From: Parcubacteria group bacterium GW2011_GWB1_42_6
GTDB lineage: Bacteria > Patescibacteriota > Minisyncoccia > Portnoybacterales > GWB1-42-6
Direction of reading: 5' to 3'
Length of the DNA stretch: 64,000 nucleotides
Assembly (NCBI GenBank): GCA_000997475.1
Contig: LCEC01000001.1
Coordinates: 375-64,374 of the forward strand
The first letter of the stretch is position 1. Each line of letters starts with the position of its first letter. A program made the translations under genes and the position numbers. Shown one piece after another: positions 1-64,000 of the stretch. Under the pieces are notes generated by a model. It was not told the origin of the DNA. It worked only from the letters and a program-made list of their open reading frames with translations, and ran no database searches.

Positions 1-1
1 C

Positions 2-775
2 GTGATGCAGTCCGCTTTCGGGCAAACTTCCTCTTCGCTTTACTTCCAGCGCTTTGTCAAACACATTGAAGAAATTCTGACCGCGCCGCTTTCGTATTTG
101 GAGATGATTATCGGATATGTGGTGGCCGGAATTTTGCGGGGGCTTAAAGATGTTTTGCCCGAAATCGATGTTTTTGGAATCGAGCCGTCCATTGAAGAAT
201 CCGATTTTGCCAATCAAAAAGGCGTGAAAACCGAGACGACGCTTTTTGAAAATTTCAACGCCAAAAAATCGCGCCGGTTCGCGGCGATTTTTTGTATCCA
301 GAGCTTGAATCATTTGCTTGATCCCAAAAAGTTTTTCGATTGGTGCTTTGAAAATCTCGAGCCGGAGGGTTGTTTGGTTTTGGCGGTAAAAAATTTCCGC
401 GGCCAATGCCGCCGAGCCGGTTCCGTTTGGCGGGCCGCGCAAGTTGACCATCCTTTTATGTTTGTTCCCGAAACTCTCAAACTTTTTACGGAATCGGCCG
501 GATTCGAAATAATTTATTTTGACGTTGATGAATGGAAAAGCGCCAAAGAATTGCGGCTCCAGAAAGAAAAAGGAATTTCTTGCCACCACATAAGGCTTAT
601 CGCCAGAAAGAAAAAAGAAAAAGAATCCGTTTTGAACGTAACGGGCGGAAAAAACTGTCGGTCATCGCGTTTTTGGCTTTCTCCTTTGGCGCTCAAGATA
701 TTTTATTACCCGCTTTACGCCAATAAAACAAAATTTTTAAAAAAAATTTATGGCCGGATCAAAAATGGATTTTAA
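2..775 (+). CDS. Class I SAM-dependent methyltransferase, C-terminal part (5' end lies outside the window)
   Basis: ORF runs from the window edge. Methyltransferase-fold residues (LEPEGCLVLAV..) are present, and it sits directly upstream of the NeuB-like gene. Confidence 0.45.
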   Translation: MMQSAFGQTSSSLYFQRFVKHIEEILTAPLSYLEMIIGYVVAGILRGLKDVLPEIDVFGIEPSIEESDFANQKGVKTETTLFENFNAKKSRRFAAIFCIQSLNHLLDPKKFFDWCFENLEPEGCLVLAVKNFRGQCRRAGSVWRAAQVDHPFMFVPETLKLFTESAGFEIIYFDVDEWKSAKELRLQKEKGISCHHIRLIARKKKEKESVLNVTGGKNCRSSRFWLSPLALKIFYYPLYANKTKFLKKIYGRIKNGF

Positions 776-1832
776 TTTCAGCGGCAATCGCGTTTTTATC
801 ATCGCCGAAGCGGGCAAAAATTTCATCCAAACCCGGGAAGAAAAAACGTCCGAGGAATATTTGGCCAATGCCAAAGAATTGATCAGGCTGGCCTATGAAG
901 CCGGAGCCGACGCGGTGAAATTCCAAACCCACAATTTGGATGATGAGCAATTTGAAACGAATATAACTTCGCCCCATTTTTTAGGCAGCGATCGGTATAA
1001 TTGGATAAAACGCAATGATCGGGCGGCAACGATTGATTTTTGGAAAGAGTTAAAAGCTTTCGCGGATGAATTGGGCATAATATTTTTTTCCACTCCCATG
1101 AGCCGGGGAGCGGCCGTAAAATTGGAAGAAATCAATGTGCCGCTTTGGAAAGTCGGTTCGGGCGATATTCTTGATTTTGTGATGCTTGATTATTTGGCGC
1201 AAACGAAAAAACCGATAATTCTTTCTTCGGGGATGAGCACTTTGGAAGAAGTCGATCGGGCGGTGGAATTTTTGAAAAAAAGGGAATCCAAAATCGCGCT
1301 TTTGCATTGCGTTTCGCGTTATCCTTGTCCGCCCGACGAGCTCAATCTTAAGACTATAGAATTCTTTAAAAATCGCTACAAAGCGCCGATCGGTTTTTCG
1401 GATCACTCAATCGGCTTTGAAACGGTTTTGGCGGCCGTGGAGCTGGGAGCGGTTATAATAGAAAAGCATTTTTCATTGAGCCGCGATCTGTGGGGAGCGG
1501 ATCACAAAGTTTCCATGACTCCGGATGAATTTGAACAAATGGTCAAGGCCGCGCGCAAAACGCAGGCTTCCAAATTGACAAACTTGGGCTCAACGGATAA
1601 GCTTCTACAAGACGAAGAAGTCGTTTTCAGGCCGATTTTCCGCAAAATTTTGCGCGCCAGCCGCGATTTGAAAGAAGGGGAAATTTTGGAAAAAAACGAT
1701 ATCTACGCGATGAGGCCCCAAGAAGACGCCCAAGACGGGCTGCCTTCCGAAGATTACGAAAAAGTTTTGGGTAAAAAATTGAAAAGAGACATAAAAAAAT
1801 ACGATCCGATTTCTCGGGATGTTATTTTTTAA
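750..1832 (+). CDS. NeuB-family nonulosonic acid synthase (N-acetylneuraminate / legionaminic / pseudaminic acid synthase-like), copy 1
   Basis: N-terminal VFIIAEAGKNF..AVKFQTH motif typical of NeuB/PseI/LegI TIM barrel, with a C-terminal SAF-like segment; 360 aa. Confidence 0.8.
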   Translation: MAGSKMDFNFSGNRVFIIAEAGKNFIQTREEKTSEEYLANAKELIRLAYEAGADAVKFQTHNLDDEQFETNITSPHFLGSDRYNWIKRNDRAATIDFWKELKAFADELGIIFFSTPMSRGAAVKLEEINVPLWKVGSGDILDFVMLDYLAQTKKPIILSSGMSTLEEVDRAVEFLKKRESKIALLHCVSRYPCPPDELNLKTIEFFKNRYKAPIGFSDHSIGFETVLAAVELGAVIIEKHFSLSRDLWGADHKVSMTPDEFEQMVKAARKTQASKLTNLGSTDKLLQDEEVVFRPIFRKILRASRDLKEGEILEKNDIYAMRPQEDAQDGLPSEDYEKVLGKKLKRDIKKYDPISRDVIF

Positions 1833-3068
1833 TATTATGGAACAGCCAAAAAGAAAAAAAATATTGATTCCCATTTTAAACCGCGCCCACTACGGGCGTT
1901 TAAGGTCGGTTTTGAAAGCTGTCAACGACCATCCAAAACTCGAGCTGATGATTCTGGTCGCTTCTCCGCTGGCTTATAGCAGTTTTTTTTTAAATCTCAA
2001 ACACAGCCGGCCGGCTTTGAAAGGGCAGGCTTTGCGTTGGTATTTAAAAGCTCGTTTTCTCTCTTGGGCGGGAAAATTGAATCCCCGATTTTTAATCAAT
2101 AAAGATTTTTTGATAAAAAGCATTCTTGACGACGGGTTTCCCATTTACAGCCGCGTCCCTTTTTTCATAGACGGCGGATCATCCGTTTCCATGGCCAAAT
2201 CGGTCGGTTTCGGACTAATAAAACTGGCCGATGAATTTAACAGGCTGAAGCCCGATGCGGTTTTCGTGAATGCCGACAGATTTGAAATGATGGCGGTGGC
2301 GTTGGCGGAGCCGGTGACGTGAGCGGAACGATTGACGAAAGCGTCAGGCACGCCATTACGAAACTCGCTCAAATCCATTTCACTTCAACCCAAGCCAGCC
2401 GCAACCGCGTCATTCAAATGGGTGAAAACCCCCAAACCGTTTTCGCGGTCGGTTCGCCCTCAATCGATATAGTCAAAAATCTCGATTTGGACGCGCTTCC
2501 CAAAATTTTGCCGCCGGGTTTTCAAATCAAAGACCCCTATCTTTTGGTGGTTTTCCATCCGGTGGCTACGGAAAGTTCGCAAAAAAATATTGCTTTGACC
2601 GAAAATATTTTGAAAGCGGTTGAAAATATGGCGATGCCCGCTATTTTTTTGGGATCCAATATTGACGGCGGTTCCAAAGAAGTCGGTTTAATGGTGAAAA
2701 AATTTCTTTCCAAAAACTTGCCCTTCGTTCATTTTTACAAAACTTTGCCCCCGGATGATTTTTATCGTTTTTTGGCGGGCGCTTCCTGCGCCCTGGGCAA
2801 TTCGTCGAGCTTTATCAGGGAAGGCGCTTTTTTTGGCGCGCCGGCGGTTATTGTCGGATCGCGCCAGCAAAAAAGGGAGCGAGGAGAAAATATAAAAGAA
2901 GCCGGTTGCAAAGCCCAAGAAATAGAGAGAGCCGTGAAAGATCAGATCGCCCACGGACGCTTTGCTTCAAGTCTAATATTTGGTTCGGGGAAAGCCGGCG
3001 AACAAATCGCTCAAATTTTGGCCGAGACAAATCCTCCAATTCAGAAAACTTTTTTTGATCGGAGTTGA
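1819..3068 (+). pseudogene. UDP-N-acetylglucosamine 2-epimerase (hydrolysing) NeuC/LegG homolog, split by a frameshift plus a ~30-nt deletion near 2286-2322
   Basis: ORF 1819-2322 encodes the N-terminal half (..DAVFVNADRFEMMAVALA..). ORF frame +2, open from 2286, encodes the C-terminal half starting GGAGDVSGTIDESVRHAITKL, matching the conserved GGEVSGTIDE motif. About 11 residues of the active-site segment are missing between the two halves. Confidence 0.55.
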
Positions 3069-3117
3069 AATTCGCCTCATCCCCGGAGTTATTCGTAATT
3101 AACAGGAGAGAAGAAAC

Positions 3118-4572
3118 ATGAAAATTTTTTTAATCGGTTTTTCCAATGATATTTTCCGGGGCGTTGCCGAACAATTGGCCAAAGAACCGGATTTTGAAAT
3201 CGCTTATTGGACTTGCCGTTTTCCCGAAAAAGTTGACAGAACCAAGTTTCCCGAAGCGGTTATCCATTTTTCGGAAGACGCCATCAAGGGGATTCCGGCC
3301 CGCGATTTTAATGTTTTTGATTTTGAGCCTCTTGGCGAAGAATTGGCGGGCCAAATGTACGAATGCGAATCCCATGCCCTTACCATGATGAATCGAATGC
3401 ATTTTTCTTCTTCTTTGGGTGTTGATCAGCGAAAAAGAATATATTACGGCTATTTAAAATATTGGAACGGCATTTTGAAAAAATTTCAACCCGAAGCGAT
3501 TGTTTTTTCAACGATTCCCCATATGGGCTATGATTATGTTTTATACTGCTTGGCCAAAAATTTCGGCGTTAAAACTTTAATGTTTGATTTGACCAGAATT
3601 CCCGACAGGATTGTTCTGATGGATGATTTTAAAAAAGGGTTTCTTCCGTTAAAAAAATATTTGGCGGAAATGAAAAAAGACGTGAATTTGGCCGATCTGG
3701 ATGAAAAATTGCGAAATTATTATTCTCTTATGTCGGATAAAGAAAAAATTTATTATCCTCTTAATATCCCGACAGGATGGGAAAAGGCTTTAAAGAATAA
3801 AAGACGCGTAGTTCCTTCCGTTAAAATTAGATCTATTTTACGGGCCATAAAAAATAAAAATCTCGAAGAAAAATTGTTTGTCTTTCTTAATATTCTAAAA
3901 AGAAGAATATCGGTAAAAAAAATGGAAGAAGAATATTCGCGGCTGCAATTAAAACCCGATTTGAATAAAAAATTCATCTATTTTCCATTGCACGTCCAAC
4001 CTGAATGCACCACGTCTCCCTTGGGCGGAATTTTCGCCGATCAATTGCTCGTCGTTGAAATGTTGGCAAAAGCGCTGCCCGAGGATTGGCTGATTTATGT
4101 TAAGGAGCACAAATTTCAGCTGGTTAGAACGGCCGGGGGATACGCCAGATTCCCAAATTATTACAAATTTTTGACAAACCTCAAGAATGTCAATCTGGCG
4201 CCTATGAATTTTTCGAGCAATGAATTGATTTTAAAATCGCAGGCGGTAGCCACCATCACCGGCAGCGCCGGCTGGGAAGCTCTTTTTAGAGAGAAACCGG
4301 TTTTGGCGTTTGGTTATCCGGTTTATCAATTTTGCGACGGCGTTTTCCGCGTTTCAAACTTTAAAGAATGCCAAGAAGCGATTTTGGCCATTGTTAAAGG
4401 ATTCGCGCCTGACAAGCAAAAGGTGCTGAATTTTTTATCCGCTCTTAACGGAAGCGCGATAAAAGCCAATTTGAACTGCGGAGATTCCAAGGAAATTCGT
4501 CTTTCCGAAGACGCGAACATAAAAAATATTTCCGAAGCGATTCATAATCATTTATTTAAAAATCATGTTTAA
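3118..4572 (+). CDS. Capsule-polysaccharide biosynthesis family protein (KpsS/KpsC-like), putative nonulosonic-acid/Kdo-type transferase
   Basis: C-terminal motif TITGSAGWEALFREKPVLAFGYPVYQ resembles the Capsule_synth TVNSxxGxEAL..GKPV..G..Y signature; 484 aa, between NeuC-like and NeuB-like genes. Confidence 0.4.
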   Translation: MKIFLIGFSNDIFRGVAEQLAKEPDFEIAYWTCRFPEKVDRTKFPEAVIHFSEDAIKGIPARDFNVFDFEPLGEELAGQMYECESHALTMMNRMHFSSSLGVDQRKRIYYGYLKYWNGILKKFQPEAIVFSTIPHMGYDYVLYCLAKNFGVKTLMFDLTRIPDRIVLMDDFKKGFLPLKKYLAEMKKDVNLADLDEKLRNYYSLMSDKEKIYYPLNIPTGWEKALKNKRRVVPSVKIRSILRAIKNKNLEEKLFVFLNILKRRISVKKMEEEYSRLQLKPDLNKKFIYFPLHVQPECTTSPLGGIFADQLLVVEMLAKALPEDWLIYVKEHKFQLVRTAGGYARFPNYYKFLTNLKNVNLAPMNFSSNELILKSQAVATITGSAGWEALFREKPVLAFGYPVYQFCDGVFRVSNFKECQEAILAIVKGFAPDKQKVLNFLSALNGSAIKANLNCGDSKEIRLSEDANIKNISEAIHNHLFKNHV

Positions 4573-5578
4573 AAAAAATTCTGTTTTTATTATCGCCGAG
4601 GCGGGAATCAACCATAACGGTGATTTGGAAACCGCCGAGAAAATGGTTTTGGCCGCCAAAAAATGCGGCGCTGATGCCATAAAGTTTCAGTCATTGAAAG
4701 CCGAAGAGTTGATTATCGAAGAAGCGGGCAAGGCCGAACATATAAAAGGGAAGCAAAGCTTTTTCGAGATGATAAAAAGCTGGGAACTTTCCGAGAATGA
4801 TTATAAAAAGCTGGCTGATTTTGCCAAGAAAGAAGGAATAATTTTTTTCGCTTCGGTTTTCGGAAAGCAATCGCTTAATATTATGAAAAAAGCAGGAATG
4901 CCGCTTTATAAAATCGCTTCTTGCGATCTGAATAATCATTTTTTGCTTAAAGAAGTCGCTAAAACCAGAAAGCCGGTGATTATTTCCACGGGCATGGGCG
5001 ATATTAAAGAAATAAAAGAGGCGGTTAAAATTTTGGAAAAAGGGTCAAAAAAAATAGGCATTTTGCATTGCGTTTCTTTGTATCCGCCCGAGGCCCAAGA
5101 ATTGAATTTGCAGAGAATTCAATTGTTGGAAAAAATTTTTCCAAAATACGTTATTGGCTATTCGGATCACACCCTGGATATTTTGGCGCCCGCGGCGGCT
5201 GTCGCGCTGGGAGCGAATATAATCGAAAAGCATTTTACCTTGGATAAAAATATGCCCGGTCCCGATCAGCCAAGTTCCGCCGATCCCGCGGAATTTAAGA
5301 AAATGATTGAACAAATCAGATTTCTGGAAAAGGCGATTAACCGAGCCGAGAAAAACATTTTGCCCGGAAAACGCGAAAGCGAGATGAGGAAAATTTTTCG
5401 CCGAAGCTTGGTGGCCAACGAAGAGATTGCAGGGGGTTCTATAATTACGGCGGCCAAGCTTGGAATAAAAAGACCGGGAACAGGCATTCCTGCTTCACAA
5501 ATTGAGAAGGTAATCGGCAAAAAAGCCAAAAGAAATTTAGAAAAAAACACAATTTTGAAATTTGGCGATTTAATTTAG
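4565..5578 (+). CDS. NeuB-family nonulosonic acid synthase, copy 2
   Basis: VFIIAEAGINHNGDLETAEKMVLAAKKCGADAIKFQ motif and a C-terminal SAF-like domain; overlaps the upstream stop by 8 nt (translational coupling). Confidence 0.8.
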   Translation: MFKKNSVFIIAEAGINHNGDLETAEKMVLAAKKCGADAIKFQSLKAEELIIEEAGKAEHIKGKQSFFEMIKSWELSENDYKKLADFAKKEGIIFFASVFGKQSLNIMKKAGMPLYKIASCDLNNHFLLKEVAKTRKPVIISTGMGDIKEIKEAVKILEKGSKKIGILHCVSLYPPEAQELNLQRIQLLEKIFPKYVIGYSDHTLDILAPAAAVALGANIIEKHFTLDKNMPGPDQPSSADPAEFKKMIEQIRFLEKAINRAEKNILPGKRESEMRKIFRRSLVANEEIAGGSIITAAKLGIKRPGTGIPASQIEKVIGKKAKRNLEKNTILKFGDLI

Positions 5579-5579
5579 C

Positions 5580-6554
5580 ATGCAAATCGACGCGATTGGG
5601 AAAGTGAACAAAGATAATTATAAGCTGTTTCGGGACGGCAGTCTTTCGGGTTACGAAATTTATTTGGCCTCGGAAGACGATTTTGTTTTTTTGCCGGAGA
5701 TGTTGAAAGCTCTCAATATTGTTTCGGCGCATCAGCCCGGCCGGGGATTTAACTTGTGCCAAGAAGGAGAAATTGGTTGTTGGTCTTTTCAGACAATGGA
5801 AAAAATGCTGGCTGTTCTTAAGTCATGCGGCTACAAAGGGATCATAGTTATTCACGGCAATAATTTTGACGAATCGTCGCAAAATAGAGACGAATGCATG
5901 AAATTGCTGGCTGGGCGGCTGGATAAACTTAATAAAATTTCCGGCAAAATAAGAATCAGTCTGGAAACCGATGTTTTATTTTTTAATTTAATCGGGGCAA
6001 AAAGAGCTTTGCTCGCTTTGCCGGAAAATTTTAAGTTATTGACGAGTTTTATGAAATCTCCGCTTTTAATGACACTTGACTTCGAGCATATCTGGATAAC
6101 GTCGTTTTTTGCGGGATTTATCAAAGAACTGCCGGAATTTTATAAAGAATTCGATTTGATGGGCGATTCGGAAAAAGAGCTTGTCAAAAAGTCTTGGTTG
6201 AGCTATACCAAAGAGAAACTGAACGAGGCAGATCGGATAGTCGGGGAATCTCTAAAAAGATATTCAGAGACGAAAATTCCCATAATTAATTTTCATATCA
6301 ACGGCACGAATCCCGAAAAATATTGGTTCGATGAGAAAACTTTTTTGCCGCTTGAAGGCGAGCATCTTTGTTTGGGAGAGCCAGATGATAAATTGGATTA
6401 CGGTTTGATCGGCGAATATTTGCCAAGATTAACCCAGGAAGATTCGGCTAATCTTGTCATGGAAATCTGGCCTCGCGGAGCTTCCGATCGGGAATATTTT
6501 GAAAAATCTCTTGAATCGGCCGGATATCTTGAGAAAAAACTATGCCAAGCCTAA
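5580..6554 (+). CDS. Hypothetical protein, possibly a TIM-barrel sugar isomerase/epimerase-like
   Basis: 324-aa ORF within the cluster; weak resemblance only (IVVIHGNNF.., ISLETD). Confidence 0.3.
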   Translation: MQIDAIGKVNKDNYKLFRDGSLSGYEIYLASEDDFVFLPEMLKALNIVSAHQPGRGFNLCQEGEIGCWSFQTMEKMLAVLKSCGYKGIIVIHGNNFDESSQNRDECMKLLAGRLDKLNKISGKIRISLETDVLFFNLIGAKRALLALPENFKLLTSFMKSPLLMTLDFEHIWITSFFAGFIKELPEFYKEFDLMGDSEKELVKKSWLSYTKEKLNEADRIVGESLKRYSETKIPIINFHINGTNPEKYWFDEKTFLPLEGEHLCLGEPDDKLDYGLIGEYLPRLTQEDSANLVMEIWPRGASDREYFEKSLESAGYLEKKLCQA

Positions 6555-7168
6555 AACGTAAAAAAATAATAATAATTGGAGCAAGCGAACATGGAAAAAT
6601 CGCTCTTAACATTCTTCGTTATCAGAAAAACCTCGAGTTTGCCGGTTTTTTGGACGATAATAAAATGGCGGACAAAGAAGTAATCGGAAAGGTTTTTGAC
6701 TGGCCTAAATACGCCAAATATTTTTTTCATTTGGCTATTGGCGATAATTCGATTCGCGAAAAATTCTTTAAGATTTTAAATAAAGGCAATTGCCGTTTTA
6801 TTAATTTAATTCATCCCAAAGCTTTTATTGAAAAAGACGTTGTTTTGGGAGAAAGTGTTTTTGCGGGCGCGAACGCGTATATTAATATTGGCTCCAGAAT
6901 CGGCTCCGGAACAATCATAAATAATGGTTGCAATGTGGATCACCATAATATTATAGGTGATTTTTGCCATCTGGCCCCGGGAGTGATTACCGGCGGCGGA
7001 GTCAAAATCGCCGCCGGCGTTTTTGTCGGCCTTAACAGTGCGATTCGCGACCACATTAAAATAGGCGAAAACAGCTTTATCGGCATGGGGAGCGTAATAA
7101 CGAAAAATATTGAGAAAAATCTTTTAGTTTATAATAGACTGGAAATGAAAATCAAGAAACTTTCATGA
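6542..7168 (+). CDS. Hexapeptide-repeat sugar N-acetyltransferase (NeuD/PglD/LegH-like)
   Basis: N-terminal Rossmann-like IIIIGASEHGK, then left-handed beta-helix hexapeptide repeats (GANAYINIGSRIGSGTIINNGCNVDHH..). Confidence 0.75.
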   Translation: MPSLKRKKIIIIGASEHGKIALNILRYQKNLEFAGFLDDNKMADKEVIGKVFDWPKYAKYFFHLAIGDNSIREKFFKILNKGNCRFINLIHPKAFIEKDVVLGESVFAGANAYINIGSRIGSGTIINNGCNVDHHNIIGDFCHLAPGVITGGGVKIAAGVFVGLNSAIRDHIKIGENSFIGMGSVITKNIEKNLLVYNRLEMKIKKLS

Positions 7169-7186
7169 ACGATAAATAAAAAACCC

Positions 7187-7867
7187 ATGAAAAATATTTG
7201 CATTATTCCCGCCCGGGGCGGATCAAAAAGAATTCCCAAGAAGAATATTATTGATTTTCACGGCAAGCCGCTTATCGCCCACACCATTGAGGCGGCTGTC
7301 AATTCCAAGCTTTTCGGCAAGCATATTTATATCAGTTCGGATTTGGATGAAATTTTGGACGTGGCCGACAATTATTCTCAAGTTCAAAAACTCAAGCGCC
7401 CGGATGAAATTTCCGGGGATCGCGCGTCGCTCGAAGACGCCACTTTGCATCTGCTCGAATCGGTTGGAAAAGATTTTGATTATCTTTGCATGCTGATGCC
7501 CAGCTGTCCTTTGCGCAACGCGGAAGACGTCAAAAAGTCGTATAAAATTTTATTGGAGAAAAAAGGCGATTTTCTTATGAGTGTTATTGATTATTATTGG
7601 CTTTATCCTTTTTGGGCCATGCGGGAGAAAAAAGAAAACATTAAAATGTTTTTTGGCAAAAAATATTTGATTGATTCCAAAAAATTACCCAAGAATATTT
7701 ATTGCCCGTCGGGAGCAGTCCGCTGGGTCAGGGTGGAAAATTTTAAAAAAGAAAGAAAATACTATGGAAAAAATATCTTGAAATACGAGATACCTTTTGA
7801 GCGGGGAGCGGACATAGACAGTTTCGAAGATTTAGAACTGGCCAAAAAATTATACAAACTTTTATGA
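7187..7867 (+). CDS. CMP-nonulosonic acid synthetase (acylneuraminate cytidylyltransferase NeuA/LegF-like), copy 1
   Basis: ICIIPARGGSKRIPKKNI..GKPLIAHTIEAA motif of the CTP_transf_3 family. Confidence 0.8.
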   Translation: MKNICIIPARGGSKRIPKKNIIDFHGKPLIAHTIEAAVNSKLFGKHIYISSDLDEILDVADNYSQVQKLKRPDEISGDRASLEDATLHLLESVGKDFDYLCMLMPSCPLRNAEDVKKSYKILLEKKGDFLMSVIDYYWLYPFWAMREKKENIKMFFGKKYLIDSKKLPKNIYCPSGAVRWVRVENFKKERKYYGKNILKYEIPFERGADIDSFEDLELAKKLYKLL

Positions 7868-8985
7868 AAACGTATTCGATCGCCAAACCTCATATTGGCG
7901 AAAAAGAAATCAAAGCGGTTATCGAAGTTTTAAAAAGCGGCTCTTTGAGCCTGGGGCCGTATTATAAAAAATTTGAGGAAAGTTTCGCAAAAAAAATCGG
8001 CGTGAAATTCGCTTGCGCCGTTTCCAGCGGCACGGCGGGCTTGCATTTGGCAATGATCGCGGCGGGCGTCAGAGAGGGCGATGAGATAATTACTTCCCCC
8101 TTTTCTTTTATCGCTTCAGCTAATTGTATTTTATATGTTGGAGCCAGACCGGTTTTTGTTGATATTGATCCGGCCACTTGCAACATTGATCCCGAAAAGA
8201 TAGAAGAAAAAATCACCAAAAAAACCAAGGCGATTTTAGTCGCGCATATTTTCGGGCAAACCGCCGATATGGATCCGATCAGAGCTTTGGCGAAAAAATA
8301 CGATTTGAAAATAATTGAAGACGCTTGCGAATCTATTTTAGCCGAGTATAAAGGAAAGAAAGCCGGAACATTCGGGGAATCGGCCGTTTTCGCTTTTTAT
8401 CCCAACAAGCAGATGACGACGGGCGAAGGAGGAATGCTTGTGACGGATCAGGAAAAAATTTATAAAATGGCTTGCAGTTTGCGGAACCAGGGACGGTCGG
8501 AAAATATGCAATGGCTTGACCACCGACTTTTGGGATATAATTACCGGATGGATGAAATGAGCGCGGCATTGGGATTGATTCAGCTTCAAAAGATTGATTG
8601 GCTGATCGAGGAGCGCCGGAAAGTCGCCAAGCTCTATGAAAAACATCTTTTCGGACACAATGATCTGTTGCGGTTGCCGGTTGCCGTCGAAGGCAATACG
8701 CATACTTGGTTTGTTTACGCAGTCAAAATAAAAAACAAAAAGACGAACAGGAATGAAGTAATCGAAAAAATGAAAAATCGCGGCATAAGCGCAAAGCCTT
8801 ATCTTCCCTCAATTCATCTTTTTAAATTCTACCGGGAAAAATTTGGTTTTAAAAACGGCGATTTTCCGGTATCGGAAGAAATCAGCCGTTATTCCCTGGC
8901 TTTGCCTCTTTACATCGGGCTTAAAGAAAAGGACATAAAATACATTTCCGGTGAACTGGCCGGAATTTTAAAAAAAATCAAATGA
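7864..8985 (+). CDS. DegT/DnrJ/EryC1/StrS-family PLP-dependent sugar aminotransferase (LegC/PseC/PglE-like)
   Basis: 373 aa with a typical fold-type I aminotransferase pattern; start overlaps the upstream stop (ATGA). Confidence 0.85.
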   Translation: MKTYSIAKPHIGEKEIKAVIEVLKSGSLSLGPYYKKFEESFAKKIGVKFACAVSSGTAGLHLAMIAAGVREGDEIITSPFSFIASANCILYVGARPVFVDIDPATCNIDPEKIEEKITKKTKAILVAHIFGQTADMDPIRALAKKYDLKIIEDACESILAEYKGKKAGTFGESAVFAFYPNKQMTTGEGGMLVTDQEKIYKMACSLRNQGRSENMQWLDHRLLGYNYRMDEMSAALGLIQLQKIDWLIEERRKVAKLYEKHLFGHNDLLRLPVAVEGNTHTWFVYAVKIKNKKTNRNEVIEKMKNRGISAKPYLPSIHLFKFYREKFGFKNGDFPVSEEISRYSLALPLYIGLKEKDIKYISGELAGILKKIK

Positions 8986-9980
8986 CTCCGAATATATTCA
9001 AAAATAAAATAATTCTTGTGACGGGCGGAACCGGTTCAATCGGGTCTAAAATAGTGGAACGCCTCTTGGATCTTGAACCGCGCCAAATCCGGGTGCTTTC
9101 CAGGGATGAAAGCAAGCAATACGATCTGATTGAAAAATACGGCCACCCGAATAGTTTGAGAATGTTCATCGGCGACATCAGGGATCGGGAAAGATTGGAT
9201 TTGGCTTTTAAGGGTGTGGATATCGTTTTTCATGCCGCCGCTTTGAAGCATGTTCCTTTTTGCGAGTATAACCCCTTTGAGGCGGTAAAAACCAATATCG
9301 TCGGATCGCAGAATGTGATAGAAGCGGCTTTAAGGCATAATGTTTGGCGGGTGATCGGCATTTCAACGGACAAGGCGGCCAATCCCGTCAACATTTTAGG
9401 AACTTCAAAACTGATGATGGAAAAGCTTTTTATTAACGCGAACAATTATGTCGGGTCGGCTTCCACCAGATTTTCTTGCGTCAGATTCGGCAATGTCGCT
9501 TGGGCGAGGGGATCGGTTTTCCCTCTCTGGCAAAACCAGGTGAAAAAACATAAAAATATCGATGTAACCGACGGAGAAATGACCAGATTTTTAATGTCCA
9601 CCGTGGATGCGTGCGAACTTGTTTTGGATGCAACCAAATTGGCCAAGGGCGGAGAAATTTTTATTTTAAAAATGCCTTCCATAAAATTATTGGATTTGGC
9701 GGAATTGTTCATAAATAAGTATCATCCCCGGGAAAACATAAAAATCAAATTAATCGGTTTGAGACCCGGAGAAAAAAAACACGAAGATTTGCTTGATGCC
9801 AATCTGGAAAACGCCGAGATTCATGAGGGCAAAAAGATGTTTATAATCGTTCCGCAGATGGAAATTTACGGCTGGAAAGGAAAAAAAGCGGTTTATGCCG
9901 GTTTCAAGAAGATTTCAAAACAAGAAAAGTATTCTTCCGAGGATCGGATTAACAAAGAAAAAATAAAAGATATTATCTAA
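8982..9980 (+). CDS. UDP-N-acetylglucosamine 4,6-dehydratase (PseB/LegB/CapD-like short-chain dehydrogenase)
   Basis: IILVTGGTGSIGSKIV Rossmann motif and Polysacc_synt_2-like organisation. Confidence 0.8.
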   Translation: MTPNIFKNKIILVTGGTGSIGSKIVERLLDLEPRQIRVLSRDESKQYDLIEKYGHPNSLRMFIGDIRDRERLDLAFKGVDIVFHAAALKHVPFCEYNPFEAVKTNIVGSQNVIEAALRHNVWRVIGISTDKAANPVNILGTSKLMMEKLFINANNYVGSASTRFSCVRFGNVAWARGSVFPLWQNQVKKHKNIDVTDGEMTRFLMSTVDACELVLDATKLAKGGEIFILKMPSIKLLDLAELFINKYHPRENIKIKLIGLRPGEKKHEDLLDANLENAEIHEGKKMFIIVPQMEIYGWKGKKAVYAGFKKISKQEKYSSEDRINKEKIKDII

Positions 9981-9986
9981 AAAGCG

Positions 9987-11015
9987 ATGGAAATTTTTAT
10001 GACAAAAAAGTTTTTCAGCGAAAATGAAATCAGGCCCGAGAAATTCAAATCTCGAATGGAAAAGGTCAAGTCGCGGGACATAAAATATCTTTTCAGCAAA
10101 AAAAATCGGTTCGTCAAAGTCAATTGTCCGGCGTGCGGAAGGAATAATTTTAAAAAAGCTTTCAAGAAATACGGTTTCACTTTTGATTCATGCGGCGATT
10201 GCGGCACCGTCTTTATGAATCCGAGAGCCACGCCGGAAATATTGGACGATTTTTATTCCCAATCCGCGGTTTACGCGTATTGGAACAAAACAGTCTATCC
10301 GGCTTCGGAAGAATTGAGAAGAGAAAAAATCGTTAAGCCCAGGGTAAAAAGAATTCTCGAAATTTGCGATAAATTCAAGATTCCAAAAAAATGTTTGGTT
10401 GAAGCGGGGGCGGGGTTCGGAACTTTCTGCGACGAGGTTAAAAAGACTGGAGAATTCCAGAGAGTCGTAGCCATTGAGCCTTCGGCAACGGCGAAATCAT
10501 GCCGCCAGAAGGGGATAGAAACCATAGAAGATTTCATTGAAAATATAAAAACCTTGAAATTCGCTCCAAATGTCGTGGCTTCTTTTGAAGTTATAGAACA
10601 TCTTTTTTCTCCGGAAAATTTTTTAACGGGCTGCAAACGGCTAATGTCAAAAGAATCCATCATCGCGGTCAGTTGCCCCAATTACAATGGTTTTGACATT
10701 TTGACCTTGGGACTTGATTCGGAAAGCATAGATCACGAGCATATTAATCTTTTTAATCCGGATTCTCTGTCAAAGCTTTTCAGCCGCTGCGGTTTTGAAG
10801 TTTTGGAATGTTTTACTCCGGGCGAAATAGACGCCGATATCGTGAGAAATAAAATAATTTCCGGCGAATTTGAAATAAAGGACAAGCCGTTTTTAAAACT
10901 TTTATTGATTGACGAGTGGGACGAAATGGGGGCAAAATTTCAAAGTTTTCTCCAAAATAACAATCTTTCTTCCAATATGTGGCTGGTAGCCAAAAATAAG
11001 CAGTCAGCAATTTGA
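9987..11015 (+). CDS. SAM-dependent methyltransferase with N-terminal Cys4 zinc ribbon, paralog 1
   Basis: CPACG..(22)..CGDCG zinc ribbon, then class I MTase motif EAGAGFGTF; probable start at MTKKF (9999). Confidence 0.6.
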   Translation: MEIFMTKKFFSENEIRPEKFKSRMEKVKSRDIKYLFSKKNRFVKVNCPACGRNNFKKAFKKYGFTFDSCGDCGTVFMNPRATPEILDDFYSQSAVYAYWNKTVYPASEELRREKIVKPRVKRILEICDKFKIPKKCLVEAGAGFGTFCDEVKKTGEFQRVVAIEPSATAKSCRQKGIETIEDFIENIKTLKFAPNVVASFEVIEHLFSPENFLTGCKRLMSKESIIAVSCPNYNGFDILTLGLDSESIDHEHINLFNPDSLSKLFSRCGFEVLECFTPGEIDADIVRNKIISGEFEIKDKPFLKLLLIDEWDEMGAKFQSFLQNNNLSSNMWLVAKNKQSAI

Positions 11016-11016
11016 T

Positions 11017-11634
11017 ATGGGCGACAAGCTTTGCATTTTAGATTATGGTTCGGGGAACGTGGGGTCTGTTTTTAATATGTTCTCGACAATAATGGACAGA
11101 GTGGTTGTCTCTAATCGGCCGCCCGATTTGATTTCCTCAACTCATATAATATTGCCGGGCGTGGGCGCTTTTGGCTCTGCCATGGAGAAAATCAAAAAAA
11201 CTATTCCTTTGGACGTTTTGGAAGAAGAAGTTTTGCGAAAAGGCAAACCTTTTTTGGGAATATGCGTGGGTATGCAAGTATTGGCCGACAAAGGTTTTGA
11301 ATTTGGCGAATGCAAGGGATTGGGCTGGATTTCGGGAACGGTTGAAAAAATGGAAAGCGGAGATTTTTCCCTGCCGCACGTGGGCTGGAACAATATTGAA
11401 GTATCGAGGCAAACGAAATTATTTGAAGGCCTTTCCGATAATCAGGATTTTTATTTCGTCCATAGTTATGTTTTCAAGGAAAAAAATTCCAATGACGCGG
11501 CGGCCAAAACGGATTATGGCGAAAAGTTTACTTCCGTTGTCGCGAGAGACAATATTTTCGGTGTTCAATTTCATCCGGAAAAAAGCCAAAAAGCCGGCCG
11601 GATTATTTTAAAAAATTTTCTCGATATAAAATGA
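11017..11634 (+). CDS. HisH-like glutamine amidotransferase (WbuY-like)
   Basis: Class I GATase motifs ILDYGSGNVGSV, GVGAFG, HVGWN, QFHPEKS. Confidence 0.8.
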   Translation: MGDKLCILDYGSGNVGSVFNMFSTIMDRVVVSNRPPDLISSTHIILPGVGAFGSAMEKIKKTIPLDVLEEEVLRKGKPFLGICVGMQVLADKGFEFGECKGLGWISGTVEKMESGDFSLPHVGWNNIEVSRQTKLFEGLSDNQDFYFVHSYVFKEKNSNDAAAKTDYGEKFTSVVARDNIFGVQFHPEKSQKAGRIILKNFLDIK

Positions 11635-12437
11635 AAAAGAAACGCCTCATCCCCGTTCTTCTTTTAAAAAACGGCTGGCTCGTGCAAAGCAGGGAATTTA
11701 AATTTTACAGGAATTTGGGGAATCCGGTTGACGCGGTAAAAAGGCTAAACGAATGGGTTTCCGACGAACTGATTTATTTGAACATATCCAAGGAAGAAGT
11801 GTATGATATAAGAAGAGACGATCAAAATTATCCCAATCGTTGTTCGTTTGAAGAAATTATAGCGGATGTTTCTAAAGCGACTTTTATGCCAATGACGGTG
11901 GGCGGACGAATTGGAAACTTAAACAATATTGAAAAATTATTGTCCCTTGGAGCGGATAAAGTTTCCATTAATTCAAAAGCATTGGAAGACAAAAAATTTA
12001 TTGAGCAATCGGCCAGAGAATTCGGTTCCCAATGCGTGGTTGTTTCGATCGACGCCAAAATTATTAATGGAAAATATATTGTGATGTCGCAGGGAGGATC
12101 GAAAGAGACTCTTTACAATCCGGTTGAGTGGGCAAAAACCGTTGAATCGCTCGGAGCCGGAGAGATTCTTTTAAATTCGATTGATCGCGATGGCATGAAA
12201 AATGGCTACGATATTGATTTATTGGCTGCCGTTTCGGATGCTGTAAAAATTCCGGTAATTGCCTGCGGGGGCGTTGGCGAATGGGCGCATTTTGCCGAAG
12301 CGCTCCAAAAAACGAAGGTTGACGCGGTGGCCGCGGCGAATATTTTTCATTATATCGATCAGAGCGTTTATTTGGCCAAAAAATATCTTTATGAAGAGGG
12401 TTGCAATGTCAGACCTTGCGATCTGATGCCGGCCTGA
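11631..12437 (+). CDS. HisF-like cyclase subunit (WbuZ-like)
   Basis: IPVLLLKNG.. N-terminus and ..ACGGVG.. C-terminal phosphate-binding motif of HisF/HisA (beta/alpha)8 enzymes; overlaps the hisH-like stop. Confidence 0.8.
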   Translation: MKKKRLIPVLLLKNGWLVQSREFKFYRNLGNPVDAVKRLNEWVSDELIYLNISKEEVYDIRRDDQNYPNRCSFEEIIADVSKATFMPMTVGGRIGNLNNIEKLLSLGADKVSINSKALEDKKFIEQSAREFGSQCVVVSIDAKIINGKYIVMSQGGSKETLYNPVEWAKTVESLGAGEILLNSIDRDGMKNGYDIDLLAAVSDAVKIPVIACGGVGEWAHFAEALQKTKVDAVAAANIFHYIDQSVYLAKKYLYEEGCNVRPCDLMPA

Positions 12438-13471
12438 AAATTATTTTTGGCGGTCAATCCTATTTTCGGGATCCTCTTATGAAAGAAGAAGAAATCAGAC
12501 CCGGCAATCTAATGGCTGAAAATAGCAAACTGCACGCAAAAGATGTGGCCGAAATTTTGATTCGCCGAAAAGAATTTAAAAAAATAGCCTGTCCCGCTTG
12601 CGAATCAAAGAAGCAAAAATTCGCGTTTAAGAAAGATGGATTCAATTTCGCGGTTTGCTTGAAATGCGGCACTCTATTTATCAATCCAAGGCCTTCCCGC
12701 GAATTGTTGGCGGATTTTTATAAAAATTCGCGCAGCATCCGCCATTGGAGCGATAAAATTTTTCCGGCCAGCGAAAAACAAAGAAGATCGCAAATTTTTT
12801 ATCCGAGAGCGAAACGGATTATCGGTCTTTGCAAAAAATTTAAAATTAAAAACGGAGTTCTGGCGGATATCGGCGCCGGTTTCGGCACTTTCTGCCAAGA
12901 AGTCAAGAAATTAAATTTTTTTAAAGAAATTATTGCCATAGAGCCTTCAAAAAAATTAGCGCAGGTTTGCCGGCAAAAAGGTATTTTTGTGATTGAAGAA
13001 ATGGCCGAAAACGTAAATTTGGAAAAAATTGACGTGGTGACCAGTTTTGAATTGCTGGAACATCTTTTTTGGCCAAAAAACTTTCTTTGCGCTTTGTCCA
13101 AAAATATGTCCAAAAATTCCCTGTTTATTCTCACGACCCCAAACATAAGAGGATTTGATTTGCTTACTCTGGGAGAGCTTTCCAATAATATCAAGGGGCC
13201 GAACCATTTGAATTATTTTCATCCCGGTTCAATCAGCCTTCTATTGGAAGGTTGCGGATTTGAAGTGGTTGAGGTTCTGACGCCCGGAAAACTTGACGCG
13301 GAACTGGTAAGGAAAAAAATTTTACAGGACGATCCGGGCATCTTTTTAAATCGTCCTTTTATTCGGCACATCTTGGTGGACAAATGGAAATCCGTAGGAA
13401 ATTCTTTTCAGCATTTTTTGGCAGATAATAATTTATCTTCCCATTTATGGGTCGTGGCGAAGAAAAAATAA
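12401..13471 (+). CDS. SAM-dependent methyltransferase with N-terminal Cys4 zinc ribbon, paralog 2
   Basis: CPACE..CLKCG ribbon and DIGAGFGTF MTase motif; the same architecture as 9987-11015; probable start MKEEE at 12479. Confidence 0.6.
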   Translation: MQCQTLRSDAGLKIIFGGQSYFRDPLMKEEEIRPGNLMAENSKLHAKDVAEILIRRKEFKKIACPACESKKQKFAFKKDGFNFAVCLKCGTLFINPRPSRELLADFYKNSRSIRHWSDKIFPASEKQRRSQIFYPRAKRIIGLCKKFKIKNGVLADIGAGFGTFCQEVKKLNFFKEIIAIEPSKKLAQVCRQKGIFVIEEMAENVNLEKIDVVTSFELLEHLFWPKNFLCALSKNMSKNSLFILTTPNIRGFDLLTLGELSNNIKGPNHLNYFHPGSISLLLEGCGFEVVEVLTPGKLDAELVRKKILQDDPGIFLNRPFIRHILVDKWKSVGNSFQHFLADNNLSSHLWVVAKKK

Positions 13472-13475
13472 AAAT

Positions 13476-14690
13476 ATGAAATATTGCGAAAGGTGCGTTT
13501 ATCCAAAAGTCTCGGTAAATCTTGAATTGGACAGCGAGGGAGTTTGTTCAAGTTGCCGAACTTTTGAAAAATTCAAAGCAACCCCTTCCCAAATATGGGA
13601 AAAAAAGAAAAAAAAGTTTGAAGAAATTATCGCCAATTCCAAAAAAAGCGGCGTTTCCAATTATGACTGCGTTATTCCCGTTAGCGGCGGCAAAGACAGT
13701 TATTTTCAAGCGCATGTGATAGTTTCCGAATTTGGCTTGAAACCCTTGCTTGTAACTTATCATGGCAATAATTACCTGCCCGAAGGAGATTATAACCGCG
13801 ACAGGATGCGCCAAGTATTTGATGCCGATCATCTTGTTTTCGGTCCAAGCGTCGAGGTCTTGAAAAAACTCAACAGAATTGGTTTCAAGAAAATGGGAGA
13901 TATGAATTGGCACGCTCATTGCGGCATTGTCACTTATCCGATAATCGCCGCGGTTAAATTCAATATTCCGCTTATTATTTGGGGAGAGGTCGCGTGGGAT
14001 ATTTCGGGAATGTTTGATCCGGACGATTTTGTGGAGTTTAGCGCGCGGGTGCGTCACGAACATTATGTGAGAGGCTATGAATGGAGCGATATGGTAAATA
14101 ATGATCCCAAAGACAGATTAACCGAAAAAGATATGCTTTGGGCCAAATATCCTTCCGATGAAGAAATCTTGAAGGTTGGCGCGAGGGGATTATATATAGG
14201 AAATTTTTTCCGATGGGATCCCAATAATCATGTAAAATTGGTTCAGAAAAAATACGGGTGGAAGGCTAAAGAAGGACAGTTTGAAAGAACTTATCGCAAA
14301 TTTTCCAATTTGGATGACAGATACGAAAATGGCGCGCACGATCTGATGAAATTCATAAAATTCGGCTATGGCCGAGCTTCCGATCACGCCTCCAAAGATA
14401 TCCGCGACGGTTATATGACTCGCGAGCAAGGAGTAGCAATGGTAAAAAAATATGATCATGTGATTTCAAAAGATCTTTATTATTGGCTTGAGTATGTCGG
14501 TATGAGCGAGAAAGAATTTTGGCGCATAGCCGATACTTTCAGGGATCCTCGGGTTTGGCGGATTGAGAGCGGCCAATGGGTGAAAGATAATATCTGGGGC
14601 GGTTCATCAGCTTATGGGCCGGTTCATCTGAATGTTAAACAAATTAAAGCTTATAAAGAACGCCAGAAAAAGATAAATCGGATAATTTAA
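13476..14690 (+). CDS. N-acetyl-sugar amidotransferase (WbuX/PseA/WbpG family, PP-loop ATPase)
   Basis: N-terminal zinc-binding CERC..CSSC followed by the PP-loop SGGKDS; 404 aa. Confidence 0.75.
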   Translation: MKYCERCVYPKVSVNLELDSEGVCSSCRTFEKFKATPSQIWEKKKKKFEEIIANSKKSGVSNYDCVIPVSGGKDSYFQAHVIVSEFGLKPLLVTYHGNNYLPEGDYNRDRMRQVFDADHLVFGPSVEVLKKLNRIGFKKMGDMNWHAHCGIVTYPIIAAVKFNIPLIIWGEVAWDISGMFDPDDFVEFSARVRHEHYVRGYEWSDMVNNDPKDRLTEKDMLWAKYPSDEEILKVGARGLYIGNFFRWDPNNHVKLVQKKYGWKAKEGQFERTYRKFSNLDDRYENGAHDLMKFIKFGYGRASDHASKDIRDGYMTREQGVAMVKKYDHVISKDLYYWLEYVGMSEKEFWRIADTFRDPRVWRIESGQWVKDNIWGGSSAYGPVHLNVKQIKAYKERQKKINRII

Positions 14691-14700
14691 GATTAAAAAA

Positions 14701-16230
14701 ATGAAAATCTCTCTCATTGTGAGCGCCGATATCACCGACAGCTACGGCTTCAACGTTTTGGCGGCGCAGCTTAAAAAATTCAAAGACAGAAACGTCGAGG
14801 TTGGGCAGTTTTATATTTTTTACGATTTCAACAAATCCTATCCGCCCGAAGCGATTGAGGATTTGGTTTCTTTGTGCCGAGGGAGCGATCTTATCGGCAT
14901 TTCGCTGCTTTCCAGCGCTTTCAAAAATTCCGTCGCGATTACCAAAGCTCTGAAAGAGAAAATAAATTGTCCCGTAATCTGGGGCGGCAAACATCCCACG
15001 GCTGATCCGGAAGAATGCGTCAGGTATGCCGATATGATTTGTTTGAGCGAAGGAGAAGACGCGCTTTGCGAACTGGTGGAGAGAATGCTGGAAAACAAAT
15101 CTTACGATGATATCCAAAATCTTTGGGTGAGAAAAGGCGATTGGATAATCAAGAATCCGTTAAGGCCGGTGGAGGAAAATTTGGATCGTTTTCTGCCGCC
15201 CGATTATTCTCTGGAAAACAAATTTGTTTTGGACAAAAAAACTTTGCGCATTCGGCCGATCGAAGATCGCGATCTGGAGAATATGCGTTTGTGGTATCCC
15301 ACGATGATGACGCGGGGATGCCCCAATTGCTGCACTTTTTGCACCAACAGCACCGATCTGCGTTTGCGAAAAATGCGTTCGCGCGGGCTGGATAATGTTT
15401 TTGGCGAAATCAAAATTTTTTTGAAAAAATATCCGGACACAAAAAGGATTTTTTTCCGCGACGATTGCATCAGCGCGATGCCTCTTGATTTCATCAAAGA
15501 ATTCTGCCGGCGGTGGAAAGAGGAAATCAATTTGCCTTGCAGCTGTTCGGGAGTGATCGCGACCAGCCCGGATTTTGAGGAAAAAATAAAATTGCTCACT
15601 GATGCCGGATTCACCGGTCTGAAAATGGGAATACAATCGGGTTGCGAAAGAGTGCGCCGGTTTGTTTTTGCCAGAGTCGGCGAAACCGATGAAGTGATTA
15701 TGAAGGCGGCGAGAATTCTGCGAAAATGGGCCCACGGCAAGAATTGTTATTATATGATCACCGATAATCCTTATGAATCGGAAGAAGAATTGGTTCAATC
15801 AATAAGATTCACCAGCCGCGTGCCGCGCCCTTTTTCTTTATCCCTTTATTCTCTCAATTTCTATCCCGGCACCGCGATTTACAATCGGGCCATAAACGGC
15901 GGGATTATAAAAGACAAAGAGCAGGCGCTTCAGGAATCAACCATGGATTTTAAAGACACTTATTTGGGCCGGGTTTTCCTTTTGCTCCGTTTTTTCGAAC
16001 TTCCGCCTTTCTTTGTGAATTTTTTGACGAACAAGAAAATTTATTCCAATAAAATTTACCGAAAATCATTCAATCTGTTTTTTTGGTTTCTTTGCCGGAG
16101 TAAATTGCCCACCCGATGGATAAGGGCGCCCAGGCTCAAAGATCCCGACACTTGGGAAATTATCAGATGGATTGTCTGGCAGGGCATTGAACGCGCAAGC
16201 CGCTGCTATCACCGGCGCTTTGTGAAATAA
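14701..16230 (+). CDS. B12-binding domain radical SAM protein
   Basis: N-terminal cobalamin-binding-like Rossmann segment (LIGISLLSS..CPVIWGGKHPT), then the CxxxCxxC cluster in MMTRGCPNCCTFC. Confidence 0.75.
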   Translation: MKISLIVSADITDSYGFNVLAAQLKKFKDRNVEVGQFYIFYDFNKSYPPEAIEDLVSLCRGSDLIGISLLSSAFKNSVAITKALKEKINCPVIWGGKHPTADPEECVRYADMICLSEGEDALCELVERMLENKSYDDIQNLWVRKGDWIIKNPLRPVEENLDRFLPPDYSLENKFVLDKKTLRIRPIEDRDLENMRLWYPTMMTRGCPNCCTFCTNSTDLRLRKMRSRGLDNVFGEIKIFLKKYPDTKRIFFRDDCISAMPLDFIKEFCRRWKEEINLPCSCSGVIATSPDFEEKIKLLTDAGFTGLKMGIQSGCERVRRFVFARVGETDEVIMKAARILRKWAHGKNCYYMITDNPYESEEELVQSIRFTSRVPRPFSLSLYSLNFYPGTAIYNRAINGGIIKDKEQALQESTMDFKDTYLGRVFLLLRFFELPPFFVNFLTNKKIYSNKIYRKSFNLFFWFLCRSKLPTRWIRAPRLKDPDTWEIIRWIVWQGIERASRCYHRRFVK

Positions 16231-16287
16231 GCATATTTTTTACAAAAAAGAGATCGGGCGAAATTAATTCGTAATTGGCTAGCAAAT

Positions 16288-17247
16288 ATGAAAATTCTAA
16301 ACGCAATCGGCAAAGAATTCAGCCTTTCGGCCAAACCTATTCTTGAAAAAGCGGGAGAAGTCGATTATTTGAATTTGGCGCAGGATGAATTTGAGGAAAA
16401 AATTGTCTCTTACGACGCTGCTGTTTTGGGATTAGGCTTGAATTTGAACGAAGAAGTTTTGCGGAAAGCCAAGAATCTGAAAGTGATTGCCACAGCCACC
16501 ACGGGTTTGGATCATATTGATTTAAAAACAGCCCAAGAAAAAGGAATCGAAGTTTTGAGCTTGAAAGGCGAAGAAGAATTTTTAAAAACCATCGCGGGAA
16601 CGGCCGAACTGGCTTTTGGATTGCTTATCGATCTTTCCAGAATGGTTTCAGCCGGCTTTGAATCGGTAAAAAAAGGCGAGTGGGATCGCGAAAAATTCAG
16701 GGGACATAATCTGCGAGGCAAAACTTTGGGAATTTTGGGTTTGGGCCGGCTTGGGCAAATGATGGCCAAATACGGTTTGGCTTTCGGTATGCGCGCAATC
16801 GCTTGCGATCCTTATGTTAAAAAGGAATCTTTCAGCGATTCCGGCTGCCGGCGCGTTGATTTTGAAACTTTGCTCAAAGAGAGCGATGCCGTTTCAATCC
16901 ACGTCCATTTGAGCGAAAAAACGGAAGGTCTTTTTTCAAAAGAATCTTTTGAAAAAATGAAAGACGGGGCGCTTTTAATAAACACCTCAAGGGGGAAAAT
17001 AGTAAATGAGGAAGATTTAATCCAATTTTTAAAAAACGGCAAGATTGGGGGATACGCGGCTGATGTATTGACAAATGAGCTTAAATTTGGTAAAAAGTTT
17101 GAAAGCGATCCGTTGGTTGAATGCGCCAAAAACGGCCAAAATGTCATAATCACTCCGCATATCGGCGGAATGACCTATGAATCGAGGGAAGCCACGGATA
17201 TGTTTATTTCTCAAAAATTGCTTGATTATGTCCAAAATAACGAATAA
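16288..17247 (+). CDS. D-isomer-specific 2-hydroxyacid dehydrogenase (NAD-binding)
   Basis: GKTLGILGLGRLGQ dinucleotide-binding motif and the catalytic-domain pattern of the D-2-hydroxyacid dehydrogenase family. Confidence 0.75.
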   Translation: MKILNAIGKEFSLSAKPILEKAGEVDYLNLAQDEFEEKIVSYDAAVLGLGLNLNEEVLRKAKNLKVIATATTGLDHIDLKTAQEKGIEVLSLKGEEEFLKTIAGTAELAFGLLIDLSRMVSAGFESVKKGEWDREKFRGHNLRGKTLGILGLGRLGQMMAKYGLAFGMRAIACDPYVKKESFSDSGCRRVDFETLLKESDAVSIHVHLSEKTEGLFSKESFEKMKDGALLINTSRGKIVNEEDLIQFLKNGKIGGYAADVLTNELKFGKKFESDPLVECAKNGQNVIITPHIGGMTYESREATDMFISQKLLDYVQNNE

Positions 17248-17962
17248 AAAGAAAAAAGTTTTGGGAATTATTCCGGCCAGAGGCGGCTCCAAAGGAATTC
17301 CCGGCAAAAACATAAAAAATTTTTGCGGCAAGCCCCTGCTCGCCCATATTTTTGAGGCGGCCAAGAATTCCGGAGTGTTTGACCGGATAATCGTTTCCAC
17401 GGATGACGAAAAAATCGCTCAAGTTGCCAAAAAATGCGGCGCCGAAGTCCCGTTCATTCGTCCGGCCCGACTCGCTCAAGACAAAACTCCCACTTTGCCC
17501 GTGATTCAACACGCCGTAAATTATTTAAAAGAAAATGAAAATTATAACCCCGATTATGTGATGATTTTGCAGCCCACCGTTCCCTTGACGCAGTCCAGGC
17601 ATTTGAAAGAGGCGGTTGAACTTATTTTGAATAAAAAAGCGGATACGGTTTTGAGCGTTGCCGAAATTCCCGAGAGTTTTAATCCTTGCAACGCGATGGT
17701 TCTGGATGAGGGATTCTTAAAGCTTTATAACGGCTTGCCGGTCCGCCAAAGAATTCCCCGCCGCCAAGACAGGCCGCAAACTTTTTGGAGCATCGGTTGC
17801 ATTTATCTTTTTAGAACCGATCTGATTTTTGATCAGAAAGAACCTTCTTTTTACGGCAATAAAATTTTGCCATATATTTTGGAAAAAGAATGCATTTGCG
17901 ACATCAATACGCCGGAAGATTGGGATATCGCCGCAAAGTCTTATAAAAAATTGAGAAAATAG
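17228..17962 (+). CDS. CMP-nonulosonic acid synthetase (acylneuraminate cytidylyltransferase), copy 2
   Basis: VLGIIPARGGSKGIPGKNI..GKPLLAHIFEAA; the ORF-track entry begins at 17177 but the likely start is MSKIT at 17228. Confidence 0.75.
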   Translation: MSKITNKKKKVLGIIPARGGSKGIPGKNIKNFCGKPLLAHIFEAAKNSGVFDRIIVSTDDEKIAQVAKKCGAEVPFIRPARLAQDKTPTLPVIQHAVNYLKENENYNPDYVMILQPTVPLTQSRHLKEAVELILNKKADTVLSVAEIPESFNPCNAMVLDEGFLKLYNGLPVRQRIPRRQDRPQTFWSIGCIYLFRTDLIFDQKEPSFYGNKILPYILEKECICDINTPEDWDIAAKSYKKLRK

Positions 17963-18046
17963 AAAATTATTATTTTTTCTCCGGGAATAAACGGAGAATT
18001 AGGGGTTAATACTTTTATTGTTTCTCTTTCGATTATTCCCGGAGCT

Positions 18047-18640
18047 TTGTTCGACAGATTTATTTTTGGCCATTGTCTCAAATTGAGGCAATGGTTTGGA
18101 ATATTTGTTGCGATAATCGCTGGATATTCCATTCTGCAATGGCCGTCTTTAAAACAATTGCTGAAGATGCCATTATGGATTTGGCTCTCATCCGTTGTAT
18201 CTTTAAGTATGGCGATTGGCCAGTTGATCACTCAGAGAATAAAGGATATCGAAATCTTTCGCAATAATTTTTGGGCGGGAATAACTACATTTACGCTAAA
18301 CTTCTTTTTTCTTTATGCGATGGATTCTTTAGGCCTCCTTAAAAATTTTTCCGAGCCGATGAGATTTTTATGGCTGTTTTCATTACTTATTGGGGTTATA
18401 TTCATCGGAAGCTGGTCATTTAATCTGATGGCTTACAAAAATGAAGCTTATATCGCTCTGAAGAAATTAACGATGAATGGGATTTATTTGACGTTAACCA
18501 TGGCAGCTGGAGTAATTTTCTTCGGGGAGTCATTAAGCGTCGGAAAGATTTTGGGAGTTGTTCTTTTTTTTGTTGCTTTTGTTCTTGTTGATGAAAAAAC
18601 TTGGAATTTTTTCCGTCGGTGGTCAGATAATCAAAGTTGA
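18047..18640 (+). CDS. Small EamA/DMT-like membrane protein (possible lipid-linked sugar flippase subunit)
   Basis: Multi-TM protein with EamA-like C-terminus FFGESLSVGKILGVVLFFVAFVLV. Confidence 0.4.
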   Translation: MFDRFIFGHCLKLRQWFGIFVAIIAGYSILQWPSLKQLLKMPLWIWLSSVVSLSMAIGQLITQRIKDIEIFRNNFWAGITTFTLNFFFLYAMDSLGLLKNFSEPMRFLWLFSLLIGVIFIGSWSFNLMAYKNEAYIALKKLTMNGIYLTLTMAAGVIFFGESLSVGKILGVVLFFVAFVLVDEKTWNFFRRWSDNQS

Positions 18641-18643
18641 GAA

Positions 18644-18677
18644 AATAAAAAACCTCGCTTGCAAGCGAGGTTTTTAA
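18644..18677. terminator. Bidirectional rho-independent terminator between convergent genes
   Basis: A-run, hairpin cctcgcttg/caagcgagg, then T-run. Confidence 0.7.
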
Positions 18678-18698
18678 ATATTGAAATAAGATATAATC

Positions 18699-20048
18699 CT
18701 ATCTTCCCCCTCCGCTCAAAACCGTTTTTACCGTCTTGAGAATTATCGCCGCTTCCAAAAACAAGGAGCGGTTTTTTATATAATATAAATCGTATTGAAG
18801 TTTTTGAAGAGTATCCTTGATTGAAGAGCCATAAGGATATTTTATCTGCGCCCAGCCGGTGAGTCCCGGTTTGATGGTGTGGCGGATTTGATAAAACGGG
18901 ATTTCGGAAAGTATTTCATTGGAGAAAGCAAACTCCGGGCGTTCCGGCCGCGGACCCACGAAAGACATGTCGCCTTTTAAGATATTCCAAAGCTGGGGAA
19001 GTTCATCAAGGCGCGTTTTGCGCAAAAAATTTCCCACTCGGGTTATTCGGCCGTCGTTTTTTTTGGCCCATTGGGCGCCGTTTTCTTCCGCGTTTTTAAT
19101 CATTGAGCGAAATTTTACGACTTCAAAAATTTTATTGTCCTGGCCCACTCTTTTTTGAGAATAAAAAATGGGACCGGAGCTGTCCAGTTTTATGGCCAGC
19201 GCTATAAACGGATAAAGAATCAGTGCGATAATTCCGCCCAAGATTGAAGCAATCATGTCAAAGACTCTTTTAACCGCCTCAAAGACGATTTTTTTTCCGG
19301 TCATCAAATTTTCCAGAAACCAAACTTCTTCGATCGCGGAAACCGGAACTTTGCCCGTGATTTTTTCGTAGAAACTGGGAAGATCCGCCAGAGTGATTTT
19401 AAGCGGTATGCATTGATAAAGATTGCGCACGAGCTCGCTGTTTTTGTGCGGATTGACGCTTGTGATAATCACCTGTATTCTGTCTTGGGCAATCACGTGC
19501 GTAAGATCATAAAGGATTTCCACTTCATTGGGTTCGACTATTTTTTTGATTCGATAGCCAAGCTGCGGGCTGTCATTGATGTATCTGATCAGTTCTTTGG
19601 CTTCTTGGCTTTGGCCGATGACCAGAACATTATTAAGCAGGGCTCGGCTTCTGATAAAACGGTTGAAAAATTGCCGCCAAGCGACGAATAAAACGGCGAA
19701 AATCAAAAGGTTTATGAAAAGATTGGTTTTGGGAGTAACCTTGAAAAAAGGAAAAAAATAAAAGAAAATTATCGCCAGTCCCGCGTCTATGGCCAGAACC
19801 TTGGCCAGAGTGATGAAAAAATAAAGATTATTGCGCGCCATGCTGATTTCGTAAAGCCCGATGATATAAAAAGCCAGAATCCAGAAAGCGTAAATAATGG
19901 AAAAGGGAAAAAAATGTTCCTGCCATTGAAGAGAGCAGTTTTGGCCGTAACGCAAAACAAGCGTTGCCAGGAGCGCCAGATATAGGATCGCGATATCCCC
20001 CGCGACCAATATGAAAACTTTTATCCTGCCAAGCAATGTGCTCATCAT
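18699..20048 (-). CDS. Polyprenyl-phosphate glycosylphosphotransferase (bacterial sugar transferase, WbaP/PglC-like initiating enzyme)
   Basis: Multi-TM N-terminus and C-terminal domain ..[35 protein letters not shown] typical of Bac_transf. Confidence 0.8.
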
Positions 20049-20122
20049 TTAAATTCTAACTAATTTTTTGGTTTTTGGCAATATTTTAAAAGATTGTTTT
20101 ATCTGATAAAATATAAGCGGTT

Positions 20123-21907
20123 ATGAAAAGATTAAATCGGAAAAGAAGCAGACTTTGGGTTTTTGGCTTGGCAAGCCTTGTTTTGTGTTTTATTTTTTTA
20201 GGATCGGCTTTGGCTGGCTCGGCGCAGGCGTTTTTTCCCGGAGAAACAAAAGGTTTTAACATTAACTCGGAATATGATTATTTCGGAAGAAATTCAATCA
20301 GCGCGACTTTAAGGCAAGCGGGCGACAAAGCTCTTTTTTACGTGGATGATGAATTGTGGAACAGCGGAGGCAATGATCAAATAAATTCCGCCGTTTTGAA
20401 ATTATTGAGCGAATTTGACGAAATCATTTATCCCCGCGTGACCAAGGTTTTTGGCGCGGAATGGAATCCGGGCATAGACAACGAGGGAAGAATCACCATT
20501 CTTCTTTTTAAAATGAAAGACATCGCCGGCGGTTATTTTAACACAATCGATGAATTTCCAAAAAGCGTTTTTCCTTTGTCAAATGAAAGAGAGATGGTTT
20601 ATCTCAATTCCAATTTCTTGGGCACGGCCAGAATAAACAATTTTCTGGCCCATGAATTTCAGCACCTGATAAATTATTATCAAAAAGAAAAACTTCGCGG
20701 AGTCGTGGAGGATATTTGGCTCAATGAAGCAAGATCGGAATATGCGCCGACTCTTTGCGGCTACGACGAGGCGTTGGCGGGGAGCAATTTGGAAAAAAGA
20801 TCGCGCGAATTTATCCAGAATTCTTCCGATTCTTTAACCGAATGGCGGGAAAAAATCGGCGACTACGGATCGGTTAACCTTTTTATGCAATATCTGATGA
20901 GCCGCTACGGGGAGGTTTTTTTGAAGGAAACCATGAGGTCGGAAAAAACCGGCATTGCCAGCATCAATGACGCCCTGGAAAAGCTTGGGTTCAAAGAAAA
21001 ATTCGAAGATGTTTTTATGAACTGGCTTGTCGCCAATTACGCCAATGACTGCCTGCTGGGAGAACAAAAGATTTTTTGCTATCTTAATTCCAATCTGGCC
21101 GATTTTAAAATTATTCCCAACCTCACGACTTTTCTTCTTCCGGTCAAAAACAAAATTTTTTCTTTTTCCGACAATACCAAGGATTGGTCGGGGCGCTGGT
21201 ACAGGATTTCAGGCGGCGGCGAAAATTTGGATTTAAAGCTGGAATTTAAAAGTCAAACGGGCGAAAATTTCAAGGCGGCGGTTTTGGTTTTGAAATCGGA
21301 CGGAAAAAAAGAAATTCAGTTTTTTTCAACCGATCCGGAAGGAAAATTTTGGAAAATTTTTAAGGGTTTTGGCAGTGAAATTGATTCGATCGTTCTTATC
21401 CCTTTCAGCTACGGAAAAAAAGAAAATTTTACCGCCAATGAATCTTTGAAAAATTTTTCTTATTCCATGGAACTTGGAGAAACCGGTTCTTTGGCCGTTG
21501 CCCCCGTTTTAACGCCTTCTCCGGCCGTTTCTTCCGTTTCCCAAAAAATTCCTTCATATCCGGACGGCTCATTGATTCGGGCCGAGGAAGATTACAAGGT
21601 TTACGTGATCAAAGGAAACTTCAAAAGATGGATCCAGTCTCCCCAAATATTGCTTTCGTATTCGCATTGGGATTGGAACAAGATTATCAAAGTTTCAACG
21701 GCTGATCGTGATTGGTATAAAGACGCCGGCTTGATTCGGGCGGAAAATGATTATAAAGTCTATGAAGCGAACGGAGATATGAGCAAACACTGGCTCAATA
21801 TCAGCACCCGGCAATTCACGGATTCCGGAAGAGATTGGAATATGATATTTGCGGTGAATAAGGCGGAACTGGATCTTTATAAAACGGGAGCGGATGTGAT
21901 GAGATAA
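20123..21907 (+). CDS. Secreted protein with HExxH zinc-metallopeptidase-like motif and C-terminal tandem repeats
   Basis: Signal peptide MKRLNRKRSRLWVFGLASLVLCFIFLGSALA; LAHEFQHLINY; C-terminal duplicated ~45-aa segments (LIRAEEDYKVYVIKGNFKRW / LIRAENDYKVYEANGDMSKHW). Confidence 0.45.
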   Translation: MKRLNRKRSRLWVFGLASLVLCFIFLGSALAGSAQAFFPGETKGFNINSEYDYFGRNSISATLRQAGDKALFYVDDELWNSGGNDQINSAVLKLLSEFDEIIYPRVTKVFGAEWNPGIDNEGRITILLFKMKDIAGGYFNTIDEFPKSVFPLSNEREMVYLNSNFLGTARINNFLAHEFQHLINYYQKEKLRGVVEDIWLNEARSEYAPTLCGYDEALAGSNLEKRSREFIQNSSDSLTEWREKIGDYGSVNLFMQYLMSRYGEVFLKETMRSEKTGIASINDALEKLGFKEKFEDVFMNWLVANYANDCLLGEQKIFCYLNSNLADFKIIPNLTTFLLPVKNKIFSFSDNTKDWSGRWYRISGGGENLDLKLEFKSQTGENFKAAVLVLKSDGKKEIQFFSTDPEGKFWKIFKGFGSEIDSIVLIPFSYGKKENFTANESLKNFSYSMELGETGSLAVAPVLTPSPAVSSVSQKIPSYPDGSLIRAEEDYKVYVIKGNFKRWIQSPQILLSYSHWDWNKIIKVSTADRDWYKDAGLIRAENDYKVYEANGDMSKHWLNISTRQFTDSGRDWNMIFAVNKAELDLYKTGADVMR

Positions 21908-22039
21908 TTTTCAAATTGCAAATTCTCCTCCTTCGCTCCTTCGGAGCTTCGGAAGGACATGGCAATTTCCAATTAAGGATGAAACTATTTATATAACTCC
22001 CCCAACCCCCTCTTATCTAAGAGGGGGAATCCGCCAAGA

Positions 22040-22135
22040 GAGTTTTATTCAGAAATTAGGCATTAAGAATTTTATCGTTTTATTGGAAATTATAATTTGT
22101 AATTTGGAAATTAAGAAAAATTTATCAATAAAGCA
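22040..22135. repeat. GGAAATT/AATTAGGCATT repeat block upstream of murB (related block at 23090-23235)
   Basis: aattaggcatt and tttgtaatttggaaatt are shared with the downstream block. Confidence 0.5.
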
Positions 22136-22150
22136 AATTAATTCATACAG

Positions 22151-23089
22151 ATGTTTTCCGTTGATGATATTCAACAAAACGTTCCCCTCTCTTCCTTCGC
22201 CACCTTCCGCATCGGCGGAGCGGCTAAGTATTTTTTGGTTGTCAAAACAAGAGAAGAATTGATTAAAGCGGTAAAATGGGCGCGTGAAAACGATTTGTCG
22301 TATTTTGTTTTGGGAGGCGGCAGCAATATTTTAATTTCGGAAAAAGGTTTCAGTGGTCTTGTTATAAAAAACGAATCGAACGGTTTAAAAATTGGCGAAA
22401 TGGAAGACGGAAAACTAAAAGTGAAGTGCGATTCGGGAGTTATGACGGCCAAAATAGTTTTTGAGACAACAAAGCTTGGTTACTCCGGAGCCGAATGGGG
22501 ATTCGGAATTCCCGGCACGATCGGCGGGGCGATTTGCGGCAATGCCGGCCGTTTGGGCCGGGAAACATCGCAAATCGTGGAAAGCGTCACAATGCTCGGC
22601 GGCGACTTATCGGAGAAAGAAATCGCCAAAAGCGAATGCGGATTTGAATATCGCTCAAGCCGATTCAAAAAAAATCAAGAAATTGTTTTAGGGGCGGAGC
22701 TGGAGTTTGTCAAAAAATCGAAAGAAGAAATTAATTCGGTTCTCAATGAGGCCAAAGAAATCGTCCGGCAAGGCGCTCCTTTTCCTTCGGCCGGCTGCGC
22801 GTTTAAAAACTATGTTGTGAGGCAAAATGACCCGCTTTTGCTGAATCACCCGGATTTAAATGAAAAAGTCAGGGGCGGAAAAATCGGCGTGGGATTTTTG
22901 ATTGATCAGAGCGGGCTTAAAGGCCGTAAAATAGGCGGAGCGCGAATTTGGGAAGGGCACGCCAATTATATTGTGAACGCGGGCGGCGCAAAATCGGGCG
23001 ATGTTTTGGAACTGATAAAATTGGCCAAAGAAAAAGTTAAAGAAAAATTCGGAATTGAACTTGAAGAAGAAATCAGGGTAATAAAATAA
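22151..23089 (+). CDS. murB: UDP-N-acetylenolpyruvoylglucosamine reductase MurB
   Basis: FAD-binding N-terminus (FATFRIGGAAKYF..LGGGSNIL) and MurB C-terminal domain. Confidence 0.8.
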   Translation: MFSVDDIQQNVPLSSFATFRIGGAAKYFLVVKTREELIKAVKWARENDLSYFVLGGGSNILISEKGFSGLVIKNESNGLKIGEMEDGKLKVKCDSGVMTAKIVFETTKLGYSGAEWGFGIPGTIGGAICGNAGRLGRETSQIVESVTMLGGDLSEKEIAKSECGFEYRSSRFKKNQEIVLGAELEFVKKSKEEINSVLNEAKEIVRQGAPFPSAGCAFKNYVVRQNDPLLLNHPDLNEKVRGGKIGVGFLIDQSGLKGRKIGGARIWEGHANYIVNAGGAKSGDVLELIKLAKEKVKEKFGIELEEEIRVIK

Positions 23090-23284
23090 TTTCCAAATTA
23101 CAATTTCCAATTTCCAAACGATTCCGAATTTTGAGCTTAAGATCAGAATTCGGAAATATTGGAAATTTAAGAATTAGGCATTTCATTAGAAATTGGGATT
23201 TGTAATTTGGAAATTTTCTATTGCATTCTTTTCCAAAAAGCTTATTATGAAAATATAAGCTTTTTTAATTGTTAAAAAATTTTA

Positions 23285-23313
23285 TTTACATTTGAAAAAA
23301 TAAAATATATAAT
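23285..23313 (+). promoter_or_regulatory. Sigma70-like promoter upstream of hpf
   Basis: TTTACA, 17-nt spacer, TATAAT; lies 30 nt upstream of the hpf ATG. Confidence 0.5.
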
Positions 23314-23343
23314 TAAAAAAGATTTTTTAAACTATAAAAAATC

Positions 23344-23760
23344 ATGAAAATAAATTTCAAAGCGAAGGATTTGGAATTGAACGAAGAGATAAAAAATCTC
23401 GTTGAAAAAAAGCTGGAGACTTTGCGAAGATTTTTTCAAGCGAGCGATCCGGAAGCCGTGCTTGCCGAAGTTGAACTTTCGCGGACCACTCTTCATCATC
23501 AAAACGCTCAAGATCTTTTTCGGGCGGAAATAAATCTAACCATCGCCGGAAAAATGTTTCGGGCGGAATCGGAGCAATCCGATCTCCGCACGGCGCTTGA
23601 AGAAACCCGCGATGATTTGGAAAGAGAGATAAATAAATTTAAAACCAAAAGGGAGACTGTTTTTATTCGAGGCGCGCGCAGCATAAAAAAGGCTTTGAGC
23701 CTTTCGCCCTTAGCGCGTTTCAATAGAAAGTCGCAAAATAAAGAAGATGGTACCGAATAA
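23344..23760 (+). CDS. hpf: Ribosome hibernation promoting factor (HPF/RaiA/YfiA family)
   Basis: [31 protein letters not shown].. matches the HPF N-terminal domain. Confidence 0.75.
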
Positions 23761-24304
23761 AGTGTTTTTCACCAAAGGAGTCGGCGTTCATAAGGAATAC
23801 TTGATGTCTTTTGAGTTGGCGCTCCGCGACGCGGGAATCGCTCCGTTTAATTTGGTGACGGTTTCAAGCATTTACCCTCCGGGTTGCAAAAGAATCAGCC
23901 GCGAAGAAGGATTAAAAATCATAAAACCCGGGCAAATTCTTTTTGTCGTGATGAGCCGCAATGCCACCAATGAACCAAACAGACTTATGGCTTCATCCGT
24001 TGGTTGCGCCATTCCGGCGGATGCCGATCAATATGGTTATCTTTCCGAGCATCATTCTTTTGGAGAAAATGATCAGAAAGCCGGAGATTACGCCGAGGAT
24101 TTGGCGGCTTCAATGCTAGCTTCAATCCTTGGCATCGAATTTAATTCGGATTCAGCTTGGGACGAAAGGGAACAGCTTTACAAAATGGGCGGCAAAATCG
24201 TCAAAACCACCAATGTCACGCAGTCGGCTTTGGGCAATAAAGACGGATTTTGGACAACGGTTTTGGCGGCGGCGGTTTTAGTGATGCCCGAAGACGAAAA
24301 GTGA
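23747..24304 (+). CDS. pdaD: Pyruvoyl-dependent arginine decarboxylase (PdaD, archaeal type)
   Basis: [24 protein letters not shown] with the Ser-Ser self-cleavage site characteristic of PdaD; 185 aa. Confidence 0.75.
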
Positions 24305-24309
24305 GTGTC

Positions 24310-24392
24310 ACCCTACGGAATTACGGATTGGTACGGATATTACGGATTTGATTTATCTGTATAATCCGTATATATCTGTAATTCAGTAGGGT
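24310..24392. repeat. TACGGAT direct/inverted heptamer array (copy 1)
   Basis: ccctacggaattacggattggtacggatattacggatt..taatccgtatat..gtagggtt. Confidence 0.6.
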
Positions 24393-24452
24393 TATGAAAC
24401 CTCGCCATAATTAACAAGAGTTAATTAACTCAAGAAAACCCGGCGGAGGGCC

Positions 24453-25694
24453 GTGATTTTCTTTTGGTTTATGAAGCATTTAACTAAAAGATTGGTTGGG
24501 CCCCGCGTTCTCAACGAACCGATTACCGGCTCGGAAACAACGGCGGAGCTGTTTGAAAAGGCGTTTGGCGCTTATGTCGGGCGCGAAGTAAAAACCGCCT
24601 ACAATATAATCAAGCGTATGGTTGAAAAAGATCACACGGTTGTTTTGGCGATTTCAGGAGCGATGACGCCGGCTGATTTTGTCGTGCCCTGCGTGATTCC
24701 CTTGATTAAATCGGGAATCGTGGATGTCATAACCACTACCGGCGCCAATATCTATCATGATGTGCAGCGTCTTGAAAGCGACGATTGGTTTCAGGTCAAT
24801 CCTAATGAAGGCGATTTGAAATTGCGCAAAGCGGGTTGGACGAGAATTTATGACACCGCTTTTCCCGAAGACGATCTTTGGGCGACGGATAATCTGATTA
24901 TTGATCTTGTCCGCCGGTCGGATTTCGCCCATCAGATGACAACCACGCAATTTCATTATCTTTTAGGCGAGCATCTTTCCAAGCACGGACGGAGAAGATT
25001 CGCCACGGCCGATTTAAACCGCAGCTTGCTGGTTCAAGCTTATCGGCATAAAATTCCGATATTTTGCGGCGCGCCACAAGACGGTTCAATATTTTTGAAT
25101 TTGGCTTTTCTCAAAAGAAAGCTTGGCCCCAAATACAAATTCGGCATTGATATGGAACTTGATATCCATGAATTCGGCGCTTTCCACTATTTCGCCAAAA
25201 ATAAGAGATCAAAAAAATTATCGGTGATAATTTTGGGCGGCGGAGTGCCTAAAAATTATTCTTTGCAGCCCGAGCCGTATTTGACGCAAATTTGCGGAAT
25301 TGACGCGGGTGGCTACGATATGGATGTTCAAATCTCCGACGCTCACGTTCAAAACGGCGGGCTTTCTTCCTGCACGGCCTCCGAAGCTCACACTTGGGGA
25401 AAGACTTCGGAGGCGTGTTTAAAAAATTCCCAATATGTTTTTGCCGATGTCACTTCCACTTTTCCTTTTATCGTTCACGCTTTGATGCAGGAAGAATTGG
25501 AGAAGGAACCTCGCAGACTGATGGAGCATCGCGATGAAGCGATTGAACTTTTGGACAAGGTTCTCAAAAGAAAAACCTTAAGGGAATACTATCTCAAAGG
25601 AAAAGTTAAAAAAGGCGAACTGCATCCGGAAGCTCATTTTGGATCAAACCACGCCGGCCATGTTGAAAAAACGGCCGACAATCCGGAGGCGTAA
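24453..25694 (+). CDS. Deoxyhypusine synthase-like protein (DHS family; possible homospermidine synthase)
   Basis: ..VVLAISGAMTPADF..IVDVITTTGANIYHD.. resembles the DHS NAD-binding core; probable start MKHLTKRL at 24471. Confidence 0.65.
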   Translation: MIFFWFMKHLTKRLVGPRVLNEPITGSETTAELFEKAFGAYVGREVKTAYNIIKRMVEKDHTVVLAISGAMTPADFVVPCVIPLIKSGIVDVITTTGANIYHDVQRLESDDWFQVNPNEGDLKLRKAGWTRIYDTAFPEDDLWATDNLIIDLVRRSDFAHQMTTTQFHYLLGEHLSKHGRRRFATADLNRSLLVQAYRHKIPIFCGAPQDGSIFLNLAFLKRKLGPKYKFGIDMELDIHEFGAFHYFAKNKRSKKLSVIILGGGVPKNYSLQPEPYLTQICGIDAGGYDMDVQISDAHVQNGGLSSCTASEAHTWGKTSEACLKNSQYVFADVTSTFPFIVHALMQEELEKEPRRLMEHRDEAIELLDKVLKRKTLREYYLKGKVKKGELHPEAHFGSNHAGHVEKTADNPEA

Positions 25695-25695
25695 A

Positions 25696-25818
25696 TTATC
25701 GCGGATCTGACGCGGATCTTTGGACTGTGCCGCGGATAAACGCGGATTTTCAACCGCTCGGCGCCGTTGACGGATTTCTATTCGTAATTGGTTTTAAATT
25801 CGTAATTAGTGAGGATTC
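25696..25818. promoter_or_regulatory. CGCGGAT x4 array followed by a tandem ATTCGTAATTRG module upstream of the agmatinase gene
   Basis: cgcggatctgacgcggatc..ccgcggataaacgcggatttt .. attcgtaattggttttaaattcgtaattagtGAGGAttcATG. Confidence 0.5.
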
Positions 25819-26763
25819 ATGAATTTTCTCGACATCAATCAATCTTACAAAAACGCGAAATTCGTTGTCGCGCCTTTTGGCTTTGAAGCCACCACGAGTT
25901 ATGGCGGAGGAACGAATAAAGGCCCGGCGGCAATAATCAAAGCCAGCGCCCAGGTTGAGCTTTTCGACGAAGAACTCTGGCGGGAAATCTACAAAAAGAC
26001 AGGCATTTTCACTTTGCCCGCAATAAAACCCGCCAAAAATATTCCCGGCGCCAAGAAACAGATTTCAAAAATAATCTCAAAAATTCTTGCGGATAAAAAA
26101 ATCCCGATTGTTTTGGGCGGCGAACATAGCATCACGCCTATGATAGTTGAAACATTTTCGGATTTCCTCCTCCCCTCGTCGAGGGGAGGCCATGGAGGGG
26201 TAATTAATCCTAAAATTACCTCCCCCGAACCCCTCCCTAAAAAGGAGGGAAGGAATTCCGCCGCTTCTTTCTCCATCCTCCAATTTGACGCCCACGCCGA
26301 TTTGCGCGATGGCTACTTGGGGCAAAAATATTCCCACGCGGCCGCCATGCGCCGATGTTTGGATAATGAGGGTGTTAATTTAGTCCAAGTCGGGATCAGG
26401 AACATCAGCAACGAAAATGATGAGTTGGTTTTTTGGGAAGCAAACAAAGATCGCATTAAAACTTTCTGGGCCAAAGATAAAAAAAATTGGAAGCTTTCCG
26501 AAATTATGGGTTCTCTTAGGGAAAATGTTTATTTAACCTTTGATGTTGACGCTTTTGATTCTTCGATTATGCCTTCAACCGGCACGCCCGAACCCGGAGG
26601 ATTGGATTGGTACGAAGTGATGGATATTTTGCGCGAAGTCGCCAAAACCAAAAACATCATCGGCATGGATTTTGTGGAGCTCGCTCCCATTAAAACCCTT
26701 CCCGCGCCGGATTTTTTGGTCGCCAAGATGATTTATAAGACGATAGGGTATATTTTAAAATAA
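25819..26763 (+). CDS. Agmatinase/arginase-family ureohydrolase
   Basis: Metal-binding motifs GGEHSIT, FDAHADL, SFDVDAFD; carries an in-frame palindromic insertion at 26166-26252. Confidence 0.75.
   Translation: MNFLDINQSYKNAKFVVAPFGFEATTSYGGGTNKGPAAIIKASAQVELFDEELWREIYKKTGIFTLPAIKPAKNIPGAKKQISKIISKILADKKIPIVLGGEHSITPMIVETFSDFLLPSSRGGHGGVINPKITSPEPLPKKEGRNSAASFSILQFDAHADLRDGYLGQKYSHAAAMRRCLDNEGVNLVQVGIRNISNENDELVFWEANKDRIKTFWAKDKKNWKLSEIMGSLRENVYLTFDVDAFDSSIMPSTGTPEPGGLDWYEVMDILREVAKTKNIIGMDFVELAPIKTLPAPDFLVAKMIYKTIGYILK
26166..26252. repeat. In-frame composite of three GC-rich hairpins inside the agmatinase gene
   Basis: cctcccctc-gtc-gaggggagg, ggaggggtaatt..aattacctcccc, ccctccc-taaaaa-ggaggg; the region encodes SSRGGHGGVINPKITSPEPLPKKEGRN. 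Confidence 0.6.
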
Positions 26764-26777
26764 TTCATCGGATAGTA

Positions 26778-26806
26778 AAGAGACCTTAAAACGGTCTTTT
26801 TTTATT
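26778..26806 (+). terminator. Putative rho-independent terminator after agmatinase
   Basis: Short hairpin agacc/ggtct followed by a T7 run. Confidence 0.45.
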
Positions 26807-26925
26807 TCAGATCCTTAATATTGACAAAACATGTATAATATGATAAAATGTAATAATAAGGGATATCAAACCAAAGGCAAAAGGATAGTTCTTATTCATA
26901 TCAAAAACCAGTAAGGGAGGTTATT

Positions 26926-27708
26926 ATGAAGCCGTTTTGGTTCAATTTGACGCGCAAGGTGTTGAAGTGGGCAATGGGAACGGATCGGATTGAAGTCTCT
27001 CTCAGGCCGGCTGAAAAATTCCAAGGTTCTGTAAAAATTCTCGGCATATCGGGAAGTCCGCGCGGCAGAAAGAGCCGGAGCTATAAAATGATGGCGAAGG
27101 TTCTGGAACATGCCCGGGTATTCGGCGCCCAAACGCAGGAGATCATTCTCTGTGAAAAGACGATGAAACCTTGTGAGGGGTGTCTCTCTGATCCGGACAA
27201 GGAATGCACATTTCCGTGTATTCATTGCGAGGACGATACGAACGAAATTCTCCAAATGATGATCGATGCGGACGCATTTGTTTTTGCCACACCGATTCAC
27301 TGGGCGGCGCCTTCGGCCATCATGAAAATCCTCATTGATAAGATGATCTCCCTCGAGGAGAATCATTATGAGATCGCAATGAGTGATGGTCGCGAGCCAC
27401 TGCTTGGCAAACCATGCGCCTTGATCGCTTCGCAAGAAGGAGACGGCGCAACCGGCGCGCTCGGTTGGATGGCGGCGGAACTACGGGAAATGGGAGTTTG
27501 GACTATTCCCTGGGGCCAGACTTTCAAACCCGCCCTTCTGGAAAAGAAAATCGTGAAGCTCGGAATGTTTGCCCTGGGGGAACGCAAGTTCGAGTGGATC
27601 GAAAATAACCTGGCGGCGGCGGGAAGAAACCTTGCTTTGGTCACCAGACTCCTTAAAGAAAGCGGTTATAAGTGGGACGATTACGATGTAATCGAACCCA
27701 ATTGTTAA
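26926..27708 (+). CDS. Flavodoxin-like NADPH-dependent FMN reductase / iron-sulfur flavoprotein-like
   Basis: KILGISGSPRG..(FMN_red-like) with a CEGC..C..C cysteine cluster; strong SD AAGGGAGG upstream; GC-richer than its surroundings. Confidence 0.55.
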   Translation: MKPFWFNLTRKVLKWAMGTDRIEVSLRPAEKFQGSVKILGISGSPRGRKSRSYKMMAKVLEHARVFGAQTQEIILCEKTMKPCEGCLSDPDKECTFPCIHCEDDTNEILQMMIDADAFVFATPIHWAAPSAIMKILIDKMISLEENHYEIAMSDGREPLLGKPCALIASQEGDGATGALGWMAAELREMGVWTIPWGQTFKPALLEKKIVKLGMFALGERKFEWIENNLAAAGRNLALVTRLLKESGYKWDDYDVIEPNC

Positions 27709-27711
27709 AGA

Positions 27712-27745
27712 ATAAAAGGCTGTGAAATTCACAGCCTTTTTAAAT
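27712..27745 (+). terminator. Rho-independent terminator
   Basis: Hairpin aaggctgtg/cacagcctt followed by a T-run. Confidence 0.6.
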
Positions 27746-27824
27746 TGCGCAAAAATGGATTGTTGATGTATAATATAAATGTCGCTCTATTTATAAAGCG
27801 AAAATAAACTTTAAATAAAAAAAT

Positions 27825-28760
27825 ATGATGAATCCAGAATCAAATTTAGGCATTCCCGAGAATGTCCAAGCCGGGCAGAATTTAGAAAAACGCGAGGAAG
27901 AAAATGAATACAATCCCCTGGAGATATTAAGAGAAAGAGAATTTTATCCCGGAGTAATCGAGGTTGAGGAAGGCAAGGAAATCATTACAGACGAGGATTA
28001 TAAAGCTTGCTTTGAATTTTTGAGGGAAAATATCAAAGACGGCAGTCTTTTGAACTTGAATTTTGGATCCGGCATCACTCATTGCCATTATATGCTTCCG
28101 CTGATTGACAGACTTTCTCATGTCACGGCTTTGGATATCAGCGCCAAAAACAATCAACTTATCGGAGAACTGCTCAATTCTATCCAAGACAAAGGAAATC
28201 CTGAAATAATCGAAGAGGAAGACAAGAAGATGTTGAGGGATCTGGCTCAAGCCGTTTCCAAAGATGAAGATTTTGGAATAAAAGAGAGTGGCGAAGAACT
28301 GCTGGCCATGCTTCACGAAAAAAGCCAGCACGAAGGAAAATCCGACATTATTACCGCCGATATGATTGAAGATATGGAGAAACTGGGTTCAGGAGAGCTG
28401 GTTGGCGATAGAAAATTTGATAATATATATCTTTCGTTTTCTATTTACGCTCGAACCAGAGAAGAACTGGTTGGATTCTTGAAGAACGCGAAAGAAAGAT
28501 TAAACGAAGGCGGAAATCTTTTGATAATAGATTGCGAAAATTATACTAATGAGAGCGGGGAAGAGAAAGAGCTCTTCTCGGAGGATAAGGTCATAGAAGA
28601 AAAATATGGCGAAGTTTTTGATTGGACTTTGGATGAAATGAAAGAGATTCTAAATGAAGTTGGATTCAGCAGCGTTAATTCGCAAATTCGCGAGATAGAA
28701 GCCAAAGAAGATGAAGCGGAAGAATTTGGAACCTATCTTTTCATCAAAGCGCAAAAATAA
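27825..28760 (+). CDS. Hypothetical acidic protein (possible methyltransferase-like fold)
   Basis: 311-aa ORF, very Glu/Asp-rich, with an LNLNFGSGITH segment. Confidence 0.35.
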   Translation: MMNPESNLGIPENVQAGQNLEKREEENEYNPLEILREREFYPGVIEVEEGKEIITDEDYKACFEFLRENIKDGSLLNLNFGSGITHCHYMLPLIDRLSHVTALDISAKNNQLIGELLNSIQDKGNPEIIEEEDKKMLRDLAQAVSKDEDFGIKESGEELLAMLHEKSQHEGKSDIITADMIEDMEKLGSGELVGDRKFDNIYLSFSIYARTREELVGFLKNAKERLNEGGNLLIIDCENYTNESGEEKELFSEDKVIEEKYGEVFDWTLDEMKEILNEVGFSSVNSQIREIEAKEDEAEEFGTYLFIKAQK

Positions 28761-28780
28761 ATTATATTTTAAATAAATAA

Positions 28781-28812
28781 AAAAGAACCGCAATTTTTTG
28801 CGGTTCTTTGGG
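28781..28812. terminator. Bidirectional terminator
   Basis: Hairpin agaaccgca/tgcggttct with flanking A-run and T-run. Confidence 0.6.
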
Positions 28813-28831
28813 GTTTGTATCGCTGCGGGTT

Positions 28832-29251
28832 TTATTCTTCCGGCTGGAAGAACTTATCCCAGAGGAGGTTATCGGAGAAGTGAGTCATGAATTCCGTCAT
28901 GGCCGTTTTGTTTTCGGCGAACGAATCGGGGATAAGGGAGATGACTTCTTCGATTGTCGGCTCTCCCTCAAATTTGATGACCGTATTTTTCTCCTGGCCG
29001 TCGTCTTTGAACATAACTTCCATTGAGACATAACGACCTTTCCAGGTGGAGATGTTGGTGTAGATCCCGAAAGCTTTTTTGCCATCATCCATGAGGATAT
29101 ACCGGAAGTAATTCCTGGAACGATGGCTTCGGCTGTGGCTGGCGAATCCTTCGGGCTTCCTTGCCATCATCCTGTCGATGATGGCCATTTCCAAGCCTTC
29201 CCTTAGCTTTTTCATTGAATGCTCCCTTGGATGAGTTTTATTTAGATGCAA
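28832..29251 (-). CDS. Hypothetical small protein (PEGFA-motif family, paralog of 29353-29808)
   Basis: ORF in a GC-richer island; shares a PEGFA..YF..G segment with the neighbouring gene. Confidence 0.3.
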   Translation of the reverse strand: MHLNKTHPREHSMKKLREGLEMAIIDRMMARKPEGFASHSRSHRSRNYFRYILMDDGKKAFGIYTNISTWKGRYVSMEVMFKDDGQEKNTVIKFEGEPTIEEVISLIPDSFAENKTAMTEFMTHFSDNLLWDKFFQPEE

Positions 29252-29311
29252 AAGGTACTATCTGATTGATATTGGAATATATCATATCTGGTCTATCTTG
29301 TCAAGATGTAA

Positions 29312-29342
29312 TAAAAAAGCCGCGTTTTTTTGCGCGGCTTTG
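29312..29342 (-). terminator. Rho-independent terminator (minus strand)
   Basis: Hairpin aagccgcg/cgcggctt; T-run on the minus strand. Confidence 0.5.
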
Positions 29343-29352
29343 GCGGACGGTT

Positions 29353-29808
29353 TTAATAACCGGAGCAGGCTGTTTTTGCTGAAGGTTTGGAAATGAAATC
29401 CTTCGCTATTCTCATTCCCGCTTCGGAAAGGAAATCCTCCGGAATCGTTTTGAGAATATCATCGCAAGAAGGGCTGTTTTCTCCCGCGGCTGATATTTTG
29501 GCTCCGAACTTTTTTTCTCCTTGCCGGATAAAAAAAATCACGGAGACTTTTCTTCTTCTCGAATTGGAAATTCGCGAAAAAACGGCCAGAACCGTTTCTC
29601 CTCTTTTTTCGAAAAATCTTTCCATCAGAAAATAGCTTTTTTCCGGCCTATTCTTCAAAAAGTTGGCGAATCCCTCGGGATAGTTATAGATCATCGCCTC
29701 TATCTCGGCGATTTCTCCGGAAGAAGCTTTTTCCGTTTTGATTGCGCCCGGGCCCTGCTCTGTTTCGGGAGGTTTGGAAAGAACTTTTTTTAGCGTTCCA
29801 ATCATCAT
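29353..29808 (-). CDS. Hypothetical small protein (PEGFA-motif family)
   Basis: 151-aa ORF followed by its own terminator. Confidence 0.3.
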   Translation of the reverse strand: MMIGTLKKVLSKPPETEQGPGAIKTEKASSGEIAEIEAMIYNYPEGFANFLKNRPEKSYFLMERFFEKRGETVLAVFSRISNSRRRKVSVIFFIRQGEKKFGAKISAAGENSPSCDDILKTIPEDFLSEAGMRIAKDFISKPSAKTACSGY

Positions 29809-29874
29809 TTGCTCCTTTTTGGATTGGTTTATTAAATTATATGTGATTTTCTTTTTTGGATCAATCGGGGAAAT

Positions 29875-29906
29875 TAAAAAAGCCCGCGGTATTTCTGCGG
29901 GCTTTG
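29875..29906 (-). terminator. Rho-independent terminator (minus strand)
   Basis: Hairpin agcccgc/gcgggct; T-run on the minus strand. Confidence 0.5.
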
Positions 29907-29919
29907 GGATTAATAGGGA

Positions 29920-30321
29920 CTACGCCGGCCATTTGGTGACGGACCAATGTTTTCCCTCGAAAAGCTGGTGGCTGAATTCTTCGAAAACAGTGGCCCGGAA
30001 AAAGAGAAGATCTTCAGGTAGGAAGCCGATGATCCGAGCGAACATCCCGAAGGCGATGATGTTCTTGAGGCGCTGGTTGAACTTATGTTCTTCCAGCAGA
30101 CTCTTCGGTATAAAGGAGAAGAGCCAATCGATATCCGCTTGGCTGGAAATACCAATGGGGTATCCTTGTGCTTTCTTGTTGTCAAGACGATATAGAATCT
30201 GGCCGTTTCTGTCTTTGAGCTTTTTATAAACTTCCAGTTCCTCGGCCGGAATGCCGACATATGGAGCGAGCTTGTCGAGCTCGACCAGATTTCTTATCCG
30301 AGCGGCGATGGTCGTATTCAT
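29920..30321 (-). CDS. Hypothetical protein
   Basis: 133-aa ORF in the GC-richer island. Confidence 0.3.
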   Translation of the reverse strand: MNTTIAARIRNLVELDKLAPYVGIPAEELEVYKKLKDRNGQILYRLDNKKAQGYPIGISSQADIDWLFSFIPKSLLEEHKFNQRLKNIIAFGMFARIIGFLPEDLLFFRATVFEEFSHQLFEGKHWSVTKWPA

Positions 30322-30584
30322 TCGCTTGGCCTTGCCCCGGGCGCATTCTTTGAGTTTCTCCTTCGGATTTCAACAAATCTTTCAGCTGTCATATTATCCA
30401 TGGCTTGCTCCTTGAAAACGGGTTTATTTGGTTGGGAACGAACTTCTTTCTTTGATACATAAGTATATCATATATAATCAACTGTGTCAAGGTTTGGAGC
30501 ACAGAACTCAAATGGTTGATTTTTGACGGGATTTTTTGTATAATTCGGGGAGAAACATTTAATTTTAAAGGTAAAAATCCCTCT

Positions 30585-30680
30585 CTTCGAGCCTGTCATT
30601 CGACCCCGAGGGTCTTAGACCCGAACGGGAGGGCCTCAGAGCCTCGAAGGCCCAACCTCCCTTTAGAAGGGAGGAGAAAA
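30585..30680 (+). promoter_or_regulatory. secA 5' leader made of four consecutive GC-rich hairpins
   Basis: gggtct-t-agaccc, cccgaacggg, gggcct..aggccc, and cctccctt-TAGA-aagggagg overlapping the SD. Confidence 0.5.
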
Positions 30681-30683
30681 ACG

Positions 30684-33368
30684 ATGTCCATATTCACCAA
30701 AATTTTCGGCGGGACGAATGAAAAGTCTGTTGCCAAATATAAAACGGTCATTGAAGAGATTAATAAGCTTGAACCGAAATTCGAGTCTTTTTCGGATGAG
30801 GAATTGAAATTGAAGACCGCCCAATTTAAAGAAAGATTGGGCAAAGGAGAAACTCTGGATGATATTTTGCCCGAAGCCTTCGCGGCTTGCCGCGAGGCGG
30901 CCAAGCGCGCGATCGGCCAACGGCATTTTGACGTTCAGTTGATCGGCGGAATGGTTTTGCACGAAGGAAAAATCGCCGAAATGAAAACCGGCGAAGGAAA
31001 AACTTTGGCGGCGACTTTGGCGGTATATCTCAACGCGCTTTCAGGCAAAGGCGCGCACGTTGTAACGGTGAACGATTATCTTTCCAAACGCGACGCCAAC
31101 TGGATGGGATCAATTTATCATTTTTTGGGTTTGAGCACCGGCTGCATCCAGCACGAAAAATCTTATGTTTACGAACCCAAAAAAATCGATCTCAACGAGG
31201 TAACGGTGGAAATGGAAAATCTCAAACAGGTTTCGCGGCGTGAGGCCTATGCCGCCGATATCACTTACGGCACGAACAACGAATTCGGCTTTGATTATTT
31301 GCGCGACAATATGGTGCCGGATTTCAGCGAGATGGCGCAAAGACCTGTCCTCCGAAGCCTTGGCGAAGGGGGAAAACACAACTTCGCCATTGTGGACGAA
31401 GTTGATAGCATTTTGATCGACGAAGCGCGCACGCCTTTGATTATTTCCGCTCCCGACGAAGATTCGGGCAAACTCTACGAAACTTTCGCGCGGATTGTTC
31501 CCCGCCTCAAAGAAAACGAGGATTTTAACATTGATGAAAAATTGCGCTCGGCCACTCTCACGGAAGAAGGCATTGAAAAAGTGGAAAAAATTTTGGGTTT
31601 GGGGAATATTTACACCGAAGGCGGAATAAAATACGTTCATCACTTGGAGCAAGCTTTGCGGGCGCAGGCGCTTTTTAAAAAAGATCGCCATTATGTCGTC
31701 AAAAACGGCGAGATCATTATCGTTGATGAATTTACCGGCCGCCTTATGCCCGGCAGAAGATATTCGGAAGGCCTTCATCAGGCTTTGGAAGCCAAAGAAA
31801 ACGTTACGGTGCAAAAAGAATCGCGGACTTTGGCCTCAATCACTTTTCAAAACTATTTCAGAATGTATGAAAAACTTTCGGGCATGACCGGAACCGCCAT
31901 GAGTTCGGCCGAGGAATTCGGCAAAGTCTATAATCTTGAAGTGGTGGAAGTTCCCACCCATAAGCCTCTTTCCAGGGGTGATAAATCCGATTTGATTTTT
32001 CGCACCGAGATGGGAAAATTCAAAGCGGTGATCCGTGAAGTGGAAGAACGGTACAAAAAAAATCAACCGGTTTTGATCGGCACGGCCTCGATTGATAAAA
32101 ACGAACTTTTGGACCAACTTTTAACCAAAGCCGGAATCAAGCATGAAGTTTTAAACGCCAAAAATCACGAACGCGAAGCTTTGATTATCGCCAAAGCCGG
32201 GGAGCCGGGCGCGGTGACGGTGGCGACAAATATGGCGGGGCGCGGAGTGGATATAATTTTGGGGGGAAGAATTGAATCTCACAACTCTCCCCAACCCCTT
32301 CTTAACTTAAGAGGGGGAGAGGGGGAGTTATCAAAGGATAGCTCTCAAGAAAAAAGTGAATGGCAAAAAAAACACGACTTGGTTGTTTCTTTGGGGGGAC
32401 TGGCGATCATCGGCACCGAGCGCCATGAAGCGCGCCGGATTGACGACCAGTTGCGCGGGCGCGCCGGCCGCCAGGGCGATCCGGGTTCTTCGCGGTTTTT
32501 CGTTTCGCTTGAGGACGATTTGATGAGGATTTTCGCGGCCGATCGCATCAAGGGAATGATGGAATTTTTAAAGATGCCCGAAGACGAGCCGATTGAAAAC
32601 AAAATGATCTCCAAGGCGATCGAATCGGCGCAGGAAAAAATCGAAGGATTCAATTTTGACACTCGCAAACATGTTTTGGAATATGACGATGTGATGAACA
32701 AACAGCGCGAAACGATTTATCGCAAGCGCCGGGAAATTTTGGAATCAAAAGATCTTAAAGAAAAAACTTTGGAAGCGATTTTGGGGGAAGTCAAAAAAAT
32801 CGCCCAATTCCATGCCGCGGGATACAAAGAAGAATGGAACACGAAAGAGCTCAAAGAATCATTGGGCGCGATTATGCCTCTTCCGGCTGATTTTGACGAA
32901 GCGGTTGGGAAAATTGAAACTTCCGAAAATCTGGTTGGCTTTTTGGAAAAACTCGCCGCCGATATTTACGAGATGAAAGAAAAACAAATCGGTTTTGAGC
33001 AGATGCGAGAAATCGAAAAAGTTCTCTTTTTGCGCACCACCGATATGATGTGGATGGATCATCTGGACGAGATGGAGCATTTGCGCGATTCCGTTCGCTT
33101 GCGCGCCTATGGCCAAAAAGATCCCTTGGTTGAATACAAAAACGAAGGCCACAAACTTTTTCAGGATTTGCTGGCTGCCATTCAGGCGCAATTTACGAGC
33201 ATGATTTACAAAGTGACTCTAACGCCGCCGGAGAATCGCCAATCGCGCGTCGCCAATCGCCCTTCGACAAACTCACCACAGGCAAGCTCGGGAAATAATT
33301 CGGTCGGCAGAAACGATCCGTGCCCGTGCGGGAGCGGGAAAAAGTATAAGAAGTGTTGTGGAAAATAA
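30684..33368 (+). CDS. secA: Preprotein translocase ATPase SecA
   Basis: MSIFTKIFGG.. start, DEAD-like motor motifs, and C-terminal zinc-binding CPCGSGKKYKKCCG; the ORF-track N-terminal extension from 30516 is not credible. Confidence 0.9.
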   Translation: MSIFTKIFGGTNEKSVAKYKTVIEEINKLEPKFESFSDEELKLKTAQFKERLGKGETLDDILPEAFAACREAAKRAIGQRHFDVQLIGGMVLHEGKIAEMKTGEGKTLAATLAVYLNALSGKGAHVVTVNDYLSKRDANWMGSIYHFLGLSTGCIQHEKSYVYEPKKIDLNEVTVEMENLKQVSRREAYAADITYGTNNEFGFDYLRDNMVPDFSEMAQRPVLRSLGEGGKHNFAIVDEVDSILIDEARTPLIISAPDEDSGKLYETFARIVPRLKENEDFNIDEKLRSATLTEEGIEKVEKILGLGNIYTEGGIKYVHHLEQALRAQALFKKDRHYVVKNGEIIIVDEFTGRLMPGRRYSEGLHQALEAKENVTVQKESRTLASITFQNYFRMYEKLSGMTGTAMSSAEEFGKVYNLEVVEVPTHKPLSRGDKSDLIFRTEMGKFKAVIREVEERYKKNQPVLIGTASIDKNELLDQLLTKAGIKHEVLNAKNHEREALIIAKAGEPGAVTVATNMAGRGVDIILGGRIESHNSPQPLLNLRGGEGELSKDSSQEKSEWQKKHDLVVSLGGLAIIGTERHEARRIDDQLRGRAGRQGDPGSSRFFVSLEDDLMRIFAADRIKGMMEFLKMPEDEPIENKMISKAIESAQEKIEGFNFDTRKHVLEYDDVMNKQRETIYRKRREILESKDLKEKTLEAILGEVKKIAQFHAAGYKEEWNTKELKESLGAIMPLPADFDEAVGKIETSENLVGFLEKLAADIYEMKEKQIGFEQMREIEKVLFLRTTDMMWMDHLDEMEHLRDSVRLRAYGQKDPLVEYKNEGHKLFQDLLAAIQAQFTSMIYKVTLTPPENRQSRVANRPSTNSPQASSGNNSVGRNDPCPCGSGKKYKKCCGK
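32284..32328. repeat. In-frame GC-rich palindromic insertion within secA
   Basis: ctccccaacccc ttcttaacttaaga gggggagaggggg encodes SPQPLLNLRGGEGE. Confidence 0.6.
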
Positions 33369-33430
33369 GGAGAAAGAAATCCTCCGCCATTCGGTACCTT
33401 CTTTAGAAAAGGAGGAATAAATCAAATCAT

Positions 33431-33697
33431 ATGGCAATAATCAGAAAAAAAATTTGGCCAGGATATTTGGAACTGATTGAATCGGGAAGAAAAAAATATG
33501 ATTTCCGCCTTGATGATTTTGAAATCAAAGAAGGCGACACGATTATTTTTGAGGAATGGGATCCGAAAACAAAAAAATACACGGGAAGGAAAGTCCAAAA
33601 GAAAGCGGGCTATATTGGAAAACTGAAAATAGGTGATTCTTTTTGGTCCGAAGAAGAAATAAAGGAAAAAGGGATTAAAATCATTTCATTGGAATAA
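33431..33697 (+). CDS. ASCH/PUA-like small domain protein (DUF3850-like)
   Basis: IWPGYLELIESGRKKYDFRL.. pattern of ASCH-like beta-barrel proteins. Confidence 0.4.
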   Translation: MAIIRKKIWPGYLELIESGRKKYDFRLDDFEIKEGDTIIFEEWDPKTKKYTGRKVQKKAGYIGKLKIGDSFWSEEEIKEKGIKIISLE

Positions 33698-33728
33698 CTT
33701 TTCTGTAAAAATAAAAACAGGGTTGGTT

Positions 33729-33770
33729 TATAAGTGAGTTATTTACGCTATAGCGTAAATAACTCACTTA
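33729..33770. repeat. Perfect 18-bp-stem palindrome
   Basis: taagtgagttatttacgc tatagc gtaaataactcactta. Confidence 0.8.
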
Positions 33771-33849
33771 TGGAAATTTGAAGGGGACATTCAGAAATAA
33801 TTAAAATAATTAAAAAGGACGGAATTTTTCCGTCCTTTTGCGTTTTTAA

Positions 33850-34435
33850 CCAGATAAACCACCAGCGTAAGCTGGTGAGTGCGTTTAAAAGCGTAGCTAT
33901 TGTACAATAAAATCACCTCGGGAAAGGAGGTGATTTTAAACATGAGCAGAAGCTATCTGCTGTATCAACTCGACCACTGCACTTACCATTGCAGTTATCA
34001 TATCGTGTGGACACCACGATTCCGCGGTAAGGTTTTGGCCGACAACTATATTAAAGCAGAATTAAAAAGAATGTTCAAACAGATTGCCAACTGGAAAGGA
34101 CTAAGGATTTATGCTTGGCACATCGGAGATGAGCACATCCATCTGCACATCTGCATTCCTCCCAAATATTCTATTGCCTACATCATTCAAATTCTCAAGG
34201 GAAAAACTTCTGGCTGGATCAAAAAGAAAACCAAGAAGTTTCCCAAAGGAGTCCTCTGGGCCAGGGGATACTTTGTTTCGACCGTTGGCATCACGGAAAT
34301 CGCCGTGAAAAAATATATTGAAAACCAGCAACACCATCAAATTGAACTTTCTCAATTAAAACTTTGTTAGCCGGCTGGCGTCAGCCAGCAAAAAGATACC
34401 CCCAGCGTTTAAGCTGGGGGTAGTTCATTTTGGCC
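33850..34435 (+). mobile_element. IS200/IS605-family insertion sequence (tnpA only) with left-end and right-end hairpins
   Basis: Y1 HUH transposase ORF flanked by similar hairpins: accagc-gtaa-gctggt at 33861 and cccccagc-gtttaa-gctggggg at 34401. Confidence 0.55.
33942..34370 (+). CDS. tnpA: IS200/IS605 family Y1 (HUH) transposase TnpA
   Basis: YHCSYHIVWTPRFR and HIHLHICIPP (HuH) motifs. Confidence 0.8.
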   Translation: MSRSYLLYQLDHCTYHCSYHIVWTPRFRGKVLADNYIKAELKRMFKQIANWKGLRIYAWHIGDEHIHLHICIPPKYSIAYIIQILKGKTSGWIKKKTKKFPKGVLWARGYFVSTVGITEIAVKKYIENQQHHQIELSQLKLC

Positions 34436-34439
34436 TCTA

Positions 34440-34751
34440 TTATATGAGGCCGAGGATTTCCAACAGCCTCACGACTAACCATTCCCGCAGGAGGAACCGC
34501 CAGCGCGCGCGGGTCCACCATTGGTCCCCATCATGGTCGTAAGGAATTTCTTTCATCGTCGGCATCGGTTTGGCGTTGATGCCGAGCTTTTTGAGCGTCC
34601 GCAGAACCCGTGGCATATGGTCCTGGTGGGCCGCGGCATAAACTTGCGTGTCGGCGCCAAACATTTTTTTCGTTTTTGCGAAAAGATGCATTTGGGCCGT
34701 AACCTCTCTCGTGTCAAGATATTTTTTCGCGACACGATGAAAACGGACCAC
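34440..34751 (-). CDS. Hypothetical GC-rich orphan ORF adjacent to the IS right end (possibly a gene fragment)
   Basis: About 55% GC over 300 bp, in contrast to the ~40% genomic background. Confidence 0.25.
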   Translation of the reverse strand: MVRFHRVAKKYLDTREVTAQMHLFAKTKKMFGADTQVYAAAHQDHMPRVLRTLKKLGINAKPMPTMKEIPYDHDGDQWWTRARWRFLLREWLVVRLLEILGLI

Positions 34752-35085
34752 GAAAGCTGATCCAACTCCAATTCTTTCCAGCGCTTTATTTACTTCCCAC
34801 TGGGAGAGAATGCGAATCGGCTCAGAATAATCAGACCAAAAATCTTAGCTTATAAATCTTTTTGTTTCCCGGGCGATCGCTTCATTGCTTAGCCCGGGTT
34901 CCTCACCCCGCAGATTAAATGAAAATGCCAAAATGATTATCATTGGCAACCTCCAATATTAAGTGTGAAAAGGACTATTCGTATTCGTGATTTTTAATTA
35001 TACTATGCTTTTTCTCATTGTGTCAATAGTTGAGTTTCGCATGTTGAGTTTCGCAATTCAATTATTCAAAAAATCACTGATGAGT

Positions 35086-35118
35086 TAAAATTAAAAGGAG
35101 CGGGGTTTTTCCGCTCCA
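35086..35118 (-). terminator. Rho-independent terminator (minus strand)
   Basis: Hairpin ggagcgg/ccgctcc; T-rich tract on the minus strand. Confidence 0.5.
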
Positions 35119-35138
35119 CATATCGAAGGTTATTTTTA

Positions 35139-35513
35139 TTAAGGAGAACAAAAAAGAGGGAAATGTTCAACCGCCGAATTTCTCACTTCTTTTGGCATTG
35201 AAGCGAGAGAATTCTCGAAATGCTTTTCGAGGAGTTCAAAGATGGAATCTTTTAAGCTCCTGAAGAGTTTGTTTTTGGGATAATTCTCGAACAAATTGCA
35301 AGCAATTTCGAGTAGAGTCTCATATTCTTTTTGCTCCCGATACGATTTCCAGCGAGGCTTTGAATATCCTCTGCTTGAACTAGGAGCAAGAAACTGCATA
35401 CGGACAGATATCATGGACGCCGCCCGCTCTTCCCATCCTTCTTCCGCTCTTTCAATTCTTTCAATAATTTTTTGAATGGCTTCAAGGACGGGGTTTATTG
35501 CTGTTGCTTCCAT
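35139..35513 (-). CDS. Hypothetical protein
   Basis: 124-aa ORF. Confidence 0.3.
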   Translation of the reverse strand: MEATAINPVLEAIQKIIERIERAEEGWEERAASMISVRMQFLAPSSSRGYSKPRWKSYREQKEYETLLEIACNLFENYPKNKLFRSLKDSIFELLEKHFENSLASMPKEVRNSAVEHFPLFCSP

Positions 35514-35604
35514 CCGGCTTCTCCTTCTGATAGAGATTTTTTGCCTTGATATGGAAAGAACTGATTATTGGACAAAGTATCCAATAATTGATTATTATAC
35601 ATGA

Positions 35605-36204
35605 GTGGCGTTAAAGCGTCAAACAAAAATGGAAGAATTGAAAATAATCGTTTTTTTGATGGTTGAATTGCTGGCTTTGAGTATGGCTATTTTTTTGGCG
35701 GCAAATTTTTATTTTTGCGTTCGGGCCGGGGGATGCCCTTATGTGCCCACCGGCAAAAAGAGGATTGGCAGGATTATAGAAGAAGCTGATTTGAAAGAGG
35801 GTTCTTTTGTTTTGGAACTGGGTTGCGGCGATGGATACTTTTTGAGGCGGGCGGCGCAAGAACGCAAAATAAAGGGTTTGGGCGTGGATATTCACGGAAT
35901 CGCGCTTTTGAAAGGCGTAATTTTGGCGCGGTTGGCGAAAATAAAAAACATAAAATTTCAAAGAGGTGATCTTTTCGGTTGCGATATTTCGCGGGCGCAG
36001 GTGATTTATCTTTTTTTAATCAGCGGCGTTTTGGAAAAATTGGCGCCCAAATTAAAAAAAGAATGTTCTTCGGGAACGTTAATAATTTCCCACGGTTTCA
36101 AATTGCCGCGATTTGATAAGTATCTTTTCAAAGAATTGGATCATGGCAGTTGGAATATGAGTTATCAGAGAAAAACGTATTTTTACAGATATTATGCCGA
36201 TTAG
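35605..36204 (+). CDS. Membrane-anchored class I SAM-dependent methyltransferase
   Basis: N-terminal TM helix, then VLELGCGDGYFLRRA motif I. Confidence 0.55.
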   Translation: MALKRQTKMEELKIIVFLMVELLALSMAIFLAANFYFCVRAGGCPYVPTGKKRIGRIIEEADLKEGSFVLELGCGDGYFLRRAAQERKIKGLGVDIHGIALLKGVILARLAKIKNIKFQRGDLFGCDISRAQVIYLFLISGVLEKLAPKLKKECSSGTLIISHGFKLPRFDKYLFKELDHGSWNMSYQRKTYFYRYYAD

Positions 36205-36251
36205 TCTCGGTGGTTGACCAAAATGGATTTTCCCGCTAAGCTTACAATAAT

Positions 36252-37700
36252 ATGAAACCCCTCCAAAACTTTTTCTCGGCAATATTTACTCAAAAAAAGA
36301 TGTCGCAGACCACCTGGATAGTTTTTGTCATCTCTTTAGCGGCCGCTTTGGCGGTTTTTTTAATTTATCCGAAAGTTTGGAATAATTCCGTTGATTTTAT
36401 AAATGCCTTGAAGAATGAAGTCCCTGGCCTGAAAAGCATTTCCAATATTCCCCAATTTTGGGAAAGGCCATTCCGATTGGGTCTTGATCTGCAGGGCGGA
36501 ATCCATTTGACTTATGAAGCCGACCTTTCCAATATTGAAGAAGAAAATTATTCTCAAGCCATGGCGGGAGTGCGCGACGTGATTGAACGGCGGGTGAATC
36601 TTTTCGGCGTGACAGAGCCCTTGGTGCAGGTTGAAAGCGCCGGCGGACGCCATCGCTTGATTGTGGAGTTGGCCGGCATCGGCAATGTCCATGACGCGAT
36701 TCAAACGATCGGCGAAACTCCGTCTTTGGATTTCAGGGAGGAAAGAGCGCAGGAAGAAACCAAAGAAATTGCGGATCGTTATAATGCTTTATCCGATGAA
36801 GAAAAAGCCGATTTCAAAGAAGATCCTTATTTCAAGCCCACGGCTCTCACCGGAAAATTCTTGAAACAGTCAAATCTGCAATTTGATCCCACGACCAATA
36901 ATCCCCAAATCGGCTTGGAATTCGATGACGAGGGAGCCAAGCTTTTTGAAGAAATAACTTCGCGCAATGTTGGAAAAAGGGTGGCGATTTATTTGGATAA
37001 TTTCGCGATCAGCATTCCCACCGTTCAGGAAGCGATTACGGGAGGCAAAGCCCAAATTTCCGGAGATTTTACTTTAAAAGAAGCAAGGGAACTTGTTGCT
37101 CGGTTGAACGCGGGCGCTTTGCCTGTTCCGATAAATTTGGTCAATCAGCAAAGCATTGGCGCTTCTTTGGGAGAAAAATCTTTAGATCAAAGTTTGTTCG
37201 CGGGGCTGATCGGGATTCTCGCGGTTATGATTTTTATGATCGCTTGGTATCGCTTGCCGGGCGTTATGGCAGTGATCGCTTTGCTTGGCTACACGGCTTT
37301 CGTGCTGGCGATTTTCAAGCTCATTCCCGTAACTCTCACTTTGGCGGGAATCGCCGGATTCGTGCTTTCGGTGGGCATGGCGGTGGACGCCAATATTTTG
37401 ATATTTGAAAGAATGAAAGAAGAATTGCGTTGGGGCAAATCTTTGGGCGGAGCCATTGACGAAGGATTCAAGCGCGCATGGAGCTCGATTCGCGATTCGA
37501 ACGTTTCTTCTCTCATCACTTGCGCCGTGCTTTTTTGGCTGGGAACGAGCATTATCAAAGGATTCGCTTTGACTCTGGCGATCGGAATTCTCGTGAGCAT
37601 GTTTTCGGCGATATTCGTTACGCGAAACCTTTTGAAACTTTTTGTGGGCGAGGGAATGAAAAAACATATGTGGCTGTTTGGAGGAAAAAACAAAGAGTAG
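36252..37700 (+). CDS. secD: Protein translocase subunit SecD
   Basis: GLDLQGG motif and C-terminal 6-TM SecD/SecF domain; probable start MSQTT at 36300. Confidence 0.85.
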   Translation: MKPLQNFFSAIFTQKKMSQTTWIVFVISLAAALAVFLIYPKVWNNSVDFINALKNEVPGLKSISNIPQFWERPFRLGLDLQGGIHLTYEADLSNIEEENYSQAMAGVRDVIERRVNLFGVTEPLVQVESAGGRHRLIVELAGIGNVHDAIQTIGETPSLDFREERAQEETKEIADRYNALSDEEKADFKEDPYFKPTALTGKFLKQSNLQFDPTTNNPQIGLEFDDEGAKLFEEITSRNVGKRVAIYLDNFAISIPTVQEAITGGKAQISGDFTLKEARELVARLNAGALPVPINLVNQQSIGASLGEKSLDQSLFAGLIGILAVMIFMIAWYRLPGVMAVIALLGYTAFVLAIFKLIPVTLTLAGIAGFVLSVGMAVDANILIFERMKEELRWGKSLGGAIDEGFKRAWSSIRDSNVSSLITCAVLFWLGTSIIKGFALTLAIGILVSMFSAIFVTRNLLKLFVGEGMKKHMWLFGGKNKE

Positions 37701-37724
37701 CCGCTAAAACCTAATCGCTAATTT

Positions 37725-38633
37725 ATGATCAATATTGTCGGCAAAAGAAAAATTTATTATTCATTCTCAATTTCATTGGCTGTTTTAAGCTTGATCGCCA
37801 TTTTGGCTTGGGGGCTTAATTTCGGAATCGATTTTACTGGCGGCTCTCTGATGGAAATCGAATTTGCGGGTGAAACGCCGCAAGCGGACGCCATAAAAGA
37901 AAAACTTGCTTCAGTCGGAATTACCGAATCAACGGCGCAGCCGGCGGGAGAAAAAGGTTTTTTGATTCGCTTTAAGGATATTGATGAAGACACCCATCAG
38001 AAAATTTTGGCTTCATTGAATTCGCTTTCGCCGGTTGAAGAAAAAAGTTTTGAATCGGTGGGTCCGGTAATCGGCCAAGAGCTTAAAGACAGAGCTTATT
38101 CGGCGGTTGGCTTGGTTTTGGTTTTGATTTTGGTTTATATCGCTTTTGCTTTCCGCAAGGTTTCGCGGCTTATTACTTCCTGGAAATACGGAGTTGCCGC
38201 TCTTTTGGCTCTTTTTCACGATATTCTTATCCCAACCGGCATATTTGCCGTCTTGGGCCATTTTGCCGGAGCGCAGGCCGATCTTTTGTTTGTTACGGGG
38301 CTTTTAACGATTCTTGGTTTTTCGGTTCACGACACAATCGTGGTTTTTGATCGGATCAGAGAAAATTTGCGAAAAGGCGCGGGAAGTAATTTTGAAGATA
38401 CGGTGAATATTAGCGTCAATCAAACTTTGGCGCGTTCGATCAATACTTCTTTTACCACTTTATTGGCATTGTTCGCAATCTATATCTGGGGAGGGGAAAG
38501 CATCAAGTCTTTTATCCTGCTTTTGATAATGGGAATATTCTTTGGAACCTACTCTTCCATCTTCGTGGCGAGCTCGATTCTTGTCACTTGGGAAAATTGG
38601 CGCCGGAAAAAGCTGGCCAATAAATTTTCTTAA
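37725..38633 (+). CDS. secF: Protein translocase subunit SecF
   Basis: GIDFTGGS motif and SecDF membrane domain. Confidence 0.85.
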   Translation: MINIVGKRKIYYSFSISLAVLSLIAILAWGLNFGIDFTGGSLMEIEFAGETPQADAIKEKLASVGITESTAQPAGEKGFLIRFKDIDEDTHQKILASLNSLSPVEEKSFESVGPVIGQELKDRAYSAVGLVLVLILVYIAFAFRKVSRLITSWKYGVAALLALFHDILIPTGIFAVLGHFAGAQADLLFVTGLLTILGFSVHDTIVVFDRIRENLRKGAGSNFEDTVNISVNQTLARSINTSFTTLLALFAIYIWGGESIKSFILLLIMGIFFGTYSSIFVASSILVTWENWRRKKLANKFS

Positions 38634-38733
38634 ATACCATTTTTACTTGACGTCAATATTGACATATCTTTTTTGATATGATATATTAGGATTATCAATA
38701 ATAATTTGACGGCCGAGAGGGGCCGTTTGAAAT

Positions 38734-39801
38734 ATGATAAATCCAGTCAATTTAATCAGCGAAATGCTGCAAAATATACCTAATCCGCGCACCAAAGAAG
38801 TGATTGCGCGGCGTTTTGGCTTGAAAGACGGCCAAAGGCACACTTTGGAGGCTATCGGGCAGGACTATAAAATCACCCGCGAAAGGGTGCGCCAGATAGA
38901 AGAAAGCGGTTTGGCTGTTTTAAGGCAGGAAAAAATCGCCGCCAAATTCCAACCGGTATTAGATTTATTGGCCGAACATTTGTCCGAATACGGGGATTTC
39001 AAGCGCGAGGATTCTCTTTTTAATGATTTGAACTTTGTTTGCTTTCCTTCAAAGGAGATTGAACGTTTGCGCGAAGAGGATCCGATTGAGCTGAATCGCT
39101 GCCACGCGGCTTTCTATTTGATTATGACTTTGGGACGCAGATTCGAAAGAGTTCCCGAATCCGATCATTTCCATACCGCTTGGGCCGGCAACAAGGAATC
39201 GGTCAAAAAAGCCAAAAAAACCCTTGATTCGGTAGTTAAATATCTGGACGGCAAAAAAACCGTTCTTAAGGATTTTGAATTGGTCGGGGCCGTAAAAAAT
39301 CTTCATCCGGAATTGTCCGACAAAGCCATTTCTTCTTATATTGACGCTTCAAAAAACATTGAAAGAAATCATCTCGGCCAATACGGAATGGCCAAATGGC
39401 CGGAAATCAGCCCCAAGGGCGTCAAGGATAAGGCTTATATAATTCTCAAAAGCGCCGGGCATCCTTTGCATTTCAGCGAAGTGACCAGTCTCATCAACAA
39501 AAGCATTCCTTCCGCCCGTCCGGCCTACATTCAAACCGTGCACAACGAATTGATCAAAGATCCCAGATTCATTCTGGTCGGCCGCGGACTCTACGCTTTG
39601 TCCGAATGGGGCTATCAGCCCGGAACGGTTCTGGAAACCATCAGCGGGATTCTTAAAAAAGAAGGGCCTCTCTCCAAACAGGAAATTCTCAAAAAAGTTT
39701 TGGAAAAAAGAATCGTCAAAGAAAACACGGTTCTCATCAATCTCCAGAATAAAAAGTTTTTTGAGAGAAATCAGGAAGGAAAATACACCATCAAATCTTA
39801 A
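38734..39801 (+). CDS. Protein with N-terminal sigma-70 region-4-like HTH and C-terminal HARE-HTH (RpoE-delta-like) domain
   Basis: RTKEVIARRFGL..TLEAIGQDYKITRERVRQIE (sigma region 4-like); C-terminal ..PLHFSEVTSLI..FILVGRGLYALSEWGY (HARE-HTH signature). Confidence 0.5.
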   Translation: MINPVNLISEMLQNIPNPRTKEVIARRFGLKDGQRHTLEAIGQDYKITRERVRQIEESGLAVLRQEKIAAKFQPVLDLLAEHLSEYGDFKREDSLFNDLNFVCFPSKEIERLREEDPIELNRCHAAFYLIMTLGRRFERVPESDHFHTAWAGNKESVKKAKKTLDSVVKYLDGKKTVLKDFELVGAVKNLHPELSDKAISSYIDASKNIERNHLGQYGMAKWPEISPKGVKDKAYIILKSAGHPLHFSEVTSLINKSIPSARPAYIQTVHNELIKDPRFILVGRGLYALSEWGYQPGTVLETISGILKKEGPLSKQEILKKVLEKRIVKENTVLINLQNKKFFERNQEGKYTIKS

Positions 39802-39919
39802 GAGTTATACCCAACGCCGATATTCAAAATATTGGCGTTGTGTTATTATAAGAGGAGAAGACAACATTTTCTCTTTTTAAAAAAGAAGAATCCGTTGCTT
39901 TTTAATAATATTCAATTTA

Positions 39920-41089
39920 ATGTTGGGGACTTTATTTAGCCTTTACATAAAAGCGATTGTTTTGGTGCTGGATTTGGGCTGGATTTGGATGCCTTTTTTT
40001 CTGGCCGTCGCTTTTTTTGAAAGCTGGATGTATTATATCCGGCGCCGCTATTGGCGAAATCTCAAATGGATAATTTTGGAAGTAAAGCCTCCCAAAGAAG
40101 TTGACCACACCCCCAAAAATATGGAGTTGATTTTCGCCGGACTTTGGGGGTCTTTTGGCACCGTGGGAAACAAACTGGAAAAATACATCAAAGGATTTAT
40201 GCAAGATTATTTCAGTTTTGAAATAGTGGGTTTTAACGGAGAAGTTCATTTTTATTTGAGAGTTTTGGAAAAATTCCGCGATTTGGTCGAGGCGCAGTTT
40301 TATTCGCAATTTCCCCGGGCCGAGATTCGGGAAGTTCCCGATTATGTTTATTCAGTGCCGGCCACCATTCCCGACAAAAACTGGAATCTTTGGGGTTGCC
40401 TTTTGAGCTTGGCCAAAAGCGATGTTTATCCCATCAGGATGCATGGAGATTTTATGGATGAAGGAGAAAGGCCGTATCTTGACCCTTTGTCTTCGGTGGT
40501 TGAAATAATGGGAAAACTGAAGCCAAGCGAACAAGTTTGGATCCAAATGCTTTTTCGGCCGATAAAAGACGATTGGACGAAAAGGAGCGATAAGGAAATT
40601 GATAAGCTGATGGAAAGAAAAGTGGATCCGAAAACAAAAGACACGATCAGTTCCCGATCTTTGCTTTCTCTCTCTCCTTCAACCAAAGAAGCGGTGGAAG
40701 GCATTTCCAAAAAAGGGGACAAAAAAGGATTTCAAACGAAAATCCAATGGGCGTATATCGGCCGCAAGGAAATATTCACTATGGCCAATGTTTCGGCCGT
40801 TATGGGCGCTTTTAACCAATACAGCAATCTTAACGCCAACAGCCTTGTTCCGGACAAAAAGACGATGACTCGCGCCAATTATCTTTTCGCCAAAGTCCGC
40901 AAGGCCTACAAACAGAGAATTTTGATGAGGCTTTTGAGGCAAAGATCGTTTTGGGAAAAAGGTTATGTTTTTAATATCGAGGAATTGGCCACTTTCTACC
41001 ATATGCCCACCGCCATGGTTTCGGCTCCTTCGGTTTCGTTTGTGGAAGCCATCAAAGGCGGCCCGCCGGGAGAACTGCCGCTGGAATAA
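39920..41089 (+). CDS. Hypothetical membrane protein (two N-terminal TM helices plus a soluble domain), putative partner of the downstream ATPase
   Basis: 389-aa ORF upstream of the T4CP-like ATPase. Confidence 0.4.
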   Translation: MLGTLFSLYIKAIVLVLDLGWIWMPFFLAVAFFESWMYYIRRRYWRNLKWIILEVKPPKEVDHTPKNMELIFAGLWGSFGTVGNKLEKYIKGFMQDYFSFEIVGFNGEVHFYLRVLEKFRDLVEAQFYSQFPRAEIREVPDYVYSVPATIPDKNWNLWGCLLSLAKSDVYPIRMHGDFMDEGERPYLDPLSSVVEIMGKLKPSEQVWIQMLFRPIKDDWTKRSDKEIDKLMERKVDPKTKDTISSRSLLSLSPSTKEAVEGISKKGDKKGFQTKIQWAYIGRKEIFTMANVSAVMGAFNQYSNLNANSLVPDKKTMTRANYLFAKVRKAYKQRILMRLLRQRSFWEKGYVFNIEELATFYHMPTAMVSAPSVSFVEAIKGGPPGELPLE

Positions 41090-41107
41090 CTATATAATGC
41101 GAACCTA

Positions 41108-41186
41108 CGAACTTAATGCTAACTATGCGAACTGCGAAATCTGTTAAACCGGATTTATTTTCGCAGTTCGTAGGTTGGCATTAGAT
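41108..41186. repeat. GCGAA-motif palindrome
   Basis: gcgaacctacgaact ... agttcgtaggttggc inverted repeat with internal gcgaa repeats. Confidence 0.6.
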
Positions 41187-41210
41187 TCGCATATTTCGCA
41201 TCATAATTTT

Positions 41211-43043
41211 ATGGAAAACAGTAATATCACTCTCTTTGGCGAAACCGATTTCCGCAATCAAAAGCGGCGTTTTGGCATAAAAGAAGACGATCGCCGCCGC
41301 CATATGTATATCATCGGAAAAACCGGCACCGGCAAAACCACGCTTTTGGAAAATATGGCGATCCAGGACATTCAAAACGGCCATGGCATCGCCATTGTGG
41401 ACCCGCACGGCGAATTTGCGGAGAAGATGCTGGATTTTGTGCCTTCAAGCCGCATTAACGACGTGATCTATTTTAATCCCGCCGATTTGGATTTTCCGAT
41501 CGCTTTTAACGCCATCGAAACGGTGGATGCCGAACACAGGCACTTGGTGGCTTCGGGATTGGTGGGTGTCTTTAAAAAAATCTGGGCCGAAACTTGGGGG
41601 CCCCGCTTAGAGTATTTGCTGCGCAACGCCATTTTGGCTCTTTTGGAATATCCGGGAGCGACTCTCTTGGGAGTTATGCGGCTTTTGGTGGATAAGACAT
41701 ATCGCCAAAAAGTGATGGATAAAGTCACGGATCCCGTGGTTAAGAGTTTCTGGGTGGATGAATTTTCCAAATACAAAGGCAATTTTGAAGTTGAGGCAAT
41801 TGCTCCAATCCAAAACAAAGTCGGGCAATTTTTAACCAATCCTTTGATTCGTAATATTGTGGGTCAAACGAAGTCGTCAATCAATATCCGAGAGATTATG
41901 GATTCGGAGAAAATTTTTATTATGAATCTTTCCAAAGGGAAGATAGGTGAAGATACTTCCAATCTTTTGGGCGCGATGCTGATCACTCGTTTGCAATTGG
42001 CGGCTATGAGCCGCGTGGATATTCCCGAAGACGAAAGAAAGGATTTCTATCTTTATGTCGACGAATTCCAAAACTTCGCCACCGAATCTTTCGCCAATAT
42101 TCTTTCGGAGGCCAGAAAATATCATCTGAGCCTAGTCTTGGCGCATCAATATATCGCCCAAGTCCGCGAAGAAGTGCGCGACGCGGTTTTTGGCAACGTG
42201 GGGACGATGGTTTCTTTCCGCGTGGGAGCGGCCGATGCGGATTTCCTGGAAAAAGAATTCGAGCCCGAATTTACCGTTAACGACATGGTGGGTTTGGGAT
42301 TTGCCCAAATTTATTTAAAATTGATGATCGACGGTTTCTCTTCCCGGCCTTTTTCCGCCAGGACACTTGCGCCGATTCGATCAACCGAATCGAGCAGCAA
42401 AGAAAAAATTGTCAGAGTTTCGAGAGAACGCTATGGCCGTTCCCGCCAGGAAATTGAAGATAAGATTATGCGCTGGAGCGGACTTCTTGGCGGTGAGAAC
42501 GAAGGAGGATCAGCTCATGATTCAATCGGCGGATCGGAAAGAAGCAGCCATGGCGATCCAAATGTTCCGATGTTTAAGGATAAATGTTCCGAATGCGGCA
42601 AGGAAGTGGAAGTGCCTTTTAAGCCGGACGGGGTGCGGCCGGTTTATTGCAAGGATTGTTTGATTAAAACCAGGGAAAAAGGCGCTTCGCCGGGGACTCA
42701 AAAACCGGCTGAAAATTTCGCGCCGCAAAAACACAATAACTTTCCGCAGGATTTTAAAAACGGATCGGAGCCCGTGCTCAAAAGGGTGGGTGAGACGGTT
42801 TCATTAAGAGACGCGTTTAAAACCGGACCGGTTTTCTGTCCGCCCGCGCCAAAAAGACAACACAAGGAAGTTGACTTGCGGGATTTGAGGGAAACGCTCA
42901 AGGAAATAACCGAGGGGCAAAATAGACCTCCGCAAGAACCCGAAATAAAAGAAAAGCCGCATTCTTTCCATGAAGAAAAAAAGCAAGATTCTCCCGTTTT
43001 GCCGAAGAACGAATTGAATCCCGGCGAATCGGTGGATCTCTGA
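41211..43043 (+). CDS. FtsK/HerA-superfamily ATPase resembling type IV secretion coupling proteins (TraD/VirD4/TrwB-like), with C-terminal zinc ribbon
   Basis: Walker A GKTGTGKTT, VDEFQNFAT Walker B region, RKYHLSLVLAHQYIAQV (TraD/TraG C-terminal-like), CSECGKEVEVPF..RPVYCKDC ribbon; no TM segment. Confidence 0.55.
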   Translation: MENSNITLFGETDFRNQKRRFGIKEDDRRRHMYIIGKTGTGKTTLLENMAIQDIQNGHGIAIVDPHGEFAEKMLDFVPSSRINDVIYFNPADLDFPIAFNAIETVDAEHRHLVASGLVGVFKKIWAETWGPRLEYLLRNAILALLEYPGATLLGVMRLLVDKTYRQKVMDKVTDPVVKSFWVDEFSKYKGNFEVEAIAPIQNKVGQFLTNPLIRNIVGQTKSSINIREIMDSEKIFIMNLSKGKIGEDTSNLLGAMLITRLQLAAMSRVDIPEDERKDFYLYVDEFQNFATESFANILSEARKYHLSLVLAHQYIAQVREEVRDAVFGNVGTMVSFRVGAADADFLEKEFEPEFTVNDMVGLGFAQIYLKLMIDGFSSRPFSARTLAPIRSTESSSKEKIVRVSRERYGRSRQEIEDKIMRWSGLLGGENEGGSAHDSIGGSERSSHGDPNVPMFKDKCSECGKEVEVPFKPDGVRPVYCKDCLIKTREKGASPGTQKPAENFAPQKHNNFPQDFKNGSEPVLKRVGETVSLRDAFKTGPVFCPPAPKRQHKEVDLRDLRETLKEITEGQNRPPQEPEIKEKPHSFHEEKKQDSPVLPKNELNPGESVDL

Positions 43044-43044
43044 C

Positions 43045-43078
43045 AAAAAAACCTCCGTTTTTAGCGGAGGTTTTTTTG
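43045..43078. terminator. Bidirectional rho-independent terminator
   Basis: A7, hairpin acctccg/cggaggt, then T7. Confidence 0.7.
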
Positions 43079-43085
43079 TTTTTGA

Positions 43086-43652
43086 TTATTTATTAGCTCT
43101 TTCCGTGTATTCTCCGGTTTGCGTGTTGATCCGGATAACATCTCCTTCTTCAATAAACAGCGGAGCGTTAATCATGGCGCCGGTTTCGATTTTCACGGCT
43201 TTGTTGCCGCCTTGGGCGGTGTTGCCTTTGATAGAAGGAGGAGCTTCGATCACTTTAAATTCCATTTTGATCGGCAAATCGATATTGATAATCTTGCTTT
43301 CAAACATCACGACTTCCACGGAGGAATCGGGTTTGAGGAATCTTTTTTGTTCGCCGATGCTTTCTTCGGGCAATTCAAATCGGACGGACGGATTTTCCAT
43401 TTCGCAAAAAACGAATTTGTCGCGATGGTTGTATAGAAATTTGACTTTTTTGTAATCGATTTCGGCTTCCTTAAAATTGTCGGAATTTTGGAAATTGCGG
43501 TTGAGTACTTTGCCGGTGATGAGATTTTTTATTTTGGTCTGGGCGACCGGCTTGCGCTGCTGCATTCTTAAAAAATCAAATTCCAGCACCTCATAGGGCT
43601 GGCCGTCCAAAATAAAAAGAGTTCCGGGTTTGAGTTCGTTGTAGCTGATCAT
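43086..43652 (-). CDS. efp: Elongation factor P
   Basis: MISYNELKPGTLFILDGQPYEVLEFDF.. three-domain EF-P; the ORF-track N-terminal extension is not credible. Confidence 0.85.
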   Translation of the reverse strand: MISYNELKPGTLFILDGQPYEVLEFDFLRMQQRKPVAQTKIKNLITGKVLNRNFQNSDNFKEAEIDYKKVKFLYNHRDKFVFCEMENPSVRFELPEESIGEQKRFLKPDSSVEVVMFESKIINIDLPIKMEFKVIEAPPSIKGNTAQGGNKAVKIETGAMINAPLFIEEGDVIRINTQTGEYTERANK

Positions 43653-43728
43653 GAGTTTGCGCTCCCCCTCTTCCTTGCGCGCTTCATATTTATAGCATAG
43701 AATGAGGTAAATTACAAACCCCCGCACC

Positions 43729-43868
43729 TAATCGGCATAATTGAATTCTCTTTCTTCTCTGTCATCCCCGCGCAGGCGGGGATCCAGATTAATTCAGAAC
43801 CTGGATTCCCCCCGTAGCTGCGGGGCGGGAATGACAAATATAAAGCCAATGCCGATTAGGTGCGGGGG
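43729..43868. mobile_element. MITE-like element A with 19-bp perfect terminal inverted repeats
   Basis: TIR CCCCCGCACCTAATCGGCA / TGCCGATTAGGTGCGGGGG; internal multi-hairpin core. Confidence 0.6.
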
Positions 43869-43876
43869 CAAATCTC

Positions 43877-44959
43877 ATGAATAAGCCCGTCAAAAAAGTC
43901 ATTATCGCGATGTCGGGAGGAGTGGATTCCTCCGTTTCGGCCGCCTTGCTCAAAAAGCAAGGTTTTGAGGTTGAAGGGGTTTTTATGAAATTTTGGTCGG
44001 AACCGGAATCGAAAGACCCCGAATCGGTTTGCCGGCAAAATTTATGCTGTTCCAAAGAGGCTGAAGAAGCGGCGCGGCAAGTGGCCGAGAAACTGGGCAT
44101 CCCGTTTAAGGTTTTGGATTTCAGCCGCGAATTCAAAAAAGAAGTGGTTGATTATTTTTTGGCCGAACAGAAAAAAGGCCGCACGCCCAATCCTTGCGTC
44201 GTTTGCAATAAGAAAATAAAGTTCGGCCTGCTCTTTGATTACGCGCAAAAAATGAAAGCCGACTTTTTGGCTTCGGGCCATTATGTGGATAAGATTAAAT
44301 CAAAAGGCGTTTTTAAAATTAAAAAAGCCAAAGACCAATCCAAAGATCAGACCTATTTCCTTTACCGCTTGAATCAAAAACAATTAAGCAAATTGATTTT
44401 TCCGGCCGGAGATATCTTGAAAGAAGATATTTATAAAATTGCCAAGAAACTAAAACTGCCTTATTGGCGCGCCGAAAGCTTTGATTTGTGTTTTGCCCGC
44501 TCCGGCGCCGAAAGCTTCGTCAAAAAATATTTAAAGCTGGTTCCGGGAGAAATCAGGAATCTTGATGGCGAAATTTTGGGCCGCCACGAAGGTTTGGCGA
44601 TTTATACGATCGGCCAGCGCAAAAGAATTCCCGTTGCCCAAGGGCCTTGGCGGGTGGTTAAAAAAGATGAGAGAAAAAATATTCTTTTTGTGAGCAACGA
44701 TGAAAAAGATTTGTATTCAAGCGAGCTTAAAATGGCGCGGGTGAATTGGACAAGCGGCCAAGCTCCGGAATTTCCTTTGCGGGCGGACGTAAAGATTCGT
44801 TATAAAAGCAAGCCGGCGCGGGCAATGATTGAACCGATTGATAAATCGGCCAAAAAATTAAAGGTAAAATTTTCAAAACCGCAGTTTGCCGCGACTCCCG
44901 GGCAATCGGCAGTTTTTTATAAAGGCAAGGAATTGTTGGGCGGGGGAGTCATCGAATAG
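43877..44959 (+). CDS. mnmA: tRNA-specific 2-thiouridylase MnmA
   Basis: PP-loop IIAMSGGVDSSVSA and conserved catalytic Cys regions. Confidence 0.85.
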   Translation: MNKPVKKVIIAMSGGVDSSVSAALLKKQGFEVEGVFMKFWSEPESKDPESVCRQNLCCSKEAEEAARQVAEKLGIPFKVLDFSREFKKEVVDYFLAEQKKGRTPNPCVVCNKKIKFGLLFDYAQKMKADFLASGHYVDKIKSKGVFKIKKAKDQSKDQTYFLYRLNQKQLSKLIFPAGDILKEDIYKIAKKLKLPYWRAESFDLCFARSGAESFVKKYLKLVPGEIRNLDGEILGRHEGLAIYTIGQRKRIPVAQGPWRVVKKDERKNILFVSNDEKDLYSSELKMARVNWTSGQAPEFPLRADVKIRYKSKPARAMIEPIDKSAKKLKVKFSKPQFAATPGQSAVFYKGKELLGGGVIE

Positions 44960-45032
44960 CGAATCGCTAATAGCTGATCGCGAATCGGAAAGAAAAAATC
45001 AAAATCGCGAATTTAAAATAATCCAGGCAAAG

Positions 45033-45066
45033 AAAAAAGCCTCCAAATTTTTGGGGCTTTTTAAAA
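45033..45066 (+). terminator. Putative terminator after mnmA
   Basis: Imperfect hairpin aagcc(t)cc/ggggctt followed by a T-run. Confidence 0.4.
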
Positions 45067-45653
45067 TAATCGCGGGAAGGCCGGGGCCCAAAGCGTAATT
45101 TCGGAAATACCCGATTTTGACAGCTAAGCCGCTGTCTTGTCAGCCAATCCGTAACGGAAAGGCAAGCTTTGGGGATTGGGTTTGTGCCGTCCACGGTTTA
45201 TGTTTTTACTCGCTCTATTTTTGGATAGAGTCTCCGGTTGCTTCCCGCGACAGGAAGAACTTTCTTGCATCATGCCTCTGGCAAGGAATGATTTTTTGAT
45301 ATTAGCAAAATAATTTTTATTTGTCAATAAAAAAAACAAGGCTCTCGTTTTGTGAGAGCCTTGGTGCAGAAAGAAGTTTGTCTGGAAAAATTGCTTGCTC
45401 TGACGCATATAATGGGAGGGATAAGGAAAAAGAGAAATAATGAAGATAAGCGCTGATGAATCAGACAAACTCCTTTTTATAAAGAACTGATTGAAAGGGA
45501 AATCGGTATGGAACCGGGAAATTAAGGCTGCGCTCTTTCCCTTTCAATTATATTTTATGCTTTTTTAAAATTTTGTAAATAGAATTATCCACAGGCAATA
45601 TTCTTTTGCGAATTTTTTTTAAAATATAATTATTATAAATATTTTGCCATCTC

Positions 45654-45682
45654 TTGACAAGGTGATCAATAGGGAGTATACT
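45654..45682 (+). promoter_or_regulatory. Near-consensus sigma70 promoter
   Basis: TTGACA, 17-nt spacer, TATACT. Confidence 0.55.
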
Positions 45683-45688
45683 GGAACC

Positions 45689-46270
45689 ATAGGCTAAGGA
45701 TGGAGTCTGAATTTAACCGAAAAGGGCTTGTTTGAGCCAACGGCAGACCCCCTAGCTCGCACATTTATATAAAAATATCAATTAGATCTTCGCCCCGCCT
45801 GCCGGCCGAACCCATCAATTTTATTTAGATGGCTGCGCGACCAGGCATGTGTGGCGAATTCGGGTTTCTTTTTTCGGACAGGTTGCGGGACAGGCATCCC
45901 TTTTAATGACAGCATTGCGATCGTCATTATTACTGACCGAAAATGAACCCGGAAAAATTGGAAGAGGAGAGGAATCCCGCCCGCAGACCTCGCCCCGATG
46001 AAAATATCATCGACGATCCGTCATTGGACGCCCCTCTCCCTTCCGCCTAAAAAGTCCCCGTCATTTTCGTAAGTAAGGGTTGCCGTACCCGATAAGAGTT
46101 TTATTGAAAGAAGCAAAAACCCTCTTATCGGTAAAATAGCAACACCGTTTCAAAATCAGCGACGACGGGGCAAAAAAGAGGAGCCAGTGGATTAAATACC
46201 CATTGGCTCCTCGGAATTATTGTTTCTTAAGACACCGAAGCCCCCCAAAAACACGAGGGGCTTCTTTTTT
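45689..46270 (+). ncRNA. Candidate structured non-coding RNA (~580 nt, class unknown)
   Basis: Bounded by a consensus promoter and a strong terminator (gaagcccc/ggggcttc plus T6 at 46237-46270). Multiple stable hairpins, including a 10-bp stem at ccgataagag..ctcttatcgg. No ORF of 60 aa or more on either strand. Confidence 0.35.
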
Positions 46271-46767
46271 ATCTTTTATGATTTTAAAAACGACGCAATC
46301 CATCACACTCAAGAGTAAAACAGGTTGTGCTCTGATTATTTATTATTGCGGAACAAAATAAAAAGAGCGCTTCGTTTGAAAGCGCCCTCATTTTGATGCA
46401 GGCGAGAAAAAATTTTATCTAAGAATTCTCGAGTTCTCTCAGATATTTTTTCCTCGTCGGGAATTATCGTGTTAGACGACCGCCTTGTTTTCGCATTAGC
46501 GAATGTTTCGAGTTCTTAAGCTCGATCTTTTTAGGCGTTGATAACACTAACTCCCTTTATAACTTTTGGAAAATTTGGATTACCCGTCCTTCCCTTTTGG
46601 ACTTGGGAAGAGTTGGGGTGATGCTCGACTCATACTGCCTCCGTGGAATGGAGTTTTCTTGAGTGAGCGGAAGGTACTGACCGATCGAAAGCCGATAAAA
46701 ACAGCCTTCGATCATATATAGAGATTATAAAATAACGATGAGCTTGTCAAGTCTTTTCAATTTTACA

Positions 46768-46883
46768 CACACCTAGTCAGGATATTTGAATTTAATTTGG
46801 ATAATAAACAAGTTTACTCCCAATGGCTTGTTTGTCTTCGAAGGATTCTTTGAATAAAAAACAATCCTGATTAGGCGCGGGGG
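46768..46883. mobile_element. MITE-like element B, copy 1
   Basis: (c)cacctagtcagga ... tcctgattaggcgcggggg imperfect TIRs; interior is the reverse complement of copy 2. Confidence 0.55.
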
Positions 46884-46937
46884 CAAGGGAAAAGAAATCC
46901 GATTGAACTTTTGAATTTGCCGTGCTAAGATTTTTAT

Positions 46938-48809
46938 ATGACGGCCAAGGAATTACGCGGTAAATATCTTGAATTTTTCAAAGCTCGGGGGCACGCGGTT
47001 ATCCCTTCGGCTTCTTTGGTTCCGCAAAACGATCCCACAGTGCTTTTTACCACCGCCGGAATGCAACCTTTAGTGCCGTATCTTTTGGGCGAAAAGCATC
47101 CCCAAGGAAAGCGGCTTGTCAATGTTCAAAAATGCCTCCGCACCAACGATATTGATGAAGTGGGTGATGCCACTCACGGAACTTTTTTTGAAATGCTTGG
47201 CAATTGGTCTTTGGGCGATTATTTTAAAAAAGAATCGTTGAGTTGGAGCTATGAATTTTTAACTTCGCCTGAATGGTTGGGATTGGATAAAAACCGTTTG
47301 GCTGTTTCGGTTTTTGCAGGGGATGACGACGCGCCATTTGATGAAGAAGCTTTTGAAATTTGGAGATCTTTGGGTATTTCTGAAAAAAGAATCACCCGGC
47401 TTCCCAAAGAAAACAATTGGTGGGGGCCGGCCGGAGAAACCGGGCCATGCGGACCGGATTCGGAAATATTTTATTGGACCGGCGCTCCGGATCAGGTTCC
47501 GGAAAGTTTCAACGATGATAACGATCTTTGGGTGGAAATCTGGAATAACGTTTTTATGCAATATAATAAAAACATAAAAGGCTCCTTTGAACCGCTTGCG
47601 CAAAAAAATGTTGACACGGGTTTGGGGCTGGAAAGGGCGCTGGTTACTCTCAATGGCTACGACGAGATTTATAAGATTGACGTTATCCGGCCGATTATTG
47701 AAAAGATAGAAGAAATTTCAGGGAAGAAATACGATGAAACTATCTCTGAAATCCCCCTTAATCCCCCTTTTACAAAGGGGGGAAATCAGAAGGCTATGAG
47801 AATCGTGGCGGATCATTTGAAAGCGAGCGCTTTTTTAATCGCCGATGGAGTTGAGCCTTCCAATACGGAGCGAGGCTATGTTTTGCGCCGGCTGATTCGG
47901 CGCGCGGTGAGATATGGCCGGCAATTGGGAATTGAAGGAATTTTTTGTTTTAAAATCGCGCGGGTCGCGATTGAAATATACAAAGATATTTATCCGGAAC
48001 TTTCGCGGGAAGAAAATTCAATCGAAGAGCAATTAACGAAAGAAGAAGAAAAATTTGCCAAGACTCTTGAATCCGGATTGAAACAATTTGAAAATGTAAA
48101 AATCAAAATTAAAAATGACAGCGCAAAATCTGGAATTATTTCCGGGGAGATCGCTTTTAATTTGTATCAGACTTACGGTTTTCCCGTCGAGCTGACAAAA
48201 GAATTGGCCAAAGAAGCCGGATTGGAAGTTGACGAGGAAAAATTTAAGGATGAAATGAAGCGCCATCAAGAACTTTCCCGCGCCGGAGCCGAACAAAAAT
48301 TCAAAGGCGGTTTAGCCGATCATTCGGAACAAACCGTCAAATACCACACGGCGGCGCATTTGCTTTTGGCGGCTTTGCGTCAAACTTTGGGCGGAGACGT
48401 AAATCAGCGTGGCGCCAATATAACAAGCGAACGATTGAGATTTGATTTTTCGCATCCGCAAAAAATGACTCCGGAACAAATTAAAGAAGTTGAGGATTTG
48501 GTGAATGAAAAAATCAAAGAAGACTTGCCGGTTGCTTGCGAAGAGATGGCCTTGGATGAAGCGAAAGCAAAGGGAGCGACTGGAATTTTCGATTCAAAAT
48601 ACGGGGAGAGGGTGAAAGTTTATACAATTGGAAGCCCTTCGACAGGTCCTTCGACAGGCTCAGGGCAATGCTCGGGGTCCGCGGCTTTCAGCCGCGAGAT
48701 TTGCGGCGGGCCGCATGTTGAAAGAACGGGAGTTTTGGGAAATTTTAAGATCGTTAAAGAAGAATCGTGTTCGGCCGGAGTGAGAAGAATCAAAGCGGTG
48801 CTGAAATAA
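46938..48809 (+). CDS. alaS: Alanine--tRNA ligase, short form (catalytic, tRNA-recognition and editing domains; no C-Ala domain)
   Basis: N-terminal class II core, editing-domain HTAAHLL motif; 623 aa; contains two in-frame insertions. Confidence 0.85.
   Translation: MTAKELRGKYLEFFKARGHAVIPSASLVPQNDPTVLFTTAGMQPLVPYLLGEKHPQGKRLVNVQKCLRTNDIDEVGDATHGTFFEMLGNWSLGDYFKKESLSWSYEFLTSPEWLGLDKNRLAVSVFAGDDDAPFDEEAFEIWRSLGISEKRITRLPKENNWWGPAGETGPCGPDSEIFYWTGAPDQVPESFNDDNDLWVEIWNNVFMQYNKNIKGSFEPLAQKNVDTGLGLERALVTLNGYDEIYKIDVIRPIIEKIEEISGKKYDETISEIPLNPPFTKGGNQKAMRIVADHLKASAFLIADGVEPSNTERGYVLRRLIRRAVRYGRQLGIEGIFCFKIARVAIEIYKDIYPELSREENSIEEQLTKEEEKFAKTLESGLKQFENVKIKIKNDSAKSGIISGEIAFNLYQTYGFPVELTKELAKEAGLEVDEEKFKDEMKRHQELSRAGAEQKFKGGLADHSEQTVKYHTAAHLLLAALRQTLGGDVNQRGANITSERLRFDFSHPQKMTPEQIKEVEDLVNEKIKEDLPVACEEMALDEAKAKGATGIFDSKYGERVKVYTIGSPSTGPSTGSGQCSGSAAFSREICGGPHVERTGVLGNFKIVKEESCSAGVRRIKAVLK
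47752..47786. repeat. In-frame GC-rich palindromic insertion within alaS
   Basis: tccccctta atccccctttt acaaa ggggggaaat encodes PLNPPFTKGGN. Confidence 0.6.
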
Positions 48810-48856
48810 CAGTTAATGCAAAATGCAAATTTCAAAACGCAGATTACTCTCTTTTT

Positions 48857-48935
48857 GTCATTCCCGCGCAGGCGGGAATCTAGATTAATTCAGAATTAGA
48901 CTTGGGTCTGGATCCCCGTTTTCACGGGGATGACA
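48857..48935. repeat. TIR-less copy of the MITE-A core (GTCAT..ATGAC multi-hairpin unit)
   Basis: gtcattcccgcgcaggcgggaatctagattaattcagaa.. is about 80% identical to 43761-43837. Confidence 0.55.
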
Positions 48936-48973
48936 TCTATGGTTGGGTTTATTTTAATTTTAAAATTTATTTT

Positions 48974-49417
48974 ATGTCTGACATCAAAAAACCCGGCGTG
49001 GGCTTTGGGGTGATGATTGAAAAGAAAGGTAAAATCCTTTTGGGCCGGCGCCATAGCGATCCCAAGAAAGCTTCCAGCGAACTTCACGGCGAAGGCGCTT
49101 GGACGATGCCCGGAGGCAAATTGCATTTTGGCGAAACTCCCGAGGAAGGGGCTTGCCGGGAAGTTTTGGAAGAAATCGGCGTGAAAATAAATTCAAGAAG
49201 GCTCAAGCTCATAAGCGTTTCCAATGATATGGTGAGCGACGCGCATTTTATCACTTTGGGATTCAGATATCCGAGTTTTAAGGGCAGTCCCAAAGTGATG
49301 GAGCCGGATGAAATCGTTGAATGGCGCTGGTTTAATCCCAAGGCATTGCCCAGCCCTATGTATTTTCCCAGCGAACGGGTGTTCAAGCATTTTAAGAGAG
49401 GCAAAATATACGGATAG
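48974..49417 (+). CDS. NUDIX hydrolase
   Basis: Nudix box GGKLHFGETPEEGACREVLEEIGV. Confidence 0.75.
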   Translation: MSDIKKPGVGFGVMIEKKGKILLGRRHSDPKKASSELHGEGAWTMPGGKLHFGETPEEGACREVLEEIGVKINSRRLKLISVSNDMVSDAHFITLGFRYPSFKGSPKVMEPDEIVEWRWFNPKALPSPMYFPSERVFKHFKRGKIYG

Positions 49418-49530
49418 GTGGATATCTTTATTGCGGAGAAGCGTTTTTTTGGATATAATTATTTAAGAAAATATCGGGCGCGAAAGAATCCTTCGTTTTG
49501 CCGCGCGCGCTTTTGAGTTGTAAATAAACT

Positions 49531-49647
49531 CCCGCACCTAGTCAGGATTGTTTTTTATTCAAAGAATCCTTCAAAGACAAACAAGCCATTGGGAGTAAAC
49601 TTGTTTATTATCCAAATTAAATTCAAATATCCTGACTAGGCGCGGGG
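49531..49647. mobile_element. MITE-like element B, copy 2 (inverted relative to copy 1)
   Basis: cccgcacctagtcagga ... tcctgactaggcgcgggg. Confidence 0.55.
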
Positions 49648-49659
49648 ATAAAATAAACT

Positions 49660-51537
49660 ATGGCGAAATTGATTTATTTAAAACCGAATCAAGACATAAC
49701 TTCGATAATCGGCTATCTTTGGCAAACCAAAGAACCTGAAATCGCGCTCGTTGCTCCAAAAAATTCGGTTTTATTGGAGAATCGCATTGCGCTTAAAATT
49801 CTCAAAAGAGAAGCGGACAACTGCGAAAAAGAGATAATTTTTGTCATCAAGGATTCGGAAAGCCGCGAAGCGGTGGAAGATCTGGGCTTTAAAACCAAAG
49901 TTTCCTGGCCGAAAAGCGAAATAAGCGAAGAAGAATCCGAAGAGGAAGAAAAAGTTATCAAAGAAATGCCGGCTGAAGATTACCAATTGATGATTGGCAA
50001 TCAGCTGAAGATAAAGCACGGAGCGGCTTCCAAGATCCGCTTTAGCGACATCAAAAAACCCGGGAATAAGAAAAAAGATTCGGATGAAAAAATTAAGAAA
50101 ATAAAATCAGCCGAAGAAAGCGAAGATGATTTTATTTTGGGACATTTGGCGGAACCGGAAAAAGAATTTTCTTTGCCCATTCCCCAAGAAACCGATGATT
50201 TTAAGGAGAAAGCGGAGACTTTCCTTAAAATAAAAAATTTCGCTCCGCGCGAAGAAATTAAAGAAGAAACGGTTCAAGAAGAATCTGTTCCTTTTGAAAA
50301 AATATTTGGCCGGGAAGAAAAGGAGATATTCATTAAGCCGCAAATTCATAACTTTTCCAAGAAGAAATTTTCCGGTTTCAAATTTCCTGATTTTTCTTCA
50401 AAGATCGTCATGCTTTTTGTCGGTTCGGCCGTGATTGTGGCGGGATTGGTTTTTTATTTTGTTTTGCCCAAAGCCGAAATCGAGGTTGTTCCAAAGGTGG
50501 AGGCGACCGAACAAGATTTAAACGTTGTGGCCGACAAGGGATCGGCGTTTATTGATTTGGGGAAAGGCGTAATTCCGGCGCAAGTGATTCGTTTTGATAA
50601 AAAATCATCTCGGGAATTCAACACTACGGGTGAAAGCCAAGCCAACGAGAAAGCTCGAGGCGTTATGACGGTTTATAATGAATACAGCTCTTCGCCGCAG
50701 GGCTTGGTTGAAAAAACGCGTTTTGTTTCGGCGGATGGAAAAGTTTTTCGGACCGTCAAATCCATCACTGTTCCGGGAGCTAAAATCAGCGAAGGGAAAG
50801 TGATCGCGAGTTCAATAGATGTTGAGGTGGCGGCCGACGAAGCGGGCGAATCGTATAATATTTCTCCGGGAAAATTTTTAATCCCCGGTTTTCAGGGATC
50901 GCCAAAATACGAAGGTTTCTACGGCATAACCAAAGACGCCATGTACGGCGGCACGACGGGAATTTCTAAAATTGTTTCGGCGGATGATGTCGAAATGGCC
51001 AAAAATGAAATCTGGGCGGATCTTCAAAAAGATTTGGAGAGCGACATAAAAACGCAAACGCCCGAAGGGTTGAAACTTTTGCCGGAAGCCAAAAAATTGG
51101 AAATCAGCTCATTCGATCCATCCGTTAAGGCGGGCGGCCGGGCTGATAAATTCACGATGACGGTCAAAGGAACCGGAATTCTCATTTTTTTTGACGAGCG
51201 CGACATTATTGAATTAGCCAGAGAAAATTCGGAAATTGAATCTTTGGAAAGCAAAGATTATTCCGATAAATTGTCGGAAGTTGTTTATTCCGAAGTTAGC
51301 GCTGATTTTGAAAAAAGCAAAATAAGTTTTAAAGCAAAGGTGGGGGAAAAATTGGTTTGGAAAATCAATGATTCCATTCTTAAGAGATTGATCGCCGGCC
51401 GGAATGAAACTGAAATCAGAACGATTTTGAATGACCGCGAAGAAGTGTTGAGCGCCAGGATTCTTTTCTGGCCTTTCTGGGTGGATGCCGTGCCTGATAA
51501 CCCGGACAGAGTGAATGTGAGCGTTAAAACGGATTGA
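49660..51537 (+). CDS. Hypothetical single-pass membrane protein with acidic linker
   Basis: 625 aa; central TM IVMLFVGSAVIVAGLVFYFVL; no recognisable motifs. Confidence 0.4.
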   Translation: MAKLIYLKPNQDITSIIGYLWQTKEPEIALVAPKNSVLLENRIALKILKREADNCEKEIIFVIKDSESREAVEDLGFKTKVSWPKSEISEEESEEEEKVIKEMPAEDYQLMIGNQLKIKHGAASKIRFSDIKKPGNKKKDSDEKIKKIKSAEESEDDFILGHLAEPEKEFSLPIPQETDDFKEKAETFLKIKNFAPREEIKEETVQEESVPFEKIFGREEKEIFIKPQIHNFSKKKFSGFKFPDFSSKIVMLFVGSAVIVAGLVFYFVLPKAEIEVVPKVEATEQDLNVVADKGSAFIDLGKGVIPAQVIRFDKKSSREFNTTGESQANEKARGVMTVYNEYSSSPQGLVEKTRFVSADGKVFRTVKSITVPGAKISEGKVIASSIDVEVAADEAGESYNISPGKFLIPGFQGSPKYEGFYGITKDAMYGGTTGISKIVSADDVEMAKNEIWADLQKDLESDIKTQTPEGLKLLPEAKKLEISSFDPSVKAGGRADKFTMTVKGTGILIFFDERDIIELARENSEIESLESKDYSDKLSEVVYSEVSADFEKSKISFKAKVGEKLVWKINDSILKRLIAGRNETEIRTILNDREEVLSARILFWPFWVDAVPDNPDRVNVSVKTD

Positions 51538-51632
51538 TTCTGCGGTGGGGGTTGACGAAAGCGGCTTTTGGGTATAACATTGTAATAAGCTGAAAATCAG
51601 ACAAAAAGCTTTAATTTTAAGACCAGTTCCGA

Positions 51633-51851
51633 GTGGGAAAAGAAAATTTTATAAAAAAGAACGGACGTGTTGTTGAAGCGTTGCCTAATGCCACTTTCAG
51701 AGTGAAATTGGAAGACGATTCGGAAATTCTAGCTCATCTTTCAGGAAAGATGAGGATGAATTTTATCCGGGTGATGATGGGCGATAAAGTGGCGGTGGAA
51801 ATGAGCCCGTATGATAATACGAAAGGCAGAATTGTTTTTCGGGAGAAATGA
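51633..51851 (+). CDS. infA: Translation initiation factor IF-1
   Basis: ..[60 protein letters not shown]; GTG start. Confidence 0.85.
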
Positions 51852-51960
51852 TTTTCAACCAACCGTGCTAAGCAATCCTTCTTCTTCGATGAAGAGGTTC
51901 CGCGGAAGCAAAGCGGAGCTGACGGTGCGTTTAGCGCGTTTTGTATTGGTTTTTTTCCTC

Positions 51961-52065
51961 ACTAATTACGAATAAATTTACTCCAATTACGAATAATTAT
52001 AGATTAATTGCGAGATGATGCGCTTCATTCGTAATTAGTTCTTAATTCGTAATTGGCGAGGATTC
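51961..52065. promoter_or_regulatory. TTCGTAATT palindromic module upstream of rpmJ
   Basis: Two copies of YYAATTACGAAT, a spacer, two copies of ATTCGTAATTRG, then GAGGATTC ATG. Confidence 0.5.
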
Positions 52066-52179
52066 ATGAAAGTTCGCGCTTCGGTTAAAAAAATATGCCA
52101 GAAATGCAAACTCGTGCGCCGAAAAGGCAAATTGCGGGTTATTTGCGCGATCAAAAAACATAATCAAAGACAAGGATGA
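52066..52179 (+). CDS. rpmJ: 50S ribosomal protein L36
   Basis: [37 protein letters not shown]; TGA stop. Confidence 0.8.
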
Positions 52180-52189
52180 AATCATTTTA

Positions 52190-52262
52190 ACATTTTAGCA
52201 TTTTAGCATTTTAGCATTTGAATTATTGAATTTTGTTAATATGCTAACATGTTGATATGTTA
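52190..52262. repeat. ATTTTAGC x3 array plus inverted TGCTAACATG motifs upstream of rpsM
   Basis: cattttagcattttagcattttagcatttgaatt..tatgctaacatgttgatatg. Confidence 0.5.
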
Positions 52263-52274
52263 AAATGACTAGCC

Positions 52275-52664
52275 ATGCCCAGAATCGCGGGAGTAAATAT
52301 TCCGGATAATAAAGTGATCGTCATCGCCCTCACGTATATTTACGGAATCGGGCGGACTTTGAGCAATAAAATTTTAGCCCAAGCAAAAATCGATCCGGGG
52401 GCGCGGGCCAATAAACTTTCGGCTGATGAAATTAACCGATTGAGAGAAATTATCGAAAAAGGATTGAGAGTCGAGGGGGAATTAAGGCGCGAAAGGATGA
52501 TGAACGTGAAAAGGTTGAAAGATATCGGTTCATACCGCGGGATAAGACATATCAAAGGTTTGCCGGTTCGAGGCCAAAGAACGAAAACAAACACCAGAAC
52601 CGTTCGCGGAAATATCCGCAAGACTATGGGTTCGGGCAGGAAGGCTTCGGCGGAAAAGACATAA
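52275..52664 (+). CDS. rpsM: 30S ribosomal protein S13
   Basis: [26 protein letters not shown]. Confidence 0.9.
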
Positions 52665-52667
52665 ATC

Positions 52668-52845
52668 TCGCTTCGCCCGCTTCTTTTCAAAAAACGCCAA
52701 AGCCGCATAACAAACAAATCATTTGGCTTTGGCTAAGCGCTCAACGCGCCGCATAAGACTATTTCAATATAAACAGCTTATGCCTTGGGCGCGTCTCGCG
52801 ATTTTTTTGAAAAGAACGGGCTTGCTCGTCGATAATAAAATCTAA
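52668..52845. repeat. Structured intergenic element between rpsM and rpsK
   Basis: Outer ~25-bp inverted repeat (cgcttcgcccgcttcttttcaaaaaa / tttttttgaaaagaacgggcttgctcg) enclosing two hairpins (gccaaagcc..ggctttggc; cgcgccgcataag..cttatgcc..ggcgcg). Confidence 0.55.
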
Positions 52846-52849
52846 ATTC

Positions 52850-53311
52850 ATGGGAAAGAAAAAAATTCAAACACAAAGCGAACAGGAAGCGTTGAAAGAA
52901 AAAGAAGTTCAGGAATCAGCTCAAAAGAAAGCCGTTGCGGCTCAACAGACTTCCGTTAAAAAAGGCGTTGAAAAAGGCAAGGTTTTCATCCAATCGACCT
53001 ATAACAACACTTTGATTTCTTTTTGCGACTTCAAGGGAAATATTATAGCCTGGTCAAGCGCCGGTTCTTTGGGATTCAAGGGACCGAAAAAAGCGACTCC
53101 GTATGCCGCTTCCAAAGTTATTGAAACATTGGTTGAAAAAATCAAGAAAGTCGGTATGAAGGAAGTTGACGTGTTTGTCAAAGGAATCGGCAGCGGCCGG
53201 GAAGCGGCCGTGAGAGCGATTGCCGCGCAGGGGATGTTAATAAATTCAATTAAAGACGTGACTCCGGTGCCTCATAATGGCTGCCGGCCCAGGAAAGTGA
53301 GAAGAGTCTAG
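52850..53311 (+). CDS. rpsK: 30S ribosomal protein S11 (with Lys-rich N-terminal extension)
   Basis: ..VFIQSTYNNTLISFCDFKGNIIAWSSAGSLGFKG. Confidence 0.9.
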   Translation: MGKKKIQTQSEQEALKEKEVQESAQKKAVAAQQTSVKKGVEKGKVFIQSTYNNTLISFCDFKGNIIAWSSAGSLGFKGPKKATPYAASKVIETLVEKIKKVGMKEVDVFVKGIGSGREAAVRAIAAQGMLINSIKDVTPVPHNGCRPRKVRRV

Positions 53312-53312
53312 A

Positions 53313-53392
53313 ACCCTACGGAATTACGGATTAGTACGGATATTACGGATTCAAATTGGATTTATCCGTATATTCGTAAAAATCCGTAAATC
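53313..53392. repeat. TACGGAT direct/inverted heptamer array (copy 2)
   Basis: ccctacggaattacggattagtacggatattacggatt.. first 38 nt almost identical to 24310-24347. Confidence 0.6.
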
Positions 53393-53406
53393 TATAGAAA
53401 ACCACA

Positions 53407-54039
53407 ATGGCAAGATTAACTGAAGCAAAATGCAGAAAATGCCGCCGAATGGGTGAAAAACTCTTTTTAAGAGGTGATCGCTGTTTTTCGGCCAAGTGCG
53501 CCGTGACAAGACGAGCCGTTGCTTCCGGAAGAAGACAAGGCAGAGGCCGCCGAGGCGGAATTTCTGAATTTGGGCGCCAACTTTCAGAAAAGCAAAAAGT
53601 CAAAAGAATCTACGGCGTTTTGGAAAGGCAGTTTAAAAATTATTTTGAAAAAGCGCAAGGAAGCAAAGGCGACACTCGTCAAAATTTGATTCAACTTTTG
53701 GAAAGCCGCTTGGATAATGTCGTTTTTCGCTTGGGTTGGGCCAAATCAAGAGCGGCCGCGAGGCAAATCGTGAATCACGGCCACATTTTGGTTAACGGGA
53801 AAAAATTGGATATTCCTTCTTACGAGGTGAAGGTTAACGATAAAATTTCTCCGAAAGAAAAAATAAGAAAATCGAAGTTGATGGAAGAAATTATTCCGTC
53901 ATTGAAAAAACATGAATTGCCGGGATGGCTTGGAATGGATCCGGAAACTTTAGAAGCGAAAGCCTTAAGCCGTCCTTCGGTTGAAGATTTGGGAGATTTG
54001 AGCTCAATCGGCTTGATAGTTGAATTTTATTCAAGGTAA
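53407..54039 (+). CDS. rpsD: 30S ribosomal protein S4
   Basis: MARLTEAKCRKCRRMGEKLFLRGDRC. Confidence 0.9.
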   Translation: MARLTEAKCRKCRRMGEKLFLRGDRCFSAKCAVTRRAVASGRRQGRGRRGGISEFGRQLSEKQKVKRIYGVLERQFKNYFEKAQGSKGDTRQNLIQLLESRLDNVVFRLGWAKSRAAARQIVNHGHILVNGKKLDIPSYEVKVNDKISPKEKIRKSKLMEEIIPSLKKHELPGWLGMDPETLEAKALSRPSVEDLGDLSSIGLIVEFYSR

Positions 54040-54049
54040 TTCGCTCCTC

Positions 54050-54148
54050 ACCAATTACGAATAAATCCAATCCAATTACGAATTAAAGCCGGCTACGAAT
54101 AGTTTTATATTCGTAATTGGTTCCAATTCGTAATTAGCGAGGAAAAAT
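54050..54148. promoter_or_regulatory. TTCGTAATT palindromic module upstream of rpoA
   Basis: ccaattacgaat x2 ... attcgtaattgg ttccaattcgtaattagcGAGGAaaaatATG. Confidence 0.5.
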
Positions 54149-55078
54149 ATGCAAATTAATCTTCCGCAAAGCACGAAGCAAATAAAATCCGAGCATAACC
54201 GGGCAATTTTTGAAGTTGAAGGGCTTTATCCCGGATACGGAGTTACTTTGGGAAACGCTTTAAGAAGAGCGCTTCTTTCTTCTTTGAAAGGAGCTGCTAT
54301 CACCGGAGTTAAAATCAAAGGAGCGCAGCATGAATTTTCCGCGATTCCGGGCATTTCTGAAGATGTGATTGAAATTATTTTAAATTTGAGGCAAATTCGT
54401 TTTAAACTTCATTCCGACGAGCCGGTCAAATTAAATTTATCCGTTAAGGGAGAAAAAGAAGTCAAGGCTTCGGACATTCAAACAACTTCCGAAGTTGAGA
54501 TAATCAATCCTGAAGCGCGCATTGCCACTCTGAATGACAAGAAAGCGGAATTGGAAATGGAAATTGAAGTGGAAAGCGGCTTTGGTTTTGTTCCGGTGGA
54601 AATCAGGAGAAAAGAAAAACTCGAGATCGGTTTGATTGCCGTTGATGCCGTTTTCGCGCCGATTAAAAAAGTTAATTTTGAAGTTGAAAATATGCGCGTG
54701 GGAGACAGGACTGATTTTAATCGCTTGAGACTTGACATCGAAACTGATGGCAGCATTACTCCGCAGGACGCTTTTCACAAATCATGCGAGATTCTGGTCG
54801 CTCAATTCAATTCTTTGATCGGCGAAAAAAAGGAAGAAGAGGAAAGCGGCCAAAAGGAAGAAGAAGCGCAAGATTCGGGAAAAATAAAGATTGAAGATTT
54901 AAAGCTTTCCACCCGGACCGCCAACGCTTTGGCGGAAGCGGGAATAAAAACAGCGGGAGGCTTGGCCAAAAAGACCGAAGATTCTTTGAGGGAAATGGAA
55001 GGAATGGGAGAAAAAGGAATTACCGAAGTGAAGAAAGCTTTAAAGAAATTGGGATTGGGCTTAAAAGAAGAGGTGTAA
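54149..55078 (+). CDS. rpoA: DNA-directed RNA polymerase subunit alpha
   Basis: ..GYGVTLGNALRRALLSS.. and an alpha-CTD after the acidic linker. Confidence 0.9.
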   Translation: MQINLPQSTKQIKSEHNRAIFEVEGLYPGYGVTLGNALRRALLSSLKGAAITGVKIKGAQHEFSAIPGISEDVIEIILNLRQIRFKLHSDEPVKLNLSVKGEKEVKASDIQTTSEVEIINPEARIATLNDKKAELEMEIEVESGFGFVPVEIRRKEKLEIGLIAVDAVFAPIKKVNFEVENMRVGDRTDFNRLRLDIETDGSITPQDAFHKSCEILVAQFNSLIGEKKEEEESGQKEEEAQDSGKIKIEDLKLSTRTANALAEAGIKTAGGLAKKTEDSLREMEGMGEKGITEVKKALKKLGLGLKEEV

Positions 55079-55149
55079 TGCCAATCTGCGAATGACACGC
55101 AAATGCCGCAAATTTATTCGTATGCACGCAATTTGCATGCTATTCGCAG

Positions 55150-55184
55150 AATTTGAATAAAATTTGTAAATTGGAATTATATTT
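55150..55184 (+). promoter_or_regulatory. Conserved 34-nt module abutting the rplQ start codon
   Basis: atttgaataaaatttgtaaattggaattatattt immediately 5' of ATG; near-identical copy at 61467-61501. Confidence 0.5.
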
Positions 55185-55517
55185 ATGAGAAAATTCGGAA
55201 GAGAAACGGATCAGCGCCGGGCATTTATCAGAAGCTTGGCTTCCAATCTCGTTTTAAACGAAAAAATAAAGACCACCGAAGCTCGCGCAAAAGAATTGCG
55301 CTCTTTCGTGGAAAGAATTATAACCCAAACCAAAAGCGGAAATTTGGCCGGATTAAGATTGGCCAAAAAAGAACTTTCCGCGCCGGCTTTAAAAAAACTT
55401 TCAAAAGAAATAGCTCCTCGTTTTAAAGAAAAAAGGAGCGGCTATACCCGCATTACCAAACTTGGACGCAGAATGAGCGACAGCGCCAGCATGGCTTTTA
55501 TCGAGTTGATCAAATAA
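55185..55517 (+). CDS. rplQ: 50S ribosomal protein L17
   Basis: MRKFGRETDQRRAFIRSLASNLVLNEKIKTT. Confidence 0.9.
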   Translation: MRKFGRETDQRRAFIRSLASNLVLNEKIKTTEARAKELRSFVERIITQTKSGNLAGLRLAKKELSAPALKKLSKEIAPRFKEKRSGYTRITKLGRRMSDSASMAFIELIK

Positions 55518-55518
55518 T

Positions 55519-55887
55519 ATGAAAAAAGAAACATTGACTCACACAATTGACGCTTCGGGTAAAATTTTGGGAAGATTAGCGGTTGATATCGCCGTGTTTT
55601 TGCGAGGCAAACAAAAGGTTGCTTTTTTGCCCTATATTGAGCCAACTGATCAGGTTATTGTTTTTAATGCTGAAAAGATCAAGGTGACCGGCAAAAAAAT
55701 GGCCCAGAAGCTTTATCGAACTCACTCTCTTTATCCGGGCGGGCTAAAGGAAAAAAAACTCGAAGTGGCGTTTAAAAATAATCCTTCTTGGGTTTTGAAA
55801 GAAGCGGTTTACGGCATGTTGCCCAAAAACAGAACCCGCAATAAGATTATCAAAAATCTGAAAATTTATAACGGAGAAATCAAATAA
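55519..55887 (+). CDS. rplM: 50S ribosomal protein L13
   Basis: ..DASGKILGRLAVDIAVFLRGK.. Confidence 0.9.
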   Translation: MKKETLTHTIDASGKILGRLAVDIAVFLRGKQKVAFLPYIEPTDQVIVFNAEKIKVTGKKMAQKLYRTHSLYPGGLKEKKLEVAFKNNPSWVLKEAVYGMLPKNRTRNKIIKNLKIYNGEIK

Positions 55888-55907
55888 ATCAAAGAATAGA
55901 ATTTTTT

Positions 55908-56492
55908 ATGGAAAAGAAAACTACCAAAAAAACGGCCAAGCCGGCTGCCAAAAAGATTGCCAAGCCTCATCGCAAAGAAGAAAAAAAAGAGGAGATTATT
56001 GTCGCCCAGGCCGCGCCGGAAATAAACAAAGAGATAATCGCCGAATCGGCTGAAATTTCAGCGAGTGAAATCAAGGAAAAAAAAGCCAAGAAATATTATG
56101 AAGCGGTTGGCCGAAGAAAAAACGCCATTGCCCGCGTCAGACTTTCCACCATTAAACCTTTTGAAGGAGATGAAGGAAAAATAACGGTGAATGGAAAAGA
56201 TTACCGGGAATATTTTCCGGGGCTTAATCTCAAGCAAAATGTTGAATCTCCTTTGAGAAGATTAAAATCTCTTAATCGTTTTGAAGTGATCGCCAAAACC
56301 AACGGAGGCGGAATCAACGGCCAAGCCGAAGCGGTCCGCCACGGCATTTCAAGGACTTTGGTTGAATTCAACGCCGATTTTCGCAAGAAACTCAAGAAAG
56401 CCGGATTCTTGAAGCGCGATCCGAGAGTCAAAGAACGCCGCAAATTCGGCCTCAAGAAAGCCCGCCGAGCTCCGCAGTGGGCGAAAAGATAA
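55908..56492 (+). CDS. rpsI: 30S ribosomal protein S9 (Lys/Glu-rich N-terminal extension)
   Basis: ..YYEAVGRRKNAIARVRL...GGGINGQAEAVRHGISRTL...ARRAPQWAKR. Confidence 0.9.
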   Translation: MEKKTTKKTAKPAAKKIAKPHRKEEKKEEIIVAQAAPEINKEIIAESAEISASEIKEKKAKKYYEAVGRRKNAIARVRLSTIKPFEGDEGKITVNGKDYREYFPGLNLKQNVESPLRRLKSLNRFEVIAKTNGGGINGQAEAVRHGISRTLVEFNADFRKKLKKAGFLKRDPRVKERRKFGLKKARRAPQWAKR

Positions 56493-56541
56493 AATATATC
56501 TCGATCAAAAAAACTCTCTCGTTTGTCGAGGGAGTTTTTGA

Positions 56542-56922
56542 TTGACTTATAATCATTGGTATATTAATATAATTAACATTCAAATAATGGGCTGTTCTTG
56601 CAATTTTAACAAGGAGGAAAAGGTGGAAAGGAATGCAGAAAAACTGATTTGTCAGGTTGAGGCGAATGCGAGAAATGCCGCTTATGCGCTTTGTCTTCGC
56701 GTATTTGCCCTTATCACGGTCCTTATTGCTTTAGAGACTCGGATAAGAACATTGTATCGGCCATCAGATTTGTGGGTTTTATTATTTCTTTCGTTTTTAT
56801 ACATTGTTCTTTCTTTCAAACTCTCTTTTGATATAAAAAGGGAGAAAGAAGAAATAAACTCAAGGGAACTTGTAAAACACGCTTTGACTTACGATAGAGC
56901 AGGTTCGGATAATGAGATATAA
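56542..56922 (+). CDS. Hypothetical small membrane protein
   Basis: 126-aa ORF with TM segments; probable start MGCSC at 56587. Confidence 0.3.
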   Translation: MTYNHWYINIINIQIMGCSCNFNKEEKVERNAEKLICQVEANARNAAYALCLRVFALITVLIALETRIRTLYRPSDLWVLLFLSFLYIVLSFKLSFDIKREKEEINSRELVKHALTYDRAGSDNEI

Positions 56923-56956
56923 AAAAAATCCCCGAGAAAAACTCGGGGATTTTTAA
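56921..56956 (+). terminator. Rho-independent terminator
   Basis: A8, hairpin atccccgag/ctcggggat, then T5. Confidence 0.7.
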
Positions 56957-57050
56957 ATTCTTGACTTATTTACATAAGAGGATCAATAATTAGTTTAAGC
57001 GCGAGGTTTCGATCTCGCTTGCCCTCTCACAATCACACAAGGAGGAGACC

Positions 57051-57809
57051 ATGGCTTCGGTCGGGTCTAAAGAGAAGAAAAGCAGAGCAAGGGTGCTTCT
57101 CGATTTTGCTCTTGGGGAAAAGCGTGTTTCTCTGGGCGGATTGTCTTTTTCGGAATTTGATGTTTTTTTGGAAGAAGTTCTGAAAATTGTTGACTTGCGG
57201 GAGATACGCGGTTTCGTGCCGCTAAGAGATCTCCTGACGATTAAACCCGAGGCGGTTATTGGAAGGACAAGAATCCACACTCTCGACATTGAGCAACTTG
57301 GTGCGGCTTCGGAGTTGCGCTTTTCGGCATATGAGTTTGAAAAAAATCCGCCGGATTTGGATTCTCATGTGTTAAGAATTTCGCGCGGTTGGAATTTCCA
57401 CGATATTGTTTATAAAAGATACGAATCCGAAGAGGAAACTCAAGACCGGGAGACCGCTCAATCGTGGGGAAATTCGTCTTACCATGCTTCGGGAAAGGGG
57501 ACATTTTTGGTTGTTTGCCGGCCGCCCAATCACACCGGCGCGGAACAAAATTTGGCAATAATAGATTTTTTTTACAGAAAAGTTCCGCATAAGCCCAAGC
57601 ATGTTGTGCATAAAGTTCACGCGACTTTTCTTCCGATTGGGAAATTCAGGCATTATTTCGGCCAGTCTTATCCCAAGATGGCTTGGGAAATAATAAGTGA
57701 ATTAAGAACCGCTTGCTCTCGGACGGCCGCCGATCTGAGATCTCAAGCGACCGCCATGGAGAGGGACGAAACAAATCTGAAAAGAATCACAGAATCAACA
57801 ACCTCGTGA
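57051..57809 (+). CDS. Hypothetical protein (GC-richer, strong SD)
   Basis: 252-aa ORF preceded by AAGGAGGAG; no recognisable motifs. Confidence 0.35.
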   Translation: MASVGSKEKKSRARVLLDFALGEKRVSLGGLSFSEFDVFLEEVLKIVDLREIRGFVPLRDLLTIKPEAVIGRTRIHTLDIEQLGAASELRFSAYEFEKNPPDLDSHVLRISRGWNFHDIVYKRYESEEETQDRETAQSWGNSSYHASGKGTFLVVCRPPNHTGAEQNLAIIDFFYRKVPHKPKHVVHKVHATFLPIGKFRHYFGQSYPKMAWEIISELRTACSRTAADLRSQATAMERDETNLKRITESTTS

Positions 57810-57827
57810 TTTTTTGCAGAATAACAA

Positions 57828-57862
57828 TAAAGCCGGTTCAAAAAGAGCCGGCTTATTTTTAT
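57828..57862. terminator. Putative bidirectional terminator
   Basis: Hairpin agccgg/ccggct plus T-run. Confidence 0.5.
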
Positions 57863-57873
57863 TCTTTAAAAAA

Positions 57874-58899
57874 TCAAAAATTTTCCGAAAGATAATAGAA
57901 ATTTTCATTGCCAAAATCGTAATAAATTTGAGGGGATTTGGCGGTGATAAAATCGGCGATATTGCGGCGGTCGCGGCCGTCAAGCTCGATAATTTTTATT
58001 TTATTTTCAATCACAAAGCAAATATGATCGTTGTCCGGATAAAAAATCGCTTGTTCGATTTTTTGGGCAAAACGGGTGATCATTTCTTTCTCGCCCGGCT
58101 TCTTGTAGGGCTGGAGCATTATTTCTTCCGCGTATAGAACCCAAATTTCGCTTTCCGAAAAAAACAGCAATCTTTTGTTATCATTGGAAAATTCCGCGCC
58201 GATGATTCCCGAAGCGATTGATTCAAGAATTTTCATTTCATCGTTTAACAAAAACAGTTCCTTTTGGGGAGTAATGACAGCGAATTTGTTTCGGTCGTTG
58301 GACGCGATAATTTCATAAGAAGAATGTTCCGGCAGGGGATTTTTTGAAATTTGTTCTTTGAGGGAGCCGTTTAAATTTGATCTGTAGAGATTGCGGTTTT
58401 CTTCGGAAATATAAAAAATTTCGTTATCTTTCAAAATCCAGCCCGGGGTGCTGGACGCGGCATTTAAAGCTTGTCCTTGCTTTTTTTTATTGCCGGAATT
58501 TTCCAAAAAATCTTTTATTGTGGTGGTGGCATTTTGGCTTAAAAGTTCGGCTTGCGGATTGGTCGGTATAAGCAAAACGCTTCTTGCTTCAGTGACGAGC
58601 TTGGGAGAAATATTAAGATTTTTTTCCCAGGAATGATAACCTTCCATTTCTATTTTTACGTTATAGGCGCGCGGAGCCAGATGTGAAAAAAGAGAAGGAG
58701 TTCTTCTTTCTTTTTCTCCATCAATAAAGATTTGCGCCTGGTTGGGCGTTGATTTGATATAAAGCCCTCCGGTTTTGGCCAGCCGCCAATTTTTCCAGTC
58801 AAACGAATAACCCGCCGTGTAGAGAATCGTGGGCGGGACGCTTATGAGAAATATAAGCACAAACAGGTAAAAAATCAGCCGTCGTTTGTTTCTGGTCAT
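57874..58899 (-). CDS. Membrane-anchored PEGA-domain protein
   Basis: N-terminal TM, then a PEGA-like segment (TPNQAQIFIDGEKERRTPSLFSHLAPRAYNVKIEMEGYHSWEKNLNI); the ORF-track entry extends to 58935. Confidence 0.45.
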   Translation of the reverse strand: MTRNKRRLIFYLFVLIFLISVPPTILYTAGYSFDWKNWRLAKTGGLYIKSTPNQAQIFIDGEKERRTPSLFSHLAPRAYNVKIEMEGYHSWEKNLNISPKLVTEARSVLLIPTNPQAELLSQNATTTIKDFLENSGNKKKQGQALNAASSTPGWILKDNEIFYISEENRNLYRSNLNGSLKEQISKNPLPEHSSYEIIASNDRNKFAVITPQKELFLLNDEMKILESIASGIIGAEFSNDNKRLLFFSESEIWVLYAEEIMLQPYKKPGEKEMITRFAQKIEQAIFYPDNDHICFVIENKIKIIELDGRDRRNIADFITAKSPQIYYDFGNENFYYLSENF

Positions 58900-59002
58900 A
58901 GGTGAATTATAGCCATGAAACGGCTTAAAAATCAATGTTATATTTTCCTTGCCAGATGTGTTTCTTTAAACTAAGATAAAAGAAAGAGAGGTTGAAATTT
59001 TT

Positions 59003-60271
59003 ATGGATAAATTCATTATAAACGGCGGGCGTCCTCTTGCGGGCGAAATTGAGGTGCGAGGCTCCAAAAACGCGGCTACGCCGATTTTGGCCGCCTGTCT
59101 TTTAACCGAAGAGCCCTGCGAAATAGACAATTTGCCTTTGATCGAGGATGTGTTTAGAATTATAGAAATTCTTAAAAGCATGGGTGTCGAGATTGAATGG
59201 ACCGGCCAAAGAAAAATAAAAGTTCAAGCAAAAAACATTAATCCCGGGCAAATTGATCAGCATAAAGTTTGCCAATTGAGATCGTCGATTTTAATAATCG
59301 GCGGACTTTTGGGCAGATTCGATGATTTCAAAATCGGCCATCCCGGCGGCTGCATTATCGGGAGCCGGCCGGTGGAAACCCATTTTGAAGCTTTGATAAA
59401 ATTAGGCATTAATGTTTCGGAGGAAAACAATTTTTATCAAATAAAAAAGAACGATTCCCAAGATTCCGTTTCCAGAAAAATTGTTTTAAAAGAATTTTCC
59501 GTAACCGCGACGGAGAATGTTTTAATGGCCTCGGTTCTTAGACCCGGGAAAACTATTTTGCGTATCGCGGCGGCCGAACCGCATGTAAAAGAATTGGCCG
59601 TTTTTTTGAATAAAATGGGAGCAAGAATCAGCGGGGTCGGCGCTCATGAAATTGAAATTGAAGGAGTAAAAAAATTAAAAGGCGCCGATCATTTTATTAT
59701 GCCTGATCCGATTGAGGCGGGAACTTTTATTATCGCGGCGGCTGCCACGCGGGGAAAAGTAAGGATAATTAACGCGATTCCCGATCACCTCGATTCGGTT
59801 TTGGAGAAGTTGAGGGAAATGGGAGTTAATCTCTCGGTTGAAAATGGCAGCGTTTCAGTGGGCAGTTCTTCGCGTTTTAAGGCGGCTAAAATCCAGGCCT
59901 TGCCTTTTCCGGGAATTCCAACCGATTTGCAAGCGCCGATAGCTGTTCTTTGCACGCAAGCCGAGGGGACAAGTTTAATCCACGATCCTTTATATGAAGG
60001 TCGGTTTAAATACATAAATGAACTGGTAAAAATGGGAGCCAGCGCCACAATTCTTGATCCTCATCGGGCGGTAATCACCGGACCGTCTTTTTTGTCGGGA
60101 AAAGAAATTACCAGTTTTGATTTGCGAGCTGGCGCCACTTTGATCATCGCGGCGCTGGTAGCCAAAGGCGAATCGCGAATTTCCGAAATTTACCAAGTTG
60201 ACAGAGGGTATGAAAAAATAGAAGAAAGGCTTTCGGCTTTGGGAGCGGATATAAGAAGAGTAAAAGAATAA
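59003..60271 (+). CDS. murA: UDP-N-acetylglucosamine 1-carboxyvinyltransferase MurA
   Basis: MDKFIINGGRPLAGEIEVRGSKNAATPILAACLL.. two-domain EPT fold. Confidence 0.9.
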   Translation: MDKFIINGGRPLAGEIEVRGSKNAATPILAACLLTEEPCEIDNLPLIEDVFRIIEILKSMGVEIEWTGQRKIKVQAKNINPGQIDQHKVCQLRSSILIIGGLLGRFDDFKIGHPGGCIIGSRPVETHFEALIKLGINVSEENNFYQIKKNDSQDSVSRKIVLKEFSVTATENVLMASVLRPGKTILRIAAAEPHVKELAVFLNKMGARISGVGAHEIEIEGVKKLKGADHFIMPDPIEAGTFIIAAAATRGKVRIINAIPDHLDSVLEKLREMGVNLSVENGSVSVGSSSRFKAAKIQALPFPGIPTDLQAPIAVLCTQAEGTSLIHDPLYEGRFKYINELVKMGASATILDPHRAVITGPSFLSGKEITSFDLRAGATLIIAALVAKGESRISEIYQVDRGYEKIEERLSALGADIRRVKE

Positions 60272-60379
60272 AATTTCCAATTATCAATTTTCAATCAATA
60301 TCAAATATTTAATATTGAAAATTGCTTTGCCCTTTGAAACTCAAATTCCGATTTGAGCGAAGAAGGGGATTATTGAAAA

Positions 60380-61402
60380 TTGAAAATTAATAGCTTGTTT
60401 ATAAAAAAAATAGGAATTGACCTGGGAACGGCCAATACCCTGGTTTATGTGCCGGGAAAAGGCATTATCATCAACGAACCTACGGTAGTGGCTGTTTCCA
60501 TCAGCGACAATAAAATTCTGGCGGTAGGCAACGAAGCCAGAGAAATGCTCGGCCGCACACCCGATGCGATTATGGCTTTGCGTCCGATGAAAGACGGAGT
60601 GATTGCCGATTATCGGGTGACGGAAGCGATGCTTCGCTATTTTATAAATAAAACCGCCGGATCCCTGCGTTTTTTCAGGCCGGAAGTCATGGTGGCGGTT
60701 CCCGCGGGAATAACTTCAACTGAAAAGCGCGCGGTGGTGGATGCCACTCTTAATGCCGGCGCCAAAGCGGCTTATGTGGTTAAGGAGCCGGTTTTGGCCG
60801 CTATCGGGGCGGGGATTCCAATTAACGAACCGGCCGGGCATATGATTATTGATATCGGCGGGGGGACTTCGGAAGTGGCCGTGATTTCTTTGGGAGGAAT
60901 CGTGGCTTGCGCTTCGGCAAGAGTCGGCGGCAATAAAATCGATCAATCGATTGCCGAATATATCCGCAAAAAACATAATTTGGCCATTGGCGAAAGAATG
61001 GCCGAAGAAATAAAATTTACCATCGGCTCGGCTCTTCCGCAAAAAGACGAACAGAAAATGGACGTAAGAGGCAGGGATTTAATAGCCGGCTTGCCAAAAA
61101 CGATTGAAATAAAAAGCAACGAAGTCACAGAAGCGATTTCCGAAAATCTGCGCGAGGTGATCGTGGCGATAAAAAGCGTTTTGCAAAATACTCCTCCCGA
61201 ACTTTCGGCGGATATTATCGATCGGGGAATGATTATTTCCGGAGGCGGGGCATTGTTGCGGAATATGCCGGAGCTTATTGAAAAAGCTACCGGTGTTGCT
61301 TGTTACGCGGCCGAAAATCCGCTTTTTTGCGTGGCCAAGGGCGCGGGAATAGCCCTGGAGCATTTGGAAATTTATAAGAGAAGCGTGATGTCGAAGAAAT
61401 AG
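60380..61402 (+). CDS. mreB: Rod shape-determining protein MreB
   Basis: GIDLGTANTLVYV.. actin-like ATPase motifs; TTG or alternative start. Confidence 0.85.
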   Translation: MKINSLFIKKIGIDLGTANTLVYVPGKGIIINEPTVVAVSISDNKILAVGNEAREMLGRTPDAIMALRPMKDGVIADYRVTEAMLRYFINKTAGSLRFFRPEVMVAVPAGITSTEKRAVVDATLNAGAKAAYVVKEPVLAAIGAGIPINEPAGHMIIDIGGGTSEVAVISLGGIVACASARVGGNKIDQSIAEYIRKKHNLAIGERMAEEIKFTIGSALPQKDEQKMDVRGRDLIAGLPKTIEIKSNEVTEAISENLREVIVAIKSVLQNTPPELSADIIDRGMIISGGGALLRNMPELIEKATGVACYAAENPLFCVAKGAGIALEHLEIYKRSVMSKK

Positions 61403-61466
61403 TATGCGAATCGCGCAAATTCATGCGAATTGCGCACATGCGAATAAAATGCGAATCCCATTCGAG

Positions 61467-61501
61467 GCATTTGAATAAAATTCGTAGATTGGAATTATAT
61501 T
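61467..61501 (+). promoter_or_regulatory. Conserved 34-nt module abutting the GT4 start codon (copy of 55150-55184)
   Basis: atttgaataaaattcgtagattggaattatatt immediately 5' of ATG. Confidence 0.5.
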
Positions 61502-62605
61502 ATGACTATTGGCATTAACGCCTCGGCGGCTGTCAAAAAGAATAGAACCGGAGTGGAAGAATACGCTTATCAGCTCATAAAGCATTTGGCGATGATTCCC
61601 GAGTCCCAAAAGCATCGTTTTTTTCTATATTTGCCATCCGCAGTTTTAGCAAAGGAAGGTTTGCCCGACAATGTTTTTGATTTTTCTTTCCCTGAAAATT
61701 TTATAATAAAAAAACTTTGGTGGCCGCTGCCTTTCTTCTGGACGCAAATAAGATTGTCTCTGGAAATGATTTTTTTTGCGCCGGACGTTCTTTTCATCCC
61801 CGTTCATATTTTGCCTTTCATTCATCCAAAAAAATCCATTGTTTGTGTTCACGGCCTTGAATATGAATATCTGCGCGGATTCTATTCTTTTTCCCATCGT
61901 TTGTTTTTGCGTTGGAGCACCAAATTTTCCGCCGCGAAATCTTTCCGGATAATCGCGGTTTCTCAAAATACCAAGAACGATTTGGCAAAAATATATAAGA
62001 CAGATACTGATAAAATAAAAGTGGTAAAACACGGGATTTCCTTTCCCCCTTTAGAAAGGGGGATTAAGGGGGATTTTTTAAGGAAGAAAGAAAAATATAT
62101 TTTATATCTAGGCCGCATCGAAACCAAGAAGAATATCCAAGGAATTATTGAAGCGTATGAAATTCTGAATAACAAATATAGCATTCACCACAAGCTTGTT
62201 TTAGCCGGTTCAAAAGGATACGGCCATAAGAATTTAAAAATACCGAGCGATGTGATTCAGACCGGATTCGTGAGCCAAGAAAAAAAAGAAGTCTTGATGA
62301 ACAACGCCGCAATATTTCTATTTCCCTGTTTTTACGAGGGTTTTGGTTTGCCGATTCTTGAAGCTCAAGCGGCGGGAATTCCCGTCGTGACTTCTTATAA
62401 TTCTTCAATGCCGGAAGTGGCCGGGGAAGGGGCTTTATTTGTTGATCCGCGCAATCCGGCTCAAATCGCCCGGGCCGTTAAAAAAATAATTGACGACAAT
62501 CTCTTGCGTGATAAACTGATACAATCGGGATTTGAGAACATAAAAAAATTTTCTTGGGAAAAATGCGCTCGGGAAACGCTGGATTTTTTAAGCAGCTTGG
62601 AATAG
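61502..62605 (+). CDS. Glycosyltransferase family 4 (GT-B)
   Basis: C-terminal EGFGLPILEAQAAGIPVVT sugar-donor-binding motif. Confidence 0.75.
   Translation: MTIGINASAAVKKNRTGVEEYAYQLIKHLAMIPESQKHRFFLYLPSAVLAKEGLPDNVFDFSFPENFIIKKLWWPLPFFWTQIRLSLEMIFFAPDVLFIPVHILPFIHPKKSIVCVHGLEYEYLRGFYSFSHRLFLRWSTKFSAAKSFRIIAVSQNTKNDLAKIYKTDTDKIKVVKHGISFPPLERGIKGDFLRKKEKYILYLGRIETKKNIQGIIEAYEILNNKYSIHHKLVLAGSKGYGHKNLKIPSDVIQTGFVSQEKKEVLMNNAAIFLFPCFYEGFGLPILEAQAAGIPVVTSYNSSMPEVAGEGALFVDPRNPAQIARAVKKIIDDNLLRDKLIQSGFENIKKFSWEKCARETLDFLSSLE
62041..62075. repeat. In-frame GC-rich palindromic insertion within the GT4 gene
   Basis: ctttccccctttagaaagggggattaagggggat encodes SFPPLERGIKGD. Confidence 0.55.
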
Positions 62606-62616
62606 GAGGATGAGCT

Positions 62617-62799
62617 ATGGAAGAGAAGCAAATAATATCTCCCCATGACGCCGCGGGAAGATGCGAAAAATGTTCCAAAGTAATTTTTGGATGTTGCTCC
62701 GAAGGATTTGCTCTGTGTCCGGATTGCGGCGAACCGGTCAAGCTTGATCCGATAAAGCATCGCGGACCGTGCGGAGGTTCTTTGGAGAAAATCCACTGA
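62617..62799 (+). CDS. Small Cys-rich zinc-ribbon protein
   Basis: 60 aa with CEKC..CC..CPDCG..C pattern. Confidence 0.35.
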   Translation: MEEKQIISPHDAAGRCEKCSKVIFGCCSEGFALCPDCGEPVKLDPIKHRGPCGGSLEKIH

Positions 62800-62804
62800 C
62801 AAGT

Positions 62805-62838
62805 CAAAAAAGGAGCGGAGAATCCGCTCCTTTATTAT
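62805..62838 (+). terminator. Rho-independent terminator
   Basis: Hairpin aggagcgga/tccgctcct plus T-rich tail. Confidence 0.6.
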
Positions 62839-62871
62839 TATAATCGATTAATTTTAAAAAATAATTTGCCC

Positions 62872-64000
62872 GTGAAAATAGCTTTAATCCATGATTTTTT
62901 GATCAGATTCGGAGGAGCGGAGAGGGTGCTTTTGGAATTGGCGCGAATGTTTCCGGAAGCGCCCATTTATACCCTGCTTTATGATAAAGAAAAAATGTCC
63001 CAATGGTTTGAACCGGAAAGGGTAAAAGTTTCTTTTTTGCAAAAATTCCCCCGCTTTTTGCGCCGAAATCATAAATTGCTTTTGCCTTTGATGATAGTGG
63101 CGCCGGAAACCTTTGATTTGCGGGATTTTGATTTGGTTATTTCTTCTTCATCCGCTTATGCCAAAGGAGTAATCACGAGGCCTAAAACCATCCATATAAA
63201 TTATTGCCATAATCCGGCGAGGTTTATTTGGGATTATTCTTTTGAATATTTAAAAGAACAAGAGTTGGGTTTAATAAGCGGAGCTATTTCCAGAATATTT
63301 TTCAGCTATTTTCGCCTTTGGGACCGTTCGGCGAGCAAACGGGTGGATTATTTTATCGCCAATTCCCAATCTACGGCGCGGCGCATCCGGAAATATTACC
63401 GCCGTGATTCAAGAATAATATTTCCGCCTTGCCGGATTCCCCAAAACGGATTTAATGTCTGCGAAAAAAATTTGCAAGACATGGGCGCTGTTTTGCCAAA
63501 TGATTTCTTTTTGATAATTTCCCAGCTCGCTCCTTATAAAAAAATAGACGCGGCGGTTGAGGCTTTTAATAAGCTCGGCTTGCCTTTGATTGTTATTGGC
63601 GATGGTCCGCAAAAAAAATATTTGCAAAAAATTGCCAAATCCAACGTAAAAATCATGGGCTGGCTGGATGACAAAGAAACTTTTCAGTATCTTCGGGGCT
63701 GCCAAGCCTTAATTTTTTCGGGCGAGGATGATTTTGGCATTGCGCCGGTTGAGGCGATGGGTTTTGGCAAGCCTGTTTTGGCGCTAAATCGCGGCGGAGC
63801 ATTGGAAACGGTGATTCCCGGAAAAACCGGAGAATTTTTTGATTCGCCCACGCCCGAAGTCATAGCTGAAGGAGTGCGGCGCTTGCGCGAAAATATGCCC
63901 GAATACGATCCTATGGAAATTCATAACCATGTCAAACAATTTTCGGCGGAGAGGTTTAGAGAAGAGATAAAACAATTTATCGGTGAAAAATATCGATTGG
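62872..64000 (+). CDS. Glycosyltransferase family 4, second copy (3' end lies outside the window)
   Basis: GTG start; IALIHDFLIRFGGAERVLLELARMF N-terminus and ..EDDFGIAPVEAMGFGKPVLA; open to the window end; absent from the ORF track, presumably because it has no stop in the window. Confidence 0.7.
   Translation, partial: MKIALIHDFLIRFGGAERVLLELARMFPEAPIYTLLYDKEKMSQWFEPERVKVSFLQKFPRFLRRNHKLLLPLMIVAPETFDLRDFDLVISSSSAYAKGVITRPKTIHINYCHNPARFIWDYSFEYLKEQELGLISGAISRIFFSYFRLWDRSASKRVDYFIANSQSTARRIRKYYRRDSRIIFPPCRIPQNGFNVCEKNLQDMGAVLPNDFFLIISQLAPYKKIDAAVEAFNKLGLPLIVIGDGPQKKYLQKIAKSNVKIMGWLDDKETFQYLRGCQALIFSGEDDFGIAPVEAMGFGKPVLALNRGGALETVIPGKTGEFFDSPTPEVIAEGVRRLRENMPEYDPMEIHNHVKQFSAERFREEIKQFIGEKYRL

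What the first reader, a model, noticed from the sequence alone, without database searches (positions are those of the whole stretch)
55150..55184. Near-identical 34-nt element abutting the start codons of two unrelated genes (rplQ and a GT4 gene)
Upstream of rplQ: atttgaataaaatttgtaaattggaattatatttATG. Upstream of the GT4 at 61467-61501: atttgaataaaattcgtagattggaattatattATG. This gives 32 of 34 identities, ending exactly at the ATG. Both are preceded by GCGAAT/ATTCGC-rich sequence. The element contains TTGAAT and TATATT hexamers with roughly promoter-like spacing. If it is a promoter, the transcripts would be leaderless or nearly so. Alternatively it is the terminal segment of a dispersed element that supplies start contexts.
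Basis: seen in the sequence. Interest (0 to 1): 0.55.

Follow-up and report, generated by a model that had tools for sequence, protein, structure and literature searches.

The report
Arm of a dispersed palindromic repeat
The near-identical 34-base stretch in front of rplQ and a glycosyltransferase gene is not a private promoter. It is the right-hand arm of a small hairpin-forming mobile-type repeat that has filled the tiny gaps between genes in this ultra-small groundwater bacterium, with cousins in related bacteria.

Summary
Windows 55152-55183 and 61470-61501 match at 30 of 32 bases, and none of 100 shuffles gave two such matches. Each copy ends 1-2 nt before an ATG. It is not a two-copy oddity. 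A metagenome scan found the same sequence in about 9-10 unrelated gene contexts of the same Parcubacteria population (GW2011_GWA1_42_7 and sister MAGs). The 34-mer is part of a 41-nt right arm. Its inverted partner is a 38-nt left arm (TAATGCCAATCTGC...), and the two enclose a variable middle, giving 78-127-nt hairpin elements. At rplQ the left arm starts on the rpoA stop codon and the right arm ends at the rplQ ATG. Syntenic relatives have only 2-4 nt between rpoA and rplQ, so the element is an insertion. Copies occur in both orientations, inside operons, and downstream of canonical promoters. The hexamers fail a sigma-70 consensus scan, and the -10-like box sits too close to the ATG. The leaderless-promoter reading is therefore not supported. 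Cousin elements with the same end motif and the same stop-to-start fit occur in other Patescibacteria. I judge it a new MITE/Correia-like family. Any role in expression is inferred only.

The parts
55076..55113 (+). Left arm (left terminal inverted repeat, 38 nt, TAATGCCAATCTGCGAATGACACGCAAATGCCGCAAAT). Its first three bases are the rpoA stop codon TAA (55076-55078).
   Evidence: The nhmmer left-arm profile scores 45.8 bits here, and the same profile hits the reverse complement of right arms at E 4e-5 to 3e-4. The pattern search is. The rpoA ORF ends at 55078.
55114..55140 (+). Variable middle of the rplQ copy. It is made of GCAAAT/ATTCG words that form an inner hairpin. The middle is 0-50 nt long in other copies.
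   Evidence: Alignment A2 and the fold.
55141..55184 (+). Right arm (41 nt, TATTCGCAGAATTTGAATAAAATTTGTAAATTGGAATTATA) plus a TTT tail.
   Evidence: nhmmer right-arm profile 41.7 bits. In the consensus hairpin, 55162-55179 pairs with 55076-55093. CM R1 scores 116.9 bits on the + strand and 70.2 bits on the - strand of the same place, so the element is a palindrome.
61403..61458 (+). Middle-type sequence of the GT4 copy, with four ATGCGAAT words. There is no clear outer left arm. The CM aligns a degenerate left arm back to 61386, inside the mreB 3' end, but that stretch is native mreB coding sequence.
   Evidence: 45.3 bits, E 1.6e-5. The MreB C-terminus RSVMSKK is conserved in relative L116, which has no element.
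61459..61501 (+). Right arm of the GT4 copy (41 nt) plus a TT tail. It abuts the GT4 ATG at 61502.
   Evidence: nhmmer 47.5 bits.
41090..41188 (.). Cousin element (TATAATGCGAACCTACGAAC...GTTCGTAGGTTGGCATTA). It lies between the stop codon at 41087-41089 and the next gene, whose start is likely the ATG at 41213.
   Evidence: (24 of 32 match to the reverse complement of the 34-mer), (fold z = -7.2; 34.6 bits).
54045..54143 (+). Related 'family 2' palindromic element filling the rpsD-rpoA spacer. The left arm is TCCTCACCAATTACGAAT. The right arm is ATTCGTAATTAGCGAGGA, and its GAGGA lies 5 nt before the rpoA ATG.
   Evidence: D5, D9; fold z = -7.0.
51951..52065 (+). Second full family-2 element. 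Its right arm ATTCGTAATTGGCGAGGA lies 3 nt before an ATG at 52066, which by eye is the start of rpmJ (MKV...).
   Evidence: 29.8 bits.

Best explanation
The 34-mer is the outer two-thirds of the right arm of a short, non-coding, palindromic dispersed repeat 78-127 nt long. The repeat has a 38-nt left arm, a variable middle and a 41-nt right arm that is the imperfect inverted complement of the left arm. It is a MITE/Correia-like element. The two window copies are alike because they descend from the same repeat family, not because rplQ and the GT4 gene share a regulatory signal. The element sits exactly between a stop codon and the next start codon. In this lineage the ancestral spacers are only a few bases wide, so only insertions that leave both reading frames intact survive (inferred). 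When transcribed, the two arms can pair into a hairpin with a 16-bp outer stem, a 6x6 internal loop and a 9-bp inner stem. This puts the upstream stop codon at the 5' foot of the stem and the downstream ATG about 5 nt from the 3' foot. My working model, which is inference only, is that this geometry lets a ribosome terminating on the upstream gene melt the foot of the stem and free the A/U-rich start region. A roughly 100-nt insertion would then remain compatible with coupled translation in operons such as rpoA-rplQ. How the element spreads is unknown (transposase in trans, or recombination).
For: Dispersal: a metagenome scan found 14 loci that reduce to about 9-10 different contexts. These are rpoA|rplQ, mreB|GT4, the stop codon of a TrxB-like gene, nusB|rnc, grpE|dnaK, typA, secE, a valS-like ORF and an Nramp gene. 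The flanking proteins belong to one species-level population, MAGs GWA1_42_7, GWB1_42_6 and GWC1_43_12. Inverted arms: the left-arm profile hits the reverse complement of right arms. The consensus fold has 25 pairs, one of them compensatory. Individual copies fold with z = -3 to -6 on either strand. The CM scores both strands of the rplQ copy. Insertion: syntenic relatives have TAA-TT-ATG (L113) and TAA-TAAT-ATG (L116) between rpoA and rplQ, against 106 nt here. Their other alpha-operon spacers are also 5-26 nt in L116, against 95-185 nt here. Geometry: rpoA TAA is the first 3 nt of the left arm. In the two reversed copies the stop lies 6-8 nt before the hairpin and the start 5-7 nt after it. 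Cousins in Staskawiczbacteria (L047, 65 bits), L062 and L115 show the same stop-to-start fit. L17 is full length, 110 aa like its relatives, so the ATG is the native start.
Against: No transposase or full-length IS with the same ends was found. No unambiguous target-site duplication can be read, because the flanking TA/AT dinucleotides are part of the conserved termini. No presence/absence polymorphism was seen within the population. Mobility is therefore inferred from dispersal and from empty sites in species whose L17 is only about 70% identical. Three copies (GT4, typA allele L102, valS-like) have only the right arm, and all three point at an ATG 2-6 nt away. That could mean the right arm has a function of its own. 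Overall, the right arm faces a start codon in 7 contexts and the left arm in 2. The search pattern fixed 24 of 29 positions, so copy number and sequence variation are underestimated. The translational-coupling model has no experimental or transcript support.
Confidence: 0.8

Rival explanations
1. The 34-mer is a sigma-70-type promoter (TTGAAT ... TATATT/ATTATA) that produces leaderless or near-leaderless mRNAs for rplQ and the GT4 gene.
For: TTGAAT and TATATT are present. Three right-arm-only copies and four full copies point at an ATG 2-6 nt away. Most genes in the window lack a Shine-Dalgarno motif (11 of 46 have one).
Against: The consensus scan does not list either copy, nor the copies in L104 and L105. 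The TTGAAT-TATATT spacing is 19 nt. TATATT ends 1 nt before the ATG, so a start site would fall inside the ORF. ATTATA (17-nt spacing) matches TATAAT at only 2 of 6 positions and lacks A2 and T6. Two copies are reversed relative to the genes, and one right arm faces a stop codon. rplQ follows rpoA by 2-4 nt in relatives, the classic co-transcribed arrangement. Good canonical promoters lie upstream of the element at secE and typA. The TTGAAT box is not kept in cousin elements, whereas the arm-end motif is.
Confidence: 0.06
2. The shared sequence is an operator or binding site that co-regulates a regulon including rplQ, the GT4 gene, typA, secE and others.
For: The same sequence is found in front of several genes, with high identity among copies.
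Against: The genes are functionally unrelated. Copies occur next to stop codons of convergent genes and in reverse orientation. The sequence always comes with, or as a remnant of, an inverted partner arm. It is absent from the orthologous spacers of relatives.
Confidence: 0.04
3. It is a REP/REPIN-type element spread by a RAYT (REP-associated tyrosine transposase).
For: The element is two inverted units around a spacer, like a REPIN (PMC3337134). GTAG/CTAC tetranucleotides occur in the arms (ATTCGTAGATTGG, CCAATCTACAAAT), and GTAG is the REP hallmark (PMC3733652). A Y1 transposase gene lies about 2.8 kb downstream of the GT4 start, in L014 and L011.
Against: A single arm is not itself a palindrome: the 34-mer region folds with z = +0.3. 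GTAG lies inside the stem rather than tagging the end of a small hairpin. The nearby Y1 gene is an IS200 equivalog (NF033573) flanked by its own unrelated hairpins. No RAYT was seen in the sequence I hold.
Confidence: 0.08
4. The element is a domesticated, functional intercistronic cassette rather than a merely tolerated selfish repeat. It would serve as an RNase III processing site, an mRNA stabiliser, or a hairpin that enforces translational coupling.
For: The stop-to-start geometry is kept in both orientations and in cousins from other Patescibacteria lineages. In family 2 the right arm carries GAGGA 3-5 nt before the ATG at six sites or more, and the left arm carries the complementary TCCTC. 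The Shine-Dalgarno would therefore be masked until the stem foot is opened. An RNase III homologue is encoded in the population. Precedents exist in Correia, ERIC and REP elements (PMC2649163, PMC10969869).
Against: Tiny ancestral spacers alone force any surviving insertion to lie next to stop and start codons. G-U against A-C asymmetry gives no sign of selection on the transcribed strand in the reversed copies. Relatives do well without the element. There are no expression data.
Confidence: 0.25
5. The two copies come from a purely local duplication or gene conversion between two spacers 6.3 kb apart.
For: The two window copies are close together and 94% identical.
Against: At least seven further contexts lie on other contigs of the same population.
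Confidence: 0.01

Closest known systems
Correia repeat-enclosed elements (CREE / nemis) of Neisseria
   Same: Both are about 100-150-nt non-coding elements with terminal inverted repeats and a variable or deletable core. Both are dispersed in many copies, mostly just 5' of genes. Both are co-transcribed as long hairpins, and CREE hairpins are RNase III substrates. Solo repeats also occur in both (PMC2649163, PMC10969869).
   Different: There is no sequence relationship: the CREE core ends CCGGTACGG and TCAGGACAA are absent. The phylum is different. CREE ends create consensus promoters, whereas these arms fail the promoter scan. This element fits exactly from stop codon to start codon, and no target duplication can be read.
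MITEs of prokaryotes in general (ERIC, RUP, Nezha, Chunjie and others)
   Same: It is small, A/T-rich and non-coding, with terminal inverted repeats, many dispersed copies, partial copies and hairpin potential. Orthologous sites in relatives are empty.
   Different: No cognate insertion sequence or transposase is known. The target-site duplication is unresolved. The hosts are ultra-small Patescibacteria genomes, for which the paper searches found no such family described.
REP / BIME / REPIN elements with RAYT
   Same: Both are intergenic and often intercistronic palindromic repeats inside operons. Both consist of two inverted units with a spacer, and both contain GTAG/CTAC tetranucleotides.
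   Different: The individual arms are not small palindromes. GTAG is not an end tag. No RAYT was found, and the neighbouring Y1 gene is an ordinary IS200.
Putative mobile promoters (Matus-Garcia et al., PMC3488235)
   Same: Both describe nearly identical upstream sequence in front of non-homologous genes in one genome.
   Different: Here the shared sequence is an arm of a palindromic repeat, shows no promoter consensus, and also occurs next to stop codons and in reverse orientation.

Membership tests
MITE (miniature inverted-repeat transposable element) | Short (tens to a few hundred bp) and non-coding | tested here: met
   Full copies are 78-127 nt and have no ORF.
MITE (miniature inverted-repeat transposable element) | Terminal inverted repeats | tested here: met
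   The left-arm profile hits the reverse complement of right arms (E 4e-5 to 3e-4). The consensus fold has 25 pairs. The CM scores both strands.
MITE (miniature inverted-repeat transposable element) | Multiple copies at unrelated loci of one genome | tested here: met
   About 9-10 contexts in one species-level population.
MITE (miniature inverted-repeat transposable element) | Target-site duplication flanking each copy | tested here: inconclusive
   Only TA or AT could be duplicated, and both lie inside the conserved TAAT/ATTA termini. Flanks beyond them differ.
MITE (miniature inverted-repeat transposable element) | Empty orthologous sites (evidence of insertion) | tested here: met
   The rpoA-rplQ spacer is 2 nt in L113 and L114 and 4 nt in L116, against 106 nt here. 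This holds only across species; no polymorphism was seen within the population.
MITE (miniature inverted-repeat transposable element) | Cognate autonomous element or transposase sharing the termini | not testable with these tools
   None was found in about 250 kb of held population sequence.
Correia / CREE | 26-bp Correia repeat and characteristic core, Neisseria only | tested here: not met
   The host is Parcubacteria. The core ends CCGGTACGG and TCAGGACAA (PMC2649163) are absent from the element sequence.
Correia / CREE | Ends generate sigma-70 promoters | tested here: not met
   The consensus scans do not flag the arms in the sense orientation. The only hit involving an arm end is an antisense TATAAT at one site.
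REP / REPIN | Each unit is itself a 20-40 bp imperfect palindrome | tested here: not met
   The right-arm regions alone fold at z = +0.3.
REP / REPIN | GTAG or CGTC tag at one end of the palindrome | tested here: inconclusive
   GTAG/CTAC are present but lie inside the long stem.
REP / REPIN | Single-copy RAYT gene flanked by the repeats | tested here: not met
   The only Y1 gene seen (L014 4996-5439) is an IS200 equivalog with unrelated flanking hairpins. The rest of the genome was not seen.
Sigma-70 promoter for a leaderless mRNA | -35 and -10 hexamers 16-18 nt apart, with the -10 ending about 5-9 nt before the A of the ATG | tested here: not met
   The spacing to TATATT is 19 nt, and TATATT ends 1 nt before the ATG. 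ATTATA matches 2 of 6 positions.
Sigma-70 promoter for a leaderless mRNA | Primary transcript 5' end at the start codon | not testable with these tools
   No transcript data are available.

The most novel reading that the evidence does not exclude
These elements, together with the related family whose arm carries the Shine-Dalgarno and whose partner arm carries its complement, form a Patescibacteria-wide superfamily of 'stop-to-start' palindromic cassettes. They are tolerated, and perhaps retained, because the hairpin folds the inserted 80-130 nt out of the way and places the upstream stop codon and the downstream start site at the foot of one stem. A terminating ribosome would open the stem foot and expose the start region or the Shine-Dalgarno, so the element preserves or even enforces translational coupling. 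It may also double as an RNase III processing site. That would be a mobile element whose architecture is shaped by the ribosome rather than by promoters.
Probability: 0.2. Interest if true: 0.7.

Novelty: new member of a known kind. Interest (0 to 1): 0.45.

Why it matters
Patescibacteria (CPR) genomes are about 1 Mb and are usually described as streamlined. Here almost every spacer of the conserved infA-rpsM-rpsK-rpsD-rpoA-rplQ operon has been expanded from a few bases to 95-185 nt, mostly by hairpin-forming filler and in three spacers by the repeat families named here. One family recurs in front of unrelated essential genes. For annotation, this explains repeated 'promoter-like' sequence in front of unrelated genes and warns against reading it as shared regulation. 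It also warns of contig breaks and chimeras at these repeats. For biology, it offers a tractable case of how a 100-nt insertion can sit between translationally coupled genes. A conserved end motif (TAATGCCAAT...) can be used to hunt for the mobilising enzyme in CPR.

Tried and rejected
1. A genome-contig scan with the 29-nt pattern gave 0 hits. The species is not among the GTDB representatives, and the closest MurA there is 68% identical.
2. nhmmer with arm profiles over about 250 kb of population loci found no extra diverged copies beyond those from the pattern scan.
3. An Rfam scan of 51500-62000 found nothing at either copy, only sub-threshold miRNA-like hits on other hairpins.
4. The Y1 transposase near the GT4 genes was considered as the mobilising partner and rejected. 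It is an IS200 equivalog with its own unrelated subterminal hairpins.
5. I tested whether the element had truncated L17 and supplied a new ATG. It has not: relatives' L17 proteins are also 110-111 aa and align over the full length, and the first codons are conserved across the empty sites.
6. I tried to read a target-site duplication from six full copies and two empty sites. It was inconclusive.
7. I looked for strand-specific G-U pairing as a sign of RNA-level selection. It was uninformative.
8. Paper searches for CPR/Patescibacteria MITE- or REP-like repeats found no description.
9. TIGR arrays, which turned up in the literature search, were considered for the word-repeat hairpins but not pursued. 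I ran no test on this. The units here are 7-10-nt words inside single hairpins, not long arrays.

Full report
OBSERVATION. Copy 1 is 55151-55184, followed by the L17 (rplQ) ATG at 55185. Copy 2 is 61469-61501, followed by the GT4 glycosyltransferase ATG at 61502. Gene identities come from Pfam. Thirty-one of 33 alignable bases are identical, both differences are transitions, and copy 1 has one extra T. A degenerate 32-mer allowing 3 mismatches finds only these two sites in the window, against 0.00 expected from shuffles. Both copies are present unchanged in independent ENA, JGI and Logan assemblies of the same population.

ORGANISM AND GENE CONTEXT. The L17 protein is 100% identical to that of 'Parcubacteria group bacterium GW2011_GWA1_42_7', a Rifle groundwater CPR/Patescibacteria MAG. 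The next most similar L17 is only 71% identical. rplQ lies in the usual infA-(rpmJ)-rpsM-rpsK-rpsD-rpoA-rplQ-rplM-rpsI cluster. The GT4 gene follows murA-mreB, 6.3 kb downstream.

IT IS A DISPERSED FAMILY. A scan of the species-representative genomes found nothing, because this species is not represented there (best MurA 68%). A scan of metagenome contigs with TTGAATAAAATTNNNNNATTGGAATTATA gave 14 loci. These reduce to about 9-10 different flanking contexts:
- rpoA|rplQ
- mreB|GT4
- next to the stop codon of a convergent TrxB-like gene
- nusB|rnc (element reversed relative to the genes)
- grpE|dnaK (reversed)
- 5' of typA/bipA (two alleles)
- 5' of secE
- 5' of a valS-like ORF
- 5' of an Nramp transporter

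Several neighbours were confirmed by Pfam. The flanking proteins occur in the MAGs GWA1_42_7, GWB1_42_6 and GWC1_43_12, often as identical sequences, so this is one species-level population. One context, L109 (typA with a full element), shares its left 392 nt with L112 and its right 849 nt with L105. It may be a recombinant or an assembly chimera at the repeat.

ANATOMY. Six contexts also carry a conserved 38-nt left arm, TAATGCCAATCTGCAAATGACAYGCAAATGCCGCAAAT. The left arm is the imperfect inverted complement of the right arm:
- A profile of left arms hits the reverse complement of right arms at E 4e-5 to 3e-4.
- RNAalifold gives a 25-pair hairpin with a 16-bp outer stem, a 6x6 internal loop (GACAYG opposite AAUAAA) and a 9-bp inner stem. 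One pair is compensatory.
- Single copies fold with z = -3 to -6 on either strand.
- A covariance model built from the copies scores the rplQ copy at 117 bits on the plus strand and 70 bits on the minus strand.

The shortest copy (grpE|dnaK) is just the two arms, 78 nt. The GT4, valS-like and one typA copy have only the middle and/or the right arm. At rplQ the left arm begins with the rpoA stop codon (TAA at 55076-55078), and the right arm ends 3 nt before the ATG.

IT IS AN INSERTION. Three relatives with the same gene order were fetched through their L17 proteins, which are 68-70% identical. Between rpoA and rplQ they read:
- L113/L114: TAA-TT-ATG
- L116: TAA-TAAT-ATG
- L115: a 59-nt, different but similar-sounding palindromic filler

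The first L17 codons are conserved in L113, L114 and L116, where the protein begins MRKFGRETDQ. In L115 the called L17 is 116 aa and begins differently (LKHLKKNRKF). In L116 the other spacers of the operon are 5-26 nt, whereas in the window they are 95-185 nt, and most are long hairpins running from just after the stop codon to just before the start. The mreB-GT4 spacer of L115 holds yet another unrelated palindrome. The ancestral state is therefore tight packing. This lineage has acquired roughly 100-nt palindromic insertions, and the 34-mer's family is one of them.

THE PROMOTER / LEADERLESS READING. This reading is not supported, for six reasons:
- TTGAAT (55153-58) and TATATT (55178-83) are 19 nt apart. 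TATATT ends 1 nt before the ATG, so a transcript started 5-9 nt downstream of it could not contain that ATG.
- The alternative ATTATA, at 17-nt spacing, matches TATAAT at 2 of 6 positions.
- The consensus scan lists neither window copy, nor the copies at secE and typA.
- At those two genes, good canonical promoters lie 100-130 nt upstream of the element, which is then 5'-UTR: TTGACA-16-TAGAAT (11 of 12) and TTGACT-17-TATACT (10 of 12).
- Two copies are reversed relative to the flanking operon genes, and one right arm faces a stop codon.
- Cousin elements keep the arm-end motif but not the TTGAAT box.

The absence of a Shine-Dalgarno is not special. Only 11 of 46 genes in the window have an SD-like tetramer, and A/U-rich sequence before the ATG is the norm.

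COUSINS AND THE STOP-TO-START FIT. The window holds a related element at 41090-41188. It also holds a second family, TCCTCACYAATTACGAAT...ATTCGTAATTRGYGAGGA, at six or more sites in the population. That family's right arm places GAGGA 3-5 nt before an ATG (rpoA and a likely rpmJ among others), and its left arm carries the complement. The covariance model also finds cousins in other Patescibacteria loci:
- a Staskawiczbacteria MAG (L047): 65 bits, E about 1e-9, and a second hit of 41 bits
- L062: 39 and 38 bits
- L115: 37 bits
- a Falkowbacteria MAG (L038): 31 bits
- weaker hits elsewhere

These E-values are rough. nhmmer separately found two copies of a cousin in L040 whose right end also abuts an ATG. 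Where checked, the cousins again run from a stop codon to a start codon. In L062 the upstream TAA is the first 3 nt of the arm and the ATG lies 8 nt after the element. In L047 the stop overlaps one end and the other end reads GGCATTAtattcATG. In L115 the element runs from 2 nt after the rpsD stop right up to the rpoA ATG.

MECHANISM: WHAT IS SHOWN AND WHAT IS INFERRED.
- Shown: the family is dispersed, the arms are inverted, hairpins are predicted, relatives have empty sites, and the ends lie next to stop and start codons in both orientations.
- Inferred (i): the family spread by some form of transposition or repeat-mediated recombination. No enzyme is known, and the target duplication is unreadable because TA/AT are part of the conserved termini.
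- Inferred (ii): abutment to the ATG is largely a survivorship effect. The ancestral spacers are only a few bases long, so any tolerated insertion must touch both neighbours.
- Inferred (iii): the hairpin makes the insertion tolerable. It brings stop and start back together, and a terminating ribosome would melt the stem foot and free the start region, or the SD in family 2.

The right arm also has an A/T tail, TATT(T)AT, that the left arm does not mirror. In 6 contexts this tail is followed directly by G, completing the ATG (7 contexts if the valS-like copy, whose tail differs and whose ATG lies 6 nt after ATTATA, is counted). All three solo right arms face a start codon. A start-proximal role or a target preference of the right end therefore cannot be excluded.

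COMPARISON WITH KNOWN SYSTEMS. The element behaves like a bacterial MITE, and most like Neisseria Correia elements, which are small, have inverted ends, mostly lie 5' of genes and form co-transcribed hairpins (PMC2649163, PMC10969869). It is not a member of that family, because it has no shared sequence and no consensus promoters at its ends. It resembles REPINs in being two inverted units around a spacer and in containing GTAG. However, its arms are not themselves palindromes, and the only nearby Y1 transposase is an ordinary IS200 with unrelated hairpins (PMC3733652, PMC3337134). It fits the descriptive category of 'putative mobile promoters' (PMC3488235) only in that identical sequence precedes unrelated genes. 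Searches of the paper library found no description of such repeats in CPR/Patescibacteria.

VERDICT. The promoter reading is not supported. The dispersed-element reading is supported. This is a new family, with cousins forming a probable superfamily, of a known kind of element. Its tidy stop-to-start geometry is worth an experiment. Interest is moderate (0.45).

LIMITS. Copy number comes from an exact-pattern scan, so it is underestimated, and the conservation of the pattern positions is not informative. The complete genome was not available. E-values from the covariance model are rough. There are no transcript or protein-binding data.

Noticed in passing
window 51951-52065, 54045-54143, 25795-25815, 16264-16284; L100 7037-7148; L099 ~348: A second palindromic repeat family. 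Its right arm ATTCGTAATTRGYGAGGA puts a GAGGA Shine-Dalgarno 3-5 nt before an ATG, and its left arm carries the complementary TCCTCAC, so the SD is paired in the predicted hairpin (z = -7).
   Followed up: partly
window 21908-22150, 23090-23343, 24305-24452, 33698-33899, 52665-52849, 53312-53406: Many other intergenic spacers are long hairpins (z = -6 to -9.6) running from just after a stop codon. Several are built from short direct-repeat 'words' on one arm (TACGGAT, ATTTTAGC, AATTTCC) with their complements on the other. Relatives show the same style with different words (CAGTTT/AAACTG in L115 11522-11624).
   Followed up: partly
L113 3410-3750; L115 3365-3462, 4006-4271, 10174-10513: In relatives, another recurrent insertion sits exactly between a stop codon and the next ATG at three different spacers (rpsM-rpsK, rpsK-rpsD, murA-mreB). 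It begins AGGGCTT right after the stop, contains CTCAATTTTGTAGC, and ends ATTGGC just before the ATG. The longest copy seems to contain a small ORF.
   Followed up: no
L014 4880-5480 (just beyond the window's 3' end); also L011 3151-3594: An IS200 (Y1 transposase, NF033573 equivalog, 147 aa) flanked by its own GC-rich hairpins lies about 300 nt downstream of the second GT4 gene. It is unrelated in sequence to the element studied.
   Followed up: yes
L109 versus L112 and L105: The same left flank plus element is joined to typA in one contig and to an Nramp gene in another, while typA has a different upstream region in a third contig. This is either recombination between repeat copies or an assembly chimera at the repeat.
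   Followed up: partly
window 43728-43876, 48810-48901, 49418-49659, 46800-46937: Further repeated intergenic motifs are present (GTCATTCCCGC...GCGGGAATGAC with CTAGATTAATTCAGAA, and CCTGACTAGGCGCGGGG / CCTAATCGGCAT inverted pairs). They suggest additional repeat families.
   Followed up: no
window, 46 gene starts: Only 11 of 46 genes have an SD-like tetramer within 21 nt upstream. Most starts are preceded by A/U-rich sequence, and many genes overlap or are 1-6 nt apart.
   Followed up: partly
right end of every copy, e.g. window 55176-55181 and 61494-61499 (minus strand); L104 3607-3635: The reverse complement of the right-arm end is a perfect TATAAT. At the secE site it combines with a TTGACG inside the gene start to give an 11-of-12 antisense promoter-like match reading into the element.
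   Followed up: no
L100, ORF next to the nusB|rnc copy: The RNase III homologue in this contig is only 133 aa. It has the catalytic domain but apparently no dsRNA-binding domain. This could be a frameshift in the assembly or a Mini-III-like enzyme.
   Followed up: no

What the first reader, a model, noticed from the sequence alone, without database searches (positions are those of the whole stretch)
62041..62075. In-frame palindromic insertion in the GT4 glycosyltransferase gene
ccccctttagaaaggggg plus attaaggggga encodes ..SFPPLERGIKGDFL.. within the GT4 ORF. This is the fourth coding-region member of the family.
Basis: seen in the sequence. Interest (0 to 1): 0.5.

Follow-up and report, generated by a model that had tools for sequence, protein, structure and literature searches.

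The report
Tiny palindromic repeat inside glycosyltransferase gene
A 30-base copy of a very widespread hairpin-forming repeat sits in frame in a flexible linker of a sugar-transferase gene of a tiny groundwater bacterium, and the same repeat turns out to form the inverted ends of small cassettes that carry a DUF559 nuclease gene in many bacterial phyla.

Summary
Window 62044-62079 reads tCCCCCTTTagAAAGGGGGaTTAAGGGGGaTTTTTT and lies in frame in the GT4 ORF (61502-62605), encoding PPLERGIKGD (residues 182-191).

The insertion reading is supported:
- The closest orthologue (69% identity, same synteny) lacks the segment. Removing exactly 30 nt restores its HG-x-x-FF junction.
- The AlphaFold model is confident everywhere except this inter-domain loop.
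- The alaS copy shares an exact 18-mer, and the secA and agmatinase copies are also extra relative to solved homologues.

1. The same 18-mer, with its hairpin partner, occurs in at least 120 contigs from many phyla. It is mostly intergenic there.
2. In 80 metagenomic DUF559 (Vsr-like nuclease) loci, fetched by protein similarity only, such hairpins are about 33-fold enriched next to the gene. They bracket it as inverted copies: [hairpin + G-run]-ATG...stop-[C-run + hairpin]. The dispersed single and double copies therefore look like MITE-like derivatives of a DUF559 cassette.

The GT4 linker and the alaS loop are recurrent landing sites in other CPR lineages.

Mobility itself, the acting enzyme and translation of the insert are inferred. 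No DUF559 gene lies in the window.

The in-frame insertion follows a known pattern (Rickettsia RPEs, intragenic REPs). The DUF559 link appears undescribed in the papers I could search.

The parts
61502..62605 (+). Host gene: GT4/GT1-family glycosyltransferase, 367 aa. It is the first of two tandem GT genes downstream of murA-mreB.
   Evidence: ORF list. Pfam PF13439, PF00534 and PF13692. Conserved synteny in L123 and L124. AF2 model with pLDDT 91.
62045..62074 (+). The 30 nt that are extra relative to the nearest orthologue: codons 182-191, PPLERGIKGD.
   Evidence: Alignment A1 and codon-level comparison with L001. pLDDT below 50 at residues 187-195, with no secondary structure from 175 to 198.
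62044..62063 (+). Hairpin core TCCCCCTTT-ag-AAAGGGGGA (9-bp stem).
   Evidence: Folds as single-stranded DNA at -10 kcal/mol.
62064..62079 (+). TTAA spacer, second copy of the 3' arm (GGGGGA), then a T6 run. This gives the copy its 'forward' orientation.
   Evidence: Exact 18-mer shared with the alaS copy. Same layout in 109 of 128 copies from other genomes.
47751..47786 (-). Sister copy in alaS (ORF 46938..48809 +), reverse orientation relative to the gene. It encodes IPLNPPFTKGGN.
   Evidence: 12-residue gap against A. aeolicus AlaRS. Absent from the nearest orthologue P0142. The same loop is occupied by one or two elements in P0147, P0162 and P0189.
32287..32327 (+). Relative in secA (ORF 30516..33368), a symmetric form: CTCCCCaaCCCCttcttaacttaagaGGGGGagaGGGGGAG. 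It encodes SPQPLLNLRGGEGE.
   Evidence: 8 extra residues against E. coli SecA in a variable loop.
26169..26252 (+). Doublet in the agmatinase-family ORF (25819..26763): a forward copy, a 20-nt spacer, then a reverse copy. This is the same arrangement as the two ends of a DUF559 cassette with the gene missing.
   Evidence: About 34 extra residues against solved agmatinases. Folding z-score -3.45.
21997..22029 (-). Intergenic copy: CCCCCaaCCCCCTCTTAtcTAAGAGGGGG.
   Evidence: (z-score -3.39).
30656..30674 (+). Possible degenerate relative: hairpin CCTCCCTTtagAAGGGAGG. Its 3' arm overlaps the Shine-Dalgarno-like GGAGG 10 nt before the secA ATG (30685).
   Evidence: Membership in the family is not established.

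Best explanation
The segment is a single ('solo') copy of a short, dispersed, hairpin-forming DNA repeat. Its consensus is t-TCCCCCTTT-loop-AAAGGGGGA-TTAA-GGGGGA-TTTT.

The copy became lodged in a T-rich stretch of the codons for the linker between the two Rossmann-like domains of a GT4 glycosyltransferase. It survives there because it adds exactly 30 nt, carries no stop codon in the frame used, and is translated into ten Pro/Gly/Lys-rich residues in a disordered surface loop. As far as the data go, it is a passenger in this protein and has no known function there.

The repeat family is not specific to this organism. In many phyla the same unit, in inverted copies, brackets a small gene for a DUF559 (Vsr-like, PD-(D/E)XK) endonuclease. 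The forward copy ends just before the start codon and the reverse copy begins just after the stop. The dispersed doublets and singlets therefore look like gene-less (MITE-like) derivatives or footprints of that cassette. I infer that they are spread, or once were, with the help of that nuclease.

Shown: the sequence; the in-frame position; absence from the nearest orthologues; the location in a low-confidence loop; the multi-copy and cross-phylum distribution; the association with DUF559 genes and its geometry.

Inferred: that the copy arrived by insertion rather than by any other route; that it is translated; that DUF559 is the mobilising enzyme; and the actual mechanism (transposition, or break-and-repair 'homing' that uses the repeat copies as short homology arms).
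For: 1. Insertion.
- P0002 (69% identity, same murA-mreB-GT4-GT4 neighbourhood) is 8 residues shorter at this point. After removing 62045-62074 the junctions align: HGISFF against HGFDFF.
- The linker ranges from 17 to 53 residues in 120 orthologues. The window has 25.

2. Repeat family in the window.
- An exact 18-mer is shared with the alaS copy.
- There are five to six loci in 64 kb.
- Stems differ between copies by paired changes: CCCCCTTT/AAAGGGGG, CCCCCTCTTA/TAAGAGGGGG, CCTCCCCTC/GAGGGGAGG.
- The alaS, secA and agmatinase copies are extra relative to solved homologues by 12, 8 and about 34 residues.

3. Permissive site.
- The AF2 model has pLDDT 91.2. The only stretch below 50 is residues 187-195, between strand 172-174 and strand 199-203.

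4. Wide distribution.
- 109 of 128 instances have the CCCCCTT partner upstream and 105 of 128 are followed by TT.
- 25 instances lie near a locus end, as multi-copy repeats often do.
- Copies also occur in Acinetobacter and cyanobacterial plasmids and in 29 IMG/VR contigs.

5. DUF559 link.
- 6 of 120 loci have a DUF559 gene immediately next to the element.
- In the reverse test, 80 DUF559 loci were fetched with the domain only. Hairpins occur at 5.2 per kb within 150 nt of the gene, against 0.16 per kb more than 400 nt away.
- 48 of 74 loci have a hairpin upstream, 52 of 77 downstream, and 31 have both.
- The nearest upstream copy is forward in 30 of 44 loci and the nearest downstream copy is reverse in 42 of 51.
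- Left end against the reverse complement of the right end is 0.79 identical within a locus and 0.72 between loci, and reaches 0.97.
- In a related Parcubacteria contig (L236) the DUF559 gene is preceded by TCCCCCTTTATTAAAGGGGGATTAAGGGGGATTT, which contains the exact 18-mer of the GT4 copy. It is followed by AATCCCCCAACCCCCTTTAATAAAGGGGGA, which runs in frame into alaS.
Against: - No presence/absence polymorphism was found. All cluster members at 90% identity or more keep the inserts, and the nearest empty site is in a 69%-identical orthologue. The exact boundaries and any target-site duplication therefore cannot be read.
- No DUF559 gene lies in the 64-kb window. I could not examine the rest of the genome.
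- The 80 DUF559 loci are the best matches to queries that themselves came from element-bearing loci. The association is shown for this subfamily only, not for all DUF559 genes.
- A PD-(D/E)XK nuclease acting alone is not a known transposase, so the mobility mechanism is open.
- The flanking copies could instead be expression signals, or the preferred target, of the DUF559 gene.
- Translation of the insert is inferred from ORF integrity only.
- Dinucleotide-shuffle z-scores for the short GT4 hairpin are weak (-0.97), because C-runs and G-runs pair in shuffles too.
Confidence: 0.75

Rival explanations
1. Old, vertically inherited linker expansion. One ancestral element entered the GT4 linker early in this Parcubacteria clade. 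It has since been lost, duplicated or remodelled in different lineages, so the window copy is a relic and not a separate insertion.
For: P0023/L122 has a forward element starting only a few codons from the same position: HGIRISDFT|PPFIKGGGEGF against HGISF|PPLERGIKGD. Many orthologues have an expanded linker. Palindromes are prone to precise deletion.
Against: The two closest orthologues (69% and 63% identity) are empty, while element-bearing ones are more distant at 53-57%. The elements at this site differ in family, number and orientation. The window copy still matches the cross-phylum consensus and shares an exact 18-mer with alaS. That is not expected after the divergence seen in the surrounding codons.
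Confidence: 0.12
2. A selected cis-acting signal inside the gene. Candidates are an internal terminator or attenuator, a translational pause hairpin, or a binding site for a DNA-binding protein (three GGGGGA/TCCCCC half-sites at about 10-bp spacing). On this reading the copy is kept for what it does to expression of the GT4 operon.
For: The unit is a G+C-rich hairpin followed by a T-run. The direct repeat GGGGGATTAA-GGGGGATTTT has one-helical-turn spacing. The sequence is strongly conserved across phyla. In DUF559 cassettes the forward copy ends just before the ATG.
Against: The terminator scan does not call it, because the T-run is separated from the stable hairpin by ATTAAGGGGGA. Copies elsewhere show no orientation bias relative to flanking ORFs: ++ 24, -- 19, divergent 10, convergent 6. 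There is no Rfam family. The nearest orthologues do without it.
Confidence: 0.08
3. A selected peptide module. The Pro-Pro-Leu...Gly-x-Lys-Gly loop is useful to the protein, for instance as a flexible hinge or an interaction motif, and was recruited for that reason.
For: Similar P..L/F..(K/R)GG peptides recur in GT4, AlaRS, SecA and agmatinase of this and related genomes. The insert sits in the hinge of a GT-B enzyme.
Against: The similarity lies at the DNA level. It includes intergenic copies and both orientations, and different reading frames of the same DNA give different peptides: IPLNPPFTKGG against SPLIPLFKGG. The insert has low model confidence. The nearest orthologues lack it.
Confidence: 0.04
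4. An artefact of assembly or sequencing, or a segment removed from the RNA (intron-like) and so never translated.
For: Repeats of this family often lie at contig ends. One cluster member of the agmatinase (P0133) breaks off inside the element.
Against: The identical protein is on 22 contigs from several sources and in two deposited MAGs. Every coding copy examined is a multiple of 3 nt and free of stops, which splicing would not require. There is no match to any intron or other Rfam family.
Confidence: 0.02

Closest known systems
Rickettsia palindromic elements (RPEs; Ogata et al. 2000/2002, cited from my own knowledge and as summarised in PMC3733652)
   Same: A dispersed palindromic repeat found in frame inside conserved, apparently functional protein genes. 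It adds a peptide at a tolerant surface position in a small genome with little intergenic space.
   Different: RPE-1 is about 100-150 bp and restricted to Rickettsia, and no associated enzyme gene is known. The unit here is 30-36 nt with a hairpin-plus-repeated-arm layout. It is found across many phyla and brackets DUF559 nuclease genes.
REP / REPIN elements with RAYT transposases ('REPtrons'; PMC3116915, PMC3733652, PMC6006769)
   Same: Palindromes of 20-40 bp occur as singlets and as inverted doublets. Copies flank the gene of the presumed mobilising enzyme. Intragenic, in-frame REPs have been catalogued (PMC3733652).
   Different: There is no GTAG or CGTC tag at the foot of the hairpin. The flanked gene is a PD-(D/E)XK (Vsr-like) DUF559 nuclease and not a Y1 HUH transposase. 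REP families are mostly species- or genus-specific, whereas this sequence is nearly identical across phyla.
[quoted passage not shown]
   Same: The doublets (forward copy, short spacer, reverse copy; for example window 26169-26252) are what is left if the gene is deleted from the [end]-DUF559-[end] cassette. That is the defining relation of a MITE to its parent element.
   Different: No DDE transposase is involved and no target-site duplication could be read. The units are far shorter than usual MITEs (70-300 bp). The GT4 copy is only one end.
Small dispersed repeats (SDRs) of heterocystous cyanobacteria (Elhai et al. 2008, Genome Res 18:1484; cited from memory, paper not held)
   Same: Very short (21-27 nt) hairpin-capable mobile repeats that insert into one another and into genes. 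My scans also hit Nostoc and other cyanobacteria.
   Different: I could not compare sequences. SDRs were described as largely confined to one cyanobacterial group and without an associated enzyme.
Vsr-fold homing endonucleases (the 'VSR, DUF559, DUF2726' clade in PMC3424549 includes a group I intron homing endonuclease)
   Same: A small free-standing nuclease gene of the same fold class that behaves as a selfish, patchily distributed gene.
   Different: No intron or intein is involved here. The gene is bracketed by inverted hairpin repeats, which also occur on their own in large numbers.

Membership tests
REP/REPIN-RAYT | Short (20-40 bp) imperfect palindrome present in many dispersed copies, as singlets and as inverted doublets | tested here: met
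   Doublets at window 26169-26252 and in L122 and L123.
REP/REPIN-RAYT | Conserved GTAG (or CGTC) tetranucleotide at the 5' foot of the hairpin | tested here: not met
   The consensus of 128 copies is t(c/t)TCCCCCTTT...GGGGGATTTT, and no GTAG or CGTC is present. The window copies likewise lack it.
REP/REPIN-RAYT | A RAYT (Y1 HUH, PF01797) gene flanked by the repeats | tested here: not met
   The gene found flanked by the repeats is DUF559, PF04480. No recurrent Y1 transposase appeared among neighbours. The whole source genome could not be searched.
Rickettsia palindromic elements | In-frame insertion of a palindromic repeat in conserved protein genes, absent from orthologues | tested here: met
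Rickettsia palindromic elements | Sequence family of Rickettsia, unit length about 100-150 bp (RPE-1) or the CGTC-tagged RPE-4/6 | tested here: not met
   The host is a Parcubacteria MAG. The unit is 30-36 nt and has no CGTC tag.
MITE | Two terminal inverted repeats matching those of a gene-carrying parent element | tested here: inconclusive
   Met for the doublets and for the DUF559 cassette ends. The GT4 copy is a single end only.
MITE | Target-site duplication flanking the element | tested here: inconclusive
   Copies are flanked by T-runs on both sides, but there is no empty site close enough to define a duplication.
Intrinsic terminator | G+C-rich hairpin immediately followed by a T-run | tested here: not met
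   The consensus scan does not call it. The T-run follows the second G-run and not the stable hairpin. There is no orientation bias relative to genes.
Any curated RNA family (Rfam 15) | Covariance-model match at or above the gathering score | tested here: not met
   Nothing near threshold over 62036-62115. The best overlapping hits score 10-20 bits against gathering scores of 100-376.
GT4 glycosyltransferase (host gene) | Two-domain GT-B architecture with Glyco_transf_4 and Glycos_transf_1 domains | tested here: met
   Pfam. AF2 model with pTM 0.89 and two Rossmann-like halves.

The most novel reading that the evidence does not exclude
The C-run/G-run hairpin repeats are the terminal inverted repeats of a previously unrecognised family of miniature selfish cassettes, about 0.45 kb long, whose only gene is a DUF559 (Vsr-like PD-(D/E)XK) nuclease. 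The family spans many bacterial phyla. Gene-less doublets and single ends are scattered through genomes. In gene-dense CPR genomes they survive mainly as in-frame peptide insertions in loops of essential proteins (SecA, AlaRS, GT4, agmatinase). If so, a nuclease-driven element would be a steady source of loop expansions in these proteins.
Probability: 0.35. Interest if true: 0.8.

Novelty: new variant of a known kind. Interest (0 to 1): 0.6.

Why it matters
Taken alone, the GT4 insertion is another example of a phenomenon known from Rickettsia RPEs and intragenic REPs: a palindromic repeat tolerated in frame in a protein loop. Three points make it more than that.

1. The repeat is nearly identical in sequence from Patescibacteria to Nitrospirota, Chloroflexota, cyanobacteria and Acinetobacter plasmids. 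That is unusual for REP-like elements.
2. It has a clear and, as far as I could find, undescribed partner gene. DUF559 is a very common 'endonuclease domain-containing protein' of unknown function, and this gives a testable hypothesis for what it does.
3. The same loops of orthologous proteins (the GT4 hinge and one AlaRS loop) have been hit repeatedly, by several repeat families, in different CPR lineages. That bears on how proteins of reduced genomes acquire lineage-specific insertions.

There is also a practical consequence. Gene callers fuse DUF559 to neighbouring genes through these stop-free ends. P0197 is called as a DUF559-AlaRS fusion.

Tried and rejected
- Rfam at a permissive E-value over 61000-63000: only noise.
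- Promoter/terminator scan: the element is not called as a terminator.
- Literature search for the sequence strings: only chance matches in primers and the like.
- Searches for CPR plus in-frame palindromic elements and for DUF559 plus repeats: nothing relevant. 25 papers mention DUF559, none in this context.
- Elhai 2008 (SDRs): could not be read.
- Presence/absence polymorphism among cluster members at 90% identity or more for GT4, AlaRS, agmatinase and SecA: none found, and all full-length members keep the inserts.
- Orientation of 128 copies relative to flanking ORFs: no bias, so no support for a terminator role.
- tblastn for DUF559 in the window: none. In the 29 viral loci: none.
- P0196, tried as a near relative of the DUF559-bearing alaS locus L236: only 67% identical, so no clean empty site for the cassette. 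It shows only that murB abuts alaS there.
- Fold z-scores against dinucleotide shuffles are uninformative for the shortest copies.
- My first regex-based measurement of the linker length failed, matching only 19 of 120 sequences. I replaced it with an alignment-based measurement.
Full report
**1. The observation**

Window 62040-62079 reads cctttCCCCCTTTAGAAAGGGGGATTAAGGGGGATTTTTT. It lies in the ORF 61502..62605 (+), and 62045 is the first base of codon 182. The stretch is translated ...KHGISF-PPLERGIKGD-FLRKKEKYILYLGR.... The ORF is a complete GT4/GT1 glycosyltransferase (PF13439 + PF00534).

The palindrome and the 18-mer AAGGGGGATTAAGGGGGA are far above chance in the window. They give 5 and 2 matches against 0.06 and 0.07 expected, and no shuffle reached those counts. 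The second exact 18-mer lies in alaS on the other strand.

A scan for C-runs, G-runs and hairpins finds the rest of the family:
- an intergenic copy at 21997-22029;
- a doublet in an agmatinase-family ORF at 26169-26252;
- a symmetric copy in secA at 32287-32327;
- the alaS copy at 47751-47786;
- a possible relative that overlaps the ribosome-binding site of secA at 30656-30674.

The window comes from a Parcubacteria (CPR/Patescibacteria) groundwater MAG, GW2011_GWB1_42_6 / GWC1_43_12 / GWA1_42_7. The identical GT4 protein is recorded on 22 contigs, so the feature is not an assembly accident.

**2. Is it an insertion?**

The GT4 protein has thousands of homologues. The best are Parcubacteria/Portnoybacteria proteins in the same murA-mreB-GT4-GT4 neighbourhood. 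In the alignment the stretch between the invariant HG and the LGRxE motif is hypervariable. The nearest orthologue, P0002 (69% identity), reads HGFDFFSPAKEEKLILLYLGR. Removing exactly the 30 nt 62045-62074 from the window gives HGISFF|LRKKEKYILYLGR, so the junction falls in a T-run (TTT|TTTTTA) that P0002 also has.

An AlphaFold2 model built on the alignment is confident (pLDDT 91.2, pTM 0.89) except for residues 181-198. pLDDT is below 50 at 187-195. This stretch is a coil between the last strand of the N-terminal half (172-174) and the first strand of the C-terminal half (199-203). The extra residues therefore sit in the inter-domain hinge loop.

The sister copies behave the same way against solved homologues:
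- a 12-residue gap in A. aeolicus AlaRS;
- 8 extra residues in a variable loop against E. coli SecA;
- about 34 unaligned residues in the agmatinase.

All cluster members at 90% identity or more keep the inserts. I found no segregating empty allele.

**3. A recurrent landing site**

Measured on an alignment of the 120 best orthologues, the linker ranges from 17 to 53 residues, with most of the short ones at 20-23. About a third are expanded, and the expansions are recognisably repeat-derived and of several kinds:
- PPLNLRGGE...PPFQKEGE...PPLKLRGGEGEL;
- VIPAKAGIQ...SGSRIKxGMT;
- CHSEAVGRGIS...SLAxLGMT.

At DNA level the orthologous linkers of L122, L123 and L124 hold two, two and three C-run/G-run elements in various orientations.

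The alaS loop shows the same pattern. P0142 (67% identity) and P0197 are empty, whereas P0162, P0147 and P0189 carry one or two elements at exactly the window's position.

The window's GT4 copy still matches the cross-phylum consensus almost base for base, while the host genes have diverged to 56-69% protein identity. I therefore favour repeated, independent insertion at tolerant (and perhaps T-rich, preferred) sites over one ancient event. The latter cannot be excluded.

**4. The repeat is not a local peculiarity**

About 17 would be expected by chance. The hits include Nitrospirota, Desulfobacterota, Dehalococcoidia, Schekmanbacteria, Elusimicrobiota, Riflebacteria, cyanobacteria, Bacteroidota, Gammaproteobacteria and other Patescibacteria, several of them on contigs of hundreds of kilobases.

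- 109 of 128 instances have the complementary CCCCCTT arm upstream.
- 105 of 128 are followed by TT.
- Some are full long palindromes, AATCCCCCTTAATCCCCCTTTnnnAAAGGGGGATTAAGGGGGATT.
- 25 lie near a locus end.
- Only 20 of 128 lie inside a stop-to-stop ORF of 120 aa or more, and there is no orientation bias relative to neighbouring ORFs.

So elsewhere the element is mainly intergenic, and it does not behave like a terminator. Near-identical copies also occur in Acinetobacter and cyanobacterial plasmids and in 29 IMG/VR contigs. Rfam has no family for it. No paper in the library contains the sequence.

**5. The partner gene**

Clustering the ORFs around the 128 copies gave one small family that sat immediately beside the element in six loci from different phyla. 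Pfam identifies it as DUF559 (PF04480), a Vsr-like PD-(D/E)XK endonuclease.

To test the link from the other side, I used only the DUF559 domain, with no repeat-derived residues, to fetch 80 loci from metagenomes.
- Pyrimidine-arm hairpins with at least 4 C occur at 5.2 per kb within 150 nt of the gene and 0.16 per kb more than 400 nt away.
- 48 of 74 loci have one upstream, 52 of 77 downstream, and 31 have both.
- The geometry is stereotyped: [TCCCCCTTTnnnAAAGGGGGA-ttaa-GGGGGATTT]ATG...stop...[AAATCCCCC-ttaa-TCCCCCTTTnnnAAAGGGGGA].
- The nearest upstream copy is 'forward' in 30 of 44 loci and the nearest downstream copy is 'reverse' in 42 of 51.
- Left and right ends of one locus resemble each other more (0.79, up to 0.97) than ends of different loci (0.72). 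For example, C5 ends pair with C5 ends and C6-7 with C6-7.

In a related Parcubacteria contig (L236) the DUF559 gene is preceded by TCCCCCTTTATTAAAGGGGGATTAAGGGGGATTT, which contains the very 18-mer of the GT4 copy. It is followed by a reverse copy that runs without a stop into alaS, so the gene caller produced a 735-aa 'DUF559-AlaRS' protein.

The subfamily has more than 1,000 members at E below 1e-10, in Patescibacteria, cyanobacteria, Latescibacteria, Bacillota and others. Many are on very short contigs, and some have repeat-derived N- or C-terminal extensions.

**6. Interpretation**

The gene-bearing unit looks like a miniature element with about 35-bp inverted ends. The doublets are the same ends without the gene: the agmatinase insert in the window, and L122 and L123. 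The GT4 and alaS copies are single ends.

Three things remain inferred: how the copies move, whether DUF559 is the agent, and whether the process is transposition or break-induced copying that uses the ends as short homology. A PD-(D/E)XK nuclease acting alone is not a known transposase. The ends might alternatively be the target or the expression signals of the gene. No DUF559 gene lies in the window, and I could not search the rest of the genome.

For the GT4 protein itself, the simplest reading is a neutral ten-residue passenger loop. It is tolerated because the element's C5/T3/A3/G5 composition reads as Pro, Leu/Phe, Lys and Gly in the open frames, and because it lies in a hinge.

**7. Comparison with what is known**

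The behaviour matches three known cases:
- Rickettsia RPEs and the intragenic REPs catalogued by Di Nocera et al. (PMC3733652);
- the REPIN/RAYT 'REPtron' logic of repeats flanking their enzyme gene (PMC3116915, PMC6006769);
- the relation of a MITE to its parent element.

It is not a member of the REP/RAYT family. The GTAG/CGTC tag is absent, and the flanked gene is DUF559 and not a Y1 transposase. It is not an RPE either. Possible overlap with the cyanobacterial SDRs (Elhai 2008) could not be checked, because that paper is not held.

**8. Verdict**

The in-frame insertion belongs to a known kind of phenomenon. The cross-phylum identity of the repeat and its DUF559 partner make it a new variant worth following up.

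Noticed in passing
L156-L235 (80 metagenomic DUF559 loci); L029, L050, L236: DUF559 (PF04480) nuclease genes of one widespread subfamily are bracketed by inverted copies of the C-run/G-run hairpin element. The forward copy ends at the ATG and the reverse copy begins after the stop. Hairpin density is 5.2 per kb next to the gene and 0.16 per kb away from it.
   Followed up: yes
P0197 / L236 1451-3658: A 735-aa 'AlaRS' that is really a DUF559 gene read through its stop-free right-hand repeat (INPPTPFNKGGIKN) into alaS. This is an annotation artefact caused by these elements.
   Followed up: yes
Alignment of P0001-P0120 (GT4 orthologues), linker between HG and LGRxE: The linker varies from 17 to 53 residues. 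In different CPR lineages it hosts peptides from at least three distinct palindromic repeat families: PPLxLRGGE type, VIPAKAGIQ...GMT type and CHSEAVGRGIS...LGMT type.
   Followed up: partly
window 43761-43836 and 48857-48935: Two intergenic inverted doublets of a different repeat family: GTCATCCCCGCGCAGGCGGGGATCCAG...CCTGGATTCCCCCCGTAGCTGCGGGGCGGGAATGAC and GTCATTCCCGCGCAGGCGGGAATCTAG...GGATCCCCGTTTTCACGGGGATGAC. This is the DNA that reads as 'VIPAKAGIQ' when it lands in genes of other genomes.
   Followed up: no
window 43719-43868: A 20-nt inverted repeat, CCCCCGCACCTAATCGGCAT ... ATGCCGATTAGGTGCGGGGG, encloses the 43761-43836 doublet. A related GATTAGGCGCGGGGG lies at about 46866-46883. The repeats appear to be nested.
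   Followed up: no
window 33730-33771: A perfect 20-bp-stem palindrome, ATAAGTGAGTTATTTACGCT-at-AGCGTAAATAACTCACTTAT, about 360 nt downstream of secA. It is unrelated in sequence to the family studied here.
   Followed up: no
window 30656-30674: The hairpin CCTCCCTTtagAAGGGAGG has a 3' arm that contains the Shine-Dalgarno-like GGAGG about 10 nt before the secA ATG. It could sequester the ribosome-binding site, or it could be a decayed element copy.
   Followed up: no
L154 (Acinetobacter plasmid NZ_CP090068) 2501-2600: TCCCCCTTTTACAAAGGGGGATTTAGGGGGATTTTT lies directly after the stop of a CoA-transferase gene. It is followed by a second, reverse-oriented relative and then an unannotated transposase-like ORF. 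The family is therefore present in cultured Gammaproteobacteria.
   Followed up: partly
L021 533-883: A DUF559 gene that is itself interrupted by an insertion carrying two further hairpin elements. The upstream element's loop also holds a nested unrelated palindrome (cctggacaaaaccatccagg).
   Followed up: no
P0189 (AlaRS orthologue): Besides two elements in the alaS loop, this orthologue has an N-terminal MSFSRKRESRSGSRV... extension and an internal DPSTGSGQAL. These are hallmarks of yet other repeat families read through by the gene call.
   Followed up: no
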